A DNA stretch of 36,858 nucleotides from a virus. Taxonomy: Duplodnaviria > Caudoviricetes. The notes beneath the pieces were generated by a model. That model searched no databases and was not told the origin of the DNA. It saw nothing but the letters and a program-made list of their open reading frames with translations. The stretch spans positions 1 to 36,858 of IMG/VR virus record IMGVR_UViG_3300036982_000553. The stretch is one strand, 5' to 3'. The translations under genes were made by a program, and so were the position numbers. Within the stretch, counting starts at the first letter, position 1. Each line of letters opens with the position of its first letter. This document shows positions 1-36,858 of this stretch, piece after piece.

Positions 1-127
1 TTACTCTTCTCGTCCTCTGTCATACTAGCTTCCTCCCCTGCACGAACTCGCGGTATGCCGGTCGCTCGTGCGGGTCCTTCTGCGTCTGCCTGAGCTTGAT
101 GAAGCCCCGATGCGTCATGGGCCTCCC
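1..127. repeat. Terminal direct repeat, copy 1 (circular-assembly overlap)
   Basis: Bases 1-127 are identical to 36732-36858. 127 is a common assembler k-mer size, and the repeat cuts through a gene. Confidence 0.95.
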
Positions 128-328
128 GCAGACGAAGCAGGCATCCGTCGGTCGCTCGAGGACGAACTCGATGCAATCAGGGCACATCCACCGTTGGACC
201 AAGTGAGGCTTGACCTTGCGGTTCACATCAGGGAGCGGCTTGAAACAACGCAGGCAGGTCTTTGGGATGGGTTGGTGCAGGGCGGCCTCACCGACGACCT
301 TCTTGGCACATCCCTTGCAGATGGTCAC
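20..328 (-). CDS. Cys-rich zinc-finger protein
   Basis: Four CxxC pairs (CKGC, CLRC, CPDC, CFVC); GTGA start/stop overlap with the upstream gene. Confidence 0.65.
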   Translation of the reverse strand: MTICKGCAKKVVGEAALHQPIPKTCLRCFKPLPDVNRKVKPHLVQRWMCPDCIEFVLERPTDACFVCGRPMTHRGFIKLRQTQKDPHERPAYREFVQGRKLV

Positions 329-939
329 TCGGTCCCCTCCTTGAGTTCGACCTCGACCTCGAACACGACCGACTTCACCGCCAAGGACTTCACAATGGCA
401 CGGCAGGACAGCCCGAGCATCTTCAAGACCTGCGCCTCGAGTACCTCAGTCCCGACCTCGATCGGCACCTGGTGGAACTCAACAACGGGAGGGGGTATTG
501 GTGGGCCTGGGTTGATGGTCGTCGTTACGTTGACCTCGGAGTTCGTGCATGTCACCACGCCCGAGTGGTCGACAAATTGCTTCTTGCACGCCTTTTCGTG
601 CCGGTCCCGCCATCCTGCCTTTGCGAACACTCGGTCACAGTTACGGCAAGGAAAGGAGACCACCTTCTCCCCCCGGTTGCCCGCCGCCATCGGTGGGGCC
701 TTGTGATTCATGCGCTTGAGTAGATCTCGGGCGCGTTCACGGTTGCAGTAGTGCGTCGCGTCCTGCCCCCTGACCTCTCGGACGAAGGTATCGTCCACCA
801 ACCGACGGATGGGGCCAACGAGCTTCCCAGGCGGCAGATCGAGATAGGCGGCTACCTGTCTCATGGTCGAGAGGTCCGAGAGGTCGATCACGGCAAGGAT
901 GTCAAGTTCGAAGGTCGACAATGCCTGTCGGTTGTTCAT
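325..939 (-). CDS. Winged-helix (MarR-like) plus C2H2 zinc-finger protein, putative transcription regulator
   Basis: N-terminal LSTFELDIL...TMRQVAAYLDL...IRRLVDDTFV is wHTH-like; CRNC-x8-RDRHEKAC finger; GAGGTG RBS and ATGA overlap place the start at 939. Confidence 0.65.
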   Translation of the reverse strand: MNNRQALSTFELDILAVIDLSDLSTMRQVAAYLDLPPGKLVGPIRRLVDDTFVREVRGQDATHYCNRERARDLLKRMNHKAPPMAAGNRGEKVVSFPCRNCDRVFAKAGWRDRHEKACKKQFVDHSGVVTCTNSEVNVTTTINPGPPIPPPVVEFHQVPIEVGTEVLEAQVLKMLGLSCRAIVKSLAVKSVVFEVEVELKEGTE

Positions 940-1124
940 GGCATACACCTCGCAAAGACCTCACAGAGACCGCCACGCTCGACTCTTCGTTTCTTGAGTG
1001 CGCAGAACAGAGGGTCGTTGGTCGTGTGGTTCGTGTCAGGGACGGGTTGACTGTGCTTGCAGTTCCCACAGCAGTCCTCATAGGTCTTGAAGGGTTTCCA
1101 ATTGTGCCAATCGACCTCATTCAT
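936..1124 (-). CDS. Small Cys-rich protein
   Basis: CCGNCKH...C...C pattern; GGAGG RBS; translational coupling with neighbours. Confidence 0.6.
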   Translation of the reverse strand: MNEVDWHNWKPFKTYEDCCGNCKHSQPVPDTNHTTNDPLFCALKKRRVERGGLCEVFARCMP

Positions 1125-1392
1125 GGTTGCCCTCCTGCATGTCCTTGACCGCCAGGCGGTAGCCCAAAAGCTTGCCCTGGTCCCTGAAGGCCGCGTTGAC
1201 CATGTCCTTCATGCGTGCGTCATTCGCACTTGCCTCATACTTGAGTCGGTCGATCTCCCTCTGCAAATCATGAATCTTACGGCCCTCCGCTCGGACCTCT
1301 TCGCGAGTATCGTAGTACCTCTGCTCGAGCGCCTTGTACGGACTGACATTCGGTTTGTCTGCCCCACATTCGTTGCATCTGACCATATTCAT
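1117..1392 (-). CDS. Hypothetical protein with CxxC and coiled coil
   Basis: CNEC followed by heptad-rich IHDLQREIDRLKYE; GGAGGAG RBS; ATGA overlap. Confidence 0.6.
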   Translation of the reverse strand: MNMVRCNECGADKPNVSPYKALEQRYYDTREEVRAEGRKIHDLQREIDRLKYEASANDARMKDMVNAAFRDQGKLLGYRLAVKDMQEGNHE

Positions 1393-1559
1393 CTCCTCCT
1401 TAGCTCTTCCCACTTCACCATCTTGCGTATGCGCACCCCGACCGAACTCGGCCCCAGGTCTATCGCCAATCCGATCTCTTGCACATTCTTGCCTTCGAGG
1501 TACAACCGAGCGATCTCTCGGTCGACCTCTCCGCTGTCACGCGCTGATATGATCACCAT
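1389..1559 (-). CDS. Small helix-turn-helix protein
   Basis: IARLYLEGKNVQEIGLAIDLGPSSVGVRI is a typical HTH pattern; GGAGGGG RBS. Confidence 0.65.
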   Translation of the reverse strand: MVIISARDSGEVDREIARLYLEGKNVQEIGLAIDLGPSSVGVRIRKMVKWEELRRR

Positions 1560-1834
1560 TCGGTCTGCCCCTCCCTGTCGATTCCGTAGACAACGCCCTC
1601 CTGATAGACTCGGTAAGGCCATTGCTTGCGGTGTAGCAGGCGAGAGAGAGACCGCATGAGCACACGCCGCCTCGACACAGGATGTCGCTCTATGTGCCGT
1701 TTGCGGCCTTCCTTGGTCGTCTCGGTGACCACCCGGTCGATGGACTCTAGGTTCTCATCGAGCCATGCGTCCCCAACCACCGTGAGTTCGTAGAGGATCC
1801 TCCTGAACTGCTCGTCGCTGATCTCAGACAACAA
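1553..1834 (-). CDS. Hypothetical protein
   Basis: Tiles the gap between neighbours with short overlaps; GGAGGCGGAG upstream of a TTG start. Confidence 0.5.
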   Translation of the reverse strand: MLSEISDEQFRRILYELTVVGDAWLDENLESIDRVVTETTKEGRKRHIERHPVSRRRVLMRSLSRLLHRKQWPYRVYQEGVVYGIDREGQTEW

Positions 1835-2369
1835 TCTCCGCCTCCAGTTGCTTCTTGAATCCCTCGACCATGCCCTTCTGCTTCTCGTCGAGTATCGAGA
1901 CCACGAAGGGATAGAGCTTCGTCACCAGGATGACCGTGTTCTGCGCTAGGTTGACGTTCTGTGCGACATTCACCTCGAGGTGGTTCTGCGGCATCGGCGG
2001 CAGGATGCCCACGCTCTGATACATCTGCAACCGCTGAGTCGCACACGACCGCAAGGTCGCCAGGGCCTGCAACTTCTCGTAGGTCTTGGCCTCCCCTGCA
2101 TGGAACATCCACCAAGCATTGCGCTCCATCTCGTCCAGGGACATTGAGTAGTTGACCGCGAACTCCTCGGCGGTCATCTTGGAGAGCTTGAAGGCCTCGT
2201 CCCTCCTCAGCATCTCGATGTCGCGCTCGATGGTGCGCACCGTGACCTCGAGCTCGGCGGCGATCACCTTGACCGGCACGCGGGCGACCAGGCGGCGCTT
2301 GACCTTCTCCCGCCGCTCCTCCCCGAGCTCCTTGATTGCCTTACCCATCCCCGGTTCCTCTTGCGACAT
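1824..2369 (-). CDS. Probable terminase small subunit (N-terminal HTH)
   Basis: HTH (PVKVIAAELEVTVRTIERDI), helical oligomerisation segment, and a beta-prone tail (LEVNVAQNVNLAQNTVI): the usual TerS layout. It lies upstream of TerL on the circular map. Confidence 0.6.
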   Translation of the reverse strand: MSQEEPGMGKAIKELGEERREKVKRRLVARVPVKVIAAELEVTVRTIERDIEMLRRDEAFKLSKMTAEEFAVNYSMSLDEMERNAWWMFHAGEAKTYEKLQALATLRSCATQRLQMYQSVGILPPMPQNHLEVNVAQNVNLAQNTVILVTKLYPFVVSILDEKQKGMVEGFKKQLEAEIVV

Positions 2370-2395
2370 AAGATGACATCTCGTGCACTTAGACC

Positions 2396-2875
2396 TTACT
2401 CATGAGGGCGTGCAGGGTGTTCTACCTGGTCGGCACCCCAGCGCGTGTTGCACCACGAACAGATGTAGGTGCGTTGGGCATTGGGGGCGTTGGACGCGGG
2501 TTCCTCGACGAGCAAGCGCTCACAGATCTTGCATGTAGGAGACATGCCGCCAGGGGTGTACGCCTGCTCGAAGAAGTCCTTGCCTACGGAGTAGACAAAA
2601 TGACCGGGGCTCTCGACTAGGTAATCCCCTGCTTCGTAGTCCTTCGCGCCCTCAAGGGTTTTCACCTGTCCGGGCCGTGTCGTCCGGTAGGCGTTGACCT
2701 CACGCGGGTTTCTCAGCCATCGCTCCCAGACCAGGCAGGGGCGGAGTATCCCATAGCAATCCTTGATTCTTGGCTCGATGTTCTCGGTCAACTCGCACGG
2801 CTCAGAGCCGCAGGTCACTATCTCGCAGAGGTGGCAAGCCTCGGTCGTGCCTTTCTTGTATTGGTTACACAGCAT
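2396..2875 (-). CDS. PGDYG-like domain protein with Cys motifs
   Basis: VKTLEG...AGDYLV...YSVGKDFFEQAY resembles the phage TLEG/GDY family; CHLC, CKIC and CSWC motifs; GGTGA RBS. Confidence 0.55.
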   Translation of the reverse strand: MLCNQYKKGTTEACHLCEIVTCGSEPCELTENIEPRIKDCYGILRPCLVWERWLRNPREVNAYRTTRPGQVKTLEGAKDYEAGDYLVESPGHFVYSVGKDFFEQAYTPGGMSPTCKICERLLVEEPASNAPNAQRTYICSWCNTRWGADQVEHPARPHE

Positions 2876-2879
2876 GTAC

Positions 2880-3602
2880 TCACCAAGTGATTCTCGTTTG
2901 AAGTCGGGTTTGAGCTCCAGGGAACTCTCGAAGGGGGAAGGCCGTGCCTATGACCTCGTTCTTGGTGAACACGGCGACGTTGTCCCGTCGGCAGACGGTG
3001 ATCAGTTCGGCGGCCCACTTGACGAGGTCTTGCTTGTGTTGGTCCTTGATGCGCTTGCCTGTGACCTCCCCTATGATGGCCCAGTCGACGCCTTCGAGGT
3101 TGAGGTCCTTGGAGGATGGACCGAACAGGGGCTCGAAGCTGACGAACTTGATGGGGCGGGTATGCATGTCGTGGATGGCTAGGAGGGTCTGTAGTCGGTG
3201 GTCATGGCTCTCAGGTCGCTCGACCGTCGTCCCTATCCAGCAGTTCTTGGGCATGGGGTACTCCCTGTAACGCTCAGGGTTCTTGGTGAGGAACTGGAAG
3301 GTCAGCTCTGGGTGCCGACGGCAGGCCTCGATCACGGGGCTTATCCATTCGTCAGGGACCCAATGCCCGAACAGGTCGCCCATGTTGCAGACGAATACCT
3401 TCGAGCCTGCGGGTATCTTGAACTCCTTCTCGTTGATCTTCTCAGGGCGGAAGGTTGGGGTGAAGCCCTCCTTATAGATGCGCTTGGCGGTTCTTGCGGC
3501 GTAGCATCCATCGGGGCCGTAGTCGCATCCGTGCAGACATCCGGTGACCGGGTTCCAGGTGAAGTCGGTCCATTCGATCTTGCCGGGACCTTGGGGGTTC
3601 AC
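2880..3602 (-). CDS. DUF5131 / Gp37Gp68 family protein (three-Cys, radical-SAM-like)
   Basis: Signature KIEWTDFTWNPVTGC...GC...CYA, VFVCNMGDLF, FQFLTKNPER, FVSFEPL and WAIIGE motifs; GAGGTGA RBS before GTG at 3602. Confidence 0.9.
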   Translation of the reverse strand: MNPQGPGKIEWTDFTWNPVTGCLHGCDYGPDGCYAARTAKRIYKEGFTPTFRPEKINEKEFKIPAGSKVFVCNMGDLFGHWVPDEWISPVIEACRRHPELTFQFLTKNPERYREYPMPKNCWIGTTVERPESHDHRLQTLLAIHDMHTRPIKFVSFEPLFGPSSKDLNLEGVDWAIIGEVTGKRIKDQHKQDLVKWAAELITVCRRDNVAVFTKNEVIGTAFPLREFPGAQTRLQTRITW

Positions 3603-3754
3603 CGTCTCACCTCGTCCCTGAACATCAGGCATTCATACCAGGGGTCCTCAGCCTCAGCGACGGCCCCACAGACCTTGCACACGACCTGAAAGTCGCGTCC
3701 GGCCTCGTCCTCACGAATCTTCAACACCGGTGTGTGCTTGATGCAGGCCTTCAC
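3599..3754 (-). CDS. Small CxxC protein, 51 aa (not in the ORF track)
   Basis: Manual translation MKACIKHTPVLKIREDEAGRDFQVVCKVCGAVAEAEDPWYECLMFRDEVRR; GTGA overlaps at both ends fill the gap exactly. Confidence 0.6.
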   Translation of the reverse strand: MKACIKHTPVLKIREDEAGRDFQVVCKVCGAVAEAEDPWYECLMFRDEVRR

Positions 3755-4233
3755 TTGGTCACCTTCTCCTCGTGGCCGCGCTCGATCGAACGCACATCAC
3801 AGTTCGGGTTCATGCAGAAGTACCAATACCCAACGATTCCGTTCTTCACACCTTCTTGCGACCGCATCTCGCTACCGCACTTGGGGCACTTCTTTGAGCA
3901 TGGCGGCACCAGTTTGATGAACCAATGTACCCAGAGCAGTCGGTCATCCTTGGGCTCCTTGCCCCACCAGATCTGCTTGACCGCCTTCCTAAACTCCTGC
4001 TCGGAGTCGCATCCCTCGTTTCTGTAGAGTTTGGTCGCAATCGTTCCGTATGGGACCTGCCCGACCGACATAATCTGGAAGGTCGCTCCGAAGGCTGGAA
4101 AGGTGTCTCTATACTCTCCCATCTTCTTCGTCCTGCTCGTTACTACCTTGACATTCTCAAGCATCGACTTCTTCCACCGCTTCGAGAACGGTATCTCAAC
4201 CTCTGTCATGTCCTTCCTCCAATCCTCGCTCAC
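3751..4233 (-). CDS. ASCH/PUA-like domain protein with C-terminal zinc ribbon
   Basis: IPFSKRWKKSMLENVKVVTSR and EGCDSEQEFRKAVKQIW...WVHWF match the ASCH pattern; CPKC...CMNPNC ribbon. Confidence 0.65.
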   Translation of the reverse strand: MSEDWRKDMTEVEIPFSKRWKKSMLENVKVVTSRTKKMGEYRDTFPAFGATFQIMSVGQVPYGTIATKLYRNEGCDSEQEFRKAVKQIWWGKEPKDDRLLWVHWFIKLVPPCSKKCPKCGSEMRSQEGVKNGIVGYWYFCMNPNCDVRSIERGHEEKVTK

Positions 4234-4882
4234 AGGCGATTATGATCTCCTCGCAGAGTTCCCTCGGCACGATGCCTCGCTTGATGGCGGTCATGTTTCC
4301 CCATGCACGGACCTGCCCGTGCGCTCCTCCCTGGACGCCTTGCAGTCCCGTCTTGCCGCCTCGAGAGGCTATCTCATGACAGGGTGACCTCGGCTTGCAG
4401 ACTGGCCTTGGCTTCCATGCCATGCAGTTATTCCAGATGTCGGTCGGCTTCTGATACCCGAGTCCGTACTGGCAGTAGGTGACGGTCGACCGGTTCCAAC
4501 CCTGCATGAAGTTCATCATGCGGAGCATCCCCCTGGGGTTCTCGATGAAGTAGTAGGTCGGTTCGAGTTCTCGGATGATGGCGAGTGTCCGGCGCACTAT
4601 CTCCATCCCATCGAGCGCACCCTTAGAGATTGGGATGCGGCGAGGGCCGAACTTCTTCCAGTTCCTGCTGATTGCGGCGACGCTGAACGCTGTGCATGGT
4701 GGGGACGCCCCGATCACATCGGGCCGCCAACCCCCCAGTACCTTCGGCTCGAAATGATGGATTCGTGCACAGTAGGTTGGTTTGAAACGAGGGTTGCTGT
4801 CGAGCGTCCGGCAATCATGTCCCCGTTCCTCCGCCACTTTCGTGAACGACTTGGTGCCACAAAAGAGTTCTAAGCACTTCGT
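4196..4882 (-). CDS. Compact C5-cytosine DNA methyltransferase-like protein
   Basis: Motif I LELFCG, catalytic SPPC, IENPRG, YCQYG..QKPTDIW. Start is uncertain: ACG at 4882 behind GAGGGGG, or GTG at 4978. Confidence 0.8.
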   Translation of the reverse strand, partial: TKCLELFCGTKSFTKVAEERGHDCRTLDSNPRFKPTYCARIHHFEPKVLGGWRPDVIGASPPCTAFSVAAISRNWKKFGPRRIPISKGALDGMEIVRRTLAIIRELEPTYYFIENPRGMLRMMNFMQGWNRSTVTYCQYGLGYQKPTDIWNNCMAWKPRPVCKPRSPCHEIASRGGKTGLQGVQGGAHGQVRAWGNMTAIKRGIVPRELCEEIIIACERGLEEGHDRG

Positions 4883-5793
4883 CTCGTTAACCCCCTCTTC
4901 CTGACCACCGAACGCTCGTAATCCTTGTAGTCGCACGACCAGTAGAGCGCGGGCCGGTTCGCCCAATGACGCAACCACTTAGTGCGTTCACTAGGGACCC
5001 GGTCGATATTGAACATGACAAAGGATGTCACACCCCACCCCTTGAGGGCACGGCAACGGGCGAGTGCGGAGTCGAAGGCCTTACCGTCGTTGGAATCGAG
5101 GTAGACGTAGAACATGCACCGATGCCGGATGGGAACCCCCGCCTCTTTCAGTACTTCAAGTCCTTTGGTCACCTGCTTGCCGTACCGTTCGTCGTCATAG
5201 GCGAACTTCATCGGCTTGGCCCACTTCAACTCGTTGAGCCGGGCGGCTATCTGTGGTGTCATGTAACGGATGTCCATGCCGCCCTCAATTAGGCGGAGTT
5301 TCTGGTCACGAATCCATGCGCTCGTTTCCATGAACCAATCTTTGTTGGCGACCCAGTTGTTGTCCATGATCATGATGGTATCGAAACGGTCGTCGTGGAA
5401 CTCTTGCGGGTGCTGTGCGCGGGTGAGTCGGCCCTCCTTCTGCGGGACAATGCAGAAGCGGCACCTGCGGGTACACCCCCGCGTCGTGAACCCCATCGAG
5501 TACGCTTGGTCAGGGTAGAGGTCATAGTCCGGCTTGATGTTCTCGATCTCGGCCTCGAGGCGGGTTGAAAGGTCAAAGCCCGACCCACCCACGACTATCT
5601 TGGCATCGGGGTGCATGAACCTCAGCCCGTCGGACTTGTAACGGTTCTTCTTGAACACGATAGACGCATAGACGAGATCGGGGTCGCCTATGTGCCAGCC
5701 GACCGTGTCACCCTGGGCCTTGTGGTGTGCGCTCAGCTTCATGAGTGCCAGGTTCGGCTGAAGCGAGTCCACATCCACAAGCAGTACTTTCAT
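4870..5793 (-). CDS. Radical SAM protein
   Basis: TTRGCTRRCRFC (CxxxCxxC), IMDNN, GMDIRY; N-terminal PNLALMKLS segment seen in phage radical-SAM proteins. Confidence 0.9.
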   Translation of the reverse strand: MKVLLVDVDSLQPNLALMKLSAHHKAQGDTVGWHIGDPDLVYASIVFKKNRYKSDGLRFMHPDAKIVVGGSGFDLSTRLEAEIENIKPDYDLYPDQAYSMGFTTRGCTRRCRFCIVPQKEGRLTRAQHPQEFHDDRFDTIMIMDNNWVANKDWFMETSAWIRDQKLRLIEGGMDIRYMTPQIAARLNELKWAKPMKFAYDDERYGKQVTKGLEVLKEAGVPIRHRCMFYVYLDSNDGKAFDSALARCRALKGWGVTSFVMFNIDRVPSERTKWLRHWANRPALYWSCDYKDYERSVVRKRGLTRRSA

Positions 5794-5998
5794 CCTTGCC
5801 TCCTGCCTTCTTCAAGGCATCGACCTCTCCTTTCAACTGCACGACCAACTGTGCAAGGTCCTTGTAGGCCTTCGCCGCCTGCAGGTGAGTGATCTCGCAC
5901 CTGATCAGGCGGCAGTCGGTACACCGGCACTTCAGGTCGTGTCCGTTCGGCATCCTCTGTTCCTTCTTGGCGTCCTTCTCTGCCCTTCTGTGCGACAT
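5708..5998 (-). CDS. Hypothetical protein with HxxxCxCxxC motif and coiled coil
   Basis: GAGGTGA RBS before ATG; HDLKCRCTDC; overlaps the radical SAM start by about 85 bp. Confidence 0.5.
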   Translation of the reverse strand: MSHRRAEKDAKKEQRMPNGHDLKCRCTDCRLIRCEITHLQAAKAYKDLAQLVVQLKGEVDALKKAGGKDESTACGCGLASAEPGTHEAERTPQGPG

Positions 5999-6001
5999 GA
6001 T

Positions 6002-6451
6002 TCACCTCGGGTATGTCGGATGGTATGTCTCGGCTATGTGATCGAGAGACTCTAGGCCCCTGAATGCCTTCGTGTCGAACAGGGTAACCGCGAAGGGCCT
6101 CCGAATGAACAGGCCGCGTATCTCGCCCTCACCGAAGCACGCGCAGAACTCTCGGATGAACCTTGCGCATGATTGTGGAGTGGTGCAGGAGAACACGTCG
6201 ATGGCCATGTAGTTGAACTCCGGCCAGGTCGAAACGGTCGCGTGAGACTCTGCCAAGATCACGGTGGCGGTCACTCCGATAGGCTCGAAGTGATAGATCA
6301 GCGATGTCCTCACATTGAGACCTGCCCTCTCTGCGGCGTCCTTCATGTGGTCCAGTAGCTTCGCTTCATTGAAGCACTCCATCGGTGGAGAGAACTCCGC
6401 CAACACCTCGTAGCCTATTGTCCTGATTCCGTCGTCTGCTTTTGGTCGCAT
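6002..6451 (-). CDS. speD: S-adenosylmethionine decarboxylase proenzyme-like protein (pyruvoyl-dependent, class 1B)
   Basis: HFEPIGVTATVILAE-SH self-cleavage site, TWPE and IDVFSC motifs; GGGTGA RBS before ATG 6451. Confidence 0.85.
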   Translation of the reverse strand: MRPKADDGIRTIGYEVLAEFSPPMECFNEAKLLDHMKDAAERAGLNVRTSLIYHFEPIGVTATVILAESHATVSTWPEFNYMAIDVFSCTTPQSCARFIREFCACFGEGEIRGLFIRRPFAVTLFDTKAFRGLESLDHIAETYHPTYPR

Positions 6452-6455
6452 GTTG

Positions 6456-6557
6456 TCACCCGTCGATTCGCTCCACCCAGACGACATCGCTCTCCTGGAT
6501 GTTCACGAAGTCATCATTCACCAGTCCAATCATGTTGCCGTCCACGAACGCTTTCAT
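6456..6557 (-). CDS. Micro-protein, 33 aa (MKAFVDGNMIGLVNDDFVNIQESDVVWVERIDG)
   Basis: GGAGG RBS; ATGA overlap with the methyltransferase stop; fills the gap to speD. Confidence 0.5.
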   Translation of the reverse strand: MKAFVDGNMIGLVNDDFVNIQESDVVWVERIDG

Positions 6558-7489
6558 GCTTTCTTGCCCTCCTTTCTGAAGATCAGGGTGTACTCGTGTT
6601 GTCTCGGGACCAGGTACTTCTTGATGAACGAGTACAGGAATGTCTGCCCGAAGGATGCCCCCCAGTCCATGATGTGACAATCCCATTGACGCACTCCGTA
6701 GGGGTTCGAGTTGAACAGTTGTATCGTGTCTCCGTGATAGTTGTAGAACCGTCCACCCTTTCGGAAGTCCATGACGTTCCAGACGATGAACCCGCCCGGC
6801 TTCACGACGCGACAACACTCGTGGATGATCTCCTTCATCGTGCCCATGAACTCATCGTAGGTCTGAGCGCGACCTGCCTGCCTCTTGTCATCCCCGTAGT
6901 CCTCGATGTCCCAATACGGCGGAGAGGTCCACCCGACCATGTCGACCGAGTTGTCCTCGAGGTCGACCTTACGCGAATCATGATCGAGCACCTGTACGCG
7001 GTCGTCGATTCGTAGCTCGACTCGGACCTTACGCATGAAGTCAAGGAACTCCTGCGACACGTCATAGCCTATGTACCGCCGCTGAAGTCTCCACGCGGCC
7101 TGCATCTGCGCACCCTGACCGGCGAAGGGGTCGAAGATCAAGTCTCCCGGCTTCGAGTAGAACTTGTAGTAGAACACCAGGATGTTGTATGGTGCCTGAG
7201 ACAGCCCGCCCTTCCGTGCGCCGCATCCGGCTAGGGCGAACTCATGCGGCACGCCGGCGGCCACCATCTGCCCCTGCGGTCGATGATAGTTGCCCCGGTA
7301 CTCGTTGACGTAAGTCACAATGTAATCCCGGTTCAGGTGCTTTCTCACTCGGACGATGGACATGGGACGCTCGCCGAACTTCGCCTGTATCTCGTCGGCC
7401 TGCCGGTCCGACCGCTTGCGGAGACCGTAGTACTTGGGGTGGATGCCCCCGCCCTTCTCGTACCGTGTCTTATCCGGCGTTTTCGTCAT
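6554..7489 (-). CDS. Amino-group (N4-C/N6-A) DNA methyltransferase, SPPY type
   Basis: Motif I FDPFAGQG precedes motif IV TSPPYW; RVVKPGG and HEYTLIFRK motifs; GGAGG RBS before ATG 7489. Confidence 0.88.
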   Translation of the reverse strand: MTKTPDKTRYEKGGGIHPKYYGLRKRSDRQADEIQAKFGERPMSIVRVRKHLNRDYIVTYVNEYRGNYHRPQGQMVAAGVPHEFALAGCGARKGGLSQAPYNILVFYYKFYSKPGDLIFDPFAGQGAQMQAAWRLQRRYIGYDVSQEFLDFMRKVRVELRIDDRVQVLDHDSRKVDLEDNSVDMVGWTSPPYWDIEDYGDDKRQAGRAQTYDEFMGTMKEIIHECCRVVKPGGFIVWNVMDFRKGGRFYNYHGDTIQLFNSNPYGVRQWDCHIMDWGASFGQTFLYSFIKKYLVPRQHEYTLIFRKEGKKA

Positions 7490-8111
7490 GGACCGCCTCC
7501 ACCGATGCAATCAGGGCCATGAAGCGGTCGGCAGGTGTTTCACCCTCAAAACGCTTGAGTACCTCAAGGACGCGGTCTTTCTCCTCGGTTGTGAGCTCGA
7601 CCGCGTAGACCTCTGTTCTTCCAGCCGCTTTTCTGAACGAAGCGGAGTCTGAGATGTTCTTGTCTATATCCGAGAGTTTGAGGTCCTCGAGACCCATATC
7701 GATGTGATCGAGCACTTGGTTCTCAGTCATACCGATAGCCATTGCGATCTCCTTGGGGTCCTTCCTCTTGCTGAGGTCGGCAATGAGCTTGGCGAGCTTG
7801 ATCACATCAGGGTCGCCTCTCAGGATGTTGAGAGCCATCGTCTTGATCTTGGCCTCGTCGTCGTCTGCCTCGATGACCAAGGCCCAGACCTCCTCCGACC
7901 CGATCTCCTTGGCGACCGTCCACCTGTGTTCGCCGTCGATGATCTCCAACTTCTTGCCCCGCCGGCGGGCGAGGATAGGCTGGAGCATCAACTGAGGGTC
8001 CTCCTCTGCGATGCGCTTCTTCAGGGAGGCCATCTTGACCTCGTCAACGACGTTCGGGTTCCATGCGTTCGCTACGAACTTGTCCACTTTCACCTTTTCG
8101 TATTCCGCCAT
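7470..8111 (-). CDS. ParB/Sulfiredoxin-like N-terminal domain protein
   Basis: NAWNPN, QPILAR, IIDGEHRW and LNILRG motifs, followed by an HTH-like segment; adjacent to a methyltransferase as is common in phages. Confidence 0.85.
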   Translation of the reverse strand: MAEYEKVKVDKFVANAWNPNVVDEVKMASLKKRIAEEDPQLMLQPILARRRGKKLEIIDGEHRWTVAKEIGSEEVWALVIEADDDEAKIKTMALNILRGDPDVIKLAKLIADLSKRKDPKEIAMAIGMTENQVLDHIDMGLEDLKLSDIDKNISDSASFRKAAGRTEVYAVELTTEEKDRVLEVLKRFEGETPADRFMALIASVEAVHDENAG

Positions 8112-8121
8112 AGTTCAACCT

Positions 8122-8370
8122 CTACTGTGTTACCTCATGCTCTCCGAGGATTTCCTCGGGCTTCTCCTGTGGCTCGAGCAGTACCTTCGGCTCGATCAGG
8201 AACTTGTCGTCGAGCTCCATCCTGGCGATCGGGATTATGCGCTTGAAGTACTTGTCGTCCACCGTGATGTCGATGCGGGCGGCGTATTCCCCTGCGTGAA
8301 GCTCTGGGATTGACCTCTTCATGCTCACGACGCGGTTTCTGTTGAATGTCAGGTACACGCTGTCCTTCAT
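8122..8370 (-). CDS. Hypothetical protein
   Basis: GAGGTTGA RBS, ATGA overlap, genome-typical codon usage. Confidence 0.6.
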   Translation of the reverse strand: MKDSVYLTFNRNRVVSMKRSIPELHAGEYAARIDITVDDKYFKRIIPIARMELDDKFLIEPKVLLEPQEKPEEILGEHEVTQ

Positions 8371-8636
8371 GGTCTCAACCTCATTTGCCCGTTCTCGTTT
8401 CCGTTCTTGATGTTCTTGAACTCTGCCAGCTTGAGGTCGATCTTGACCTCACGCTTCAAGATGGCTTCCTGGATCTCATTGGCTACCCACGATGGCTGAA
8501 ATCCCTTGGTCTTGCAGACCTCGAAATAGCGGGAAAGGGTTTCGGTGATCTCCCTGACCAGACTCCGTTGGAGTGCCATCAGGTCCTCGACGACCTTCAG
8601 TTCCCTAGTCTCCTTCGGAGTCAACATGGTGATCAC
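8367..8636 (-). CDS. Hypothetical helical protein
   Basis: GTGA and ATGA coupling with both neighbours. Confidence 0.55.
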   Translation of the reverse strand: MITMLTPKETRELKVVEDLMALQRSLVREITETLSRYFEVCKTKGFQPSWVANEIQEAILKREVKIDLKLAEFKNIKNGNENGQMRLRP

Positions 8637-8926
8637 GGGAAGGTTTGGGCCATCGCCTTCACGACGAGACTGATAGCGCGGTCGTAGTCGCCCTTCGAGA
8701 TCTCGGCATCCTTCTTGGGCTTGATGCGTTTGGCGACGAAGTTTGACCTTGCCTTGGCCTCGACGTCCTGAATCGCCGTGTTGCGCGTCTTAAAGACGAA
8801 CTTCTCGGTGGTGGCGGTCACCTCGACGTACTCGACATCTCTGGTCGACACGTCAACTTCAGGCGTGGGTATGCTCTCCCCTGTTATCACGTCCTGCTGT
8901 ACTCCTACTGGCTTTCTTCGTGTCAT
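8633..8926 (-). CDS. Hypothetical protein
   Basis: Strong AGGAGGG RBS before ATG. Confidence 0.6.
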   Translation of the reverse strand: MTRRKPVGVQQDVITGESIPTPEVDVSTRDVEYVEVTATTEKFVFKTRNTAIQDVEAKARSNFVAKRIKPKKDAEISKGDYDRAISLVVKAMAQTFP

Positions 8927-8935
8927 GATTCCCTC

Positions 8936-9190
8936 CTATCTGATGTCTGCCCCACAATGTGGGCAACTCATGTCGCTCCCCTTTACGAACATCCCATCGA
9001 GGGAGCATTGGTATCGAACACTCGCGACGAGTGGTTCGAGTCTGAGATCCCGCCCGCAACTCCCACACCACATCGTTTCGTGGTCGACGAAACGACCGCA
9101 TCCAGGGCAATGATACCGCTTCGAACGTATCTTTCGGCCAACACGCATGAACGCCTCGAAGGTGAACTGCGACGTGGCCTTGGCCGTCAC
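8936..9190 (-). CDS. Double zinc-ribbon protein
   Basis: CPGC, CGSC, CSLD and CPHC motifs; GGAGG RBS and GTGA overlap place the start at 9190. Confidence 0.65.
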   Translation of the reverse strand: MTAKATSQFTFEAFMRVGRKIRSKRYHCPGCGRFVDHETMWCGSCGRDLRLEPLVASVRYQCSLDGMFVKGSDMSCPHCGADIR

Positions 9191-9369
9191 TCGGATGCCT
9201 CCTTGAGTCGGTTCATAAGTCGTTGAAAACGGTCCGTTGGAACGATGCGCCGGAGTTCCTGTTCCGCCTTCCCGCACTCCAGCATTATCCGAATGGATGC
9301 GAGAGAGCACTTGTCAGCGGCACACTCCTTGTTTCCACAGTTCTTGCATGACTCGCTCGACTCGCTCAT
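9187..9369 (-). CDS. Small Cys-rich protein
   Basis: CKNCGNKEC...C; ATGA overlap with the rusA stop. Confidence 0.55.
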   Translation of the reverse strand: MSESSESCKNCGNKECAADKCSLASIRIMLECGKAEQELRRIVPTDRFQRLMNRLKEASE

Positions 9370-9857
9370 CGGCGCTTCCTCCTGCTCAGCTCGAGGTTGA
9401 TGTTGTACTCGAGCGTTGCCTTGATCACCACTCCCTGCATGAGCGAACTGAACTGCCGCGTCGCGTGTAGGTCCATGACCTGCTTGTCGTCGGCATAGAA
9501 CACGCCTGTGAGCGCATCTAAGACGGCCCTAGCAAGCTTGTCCACATCCTTGCCCGTGATGTCCTGCACGACGTACCGTTGGGCACTTCGAGGTCGAACC
9601 CGCAAGAACTCGAGGTCGAGCTTCACCGCGTACTTGTCCGTCGGGTAGTTCTTGGCATCTCCCTTGTCCTTCACATCGAGCGCCATCGTGGTGATCAGGT
9701 TGCGCCACGACTTCAGATCGGCAGACCGCACATCAACGACCATCGCGCGGTGCGTGCGCGGGTTGACGAATGCGTTCTTCGACCCCTGGGGCACGGGTTG
9801 ACCAGGCACGAACAGGCGGTACTCGATGGTCTGAGGTGGCGGTAGGCCGTCAAACAT
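9366..9857 (-). CDS. rusA: RusA-family Holliday junction resolvase
   Basis: PGQPVPQGSK, DVDKLARAVLDAL and DDKQV carry the catalytic Asp/Lys pattern of RusA. Confidence 0.88.
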   Translation of the reverse strand: MFDGLPPPQTIEYRLFVPGQPVPQGSKNAFVNPRTHRAMVVDVRSADLKSWRNLITTMALDVKDKGDAKNYPTDKYAVKLDLEFLRVRPRSAQRYVVQDITGKDVDKLARAVLDALTGVFYADDKQVMDLHATRQFSSLMQGVVIKATLEYNINLELSRRKRR

Positions 9858-10119
9858 TGCGAGTCATCTCCTCTCGTGCCGCCTCGATGCCTTCCTTGAC
9901 TGCCATGCGTATCATCTCCTCCTGTGTCGCACGGATGCGAACGGTCGGAGTGTTGCAGGCTCGAATTGTCACTCCCTCGACCTCTACCGTCGTGTTGTAG
10001 ATCTGACAACGGTAGCACCCGATGGCCTTGGTGTCGGCACAGAGTTGATGCAGGGGGTTCTTGACCTCACGCCTGCTCTGCGTCATGACCTTTCGCACTA
10101 TCTCCTCGAGGTCGATCAC
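9850..10119 (-). CDS. Hypothetical protein
   Basis: Coupled to neighbours; C...CYRC...C motif. The start could be TTG 10128. Confidence 0.55.
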   Translation of the reverse strand: MIDLEEIVRKVMTQSRREVKNPLHQLCADTKAIGCYRCQIYNTTVEVEGVTIRACNTPTVRIRATQEEMIRMAVKEGIEAAREEMTRNV

Positions 10120-10385
10120 CGGCAACACCCCCTGGTCGCCTGGGGGTCCATTTGAAGGTCACCGCAAGCCGGTGATACAGTGCCCAACATCTCGGGAGGA
10201 GAAGTGAGTTGCTTGCGATGACGTACTTCTAGGCCCCCAGGCGCGGGTGTCGTGCACTCTGCCGCGACCTTCCCACACACCGGGCAGTAGATCTTGGTGC
10301 GTTCGACGACCATCACGAATCTGCACTTCGGGCAGACTGGTGGCTCATTGCGCAACGGACGAAGTCGCCGGGGCACTTCAATCAC
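10116..10385 (-). CDS. Zinc-ribbon protein
   Basis: CPKC-x12-CPVCG (CPxCG type). Confidence 0.55.
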   Translation of the reverse strand: MIEVPRRLRPLRNEPPVCPKCRFVMVVERTKIYCPVCGKVAAECTTPAPGGLEVRHRKQLTSPPEMLGTVSPACGDLQMDPQATRGCCR

Positions 10386-10638
10386 CTTGCCCAGTTATCG
10401 ATACTCGTACACTTAAAGCCTCTCCGAGTCGCCGTTCGACCGCTGATTGACGCTTCGATTTCTCTCGACATGAGACTGATGCACCGAATCTCTGGGTGTT
10501 GTCGGAGACCAGGTAGTTGTGCTGTTCATCCGGTGGCAGGGGCGCTATATCGACCATCGCCCTGCACCATCCACACTTCGTCCTGGTCGTGCCCGGGTTG
10601 CGCTTGATGACGTGTCCCGTCTCGCACTTGTACCTCAT
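10378..10638 (-). CDS. Zinc-ribbon protein
   Basis: CETGH...CGWC; GGAGGGT RBS before ATG 10638, just outside the left ORB-like element. Confidence 0.55.
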   Translation of the reverse strand: MRYKCETGHVIKRNPGTTRTKCGWCRAMVDIAPLPPDEQHNYLVSDNTQRFGASVSCREKSKRQSAVERRLGEALSVRVSITGQGD

Positions 10639-10655
10639 GGGTAACCCTCCAAAGA

Positions 10656-10850
10656 CCCCCCCTGTCATTTCTACTGGAGAAGCTGAAAAGTGTGTCTCGT
10701 CCCTCCCGCCGCACTCTAAAACACATTTCCGGTGGAGATTCCTTGAGTGAGTGAGTGATTAACTCTTTCGATAGATAGATATACCAACTCACTCAACAGA
10801 CAGGTCGTACACACTACTTCGAGAGTTCCAGTAGAAATGACAGGGGGGGG
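10656..10850. other. Putative replication origin of archaeal oriC type (inverted ORB-like boxes around an AT-rich core)
   Basis: Perfect 23-bp inverted repeat TCCAGTAGAAATGACAGGGGGGG at 10656-10678 (-) and 10827-10849 (+); mini-ORB-like TCCACCGGAAAT at 10725-10736 (-); AT-rich centre at about 10758-10784; largest non-coding gap in the genome. Confidence 0.75.
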
Positions 10851-10859
10851 CTGTTCCAC

Positions 10860-11147
10860 TCAGCCCCCCTCCTGTGTCGGACTTCCCTTCACTCCTCTTG
10901 CTTTCGGCTTCAGGTGATCAGGTCGTTCATCGAATGCCCGCGCCGACTCGGCTATGGCGACCTCCCTGATGGCAATCGACTCCTTGACGAGATGCTCTGC
11001 TTCGTCTCGGTTGGCTGAATCGAAGTAGGTTTTCAGCCGCTGATCGGCGGGGCCGTGCTCGAGGCAGTCGGTTTTCCCGCGCATCTCCTTGAGCTCCTCC
11101 TTGATGACCTCCCTCACGAGAGCCTTGAGTGCTAGGATGTCGATCAT
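10860..11147 (-). CDS. Hypothetical protein adjacent to the putative origin
   Basis: GGGGG RBS and ATGA overlap; stop lies 10 bp from the right ORB-like G-string. Confidence 0.6.
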   Translation of the reverse strand: MIDILALKALVREVIKEELKEMRGKTDCLEHGPADQRLKTYFDSANRDEAEHLVKESIAIREVAIAESARAFDERPDHLKPKARGVKGSPTQEGG

Positions 11148-11314
11148 TGGTCTATCCCCCGGACAGCCTTCTCGAACCTCTCTCGGTCGAATCGGTCGGT
11201 GTCGCTCTCGAACAGGGCGACGAAGGAATCCACAAGCTTCTCCTGCACCGCTTGCGTGTTCTCCTTCAAGATCTCTGCCACCGCCTCGTAGTGTCTCCTT
11301 GCGAAGTCGGACAT
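11144..11314 (-). CDS. Small conserved viral protein, 56 aa (not in the ORF track)
   Basis: Manual translation MSDFARRHYEAVAEILKENTQAVQEKLVDSFVALFESDTDRFDRERFEKAVRGIDQ; resembles a widespread phage family with RxHxxxIA...FxxDNxRFDxxRF; fills the gap exactly. Confidence 0.7.
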   Translation of the reverse strand: MSDFARRHYEAVAEILKENTQAVQEKLVDSFVALFESDTDRFDRERFEKAVRGIDQ

Positions 11315-11315
11315 C

Positions 11316-11789
11316 TCACTCACCCATCGTAGCCGCTGTCCCGTCCGGGTTGAGGAACATCCGGCACTCGAAGCAGGCCTGGTAGTCCTTACCCTTCGCC
11401 TCGCTGTGTGCGTCGATCTCGTCGTTCTCGCAGTTCGGGCAATGTTCGAAGTGGAGTTTCACTCTGTCGTACGCCCCCGTCCAGAATCTCATGGTCATGA
11501 GTTCGGTCATCGGGATCCGCTTACGCGGGTCCAGCGACTTCGGTTTGTACGGTGTGCCCGGTGCCCTCTCCTTCGTCGGTGCGGTCGCCGGCGGCGTCGC
11601 GGTCGTCGTCGGTGCGGGGGCGGTCGGCTTCGCGTCCGGCGTGAACACGTGGTGGTAATCTAGCACCACCATCAAGCCGTTGGCGGCTCTCACTCTGGCC
11701 TGCTCGTCCTTGATGTGGCCGAGCTTGTCGTATATCGCTTTGTGGGCTTCGACGGTCTCGTCGATCAGTTCTGTTGTCCTTGTTTTCAC
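11316..11789 (-). CDS. Hypothetical protein: helical domain, Pro/Thr linker, C-terminal zinc finger
   Basis: PTAPAPTTTATPPATAPT linker; CPNC...CFEC. Start GTG 11789 inferred from the upstream stop at 11794. Confidence 0.6.
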   Translation of the reverse strand: MKTRTTELIDETVEAHKAIYDKLGHIKDEQARVRAANGLMVVLDYHHVFTPDAKPTAPAPTTTATPPATAPTKERAPGTPYKPKSLDPRKRIPMTELMTMRFWTGAYDRVKLHFEHCPNCENDEIDAHSEAKGKDYQACFECRMFLNPDGTAATMGE

Positions 11790-11793
11790 CTTC

Positions 11794-12105
11794 TCACTTC
11801 TCCTTTGGCTGAAGAGGTTTGGTTTCAGAAAAAGAGTGATTGGGGTTCTCGACGCAGATCGGACAGATGTTCGGGTCGATGAAGCTCCCTGGTTTGTAGT
11901 TCCCTGCTTCGCAGACGGGGCAGTAGATTCGGTCACAGACTACACACTTCAGGACGGCGCACTTCACTTCGGAAACGACCGGGACGACCATCGTCTCGAC
12001 TGAGACTCTGAACCGTGTACCGCACAATGGGCAAACCATGAAGTCGACCTTTACAGGGAGGTCGAGTATGCGGCGGTCCCCGCACGACGGGCAGGTGATG
12101 ATCAC
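11794..12105 (-). CDS. Multi-CxxC zinc-ribbon protein
   Basis: CPSC, CPLC, CVVC, CPVC, CPIC; GGTGA RBS; GTGA overlap. Confidence 0.7.
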   Translation of the reverse strand: MIITCPSCGDRRILDLPVKVDFMVCPLCGTRFRVSVETMVVPVVSEVKCAVLKCVVCDRIYCPVCEAGNYKPGSFIDPNICPICVENPNHSFSETKPLQPKEK

Positions 12106-12566
12106 AGTCTCACCTGCTGTGGTTCCTCGAGCTCGTCGATGGTGTCGGTGATGCTGTGCATGTTCGGGTGATCTCGGTAGTCGGTCGCATCGGCGTAGTC
12201 AACTCCGAGTTGCACGATGATGCCCGAAAACCAAGTGTCGGCCTTATCCCCTAGTTGGTGCTTCTCGGCAATGCCGTGCGCCTCCTTGATCAGGTTGAAA
12301 ATGTGTTCTCTGATCTCCTTGAGTCTGAGGATGTCTGCTTCCCGGCGGAGCAGAAATACCGTACTCTTGAGATCGGCATAGACCTCGTACTCTACGGGCG
12401 CGTGGTCCCGTCCCAACTCGATCAGCTCGTCAGGTGTGAACGACGAGGGGTCGTACATCTGCACCCGGCGGCAGTAGAAGGGCCGCCCAGACTCGATGCA
12501 CTCCTGTGCTACCTTCATGGCTTCGTTGATGTCCTTGGTCTGAACTATGCCAATGTATCCGTTCAT
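12102..12566 (-). CDS. Hypothetical protein
   Basis: GGAGG RBS, ATGA overlap, 154 aa with genome-typical codon usage. Confidence 0.65.
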   Translation of the reverse strand: MNGYIGIVQTKDINEAMKVAQECIESGRPFYCRRVQMYDPSSFTPDELIELGRDHAPVEYEVYADLKSTVFLLRREADILRLKEIREHIFNLIKEAHGIAEKHQLGDKADTWFSGIIVQLGVDYADATDYRDHPNMHSITDTIDELEEPQQVRL

Positions 12567-12826
12567 GCGTGTGCCTCCTGTGATGCCTTCAGGCGACGGT
12601 CGTTCGCCTCGTTGATGATGTGGCTAGGGACCTCATAGAACACGTCGAATGAGTCCCCTGCGTTCGAGTGTACCTGCCGAACCTGCTTTACGGTGATGAA
12701 GCTCTCAGGCGGTGACCGACGGCCCCCGTTGTAGAGCCGGTGCTTCGCCCAGAACTCCTCGAGCGCGGCATCCCTCGAGGTGATGCCCTTGCCCGCGATG
12801 TGGTCCTTCAAGGTGGTCATGATCAC
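12563..12826 (-). CDS. Hypothetical protein
   Basis: GGAGGAGGCGGTGA RBS and overlap. Confidence 0.6.
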   Translation of the reverse strand: MIMTTLKDHIAGKGITSRDAALEEFWAKHRLYNGGRRSPPESFITVKQVRQVHSNAGDSFDVFYEVPSHIINEANDRRLKASQEAHA

Positions 12827-13041
12827 CGCCTCCTCCCTGGCCGCTGGGAGAGATGGATGACGAATGAGGTCGGTCTCTCTCCTCTGACGGAGTCCAACTC
12901 AGACCCATGTAGGATGACCGACTGTACCTTGAGTGTCGGGTGTTCTCTGGCAATCTCCTCGAGGTCTCGCCTGAGTCTCGTAACGCCTGTGTTGTCAAGC
13001 GCGGTCGCGTTCTTGATGGCGTCCTTGATGGTATGCGCCAT
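12823..13041 (-). CDS. Hypothetical protein
   Basis: ATG directly abuts the upstream stop; tiles the operon. Confidence 0.55.
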   Translation of the reverse strand: MAHTIKDAIKNATALDNTGVTRLRRDLEEIAREHPTLKVQSVILHGSELDSVRGERPTSFVIHLSQRPGRRR

Positions 13042-13293
13042 TCAGTCACGCTCCGGTGGGTTGTCGCTGTCAATCAGGTTCTCGAAGTTGTCAAGCGCGT
13101 ACTGATAGACGGTCTTGTCGTCGATCTCGATTACCTTCTGTTCTATGGTGACGAGCGCTCGCCCAGGCATTGACTCCTCGATGACAAGTTCGGCGTATCG
13201 CGCCGCGTCCTCATTATCGAAAACCTGCACTTCCTCGGTGAGTCCGTCGAGGTTGGTCACTACGACGTAGATGGTGTGTTCCATTGTGATCAC
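13042..13293 (-). CDS. Hypothetical acidic protein
   Basis: AGGTGA RBS/overlap; the start may be ATG 13284. Confidence 0.6.
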   Translation of the reverse strand: MITMEHTIYVVVTNLDGLTEEVQVFDNEDAARYAELVIEESMPGRALVTIEQKVIEIDDKTVYQYALDNFENLIDSDNPPERD

Positions 13294-13499
13294 CTGTCGA
13301 AGTCGTCAGCGGTGGCGAGTAGCTCATCCCTGAACGCCCGGATGATCTTCCTTGCGTATCTCCGCGCCCGTCGGCGTCCGGTTGCTCCCCTCGGCGGGTC
13401 ACCGAATGGCTTGCCGATCATGGCGGCGGCTCCCTCACGGCGGCGGAGAGCTAGAAGTTCCTTTTGCCAGTGCCCTGGGTTCTTTGGGAAGCGGCCCAT
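13290..13499 (-). CDS. Small basic (Arg-rich) protein
   Basis: ATG abuts the upstream TAG; RRRARRYARKIIR. Confidence 0.5.
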   Translation of the reverse strand: MGRFPKNPGHWQKELLALRRREGAAAMIGKPFGDPPRGATGRRRARRYARKIIRAFRDELLATADDFDR

Positions 13500-13781
13500 C
13501 TACTTCGCCCCCAAGATTTCGATTGCCTTCTGGCAGATCGGGCACCCGCACTTCTGAAGGTTCTCAATTACGCGTTCCGATCTGAGCACGGAACGCGCAA
13601 CTTCTCGCGCCTCCTGGGGGACGAGAATCCTCTCGGATGCTTCGTTGCTCGAAAGGCCACTCGCGGTCAATCTTGCCCACTCGCTTCCGCTGTCGGTCTC
13701 AAGCCCGAACTTCTGGCGGAGGCGGTTCAGCTCGCTGTCGGTCAGAGTCTTGCTCACGGTGTTCTTGGCGTTGTTTCGCAC
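13500..13781 (-). CDS. First gene of the early block; possible HTH regulator with CxCxxC
   Basis: GGTGA RBS; ARLTASGLSSNEASERI is HTH-like; CGCPIC. Confidence 0.55.
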   Translation of the reverse strand: MRNNAKNTVSKTLTDSELNRLRQKFGLETDSGSEWARLTASGLSSNEASERILVPQEAREVARSVLRSERVIENLQKCGCPICQKAIEILGAK

Positions 13782-13785
13782 TATA

Positions 13786-13826
13786 TCACCGTGTTGTAGA
13801 TGGCCCTATCTGTATTTAATCGTATT
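13786..13826 (-). promoter_or_regulatory. Archaeal-type promoter (TATA box TTAAATA) and GGTGA RBS for the early block
   Basis: Minus strand reads AATACGA-TTAAATA-CAG (TATA at 13813-13819), about 25 bp ahead of GGTGA (13786-13790) and GTG 13781, at the module boundary. Confidence 0.7.
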
Positions 13827-13834
13827 GAGGGTTT

Positions 13835-16135
13835 TCACACGTCTGTGTGCACCTCGAGCATGAGCCTGGTCACCTTCAGTTTGTAGGGCCTCTCAGCCAC
13901 TTGGATGGCGATGGTGGCGACCGCCGTCCCAAGGGTCGCCGCATCGTAGAGCACCACCTGCCCAATGGGCGTCCCACTCACCGTGTAACCGTTCCCTGGC
14001 ATGAAAGTGGCGGCGTAGATGTTATGAGAGGCACCACCGAATGTCACGGATGTCTTGGTGCATCTAACCCGTGTCTGCCCCGAGATCGCCGCCCCGGCCG
14101 CCGTCTGTAGTTCGGCATAGAGTATCGTCGTGGTGACCGCTGAGGCATGCCTGAGTCTCAGGTGATAGTTGTAGACGAGATCACCCGCCGCGCTGAAGTT
14201 CTCCGCAAGGCGAGATTTCATGCGCATTGCCTCCAGTTCGTCGTCCTTGGAGTAGTCGTAGTTCGTGATCGAGAGGATGGTCTGCCCCGGCATACACTTA
14301 ACCGAGCGCACGCAGAAGGTCGACGACAACCCGAGCTCCCCAATGTTGACCGTGATCACCTTGCCGCCACAGTTAGTTGTCGCGGCGGGGGCAACGGGTA
14401 GATACATGAGATCAGGGTAGCAACCGCCGACTGTGATTGTCCCTTCCCAATCGGTCCGGTTGATGGCGGCCAAGATGCGCGTAGCCTCGCTCTGCGCGAC
14501 TGCATACTCTCTCAGATTCTTGTCCGTCACGCGATGCTCAACTGGACCGAATAGGGCGCGGCTGGTCCAATCCACCGCCGAGGCATAGATGGGCGTGCGG
14601 TCTGCACTTTCCCCGATGACCACGACGGTGTTGACCTTGAGCGGGTTGGCCTTCTTGAGGTCGTAGTCAAGGATGCGGTGCTCGGTGTCGGTCGTCCCTG
14701 AGTCGGAGAAGGTGACCGCTGAGGCGTCGGTAACCTGGATGCGTGGGCGCACGCAGATATACTCGTACCCACCCGACCAGTAATCATAGACCATGAGTTG
14801 TCGGTTCGACAACCCAGCTTCCTCGAGGTCACATATCTGTTGAATACACTCGAGGGGGGTCTTGCCTGCCGTCCGATAGATGCCGAAAGTGTCCGAGATA
14901 CTGGACGAGACCGCGTCGTAGGACGTCCCAAAGACTAGATTGATCAGGTTTTCAAGCACCGCCTTCTTCGTGACCGTCCCATAGAAGTAGGTTACACAGG
15001 CGCGCTCGTAGTATGAGTTGGTGTCGGGGATGTCATTACTCTGTCCGTCTATCCACATCTCGTCGGCGTAGGATGCGTTCGCGTACGCCTGACTGACATT
15101 CATCTCCTTCCAGGGCGAATATTCGAGCGCGAATGCGGCGAAGTTGTAGGTCTGTTCTACCCAGGAAGTGTTGTAGTACCATGCCCTTGGGTTGAAGGTC
15201 CCACCATCGGTCCCGATCTGTATGTCCACCGTCGTGGTCGTCCCCGATGCCTTCACGACGAGGGCGTATCCCTTATCTGGCCGCAGTCGGTCGGCATATT
15301 TGAAGCCGTCGCCGGTATCGTTGTCGGGATACCAGGCACAGTCGAACCAGGTGGCGTCGGAGAGTCCGGTCGTCCAGTCATAGTAACATATCCAAGTGCC
15401 CGAAGGTCCCGTGAGCGCATCGCACTCCTGGATGCCTACGCGCAGGGATGCGGTGTTAGAGGCTCCACCGTACACGCTGATATGCCACTTGTTGATGTGG
15501 TCGCCGTCCTTGCCAGAGAAGGGCTGGGCATACTGCTTGGTCGCATTGTCGAGCGTGACCGATGATGTGCGTGCGCTCGAGTACACTTTGATGTCATGCC
15601 GCAGACAGAGACTCACAAACAGAGGGGGGGCTACCCAGCCGGTGTCTAGGGTGTCGATGCGGGCAGGCCATGTAGGAGCCGCCGCATAGACCAACAACCG
15701 CTCGTACTCCTCACGGTAGGATGCCGCCCAATAGAAGTCCGCGATGATGCGTCCGAGCTTCGCAAGTGCGCTCTGGCATTCCACCTCGAGCAGTCCTCCT
15801 GCCGTCTGCTTGATCGAGACTATCTGCCCATGAAAGTACCGCGTCTTTGCGCTCGTGAGTGTCGGATACATCGAGAATTGCACCTCGAGCCCGCCGATCA
15901 GCGTGCCCGTGTTGAGCGTCGCGTCGTAGCTCCCGGAGGTGAGCCCTGAGTCCCAATTGTCAAAGGTGACTTTGAGTGCCATCGGGTACGATTCGTCGAC
16001 CTCCCACGAATAATCGGTTATGCGTTTCTGCGCATCGGTGTCGGTCTGCGCGAAGGTGAGTGTGTTGGAGGCGGTCTCACCTGGATACTTCCCTGCAACG
16101 GTGGCGATCTTGAGTTCGAACCGCTCGTCAGTCAT
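13835..16135 (-). CDS. Baseplate hub / tail tip protein with inserted beta-sandwich domain
   Basis: Largest ORF and last in the tail module; YFHGQIVSIKQ...LEVEC, KTPLECIQQI and VNTVVVIG are hub-like segments; aromatic-rich central insert. Confidence 0.65.
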   Translation of the reverse strand: MTDERFELKIATVAGKYPGETASNTLTFAQTDTDAQKRITDYSWEVDESYPMALKVTFDNWDSGLTSGSYDATLNTGTLIGGLEVQFSMYPTLTSAKTRYFHGQIVSIKQTAGGLLEVECQSALAKLGRIIADFYWAASYREEYERLLVYAAAPTWPARIDTLDTGWVAPPLFVSLCLRHDIKVYSSARTSSVTLDNATKQYAQPFSGKDGDHINKWHISVYGGASNTASLRVGIQECDALTGPSGTWICYYDWTTGLSDATWFDCAWYPDNDTGDGFKYADRLRPDKGYALVVKASGTTTTVDIQIGTDGGTFNPRAWYYNTSWVEQTYNFAAFALEYSPWKEMNVSQAYANASYADEMWIDGQSNDIPDTNSYYERACVTYFYGTVTKKAVLENLINLVFGTSYDAVSSSISDTFGIYRTAGKTPLECIQQICDLEEAGLSNRQLMVYDYWSGGYEYICVRPRIQVTDASAVTFSDSGTTDTEHRILDYDLKKANPLKVNTVVVIGESADRTPIYASAVDWTSRALFGPVEHRVTDKNLREYAVAQSEATRILAAINRTDWEGTITVGGCYPDLMYLPVAPAATTNCGGKVITVNIGELGLSSTFCVRSVKCMPGQTILSITNYDYSKDDELEAMRMKSRLAENFSAAGDLVYNYHLRLRHASAVTTTILYAELQTAAGAAISGQTRVRCTKTSVTFGGASHNIYAATFMPGNGYTVSGTPIGQVVLYDAATLGTAVATIAIQVAERPYKLKVTRLMLEVHTDV

Positions 16136-17099
16136 GGCGCACCACCGACCGTCTCCGCCTCTGCGGGATCTGCTTCATGGCAGATGGCACGCCGCCCCCC
16201 GACCATGTGCACGCGCAGGCCTTGGCAACGGTCGTCGGCTTCAGCCATCGTGTACCCGAGGCCTTCGAGAGAGTGCTCGAGGCACGATACCGGATGGAGC
16301 AAGCCTTCGAGACCGCAGTTACCAGTCTCCACCTGACCAGACTGGTCTTAGTGACGGTCGCGGGTTTCTTCCACCGCATGATCGAGGTCCTGCTGATTGT
16401 CGCCGCCTTACGCCACCGCATGATCGAGGTCTTGGTGAGCGTTGTTGCCCGAATCCACACCATGAATGAGGTCTTAGTGATCGTCGCGGGTTTCTTCCAC
16501 CGCATGATCGAGGTCCTGCTGATTGTCGCCGCCTTACGCCACCGCATGAACGAGGTCTTGGTGACCGTTGTTGCCTTGAGCCAGCGCATGGCCGAGGTCT
16601 TGGTGAGTGTCGTTGATGTGGTCACGGAGTAGGTCACGCGCACCCAGATGGCATCGAGAGAGAATGTGACCGATGATGACGAGTTGCCCTGGATGCCCGC
16701 GATGCGAACGAGCAAGTTCGCATCTCCCAATGCGGCCCAGGTCCAGGTCGTAACGCTGGTGACATCGAGCCAGTTGATGGTGTCGGTCAGGACCTCCGTT
16801 AGGGCAGTCGACAGTACATCCTGCGTGCTCCAGTTGGTGCCGTTATTCCAGGAGATCTCACGCCCGAGTGTGGCAATCGAGGAGGTCGTGCTGACCTTGT
16901 GCTCGTGCCCGATCTCCACCTTGGTGATGACCGTCGTTCCGCCGGGGTCCGTGATGCCAAAGGTTTTCCAGATACCCAGCACGCTCAGGTTCTTCCCCGG
17001 CGCGCAGGTGGCATAGCTATCGTTGCTCGTGTAGGCATTCGTGTTCGAGGTCCAGGCGTTCGTGCCAACCGCAGTCGGATTGTTACTTATCACGGCCAT
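16128..17099 (-). CDS. Putative fibre: N-terminal beta-sandwich, ten 14-aa repeats, Arg-rich tail
   Basis: Thr/Ser/Trp-rich N-domain ending LDAIWVRVTY; repeats like TTLTKTSxMRWxKA. Confidence 0.65.
   Translation of the reverse strand: MAVISNNPTAVGTNAWTSNTNAYTSNDSYATCAPGKNLSVLGIWKTFGITDPGGTTVITKVEIGHEHKVSTTSSIATLGREISWNNGTNWSTQDVLSTALTEVLTDTINWLDVTSVTTWTWAALGDANLLVRIAGIQGNSSSSVTFSLDAIWVRVTYSVTTSTTLTKTSAMRWLKATTVTKTSFMRWRKAATISRTSIMRWKKPATITKTSFMVWIRATTLTKTSIMRWRKAATISRTSIMRWKKPATVTKTSLVRWRLVTAVSKACSIRYRASSTLSKASGTRWLKPTTVAKACACTWSGGGVPSAMKQIPQRRRRSVVRHD
16200..16620. repeat. 42-bp (14-codon) tandem repeat with 126-bp higher-order duplication
   Basis: 16344-16449 and 16470-16575 are nearly identical (offset 126 bp); about 10 degenerate 42-bp units overall. 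Confidence 0.9.
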
Positions 17100-17313
17100 A
17101 CTGTGCCCCCGAAGCGATGTCCCTGGACGACGACCAGTACCAGGGAGGGTATTCGACGCTGTTGATGCACCCGATGGTCACTACCATATAGGGTAGATGC
17201 AGGTCGATGTACTTGAGTGCCCGAAACGAGATGTGGATGCCGAAGTTCAGCGGTCCCGCCCACGAGGCCACCTGCACCATCCAACATCGCCGCTTCCAAC
17301 ACCGATACATCAA
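17083..17313 (-). CDS. Hypothetical protein
   Basis: Overlaps the stop of the upstream gene and fills the gap; the competing frame 17090-17329 looks less protein-like. Confidence 0.4.
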   Translation of the reverse strand: MMYRCWKRRCWMVQVASWAGPLNFGIHISFRALKYIDLHLPYMVVTIGCINSVEYPPWYWSSSRDIASGAQYGRDK

Positions 17314-17693
17314 TCCGTCCTTCCATCATCGTCTACGACCATCGCGTACGGTATGGGTACGCGCTTCTTCCTGAATACGCCAATGGACTTCTCTGTCCAG
17401 CCGACAACGACGACCGACTTCTTCCCTGCCAGGTTCCAGCCAAGCGTGTAGGTGATGATGTTCCCAGACTTCTTCAGCCGACCCGAGACATCGAACTCCT
17501 TCAAGATCTCGGTCGATCTGAAGAAGATCAGGTCCGCTCCGAGAGGGATAAGGAGTTTGAGTTCGACCGGGTAGTGCGCCATGCTCAGCTTGAGTGCGCG
17601 AGTGGCATCACGGACTCCCGGCTTCGGCATCGAGTCGGTCCCCTTGATCACCTCTCCGCCCTCTGTGAGTATCTCCCATCGATGGCTTTGCAT
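17310..17693 (-). CDS. Hypothetical protein in the tail module
   Basis: GGAGTAGGA upstream; LIFFRS...YTLGW motif. Confidence 0.6.
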   Translation of the reverse strand: MQSHRWEILTEGGEVIKGTDSMPKPGVRDATRALKLSMAHYPVELKLLIPLGADLIFFRSTEILKEFDVSGRLKKSGNIITYTLGWNLAGKKSVVVVGWTEKSIGVFRKKRVPIPYAMVVDDDGRTD

Positions 17694-17699
17694 GACGTC

Positions 17700-18200
17700 C
17701 TACTCCTCGTCGTACTTGAAGCTGAGTGTCAACGAGTTGGCATCTCCTGGGGGTGTGCCCGCGCCACTCTGCCGCTGGAACCGGCAATAGTCGCTGTACC
17801 CCGCCGCTGTGAGTTCTCCCGTCAGCGATCCCGCTATCCCGAGGTTCGCCGCTGGCTCAGCGGTCGCAATCGCCGTGTTGGTGAGTGTCGTCTTGCTCGG
17901 AGTGGCGAAGGTCTGGGCCGTGTAGGTGCTTGTCTTGCACGCGGTCTGTATGCCCTCGTCGGTCTCGAAGGTTCCTGCACTTTTCCAGAAACGCAGGTTC
18001 TTGATCTTGGTGGAGTCGTTGAGGGCCGTCAGGTGCACACGGACCCACTTTTCGTAGGCGTTCTCACCGACCGGCACCGAGTTCGCTGTCGGGTCCAAGT
18101 TGGCCGCGTCGATGTTCCCGCAGTCCAGGTCGCCAATGCTGTGGGTGACCGTCTCGCTGACCGTGTTCGATTCGCATATCTCAACTGCCGCAACTACCAT
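17700..18200 (-). CDS. Putative virion structural protein (Ig-like beta-sandwich)
   Basis: Strong GGAGGTGA RBS; GENAYEKWVR, NLRFW and LSFKYDE motifs; Thr/Ala-rich. Confidence 0.65.
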   Translation of the reverse strand: MVVAAVEICESNTVSETVTHSIGDLDCGNIDAANLDPTANSVPVGENAYEKWVRVHLTALNDSTKIKNLRFWKSAGTFETDEGIQTACKTSTYTAQTFATPSKTTLTNTAIATAEPAANLGIAGSLTGELTAAGYSDYCRFQRQSGAGTPPGDANSLTLSFKYDEE

Positions 18201-18206
18201 TCAATT

Positions 18207-18392
18207 TCACCTCCTGCCGAAGTTGGGGTTGGAGGGCTTGATGTTGCCCTGTGCCTTGCATTCGTGAGCGATGTACCTCTCGTCGTCCGGGAATCTCCGA
18301 CCGCACCATGTGCAGACACAGATGTGACTCTGCGCCTGCGGAGCGGCCTTCGTCTCGATCTCCTTCCTGCCAATCCATCCAAACAGCCTCAT
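18207..18392 (-). CDS. Small C2H2/C2HC zinc-finger protein
   Basis: CTWCGRRF...YIAHEC; GAGGAGG RBS. Confidence 0.6.
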   Translation of the reverse strand: MRLFGWIGRKEIETKAAPQAQSHICVCTWCGRRFPDDERYIAHECKAQGNIKPSNPNFGRR

Positions 18393-18405
18393 GTTCGTTT
18401 CCTCC

Positions 18406-19500
18406 TCAGTCTCTGACTTCCTGGAGCGTGATCACATAGGGCCAATAGAGTTCGCCCTTCACGCGCTTGTAATCGTGTGCGATGATCTTGGACCCTGGGA
18501 GTACCACCTGATGGGGTTCATCGACCAGTCCAACGGTCGAGCCTGCGTTCATCATGGCATCGACGGCATCGTATTGCTTCCCAGGCACATACCACCGGCC
18601 TTCGACCTCGACGATCGCCGCCTCGTTGCCCTTGTAGTGTACCCCAGAGACCTTGCGGGACAGAGGATTCGAGATGTTCAAGATTGGCGGGCGGTTGACC
18701 GGGCTGACGGAGGATGCACCACGACTGAAGTAGATGCCATTGACTGCCTCCCAATCGAATATGCCCGTGTCGTACACCGCACCGGAGAATGTCAACCAGT
18801 TGACATAGCTCGAGGTGTTCCCGCGAACAGCTATGTAAAAGGTCCCGCCTGGGGTGTATGGTTGGACGGTCACCGGACTGGCCTTTGTGCCATCGACCTG
18901 GATGGCACCGTGTGCCCCCGTACCGAAGGTAGTGCCCGTAGCCACCTTGAGGGTAATGCCAGCGTTGAGAATGATGAGCGCATATTCCGACTGCGCACCG
19001 TAGCACGCGCACGATGCGTCGATTGTGACCTGACCATTGAGGTACGGATAGAGTGTGACGGTCGCTTGGTCCGCTTCGACTGTTGCTCCCAATATCTCGG
19101 TTGATGTCTTGGTCAACTCGCATAGCACCTGGATGTTGCGGAGGGTGTGAGCTCCGCCTGAGAAGGTGGACCCCGCACGCAGATGCAATCGCGCCTTTGT
19201 AGCTGATTCGGGGCCGACGATGCGTGCTCCGGTGGCAAGTGCTAGTTGACCGGCGCTCAGCACATCGATGGCGGGTGTCAGGGTGTTGTTGATGTTCAGG
19301 GTACCCCCCCCAGCCGGTATTCCTAGCGACCCACCCGCACCGATGGTAATCTTGCCGCAGTTGTCGGTGTCGCCACTGGCGGTCAAGATGTCGTACGCTC
19401 CAAGGTTCGCGGTGTCGGAGAGCGAATCAGGATAGTCTGCCGCGCCCCAGGTGGCCGGTGTTCTCCACGCGCCCGATGCTACGGCGGTGTAGTCCGTCAC
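18406..19500 (-). CDS. Distal-tail (Dit)-position protein with N-terminal beta-solenoid (G8-like) region
   Basis: Directly follows the tape measure; N-terminal SGAWRTPATWG and QVDGTKASPV; C-terminal about 95 aa ending YVITLQEV looks like a tail-tube/Dit fold. Confidence 0.55.
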   Translation of the reverse strand: MTDYTAVASGAWRTPATWGAADYPDSLSDTANLGAYDILTASGDTDNCGKITIGAGGSLGIPAGGGTLNINNTLTPAIDVLSAGQLALATGARIVGPESATKARLHLRAGSTFSGGAHTLRNIQVLCELTKTSTEILGATVEADQATVTLYPYLNGQVTIDASCACYGAQSEYALIILNAGITLKVATGTTFGTGAHGAIQVDGTKASPVTVQPYTPGGTFYIAVRGNTSSYVNWLTFSGAVYDTGIFDWEAVNGIYFSRGASSVSPVNRPPILNISNPLSRKVSGVHYKGNEAAIVEVEGRWYVPGKQYDAVDAMMNAGSTVGLVDEPHQVVLPGSKIIAHDYKRVKGELYWPYVITLQEVRD

Positions 19501-20159
19501 GCCCTCACCGCCCTACTGATCTCCTTAGAGAGCAGGTATCGGTCCAGGTACGTACCGAGATTGATGCTCTTGGTCGTGATGTTGACGTTCACCTGAGACC
19601 CGGAAACGGACGGGCGGCCTATGACCTCTCCCCTGTGCACGATAGCGGGGCCGGTCTCCTTGATTACTCGGGACTGTCCGGGTGATGTCTGATACCAACC
19701 CGCGAGCTTCGCTCCGATGGCCGCCGCCGCCGCCACAGCCGCGCCTACGATGACGATACCGATCCCGGGTATGAGTGCCGTCTTGAAGGCTTGGACGACG
19801 GCTAGGGCCGTCTCTGACGCTCTCAGAGCGTTAACGAGGCCTATCACTCCCTGAATCATCTGCCCTGCCCCGACGAACAGCCGCATATACATCCCGGCCT
19901 GTTGGAGGAGCTTCGATTGCTCATCGGTCAGCCAGTTGAGTCCTGTCAGGCTTGTCACTATCTGATTGTAGCCGCCTGACACCTGGTTGAGTGCCTGTGC
20001 CTGTGCTAGGAATGCGACATTGGAGCGTACGGTCGAAGCGGTCGAGTTCTTCGTGGCCGCGTCGAGTCCTTCGACTTCTCCACGCGCCTTGCGGATGGTG
20101 TTGGTGGCATTGTCATCCACACCTTTCAGTACGAGTCGTGCTTCAGCGTCCAAGGGCAT
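19497..20159 (-). CDS. Tape measure protein (unusually short, 220 aa)
   Basis: Position after tube and chaperone; N-terminal LVLKGVDDNAT, Ala/Gly-rich helical body, hydrophobic stretch, C-terminal GPAIVHRGEVI...VNVNI. Confidence 0.75.
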   Translation of the reverse strand: MPLDAEARLVLKGVDDNATNTIRKARGEVEGLDAATKNSTASTVRSNVAFLAQAQALNQVSGGYNQIVTSLTGLNWLTDEQSKLLQQAGMYMRLFVGAGQMIQGVIGLVNALRASETALAVVQAFKTALIPGIGIVIVGAAVAAAAAIGAKLAGWYQTSPGQSRVIKETGPAIVHRGEVIGRPSVSGSQVNVNITTKSINLGTYLDRYLLSKEISRAVRA

Positions 20160-20775
20160 TCTTGATAGCCTCTTTCTCTTCCTTGTTGACCTCGTCCAAG
20201 ATCAGGAACAGGTCAGCGGGACAGTTCTGCATTGTGAGCTTGTCCGAGAGAGGGATCCCGAATCTCGCAGAGACCTCGGCAACACGCTTCACTACGCCTT
20301 TGACCTCTGCCGAGGGCATATAGATGCCTGACACGGTTTCGAGGACCTGCTTCTGATCGGCCTCGGGAAGTGAAAACAGGAACTCCTCGAATACCTCCCG
20401 TGTCATGGTCGGTCGCACGAGCGATGCGTGCGAGAGAGCGATTGACCAGGGCAGTCCCGCCTGGTTGAACACCTGCATGGCGGCCCAATCCTCCTGTGTC
20501 CTCTCGGGTATCTCCTTCGACATCGCGGTCATGGCCGCGCTTGATGTCTCGGTCGCCTTGTTGAGTATCTCGGCGTACTGCCCTGCAAGCTCAGCGATCT
20601 TCATGGAGGACGCCTTGCGGAATATGAGACAGCCCTTGGACGTCCTCACCGTGAGTACGCGCTCGAGGCCCGCGACGATGTTCGATACATCGACGAGGTC
20701 CTTCGTCACCGCGTCTGCGGCTTCGATGTTCTCGTGCCATTCCATCGGTTGCGCCGGCGGCCCTTTGTTGTCCAT
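20143..20775 (-). CDS. Tail assembly chaperone
   Basis: Between tail tube and tape measure; acidic and helical; GAGGTGA RBS. Confidence 0.6.
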   Translation of the reverse strand: MDNKGPPAQPMEWHENIEAADAVTKDLVDVSNIVAGLERVLTVRTSKGCLIFRKASSMKIAELAGQYAEILNKATETSSAAMTAMSKEIPERTQEDWAAMQVFNQAGLPWSIALSHASLVRPTMTREVFEEFLFSLPEADQKQVLETVSGIYMPSAEVKGVVKRVAEVSARFGIPLSDKLTMQNCPADLFLILDEVNKEEKEAIKNALGR

Positions 20776-20784
20776 GTCGTCACC

Positions 20785-21735
20785 TCATGCAGAAGCAATG
20801 GTCAGCCCGCTGAACTTCAGCGTGAAGGTCTCCTTCAGGGGTTCTTTGCCGCGTGTGTGCTGAGGCCAGAACGCCTTCGGGAAGTACCCGCCAGTCAGCG
20901 TCCAGATCTTGTCTCCTATCGGAAGCGTCAGGGTGATGCCCGTTGTCTTGGCGAGCTTCTTACTGATTGGCGTGGTGTCGCGATGGAACCGGGTGATGTC
21001 GACCGTGCAATCGAACGGTCCCTCGTCGAAGGCCTCGGCGACGGTGTAGTCGAGCGCATCCGCCCCAGTCCGACGCCCGAGCTCCGGCTTGATGCCGTTT
21101 TGGATGTTGAGTGCCCATGTCTCCACGCCCGTGAGATTCACGACGCCTGCCCCCCAATTGATGGTGAGCGGGTCTCCGTCCCATCGGACGAAGGCGGTCG
21201 TCGGGATGGTTGGATCTGCTCCTACTGTCACCGCCTGCAGTCCTGTGAAGGCCTTCGTGGTCGAGAGGGTGATGTACTGGCACCGACAGGTCGCTTGCCA
21301 TGTGATCACCTTGCCGACACCAGGGGCCGCGATCTGCAGGCCGTCCATCTTGCACCCATTGAACAGCGCGTACTCGGTCAGGGATGCGTTCGCCTTCTTG
21401 GCAACGAGTGAGAAAGAGTCGATCAGGCCGTCGGCGGCCCTGCCCGTCGTCGCTCCGAGCGCGAATAACGCCCAGAAGTTGACCGGGTTCCACGCGGGGG
21501 TGACGGAGACCGCGCGAACTCTCGCCTTCATGATGAACCCTACGAGGTCTTGCGTGAAGGTCACATCTGTGTATGCTCGGTTCTCGATCTGGTCCTCCTC
21601 CGGCGTGTCGTCGAAGTCGGGCGTCAGATCGAACACTTCCCCAAGGTAGCTGAGAGCAGATGTCGGTGTCGTAGCGAATGTGCTCTCGAGCACCCAATAG
21701 GTTCGCTTGATGTCCTGCGGCAATAGTGTTGGCAT
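20785..21735 (-). CDS. Major tail tube protein
   Basis: ESTFATTP N-terminus, FNGCKMDGLQI and ETWALNIQNG are tube-like motifs; Thr-rich; expected synteny. Confidence 0.75.
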   Translation of the reverse strand: MPTLLPQDIKRTYWVLESTFATTPTSALSYLGEVFDLTPDFDDTPEEDQIENRAYTDVTFTQDLVGFIMKARVRAVSVTPAWNPVNFWALFALGATTGRAADGLIDSFSLVAKKANASLTEYALFNGCKMDGLQIAAPGVGKVITWQATCRCQYITLSTTKAFTGLQAVTVGADPTIPTTAFVRWDGDPLTINWGAGVVNLTGVETWALNIQNGIKPELGRRTGADALDYTVAEAFDEGPFDCTVDITRFHRDTTPISKKLAKTTGITLTLPIGDKIWTLTGGYFPKAFWPQHTRGKEPLKETFTLKFSGLTIASA

Positions 21736-21739
21736 GGTT

Positions 21740-22033
21740 TCACTTCCAGTATACGACGACAATGCCCACGACCGAGATTAGGGACACAATGATGAATGCC
21801 ACGATGCCGACCATGATCTGCCACCGGGTGTTGAGATCTCGTATCCCGCTCCGGTCCTGCGCGATCTCTGCGTCGGCGTGTGATTTCACCTTTGCGATCT
21901 CCATCTCGTTCTTGTTGCATTGCTCATCGATCGTGTCGAGTTTCTTTTCGATGGTGGAGAGCGACAACGACTGCCCTCTGAGAGTTACGAGTGCCTCTAT
22001 GAGTAGGTCTCTGTTTTCCCGGTTTTCGTCCAA
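21740..22033 (-). CDS. Coiled-coil protein with C-terminal transmembrane helix (XhlA/holin-like)
   Basis: IEKKLDTIDEQ coil, then IMVGIVAFIIVSLISVVGIVVVYW; TTG start inferred at 22033. Confidence 0.6.
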   Translation of the reverse strand: MDENRENRDLLIEALVTLRGQSLSLSTIEKKLDTIDEQCNKNEMEIAKVKSHADAEIAQDRSGIRDLNTRWQIMVGIVAFIIVSLISVVGIVVVYWK

Positions 22034-22062
22034 TGCCCCGCCCTCCGTGCCATCCACCGTTT

Positions 22063-22392
22063 TCAGCCCCGGTCGTTCCCGGCTACCTTCCTCGATTCGA
22101 GGGCCGCTTTCAGCACGTCGATGCCCACATAGCCAGTAGACATGATGCTCACCAGGGCTGTGATCAGAAGCCAATCTAGGCTCCAACCTGAGTTCTTCAC
22201 AGCTTCGTTGAGCACAGGACTCCAGAGCGCGCCTACGATGCCGCCCGCGACCACGCGCTTTGCGATGGCGACCAGGTAGGCTGTGGTGTACTTGAGTGTT
22301 CGTGTCTCCTTCGGCGGGACTATCATGTAGAGCGCACCGCCGAGCGCACCGACGAATATCGCGGCCAAGAGTACGGCCAATCCTGTTTCCAT
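22063..22392 (-). CDS. Small three-TM membrane protein (holin-like)
   Basis: Three hydrophobic segments and a charged C-terminus; GGAGGT RBS. Confidence 0.6.
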   Translation of the reverse strand: METGLAVLLAAIFVGALGGALYMIVPPKETRTLKYTTAYLVAIAKRVVAGGIVGALWSPVLNEAVKNSGWSLDWLLITALVSIMSTGYVGIDVLKAALESRKVAGNDRG

Positions 22393-22403
22393 GTTCTTAC
22401 CTC

Positions 22404-23468
22404 CTATCCTCTGCTTACTGATCTCCTGCTCCTCGAGGAGCGGGCGATGATGCGTTTCATGATGCGGAACAGCCCATCGACCGTCCCGCCCGTCGTGTTG
22501 ATCACGCCGCCAACATAGGTGTAGTGCACCCCGTCGCCGTCGTATGTGCCTGCCGAGACCGTGAAGTTGTTTGTGACACCGACATCGCCGCCCTGAGTAA
22601 ATAGGCTTGATGCCCCATTCTGCAGGAAGGTGGCAAAACTCCAGGGTCCCGTTCCTTGCGTCATGACTCCCCGGTCTCCCAGCGTGAACGTTCCGGCTAC
22701 ATTTAGCGTGTAGTTGGACCCATGATGAAGTGTGCAGGTGTACGTGGGATGGTCAGATTTCACCAAGAGCGATGAAAGCAGAGTGGTCGCAGACAATGAG
22801 AAAATGCGATTGGCAGTCGCGTCACCGCGTGTCGTGATCGTCACCGGGCAGGTAATGGTTCCGAGTGCGGTGGGAGAAACATCGCCAAACAACATCTCGA
22901 AGTAGAGTGTCGAGGACCCATTGATGGTCCCGCCGTTGTTAAATGCGTTGATGGCTAGACCGATGACCGAAAAGACACGGTTCAGCGTAAGAGTCTTTCC
23001 ACTCGCGACGGTGCACGCGACCTGTGTATCGATCAGGCGTGAACCTGAGAGCGTAGTGTTGCCGTTGACCGTGAACGTACGCATGTCCAGATTGGTGCCC
23101 GAGTTGTTGGTCACTATCGCACCGTCCGAGGTCACTATGAGTCTCAGATTTCCGATCGATACCATGCCACTTGCGCCGATCACAAAGTTGGTCGTGACCG
23201 TCAGCGTGTATGTCAGCGACGGCGTGAATGTGCCCGCAGAGAAGTATGCGGCGTAAGCTCCGAAGCTTGCCGCCTGGGTAACCACGCCCGAGTAACCTGT
23301 GCTCAATGACAATGTGCCGACCGTGATCGCAAGGTCCCAAGAGCAGTTCTGAACGCTCGTCGCATCGAATACAATGTCGTCGCCGGCAACAGGTTTAACG
23401 CCGCCGCTCCAGTTCGCATCGACCGATGCCGCCCCTGCCGCCGCCGCTACCCAGGTCTTGGTCGCCAT
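22404..23468 (-). CDS. Beta-solenoid adhesin-like virion protein
   Basis: ANWSGGVKPVAGDDIVFD N-terminal cap, Gly/Thr/Ser/Asn-rich repeats, Arg-rich C-terminus. Confidence 0.65.
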   Translation of the reverse strand: MATKTWVAAAAGAASVDANWSGGVKPVAGDDIVFDATSVQNCSWDLAITVGTLSLSTGYSGVVTQAASFGAYAAYFSAGTFTPSLTYTLTVTTNFVIGASGMVSIGNLRLIVTSDGAIVTNNSGTNLDMRTFTVNGNTTLSGSRLIDTQVACTVASGKTLTLNRVFSVIGLAINAFNNGGTINGSSTLYFEMLFGDVSPTALGTITCPVTITTRGDATANRIFSLSATTLLSSLLVKSDHPTYTCTLHHGSNYTLNVAGTFTLGDRGVMTQGTGPWSFATFLQNGASSLFTQGGDVGVTNNFTVSAGTYDGDGVHYTYVGGVINTTGGTVDGLFRIMKRIIARSSRSRRSVSRG

Positions 23469-23909
23469 CTATTCTTCCTCGTACCACAGCTCGAGCTCCG
23501 TCATGAGCCGATACAACTCATCGGAGGAGTCCATACTTGTTACATCGGTCCACTCACCTGCGAAGGCCCAACTTATCCCCGTCACGGGCGAGCTCGCGTT
23601 GGCCCGTAGGATGCGTTTGACCTCGTCGCGCATCTGTGTCACGTCTGCCCTGCTCTCGGCCCATAGATCGACCTGCACGACCTGGTGGACCTCCTCGAGG
23701 CCATCGCTCACAGGCTCGTGTGTCGTCATGAGTTCGTGGAAGGTGACCAGCCGGACCTTCTTTGACCGTCCATCGGTCATCGTGACCTTGGGAGGGGCCT
23801 CTGTGAACCAATCCTCGTTGATCACGGGGGCAACCCCGCCTGTCGTTGTTGACCACTCCGTAGAGAGCAGAGAGGCCATTAGCGAGCAGGCATTGGTCAC
23901 AGACGACAT
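23469..23909 (-). CDS. Probable tail terminator / tail completion protein
   Basis: VQVDLWA...RDEVKRIL...LYRLMTELEL pattern; about 146 aa; follows the adaptor; GGAGGT RBS. Confidence 0.65.
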   Translation of the reverse strand: MSSVTNACSLMASLLSTEWSTTTGGVAPVINEDWFTEAPPKVTMTDGRSKKVRLVTFHELMTTHEPVSDGLEEVHQVVQVDLWAESRADVTQMRDEVKRILRANASSPVTGISWAFAGEWTDVTSMDSSDELYRLMTELELWYEEE

Positions 23910-24913
23910 CAGTACCTCCACCGCATGATGTCGCTCACGCGGGTACGCCTCTCGAGGTTCCTCCCCGCGCTGTCATAGGGCCTCAGCTTACCACCGAGTT
24001 GGTTCCTGATGCGCTTGACCTCCGAGTCGAACAGACCGATGCGCTCTCGGACCGCCCCGACCTTCTGCGGTGTCTGTGACGAGAGCAACGCATCCCTACC
24101 AGCGAGCAGGGCGGTCAACCGTCGAATCGTCCCTGCCGTCACCGCTTCGCCGTAGGTGTAGCTCACCCGGACGGCCTGATAATCCTCAGGTGGGGTGGTG
24201 ATCAGGCGAATCATCCCTTGCTTTAGATCATCTGGTGAGGCGTAGTAGTCCGCCTCCGGCCCCCATGTCTTTGCGGAGAAGGTCTCTCCCGATCTGTGCG
24301 AGAGAGAGGTCACCGACTGAATCGGGTAGTTCGTCGTCTTGAGGAACTCCTCTCCCCAGTAGTCGTGGTCCTCGTTGAGGGCGGTTCCGGTGTACCACCG
24401 GCGGCCCGTGAAGTCGTCCACATCGGCCACCGCCATCGCTATGAGTTCGGAGATGTCAGCGTCAGCGACGAGATCGGTCGTGATGCCTGTGAGCCTGCGT
24501 ACGTCGTCCACGCCGCAGTACGACGCATATCCGAAGTAGACCGTGTTGAGTATGATGGCAGTCAGGTTGGTGCACGAGTAGGACCCATTACCCGCTATCC
24601 TGCACCCTGCGATGTTCCCCGTCGCGCCTAGCGCCATGAGGAAGGGATAGTGCGGGTTCTGATCGACCGACCTGATCTCACAGAAGTGCTCAGAGGTTCC
24701 CTGCACGGTGAGTGTGCCCACCCATGCGGGGTCGAAACCAGGATACACGCCATCGATGGCCTGGTCATCGAATAGGAGCTTTGCGCCGGCCTCGAGTAAG
24801 ACCGTACCGTCCTTGGCTGTGCTAGTGTCGGTGACTCTCCACCATTGCTCGGTGGTGTCGGCGGTGATGGTGTGCGTCTCTCCGTTTAGATCAAGCTCGA
24901 CTCCTTGGCTCAT
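23909..24913 (-). CDS. Head-tail adaptor (gp6/gp15-like) with extra N-terminal domain
   Basis: YCGVDDVRRLTG...ISELIAMAVADVDDFTGR...YPIQSVTSL...VRVSYTYG is an adaptor signature; about 128 extra N-terminal residues; GAGGAGG RBS before ATG 24913. Confidence 0.75.
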   Translation of the reverse strand: MSQGVELDLNGETHTITADTTEQWWRVTDTSTAKDGTVLLEAGAKLLFDDQAIDGVYPGFDPAWVGTLTVQGTSEHFCEIRSVDQNPHYPFLMALGATGNIAGCRIAGNGSYSCTNLTAIILNTVYFGYASYCGVDDVRRLTGITTDLVADADISELIAMAVADVDDFTGRRWYTGTALNEDHDYWGEEFLKTTNYPIQSVTSLSHRSGETFSAKTWGPEADYYASPDDLKQGMIRLITTPPEDYQAVRVSYTYGEAVTAGTIRRLTALLAGRDALLSSQTPQKVGAVRERIGLFDSEVKRIRNQLGGKLRPYDSAGRNLERRTRVSDIMRWRY

Positions 24914-25155
24914 GCTATCCTCCTCGCTCCATGCGGGCCCGATGGGAGCCGGTCGAAGTGCGCCCACCTCTGGACTCTGTGGTCCCGCGCCTCTCGCTCA
25001 GTCATCGCTGAGCGCTCTCCGTGCTGCATCTTGTAACAGTCAGAGTGCCAAATGTCCTGCCCGTCGTCCACGACCTGCGCAGACTCGCGGTGCTCGATGG
25101 GATGCCGGCACCCTGGACAGGCGGCCTTCGCGCCATCCTCAACCGTGCGCGTCAT
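24910..25155 (-). CDS. Small LIM-like zinc-finger protein
   Basis: CPGC-x20-HSDC; ATGA overlap with the upstream stop. Confidence 0.55.
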   Translation of the reverse strand: MTRTVEDGAKAACPGCRHPIEHRESAQVVDDGQDIWHSDCYKMQHGERSAMTEREARDHRVQRWAHFDRLPSGPHGARRIA

Positions 25156-26309
25156 AGGAGTTCCACCTTCTTGTCCACGCCGTTGATGCGACAGATGAGG
25201 TACACCTTCGAGTCGTCCGTGTCTCTCCAGAGCATCGTCTGGCCCTCGGCGGTCAGGGTGGGCTGTGTCGCTTGCTCGATGTAGGCGTTCACACTTGCCC
25301 CACGAACGATGCGTGGGGCTAATGAGCCCGTCCCGCCCCACGTCGCCTCCACATGAGATGGTTCCGTGGTGATGGTTCCGAACGACCAAGGGACATTTGC
25401 GACATCGGTAACACAACGATTGCGTTCTGCCACCGTACCCAATAAATCTCCGGTCATGTAAAATCCGATGCCATAGACACCTCCAAAATTGTTGTCGGAG
25501 ATGGTGAACTTGCCAGGGCTAGACAGAGCGCACACGTAGGACACGTTGTAACCGTAATTTCGCAGAAATGTCGAACCATTGCAGGAGGTCGCGCTGAGGG
25601 GATAAACGACCGCCTCGAAGTAACTTTTTTCGACGTGATTAGACGGGCCGCCATTGACCTCAACGCCGACGTTGACATGCTCGATTGTGTCCTCTGACAC
25701 ATTGAACTCGTACGTGCTCATCAATTTGACGCCCGTCCCCGATGCGGTCGGATACGCCCCTCCGTAGCAATAATCAATGCTACTGTTTAGTATCCGCCAC
25801 ACTCTGACATCATTGTTTGCGTAGACTCCATGATACACATTGTGAATGTGACAGTCGCTGATGAGGCCGTAGATGCACGAAAACGGGGAACCATCTATAC
25901 GGATTCCAGAGCCGCCCCAGTTGTAGACATTCAGTTTTTCGAGTGTGACATGATTGCACGATGGAATCTTGAGAGCATTGCCAGTCTTGCTCTGCGACGC
26001 CTCTAGTGTGAGTTCTCGCAACTCCACCCCAGCCAGCAACGTGCCGCTCGGGACGATGGACAGACCATCCGAGGTGGTCGCATCAGTCCACACCAATTTC
26101 GACCTGTTGCGAACCGCCCCGCAGATCTGCGTGTCGTATGGCACGCTCAGCACGGTGCTGGGCATCGTGAAAGTACCTGCCGGAACGAACACCTGCCCAC
26201 CAGCAGTCGCGCCCTGGTCAGCGAGGGCCGCGCTGAGCGAGGAGAATCCGTAGTCCCCGATGTACCGGATTCCGTGAATCTTCGCGGGCTTCAGGTTGAT
26301 GAACGTCAA
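25152..26309 (-). CDS. Right-handed beta-helix protein (pectate lyase-like / tailspike-like)
   Basis: AALAD...GGQVFVPAGTF cap, then repeated I..N/C.I strands with G-I/V turns. Confidence 0.8.
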   Translation of the reverse strand: MTFINLKPAKIHGIRYIGDYGFSSLSAALADQGATAGGQVFVPAGTFTMPSTVLSVPYDTQICGAVRNRSKLVWTDATTSDGLSIVPSGTLLAGVELRELTLEASQSKTGNALKIPSCNHVTLEKLNVYNWGGSGIRIDGSPFSCIYGLISDCHIHNVYHGVYANNDVRVWRILNSSIDYCYGGAYPTASGTGVKLMSTYEFNVSEDTIEHVNVGVEVNGGPSNHVEKSYFEAVVYPLSATSCNGSTFLRNYGYNVSYVCALSSPGKFTISDNNFGGVYGIGFYMTGDLLGTVAERNRCVTDVANVPWSFGTITTEPSHVEATWGGTGSLAPRIVRGASVNAYIEQATQPTLTAEGQTMLWRDTDDSKVYLICRINGVDKKVELL

Positions 26310-27904
26310 TCTATCACCACCACCGGCTGAGGAGAATTGGAAGGTGGATACTTGGCGGCCAGCTCACCGAGCGTTAAAACATCGAGCCCCAAGCTCTTGA
26401 TATATGCACAGAAGGCGTCAAATTCTGAGAGAGTCCAGTCGCCTGTCCCGATGCTATGCCACAACAGTATGAGTACCTGCTTATTCGTAGATGCCGCCAG
26501 GACCTTCGCCTCTGCGGTAGCACGAGTTACCACGCCAGCCTCATAGCATTGCATGGCGTGAACGTTCGTCGGCGGCCAGTAGAAGTGATTGTATTGTGTT
26601 CCGCACGCTCCGAGTCTCCCGAAGTGGAAGTACGGCGCGAAGGCGTCCATGATGGCTTTGTTGTTGACACCTCCCGGAGTCACTTGGACTCGTGTCTTTG
26701 GGAGCAACCCATAGTGCGCTAGCCATCGCAGGTTGACGATGAACTCGGTCAACGCATTGGCGACCGATTGCCCCGTCCATGTCGGATGTGTCATGCTGTG
26801 GGCCATCATCTCCCAACCACCGTTACGCACAAGGTTCTGCATCTCGTCGGATTCTGTTGGATATAATCCGGGAACCCAACCGCACATCGCGTGCCATCCA
26901 TACTTGTCGAGTACAGGCTTCGCTGTGCTAGTCCAGCCCGAATCATGGTCGTCGAACGTGAATATCACTACGCCGCATGGATTCTGTTGTACGAAGACAG
27001 ATGTTTCGTCAAAGGTGACACTATGTGCCGTTCCAGACGGTGCGTAAATCCCTATGCCAATCGAAGTGACCGCTGTGTCATTGAAGTTCGCGGTCCCTCC
27101 ACAATCGCTCCAGTTGAGGTCATAGGTCACCCACGCTCCAGTTTCGGCAGGCTCATCCATCAGGCGCGTATTAGGGTTCAGCCATACTCGGGTGTACTCG
27201 GTATTGCCAGTGTTGTAGAACACAAGGAATACGGCTCCACCATTAGCGATTGCCAATGTGTGAGTATGCCAGTAGACGCGCAGGCGGTAATGAAATAATG
27301 CGTGGTCTCGAAGGTTCAATGTGTACCCCAATGCCTTGGCGAAGAAGGTGGAACTCCCATCGGTCAGCGTGGTCACTCGCACACTTTTCTGACCAGCAAT
27401 GAACTTCGATGTGTCGTCCGCGATGGTGGCGGTCCCAGTCCCAACCTTGACCCATGATGCATATCCTTCATCGAACACGGACAGGACGGAAAGGGGGTGG
27501 TATGCAGGCCCGCTCGAAAGTATGAGAGATGCGTCATACAGTTTTCCCCCCTCATACCTGTTCGTGGTCGGTCCCGGCCCCATGCCATCGGTCATGTCAA
27601 TGATCACGCCGTTGCCGCTCGTGAGACCTGCGAGCGCCGCCGCGTACACGGTCGCATAGGTCGCGCTCGAGGTCAGGAGCGCGCCTGTACGACTGTTGAA
27701 CGCCTTGAAAGTCGAGCCATCAAGAAGCACGACGTAGTCAGCGGGAACACCAAGGCCCTTGGCGAAGATCGCGCCGTCAGCAGTTACCCGGAACACGTCC
27801 TCGCCGGTGGAGGTCTCAAGAACGAGGCCGTCAGCTACTTGCCCTGGAGCCATGACAATGCGCTGAGCAACCGCATTGGGGTTCTGGTTGGCCGCCACAC
27901 CCAT
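26306..27904 (-). CDS. Polysaccharide deacetylase (CE4/NodB) domain protein with upstream carbohydrate-binding-like domain
   Basis: VIFTFDD, WEMMAHSMTH, TPGG and LILLWH motifs; central beta-sandwich; GAGGTG RBS before ATG 27904. Confidence 0.85.
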   Translation of the reverse strand: MGVAANQNPNAVAQRIVMAPGQVADGLVLETSTGEDVFRVTADGAIFAKGLGVPADYVVLLDGSTFKAFNSRTGALLTSSATYATVYAAALAGLTSGNGVIIDMTDGMGPGPTTNRYEGGKLYDASLILSSGPAYHPLSVLSVFDEGYASWVKVGTGTATIADDTSKFIAGQKSVRVTTLTDGSSTFFAKALGYTLNLRDHALFHYRLRVYWHTHTLAIANGGAVFLVFYNTGNTEYTRVWLNPNTRLMDEPAETGAWVTYDLNWSDCGGTANFNDTAVTSIGIGIYAPSGTAHSVTFDETSVFVQQNPCGVVIFTFDDHDSGWTSTAKPVLDKYGWHAMCGWVPGLYPTESDEMQNLVRNGGWEMMAHSMTHPTWTGQSVANALTEFIVNLRWLAHYGLLPKTRVQVTPGGVNNKAIMDAFAPYFHFGRLGACGTQYNHFYWPPTNVHAMQCYEAGVVTRATAEAKVLAASTNKQVLILLWHSIGTGDWTLSEFDAFCAYIKSLGLDVLTLGELAAKYPPSNSPQPVVVID

Positions 27905-27914
27905 CGGTGGCACC

Positions 27915-28331
27915 TCACTCGAGGTATATCCAGATCTCGCCAATCTTCGTGTCGCCTGCACCGCTGATGGTGAGCACGGGCTTCGCCTCATTCACGAGGG
28001 GGTGATCAGCATAGGTGTTCGCGCCGACCGTGACCTCCTGCATGATGAGTGTTGACTCGGTGAGTGCGGTGTCTCGGTTGACACCTCTGCCAGCCAGCAG
28101 GTCGTGACCATCCATCGACGAAACGAGAGTGATGTCGTAGTCGTCCGTCGGAGCGGTTGCGCTCGGCTTGGTCACGAGCATGATCAGCCTGCCGGACAGG
28201 TAGGGACACTCATCAAGAGCCGCCGTGAACGTCCCATCGGTGGCCGACTGCCACTTCAGGTAGTAGCACGCGACGCCTCCAGGGGCTTCCCTGTGCTCCA
28301 TCCATTGCTGTGCAAGTACTGCTTGAGCCAT
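27915..28331 (-). CDS. Putative minor capsid / spike-base protein
   Basis: All-beta 138-aa protein with APTDDYDITL...DLLAGRG; GGAGG RBS; follows the capsid genes. Confidence 0.55.
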   Translation of the reverse strand: MAQAVLAQQWMEHREAPGGVACYYLKWQSATDGTFTAALDECPYLSGRLIMLVTKPSATAPTDDYDITLVSSMDGHDLLAGRGVNRDTALTESTLIMQEVTVGANTYADHPLVNEAKPVLTISGAGDTKIGEIWIYLE

Positions 28332-28354
28332 AGTTGTTGACCTCCGTTGTTATG

Positions 28355-28400
28355 GGGTTTACTCCCCTCAAAAAGTAGGGGAGGGTAAGAGTAAAAGAGT
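28355..28400 (-). terminator. Putative terminator/attenuator after the capsid genes
   Basis: Minus-strand pyrimidine tracts CTCTTTTACTCTT and CTTTTT plus inverted repeat CTCCCCT/AGGGGAG (28362-28368 and 28377-28383). Confidence 0.55.
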
Positions 28401-28406
28401 TTATCC

Positions 28407-28700
28407 TCAGCTGTTGCCAACGAGCCGGAGTCCCACTATGCCGACATCGACTGCCGCCGTCACCTGCGTATCGGCGGCGGTGTAGGCCATGACCTTCTTG
28501 TTGGTCACGTCGATCTTGAACATATACCCGTTCTCCTTCGAGTAAGGGATGACCTCGTCGAAGTTGATCGAGTCCAGACCGAAGCTGGCCGGCGTCAGCG
28601 TCTCCCCGCCTGTCGTGTAGCTCGTGATGTCCATCTGTGCGTACACGACATGGGCATCGCTCTCGATGGTTGTCCTCTTGACGGTGACGGCGTTGGTCAT
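28407..28700 (-). CDS. Probable capsid decoration / cement protein
   Basis: 97 aa directly after the major capsid gene; SYTTGGETL motif; GGTGGTGG RBS. Confidence 0.6.
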   Translation of the reverse strand: MTNAVTVKRTTIESDAHVVYAQMDITSYTTGGETLTPASFGLDSINFDEVIPYSKENGYMFKIDVTNKKVMAYTAADTQVTAAVDVGIVGLRLVGNS

Positions 28701-28715
28701 GTCAGACCACCACCA

Positions 28716-29855
28716 TCACGCGATGTCCCTGATCTTCCCCTGAGAACAGAACTTCGTGCAGACGAGTTCCCCAGAGGTGACAACGATGTTGTCGATTCCG
28801 AGGAAGTCGTTCGCGATTCTGTTGTCAGATGTGAAGATGGTGGTCGGCTGTGACAGCCAGAAGGCGATGTTGTCGAGGTCCAGCAGGAGTATTCTGCTCT
28901 TTTCGTCCGCCTCCTTAGGCATGTAGGACGTCGGGACCTTGAAGATCGGAATGCCGTCGTATGACCTTGCGGTCACACCCGCATCCGCGCCCTTCGCGCC
29001 TTCGACACCGTTCTCCATCGAGACCTTGCCCTCCCACTCGCCGAGTCTCTGCGAGGGGCTGAGCAGACCGTTGAACACCCGGTAGGCATCTCCGCCCATG
29101 ACGAACGCCTGCCGCGCCGGGTCAGCACCGTAGTCCTGCGTGTACTGAATCAGCGTGTTGACCTTCGTCAAGGTCAGCGCCTGCGGCGTGCTGTCGTACT
29201 CGAGCACCTGCGAGTCGTAGATGGTGCTGGCCGCTGTGTCTCTGTTGATGGCAGAGATGGCTTCGGTGTACGGGTCTGCGTCGCCTGCGGTGTACCCGCA
29301 ACCCGAGATCTCGGCGTAGGACGAGATCAGCCGGTCGAGAGACTCGAAGTTGTTGCCTGCCAGGGTGTTCATGTCCTGGAGCAGGTGCCCTTCGATCTTC
29401 TTCGGGTGCACCGTGCGGAAGTACTCCGCGAGGTCCGCCGAACCTACCGCGTCTGGGCGGTACTTCTTCTTGCGCTCGGCCTTGTCGGTCATCTGCCATC
29501 TCGACTCGACCTCCTTCTCAGGGATGGTGAACGGCGCGAACGTCGGTACATCGGAGTCGACATTCACCCCACCTTCAGCTATCCCTGCGGTCGTGGCTTC
29601 GTCCACCGTCAGGATGTTGACCTTCTCGCCCGTCATCTCCTTCTTGCCTATGAGTGGGAACATATAGGTCTTGTAGACGAGCTGATAGAAGATCCCTGCG
29701 GTGCAGACGGCTGTCCCCATGCCCGTGTCGGATGACAGCGCGGGGTCGTCTGCCTTGCGAAGCACATCGTCGAGGTGCATCACGTCGCCGAAGGCCTTGC
29801 CGTAGATGTCTTCGTAGTAGCCGTTGACGAAATCGACTACGCTTGAGTAGGCCAT
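28716..29855 (-). CDS. Major capsid protein (HK97 fold)
   Basis: GIAEGG, NNFESLDRL, RSYDGIPIF, RILLLD and TSGELVC...QGKIRDI motifs; follows the protease; GAGGTGA RBS before ATG 29855; strongly biased codons. Confidence 0.88.
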   Translation of the reverse strand: MAYSSVVDFVNGYYEDIYGKAFGDVMHLDDVLRKADDPALSSDTGMGTAVCTAGIFYQLVYKTYMFPLIGKKEMTGEKVNILTVDEATTAGIAEGGVNVDSDVPTFAPFTIPEKEVESRWQMTDKAERKKKYRPDAVGSADLAEYFRTVHPKKIEGHLLQDMNTLAGNNFESLDRLISSYAEISGCGYTAGDADPYTEAISAINRDTAASTIYDSQVLEYDSTPQALTLTKVNTLIQYTQDYGADPARQAFVMGGDAYRVFNGLLSPSQRLGEWEGKVSMENGVEGAKGADAGVTARSYDGIPIFKVPTSYMPKEADEKSRILLLDLDNIAFWLSQPTTIFTSDNRIANDFLGIDNIVVTSGELVCTKFCSQGKIRDIA

Positions 29856-29860
29856 TGTGT

Positions 29861-31207
29861 TCACCTCTTCCTGTTCTTCACCAGCGGCGAACCAGGTCTG
29901 TTCAGGCCCCCAGCCTTCGAGACCTGCTCGCCGATCTGCTCCCACGCTGGCCTTCCGGCGTTGCCGCCCTCAGGCTTGAATTGGGAGCCACCTGCCCCCT
30001 GCGCCTTCGATTTCTTGGGCGCGGGTGCGGGGTTTGCGTTCATCCCGGCATCGGGCAATGCCTTCGCCTTCTCCTCCTCAGTCGTCGGTGGAGTCGCGGG
30101 CGGCGTCGCCTGCTTCCCCTCCTCTTCCTGAGGCGGCTTCGGTGGGGCTTCGCCCTGTGCCTTCGCCTGCTCGAGTGCATCTATCCGTGCCGACACGGTC
30201 GACAACGCCTCGCTCACGCTCTTGACCTGCTCGGCCAACTTGCCGATCGACTCCAGGACTGCGGTCCCTTCGTCCTGCTCGGCGGCGGGCGGCGTCGCAC
30301 CTGTTTCGCCCTCCTGCTTAGACGAGGTTGGGGGTGCTATATTCTCGTCCTTGGGCTTGTCGGCACCTTCCGATGCCTTTTCCTTCTTGTCGTCCTTGGT
30401 CGTATCGTTTCCCCCTTGGGTGTCCAAGTCTCCCACCTCCAACTCGAAAGCGGTTGACTTCAGGACTGTGAACTTGGCACCTTGGTTCATGCCTTCCCGA
30501 CAGACGGCTACCGCCGAGAGATCGAGCTTGTCGATGTTATTCCAGCACCCTTTCGCATCACACACGACCTGCTCCTCGAGGCTCTCTCCTGAGATGCTGA
30601 ATGAGTTGTACTCGCCATCGAGTATCCGCCGGCGAACCTCGCGGCACATGCGTGAGTCCTTCCAGACATCTCCGAGTAGCTTCAGGCCCTTGTCCGTGAC
30701 CTTGGTCTCGTAGGTCTCGCCATCGATGGTTGCCGAGTCGATGATGTCCCCGACGAGCTGATCAGAATGCTCAAGTGACAACCTTGCGCGCCTGAGTAGC
30801 TGAGGCAGTCCGTGTTCGAGAGCCTTCGCCGTGATCTTGTCCCCCTCACGGTCAACCAGGACGACAGACGCATCCCCGAAGATATAGAAGTGGTCGGAGT
30901 CAAGGTCGCCCATCACCTTCATGATCGGCGCGCCTACCTTCCACATCATGCGCTTCTCTGAGGGTGGCCACATCGACTTGCGCTTGCCCACATCAGGGTG
31001 AGATGTAAGCCAGGTCTGGGCCGACTCGACCGTGAAGTTTGCCTTGTCGAAGCGTATGGCGGTAACCTCCCATTCGCCCGTCGCCTTGCTCCTGCCAATC
31101 AGGAACGACACCCCGCCTCCGACGTCCTTGTTTCTGAAGTCGTCGTACTCTCGTGGGTCCTTCACACGACAGCGAATCTCGTTCGGAGTCTCCTCACAAC
31201 CTGGCAT
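29861..31207 (-). CDS. Prohead protease (XkdF/HK97-like) fused to C-terminal scaffold
   Basis: ASVVLVDREGD, LEHS, SFSISG and SAVAVC..GMNQGAKF protease motifs; acidic Pro/Ala-rich coiled-coil tail; extra N-terminal domain (IRCRVKDP...AIRFDK). Confidence 0.85.
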   Translation of the reverse strand: MPGCEETPNEIRCRVKDPREYDDFRNKDVGGGVSFLIGRSKATGEWEVTAIRFDKANFTVESAQTWLTSHPDVGKRKSMWPPSEKRMMWKVGAPIMKVMGDLDSDHFYIFGDASVVLVDREGDKITAKALEHGLPQLLRRARLSLEHSDQLVGDIIDSATIDGETYETKVTDKGLKLLGDVWKDSRMCREVRRRILDGEYNSFSISGESLEEQVVCDAKGCWNNIDKLDLSAVAVCREGMNQGAKFTVLKSTAFELEVGDLDTQGGNDTTKDDKKEKASEGADKPKDENIAPPTSSKQEGETGATPPAAEQDEGTAVLESIGKLAEQVKSVSEALSTVSARIDALEQAKAQGEAPPKPPQEEEGKQATPPATPPTTEEEKAKALPDAGMNANPAPAPKKSKAQGAGGSQFKPEGGNAGRPAWEQIGEQVSKAGGLNRPGSPLVKNRKR

Positions 31208-31208
31208 C

Positions 31209-31661
31209 TTAGTCCCTCGCCTTTGCTATGTGTCTCTCGATCACGGGTTTGCAGATGGCCGGTGCCTTGCTCTGCACGACGAGCCACGACCTGCGGATGT
31301 ATCCGACCGGCCGGTTGCCTGGGTGGTGCACTTCCTTGGCGAAGTGTTCCCCGCTCCCGTCGCTCCAATGTAGGAACTTCTTCTTGCGGGGCTTGATGAT
31401 GTGCGGGCGTGACCCGTACTCTTGCGGGGCGGCATACGGTGCGGCGTACCCGAGCACGAAGTTCTTGCCCTCCTTTCGCCGGTAGCCGGACTTCTTGAGT
31501 GTGCCCTTCCTGACCGGCACATAGCCCCTCTGCTGTGACAGAGAGAAGGTTGCCTCTCCGAGCTCGGCAAGGCAATCGTTGATGATCATGGGGACATCCG
31601 CCTCGAGGCCTCTCAGGAGCTTGTCGATCTTGACATCATCGAATGAAACCTCAAGGCTCAT
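31209..31661 (-). CDS. HK97 gp10-like (Ne1) protein
   Basis: VPVRKGTLKKS, YAAPQEYGSRPH and VHHPG..P..YIR motifs; GGAGGG RBS before ATG 31661. Confidence 0.8.
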   Translation of the reverse strand: MSLEVSFDDVKIDKLLRGLEADVPMIINDCLAELGEATFSLSQQRGYVPVRKGTLKKSGYRRKEGKNFVLGYAAPYAAPQEYGSRPHIIKPRKKKFLHWSDGSGEHFAKEVHHPGNRPVGYIRRSWLVVQSKAPAICKPVIERHIAKARD

Positions 31662-33952
31662 GTTAAGCCCTCCACATGAAGCGTCACAGTGCATCGGTCA
31701 TTCGGGTGCACCCTGAACCCGTTCGTGCGTGCCTTGAGGGTTTCGATGTCGTATGGTCCCCCCTGAGCGATTGCCATGCAATCGTCGCACGCACCATCCG
31801 AGGGAACCCAGTCATATTTCCGCTGAGCATTCGCTGGGTCCTTGAGGTATCCGTTGACTCTCCCCGTGTTGCTGATCAGAGTCATCTCAGACCGCGCGAT
31901 ACGCTCGAGCTTGTACTTCTCGGCGTCCGATGCCTCCTGCATCCGAGTGATGATTGCCTCGAGGTCGAACTGGGACGGGTCCTGATAGGCCTCGGCGATG
32001 ATTCGTGAGAACACATCTCTCTGTTGGCGCACGAAATCCGGCAGAGAGGTCTCTATCCCGGTCCAGTTCGCCATGAGCCAATCGAGAGCCTCCTGGTCCC
32101 GACCGTCGAAGGTGACAACCACTTCCTCCTTGATTGCCAGAGACTTGAGCTTTACCCCCATGTCCTTCGCGGCCTGGGCCAAGCCGCGTTTGTACGCCTC
32201 CTCAACCCATTCCCGCGCCTTGCGGCCTAGACGTTGCTCAAGGACAGACATCTCGCTCGCTATGACGCGCTGTGCCTGCTTGAGGCTCATGCCGCCCTTG
32301 ATCGATTGCTTGATGGCGGTGAGTGCCCGGCGGTAGGCATCCGAGAGATACCCATAGAAGTCGTCCTGTGTCGTCTGTACGCCCCTCACGGCTTCAGGGT
32401 TGTCAGCCGCGCCCTTGAGTGTCGTATAAACGCCCTTCGATGTGTCGAATGACAGCGCCATCGTGGGAGGCTCTAGTCGATTGCCCTCGCCCGTTACGTG
32501 CATACCGTCCTCGTCGATCACCACAGAAAAGCCTGCTTCGACATACGTCTTGGCCGCAGTCGCCCGCAATGTGTCTATCTCAGCCTGGAGCTTCTCGTCG
32601 TCCGGCTCGACCGGGACGAATCCCCAATACCAGTCCGTGATCTTGAAAAGGGGACAGAGTGCGCGGTTCATCTCCTCCGCGACCTGGTCCTGGTTGCTCT
32701 CAGTCGTGTTATTCTGTACGTGTATGCCGACCTCGTTCGCCGACCCCAACCGACCAGGCGTTTCGACTCCGACGAACTCGGGCGACACACCATAGACCGA
32801 GGTCACAATGGACCGGAGCCACTTCCTCTCCTCGATGGTCTGGGAGTCCGTCAGGCCATCGAGCATCTTCACATACTCCATTGCCTGCCCCTCAGTCATG
32901 CCGAGCCACAACTGCTCGTGGGGATTCTCGAGGCGACGCTCTCTGAACACCTCAGCGGCTCGGTTGACCTCGTCCTGGCTTGTGTTCATGAACACCAAGG
33001 CAGAGTTCGGTTCTCTCTGCATGGCGAAGGCGTCGTAGTTGTAATTGTCGATGGCCATGTGCGTGGCGATGGCAGTCACCAAGGCACGCATTGGAGAGTT
33101 CCCCAGGAGTCTTGTGCCGACCGAGTACGAGTTGCCATGTATCATCTCATGGCGTCCGAACCGGGCGGTTATCGTCCCGTCGATCACCTGCATGTAGCAG
33201 GTCTCGATAAGTGCGGCCCCACAGATGTGACGCTTGCCGTCCACCTCAAGGTACTTCCGGCACTTACCCGGGGCCTTCTCGGATGCGGTCGCGTTCCGGT
33301 GTGTGTGAATCGGGCAGAAGTACTCACCGTTGCCGAGCATCCCGTCGTCAGAAGCGCACAGCACGATGTTACGCGGGTCCTCGTGATAGAGCGAGAGTGG
33401 TATCGTCCCGGTCAAGTCGTACCCTATGGAGATGAACCAATCATCCGAGATCTGCGCATCGAGCAACGACCGCTTGATGATGTCCCCGAAGGAGGTCGAC
33501 GGATTCGGATTCTTGAGTAGCGCCTTGACGCCAGTCAACTGTGATGTGTCTGGGACTCTGAAGGTGATGTTGCCACAACGGCATCGGTCGACCTTCTTAG
33601 TGTACTCCGCGCCACACTTCAGGCACTTGACCGAGAACGCTGGGAACCAGTCCCAGAACTGCCGTAGGTTCTTCACGGTCTTGCGCGTGCATTCCCTAAT
33701 GATGGCCCAATGGACCATCCTCAGCAGATACGACCGTTCGGCCATCTCGTAGAACAGTTCGAGCGAGAAGGGGATTCCGACCATCTTCTTCTGCCGATAC
33801 TTCTCTCGCACGAGTTGTGGGAGGAGCGACCGGGGCTTTCGGAGAACACCGACGTCCTCGGTGATCTCCTTGATGGCTACGGCGGGGCGGGTAGCTAAAA
33901 CAGTCGATGGTTGAGTATTCGGGCGAGCCTTCGAGAGTTCCCCCTCAGACAG
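31658..33952 (-). CDS. Portal protein fused to MuF-like (SPP1 gp7) head morphogenesis domain
   Basis: GNSPMRAL and VYGVSPEFVG portal motifs; C-terminal ERIARSEM...CDDC...HPNDRC MuF motifs. The frame is open upstream of the track's GTG 33811; CTG 33952 is proposed as start. Confidence 0.85.
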   Translation of the reverse strand: MSEGELSKARPNTQPSTVLATRPAVAIKEITEDVGVLRKPRSLLPQLVREKYRQKKMVGIPFSLELFYEMAERSYLLRMVHWAIIRECTRKTVKNLRQFWDWFPAFSVKCLKCGAEYTKKVDRCRCGNITFRVPDTSQLTGVKALLKNPNPSTSFGDIIKRSLLDAQISDDWFISIGYDLTGTIPLSLYHEDPRNIVLCASDDGMLGNGEYFCPIHTHRNATASEKAPGKCRKYLEVDGKRHICGAALIETCYMQVIDGTITARFGRHEMIHGNSYSVGTRLLGNSPMRALVTAIATHMAIDNYNYDAFAMQREPNSALVFMNTSQDEVNRAAEVFRERRLENPHEQLWLGMTEGQAMEYVKMLDGLTDSQTIEERKWLRSIVTSVYGVSPEFVGVETPGRLGSANEVGIHVQNNTTESNQDQVAEEMNRALCPLFKITDWYWGFVPVEPDDEKLQAEIDTLRATAAKTYVEAGFSVVIDEDGMHVTGEGNRLEPPTMALSFDTSKGVYTTLKGAADNPEAVRGVQTTQDDFYGYLSDAYRRALTAIKQSIKGGMSLKQAQRVIASEMSVLEQRLGRKAREWVEEAYKRGLAQAAKDMGVKLKSLAIKEEVVVTFDGRDQEALDWLMANWTGIETSLPDFVRQQRDVFSRIIAEAYQDPSQFDLEAIITRMQEASDAEKYKLERIARSEMTLISNTGRVNGYLKDPANAQRKYDWVPSDGACDDCMAIAQGGPYDIETLKARTNGFRVHPNDRCTVTLHVEGLT

Positions 33953-33984
33953 GATACGCCCCCCATAGGGACCCCGTTCGATAA

Positions 33985-34045
33985 ACTACACCTTTGCTCA
34001 GATATTGGCGGTTGAGGGTGATTAAGGTGCCTGATGTTGTGTAGT
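33985..34045 (-). promoter_or_regulatory. Candidate late promoter region
   Basis: Non-coding gap ahead of the portal; TATA-like CTTAAT (34021-34026) bracketed by inverted ACTACAC/GTGTAGT (33985-33991 and 34039-34045). Confidence 0.4.
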
Positions 34046-34051
34046 GCGGTG

Positions 34052-34237
34052 TCAATCGTCTACCTTTTCGATGAGTTCATGCTCGACCAGGTAGCGATAG
34101 AGAATGCGATTCACGCGGTCCGATCTACTCACCCTGTGGTCAAATGACTTCTCGTACGCTGTCTCGACCGAGACCTTCAGGATGGCCGACGCGATCTCGT
34201 CCTCGAGCAACAGCGCATTGCAGAATCGTACTTTCAC
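34052..34237 (-). CDS. Small ribbon-helix-helix-like protein
   Basis: Beta strand, helix, then SRSDRVNRILYRYL second-helix pattern; GTGA overlap with the TerL stop. Confidence 0.5.
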   Translation of the reverse strand: MKVRFCNALLLEDEIASAILKVSVETAYEKSFDHRVSRSDRVNRILYRYLVEHELIEKVDD

Positions 34238-35706
34238 GCTACCCTCCTCCTTGTGATCTGAGAGACTTTCTGCCGTCGTGAGTGTGCTGGATGTATGCCC
34301 GTGTCAACGGAGGAGATGGCAAGGCCTCGGTTGACCTTGCCCTCTCTCATGGCAAGGACCGCCATCCACAGCGACATGACCGTATCGTCGTGCTTCGCCA
34401 CCGATTTCACCTTGCCCTCCACGAAGGTGAGCGAGTTGAGTTCGTGCACAAGGACCTCGGTCACCTTGACCGCTTCGGATTCGTGCGGCGGGATCCCTCT
34501 CTCGACTTCATCGACCGTCCGGCCTCGAGGTATCGCGATCTGCTTGCGCTCGAACATGAGTCCCAAGGACGGAACACCCTCCCTCATGTCGGATTTCTCC
34601 TTGCCCGTGTTGTGTCCGGTGATCGGGATGTCCCTGAACCGAGTCTCGGCTTCCTCCTGCAACCACACCTGAAAGGCGTTCTTTTCGACCTTGACGTGCA
34701 CAGGGCGGTATGCCTCGTCAACATAGGCTAGGAGCGACAGATGCTCTTGCAGAGTCAATCCCTTGCGCCTGATCAGGTTCAGGAGTTGTACGTCGGCGGT
34801 TTCGGGGTCGTTGCCCAAGATGGTGAACACGGTGTAGTCCGCCCCGACCGTCCCTGATGTCGCCACATCGATGCCAACATAGACCTCCAGGTTCCCCTGG
34901 TATGATGGCAGAAGCGTCATGTTCGGGTCGAAGCACTCCGAGATCACCTTGCGCGGGAGCATCGAGCTCGAATCGTCCACCGGCTTGAGCATGTACTCCC
35001 GCGAGTAGAGCAGGGACCCGAGTGCGGCGCGCCTCTGTTCGAGCAGGGCGGTCGTCCAATATTCCGGCCACAGAAGCTTGCCAACCTCGTCCTGGGCAGG
35101 GAACACGTGCATCGAGTAGAGGCCCCGGGACTGGATGGCGTGGAACAGGTCGCCATAGTGCTTGTAGGTCCCGATCACGAGCATCTTCCCGTTCTTGGCG
35201 AGCATAGGGAAGAGGTCGGCGAAGAACCACGATTCTATCGAGGAGTCGGAGTACGATTGCTGGTCCTCGATGGGGTCGTCAACGAAGATGTACTGAGGGT
35301 GAGGACCAATGATGGATGTCATGAACCCTTTGGCGACAATGGAAACGCGCCCGGTGGTCTTGATCTCCTGTTTCGCCCAGTTCTTGCGGTCGATGAGCCA
35401 AGGCATCTGCCTCTCGATCACACGCTTGATGCGTCCCAGAATCTTATTGGCCTGCTCCTGGCTCACGCTGATGATGTAGATCAGGATGTCCTTCTCATAG
35501 GCCGCGAGCCACAGTATCGGGAGGACAACGGTGGTCTCGGTCTTACCGTGTCCTCTCGCCGCCAAGATCAGCAGGAGGTCGTTCTTGCACCATAGGTCGA
35601 ACCATTGATGTTGGAAGGCAGAGACCTGGTAGCGAGTCCCCTGCCAATCGGCCCCTATGACGTCCTCGGCGAAACTGTGTAGCTTCTCTGCGCTTACCCC
35701 GACCAT
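34234..35706 (-). CDS. terL: Terminase large subunit
   Basis: Walker A ARGHGKT, Walker B IFVDDP, coupling motif IGT, nuclease GIDVA...DYT...VEKNAFQ...HDDTVMS. Confidence 0.95.
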   Translation of the reverse strand: MVGVSAEKLHSFAEDVIGADWQGTRYQVSAFQHQWFDLWCKNDLLLILAARGHGKTETTVVLPILWLAAYEKDILIYIISVSQEQANKILGRIKRVIERQMPWLIDRKNWAKQEIKTTGRVSIVAKGFMTSIIGPHPQYIFVDDPIEDQQSYSDSSIESWFFADLFPMLAKNGKMLVIGTYKHYGDLFHAIQSRGLYSMHVFPAQDEVGKLLWPEYWTTALLEQRRAALGSLLYSREYMLKPVDDSSSMLPRKVISECFDPNMTLLPSYQGNLEVYVGIDVATSGTVGADYTVFTILGNDPETADVQLLNLIRRKGLTLQEHLSLLAYVDEAYRPVHVKVEKNAFQVWLQEEAETRFRDIPITGHNTGKEKSDMREGVPSLGLMFERKQIAIPRGRTVDEVERGIPPHESEAVKVTEVLVHELNSLTFVEGKVKSVAKHDDTVMSLWMAVLAMREGKVNRGLAISSVDTGIHPAHSRRQKVSQITRRRVA

Positions 35707-36008
35707 TCAGCAGACCGCTCGACTCTGAGACCTGCGGCCTTCGCTACCTCGTCGACCGCATTCTCGACCATCGGCTTGCACTCGACATTGACCAGGCCCG
35801 CGTAGATCAGGACGTAGCCGTTTCCGACGATGCGCTCGGTCCAGTTCGAGAGCATCCACTCAGCCTCGTGATAGGTCCCCCTGTCTCCGAGGTCGGCGAG
35901 GATGACCGTGTCTGTCTTGAGATAGGCCACCATCGGGTGCAATGTGCTGTACTGAGGCTGGGAGATGCCCCCCTTGAAGGATAGGGGGGCGGGAAGGTCT
36001 GACATCAC
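35694..36008 (-). CDS. Hypothetical protein
   Basis: GTGA overlap upstream; overlaps the TerL start by 13 bp. Confidence 0.55.
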   Translation of the reverse strand: MMSDLPAPLSFKGGISQPQYSTLHPMVAYLKTDTVILADLGDRGTYHEAEWMLSNWTERIVGNGYVLIYAGLVNVECKPMVENAVDEVAKAAGLRVERSAEWSG

Positions 36009-36313
36009 GCCTTCCTCTTGAAGATGCTCGGCTTCTTCTCGTGTTCCTTCACTTCCTCGTCGGTCGCCGGCGGGAGCGGGTTGCCATACGGTGGCACTAG
36101 GGAGTGCGCCTCAAGCGCTTCCTTCGTCCTCTTGCTGTGCCTCTCCTCCACATGCTTCCGCATCATCTCCTCGGTCCCGAACTTCCCGCAGTTGCAGGAC
36201 CAAATCTCGTACTCCGCCCCACACCTCTTGCACTTGATGGTCGTCGCGCCGTCTTTGACGTCCTCGAAGTCCGCTAGGTGCAGGCCCACTTTGGTTGGTT
36301 GCTTTTCGTTCAT
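36005..36313 (-). CDS. Zinc-finger protein
   Basis: CKRC...CNC...HxxxxH; AGGAG RBS. Confidence 0.6.
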   Translation of the reverse strand: MNEKQPTKVGLHLADFEDVKDGATTIKCKRCGAEYEIWSCNCGKFGTEEMMRKHVEERHSKRTKEALEAHSLVPPYGNPLPPATDEEVKEHEKKPSIFKRKA

Positions 36314-36347
36314 GTCGGTATCTCCTTTCTTGGCTCCTGATACGCTG

Positions 36348-36602
36348 TCAGTTCTGAACTTTCGGTCGGTCGTGTTTCCACCCCTCGAGCTTGATCAGGT
36401 CGTTGAAGTTGCAGTACGGGCAGAGTACGGCGGGGGTCACCGAACCGTCTGGGTGAATCTCGTGCCCCTTGAGGCCCAAGGTCGCGCCGCACAGAGGGCA
36501 TTGATAGGTCACCCTGAGGATGCGGTTCGGAGGTGTCGTATCGTGGAAGTGCGACACCCGGTAGTTCGCTCGCCCGATTAGCTCCATGATCTCCTCAGAC
36601 AT
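36348..36602 (-). CDS. Zinc-ribbon protein
   Basis: CPLCG...HEIHPDGSVTPAVLCPYC. Confidence 0.65.
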   Translation of the reverse strand: MSEEIMELIGRANYRVSHFHDTTPPNRILRVTYQCPLCGATLGLKGHEIHPDGSVTPAVLCPYCNFNDLIKLEGWKHDRPKVQN

Positions 36603-36732
36603 AGTCGAAGGCGATGCGTTCGCTCTTGTTGTTGTGGGTGTGGTTGTTGACCGCGACCGATAACTGCTTGGTGCGTTCCTCTGTCGCCTTATATTGCTCC
36701 TCGAGGCGGGTCAACCGCTGTTCGATTGCCAT
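36595..36732 (-). CDS. Small coiled-coil protein, 45 aa (not in the ORF track)
   Basis: Manual translation MAIEQRLTRLEEQYKATEERTKQLSVAVNNHTHNNKSERIAFDYV; fills the gap at the circular junction. Confidence 0.5.
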   Translation of the reverse strand: MAIEQRLTRLEEQYKATEERTKQLSVAVNNHTHNNKSERIAFDYV

Positions 36733-36858
36733 TACTCTTCTCGTCCTCTGTCATACTAGCTTCCTCCCCTGCACGAACTCGCGGTATGCCGGTCGCTCGT
36801 GCGGGTCCTTCTGCGTCTGCCTGAGCTTGATGAAGCCCCGATGCGTCATGGGCCTCCC
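36732..36858. repeat. Terminal direct repeat, copy 2
   Basis: Identical to bases 1-127. Confidence 0.95.

Follow-up and report, generated by a model that had tools for sequence, protein, structure and literature searches.

In bacterial plasmid and phage origins with DnaA boxes, and in EBV oriP, a mobile element recruits the initiator of its host. These origins still need a factor encoded by the element itself, Rep or EBNA1. For many archaeal viruses, which have no replication proteins of their own, it is stated only that they depend on the machinery of the host (bioRxiv 10.64898/2026.08.12.739948; PMC11706807). Others, such as SNJ2, the Thermococcales viruses and the magroviruses, encode Orc1/Cdc6 or MCM. 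The SNJ2 Orc1 (Orf8) is described as regulatory (PMC10123103), Thermococcales viruses are reported to be without classical ORBs (PMC12934983), and AGV1 has been judged unable to replicate alone for want of ORBs. ORB sequences were noted by Ori-Finder 2 near the predicted origin of the pleolipovirus HHPV4 (PMC5867852), where they appear as a passing software prediction; no mechanism or host-Orc1 model was found with it. The literature outside subscription papers yielded no functional proof that a virus uses a bare oriC.

More is known of cellular origins of the oriC1 type. An inverted pair of ORBs, ORB2 and ORB3, around a duplex-unwinding element (DUE) is reported to be needed in vivo and to direct MCM to the DUE, and Orc1-1 alone recruits MCM (PMC12141716). 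In H. hispanica oriC1, a C-run lies at site I and a G-run at site II, and neither is dispensable (PMC3936714). A cdc6 gene need not be present in cis for origin activity (PMC4010727). For Methanomassiliicoccus, Table 2 of PMC4153887 gives two pairs, each with an inverted left and a forward right box, 256 and 113 bp apart; in our own reading of this table, the G-runs of these Methanomassiliicoccales pairs point outward.

The locus described here resembles these cellular origins and is found in a virus. The stretch of DNA analysed (the window, 36,858 nt) is IMG/VR record IMGVR_UViG_3300036982_000553, a complete circular head-tail virus with a 127-nt terminal repeat and a net length of 36,731 bp. 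Its CheckV completeness figure of 36% probably reflects the small number of close references, as relatives are 35–38 kb long. The genes tile the minus strand. Annotation of 65 ORFs with Pfam and PHROGs recognised terminase, portal, protease, capsid, neck and tail genes, as well as two methyltransferases, an AdoMet decarboxylase, a radical SAM protein, a ParB-N protein and RusA. An HK97-type capsid, portal, terminase and protease (PHROG 24667, 2662, 38 and 23555) place the virus among the Caudoviricetes of archaea. The 9 GenBank matches of the capsid are vir519, whose host is given as Methanofastidiosa, and haloarchaeal tailed viruses; since all of these are archaeal viruses, the host is archaeal. 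A Thermoplasmata-like euryarchaeon is a plausible host, judging by GC content, the flavour of the boxes and the kinship of the capsid. Methanofastidiosa viruses carry boxes of the same flavour as the window's, which weighs against fixing the host as Thermoplasmata-like. The metagenome runs that contain window DNA come from sediment and groundwater, and a single 36.6-kb contig in run X1, possibly the run from which the record derives, spans the origin region.

Several other features of the genome may be recorded. The methyltransferases (C5 and N6/N4) form a DNA-modification cluster at 4196–8111 with the radical SAM, AdoMet decarboxylase and ParB-N proteins, and a DUF5131 protein is encoded at 2880–3632. 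Six 42-nt tandem units at 16302–16637 give a tail-associated protein a basic repeat of 14 residues. Beta-helix and polysaccharide-deacetylase proteins are encoded at 25152–27991, in the head-tail region.

The element sits in a gap of about 220 bp between genes. Two 23-bp boxes (10656–10678 on the minus strand and 10827–10849 on the plus strand) are perfect inverted copies with 148 nt between them, and their extended arms (10653–10678 and 10827–10852) are 96% identical. Both G-runs point outward, with 7 G on the left and 8 G on the right, where the ORB as annotated extends to 10850. A mini-ORB-like half site without a G-run lies between the boxes on the minus strand (10725–10736). The original prediction had described the two boxes, their outward G-runs, the spacer and the mini-box, and each was recovered at the same position. 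Its statement that this is the only large non-coding gap does not hold, as the gap at 33812–34051 (about 240 bp) is about as long. This second gap lies upstream of the portal gene and is probably a late promoter.

An AT-rich centre had also been claimed. The spacer indeed contains the lowest-GC 100-bp segment of the genome and its least stable duplex at 40, 80 and 120 bp, but its AT-richness is modest (41% GC, compared to 58% for the genome). The candidate DUE (10743–10796) comprises the genome's least stable 40-mer, flanked by a 10-bp inverted repeat (10743–10752 and 10787–10796). In addition, symmetric 7-mers at 10689–10695 and 10809–10815, located 10 and 11 bp inside the ORBs, are possible accessory sites. 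A GC-rich hairpin on the minus strand (10845–10869) overlaps the right G-run just past the stop of the upstream gene; it is a possible, weak terminator candidate, with one such hairpin found where 0.7 would be expected by chance. An ATG in frame with the next gene falls inside the left box; the likely start of that gene is at 10638, behind a Shine-Dalgarno motif. Rfam and tRNA searches gave no match. A strong predicted fold (z −6.2) is accounted for by the inverted repeat alone, and a structured RNA was therefore rejected. GC skew shows no switch supporting an origin, and is uninformative because all genes lie on one strand.

Measured against the published archaeal consensus, the right box matches at 18 of 23 positions, a value reached in 0 of 100 shuffles, and the left box at 17 of 23, reached in 4 of 100. 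An ORB matrix scan had been suggested as a check, and it placed the pair far above shuffled sequence. With a matrix built from 22 boxes of other viruses, the left and right boxes score 27.6 and 29.7 bits and the pair 57.3 bits, compared to a maximum of 12.2 in 20 shuffles, although this score is not fully independent, since the pattern used to collect the training boxes was itself based in part on the window's core. On the same matrix, the best inward-facing pair in the window reaches 9.9 bits. Chance resemblance is thus excluded as the source of the box pair. In the right half of the core, the G of the published consensus is replaced by an A in both boxes, which also have one extra base compared to the Methanomassiliicoccales consensus. 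The variant A is common to 2 other viral contigs. No cellular copy of this core variant was found in a scan of GTDB contigs for the exact 20-mer, which gave one chance match, in a bacterial gene, and the box gave no host prediction. A blastn search with the box returned nothing in plasmids and 9 chance-level matches in phages.

Because ORBs bind Orc1 with polarity, the orientation of the boxes was compared with that in cellular origins, using published tables and figure legends. The window shares with archaeal oriC1 (Sulfolobus ORB3-DUE-ORB2, H. hispanica oriC1 and the predicted Methanomassiliicoccales origins) two inverted ORBs of consensus type with outward G-runs, in the cellular polarity as given in PMC4153887 Table 2 and the legend of PMC3936714 Fig. 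5, and an AT-rich candidate unwinding element between them. Its spacing of 148 bp compares with 113 and 256 bp in Methanomassiliicoccales and a region of 130 bp in Sulfolobus, and its inner inverted repeats recall those of H. hispanica oriC1. Unlike the cellular origins, the element is a predicted origin that belongs to a virus, deviates in one core base in both boxes, and lies on a replicon without orc1/cdc6; an adjacent copy of that gene is usual, not required. By its sequence, the element is of the oriC1 type and unusually clean, and the virus that carries it has no recognised replication genes.

The absence of replication genes had been part of the original prediction, and two kinds of search agree with it. 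A six-frame search of the window, with positive controls, found no Cdc6 (PF09079, TIGR02928), MCM, PolB, archaeal primase or tyrosine integrase, and Cdc6, MCM, PolB, primase and integrase are likewise absent among the 65 ORFs searched with Pfam and PHROGs. No virus-encoded initiator (Rep, Cdc6, MCM with a DNA-binding domain, or primase-polymerase) was recognised in the window. Unlike SNJ2, the Thermococcales viruses and the magroviruses, the window therefore carries the DNA site only, and unlike DnaA-box origins and EBV oriP, it has no recognisable factor of the Rep or EBNA1 type. It also resembles HHPV4, a member of another family, in being an archaeal virus with ORB-like sequences. The gap is probably a viral replication origin fired by host Orc1/Cdc6; the host protein is predicted to act here since the searches of the virus revealed no initiator gene. 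The oriC1 reading draws support from the sequence, orientation and spacing of the boxes, the instability of the duplex, the missing replication genes, and the recurrence of the layout, described below, in distant relatives and unrelated archaeal viruses that share no viral binder.

A second strain, about 97% identical (run X4, contigs at a depth of about 5), shows no listed changes in either box, and its spacer carries 6 substitutions and a 4-nt insertion. Zero changes in 46 box bases, compared to about 1.5 expected, fits conservation of the boxes and is not significant alone. These data bear on the idea that a non-functional fragment of a host oriC was captured, or that the element serves packaging or recombination and its likeness to ORBs is fortuitous. 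The lack of a full pair in three close relatives (see below) would be consistent with recent capture. However, the boxes are perfect copies that stay intact where the spacer has changed, the layout recurs in many viruses, and chance is excluded by the matrix score; moreover, there is no integrase, and the site is 8–13 kb from the terminase genes. This explanation is very improbable.

The closest relatives were found by a capsid search, in which 4 records at about 65–70% identity appeared among the 80 matches listed. Three of these cover the region (G001, G002 and G003). All three are syntenic with the window, and each has a gap between a homologue of the upstream 95-aa gene (10860–11147, minus strand) and the gene for the RusA-type Holliday junction resolvase (9366–9857, minus strand; Pfam PF05866, PHROG 3055/140). 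Homologues of the upstream gene were found in G001 and G003, and the G002 gene matches those two. The original prediction had made conservation in relatives a test of itself, and the outcome is mixed: the full ORB pair is present in 0 of the 3 close relatives, but in at least three distant kin (G006, G008 and G010, counted as kin by capsid or terminase match). In G002, the best pair genome-wide lies in the syntenic gap at a borderline 19.8 bits, compared to a null maximum of 19.2. In G001 and G003, no ORB pair was detected by matrix scan, and the gap contains differing short direct repeats instead. The syntenic gap is the least stable duplex in G003, the first or second in G002, and outside the top five in G001. 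A half site related to the mini-ORB, noticed post hoc, occurs in the syntenic gap of all three.

The G002 gap (28038–28141), which lies between a 297-aa gene and a predicted coiled-coil gene, is very AT-rich over 80 bp and has a short outward inverted repeat like a decayed ORB. In G001 (14634–14920) and G003 (3320–3590), unrelated iteron-like direct repeats precede a predicted ribbon-helix-helix/coiled-coil gene that is 65% identical between them. These repeats are possibly a fast-diverging private origin or operator. G001 encodes an integrase and G003 is classed as a provirus, and the presence of unrelated repeats at the site in two temperate relatives suggests origin exchange. We infer that the site is an exchangeable origin slot in which integrating relatives hold other repeats. 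ORB-type pairs are found in 5 of 5 integrase-free genomes tested, two of them degenerate. A link between ORB loss and becoming integrating is speculative, as the two genomes concerned are closely related and so count as one event.

Box pairs were also sought in other viruses. A scan for outward core pairs 135–165 bp apart returned 19 loci, five of which (G006–G010) have full tailed boxes. Thirteen were set aside for want of an ORB tail, as chance, coding or palindromic repeats, and in one, L118, the repeat is extended and its tail is not a G-run. The inward-pair control returned 5 loci, of which four are palindromic cores shared with the outward set and one is a box cluster. Among G006–G010, the boxes are 86–100% alike and the spacers 47–79%, the core being imposed by the search pattern. 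Two of them, G008 and G010, are complete viruses of 36–37 kb whose capsids are 28% identical to the window's, and G006 shares terminase and portal with it. G008 and G010 form a clade that includes Tara Oceans proteins, and support for joining it to the window clade and vir519 is weak (92/86). Cdc6 was found in 0 of the 5 genomes, and MCM and PolB were absent in the four searched. The ORB tail in these five contigs, which come from viruses of 36–37 kb without recognised replication genes (for example at 3850–4035 in G008 and 28205–28412 in G010), is a GT-repeat rather than a G-run, and may mirror the ORB of their host. In the window, G006, G008, G010 and G033, the two boxes differ alike in the two bases before the core, a possible functional asymmetry.

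A single-box scan gave 31 loci, of which five have an outward G-tailed partner (two of these near-identical) and none an inward one; L243, which is in a 37-contig bin, and L230 count weakly. Cdc6 was above the cut-off in 0 of the 15 records searched, and a weak Cdc6 match in G034 falls in a P-loop protein. Two small elements, L230 (a 3.7-kb contig) and G040 (11.5 kb, complete), carry ORB pairs or clusters, and the L230 genes are, by eye, unlike head-tail genes. Among known viruses, vir521 (BK063668.1; locus L223, 18329–18513), whose host is given as Methanofastidiosa, carries an outward ORB pair that is clear, with about 130 bp between the boxes. It resembles the window in this pair and in its lack of Cdc6, and differs from it in encoding PCNA. 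The window's nearest GenBank relative by capsid (29%), vir519 (BK063666.1; locus L222, 35488–35630), has an outward pair that, unlike the window's, is degenerate (25.7 bits, compared to a null maximum of 23.3). The pairs carry no annotation in either record. In 19 more distant capsid relatives, mostly fragments, the exact core occurs once, as a single copy, and in none of the other 18; two complete genomes among them encode their own MCM and have no ORB pair. A search with a single capsid for related loci gave nothing.

These comparisons bear on whether the boxes are read by the host or by the virus. The element could be an origin whose true initiator, or essential co-initiator, is a small unrecognised viral protein that binds the boxes or the inner repeats, in the manner of EBNA1, which brings ORC to EBV oriP. 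Many small window ORFs are without annotation and leave room for such a protein. The window also encodes a winged-helix and zinc-finger protein (325–948, minus strand), which is the main candidate, as well as several orphan small proteins, and there are extra symmetric motifs in the spacer. In G001–G003 and vir519, moreover, a gene with a predicted ribbon-helix-helix/coiled-coil fold, read by eye, lies directly after the gap. The window has no homologue of this gene, however, and the winged-helix protein has neither similarity to Cdc6 nor a homologue in the compared ORB-pair viruses. The relatives' coiled-coil protein gave a predicted fold with a pLDDT of 62, no PDB match at E≤0.001 and Atlas leads below 0.9 only, and searches with it and with the upstream protein returned only G001 and G003. 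Furthermore, the boxes match the pan-archaeal ORB, G-run included. None of 40 non-structural window proteins is common to the ORB-pair viruses compared, which argues for a host binder. A viral initiator is therefore considered unlikely.

Binding by host Orc1/Cdc6 could also serve regulation, with the boxes acting as a titrating decoy or as a cell-cycle or DNA-damage operator of the downstream genes. Orc1 proteins are reported to regulate transcription as well (PMC3607249; PMC10123103), and ORB clusters titrate Cdc6 in H. hispanica (PMC4010727). The left box is 18 bp from the likely start of the next gene, and a lone box occurs in G032, a virus with its own PolB. Against this, two boxes in inverted order and a spacer that melts easily and has the right size for MCM loading would not be required for a decoy or an operator. 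The full boxes number only two, and the virus has no other recognisable route of initiation. A regulatory role instead of an origin is thus quite improbable. The original prediction had added that the element might titrate the initiator or sustain a cell-cycle-coupled episome. With two full boxes and one mini-box, these suggestions found no direct support, and cell-cycle coupling, episomal persistence and titration are speculative.

If the gap is a host-fired origin, its mechanism can be drawn from its cellular analogues. As at the oriC1 of Sulfolobus and Haloarcula, each box would bind one host Orc1-1-type monomer with fixed polarity. With both boxes occupied, MCM hexamers of the host would be loaded onto the spacer by the two monomers, and bidirectional theta replication would begin with the host replisome. 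Viral RusA may resolve later recombination intermediates before packaging.

More broadly, origin mimicry may be a general and so far undescribed replication strategy of archaeal viruses. This proposal is tentative and, as a whole, somewhat doubtful, a grading that covers jointly the mimicry strategy, cell-cycle licensing, slot exchange on integration and the source of chromosomal origins. A lineage of tailed viruses of 36–38 kb, together with unrelated viruses, would, without a replication enzyme, present a bare copy of oriC1 to host Orc1, and viral copying would thereby be licensed by the host cell cycle. A lineage that turns integrating would swap the origin slot for private repeats, since a provirus with a host-fired origin would supply the chromosome with an additional one.

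For archaeal viruses that encode no replication proteins, a bare ORB-DUE-ORB would provide a concrete and testable entry to the host machinery, in the form of a 200-bp fragment, purified Orc1-1 and MCM. If the prediction is true, the element would offer a minimal origin for vectors and a sequence marker for archaeal hosts. It would also support the movement of chromosomal origins on extrachromosomal elements, and if origin mimicry holds, such viruses would be a direct source of new chromosomal origins.
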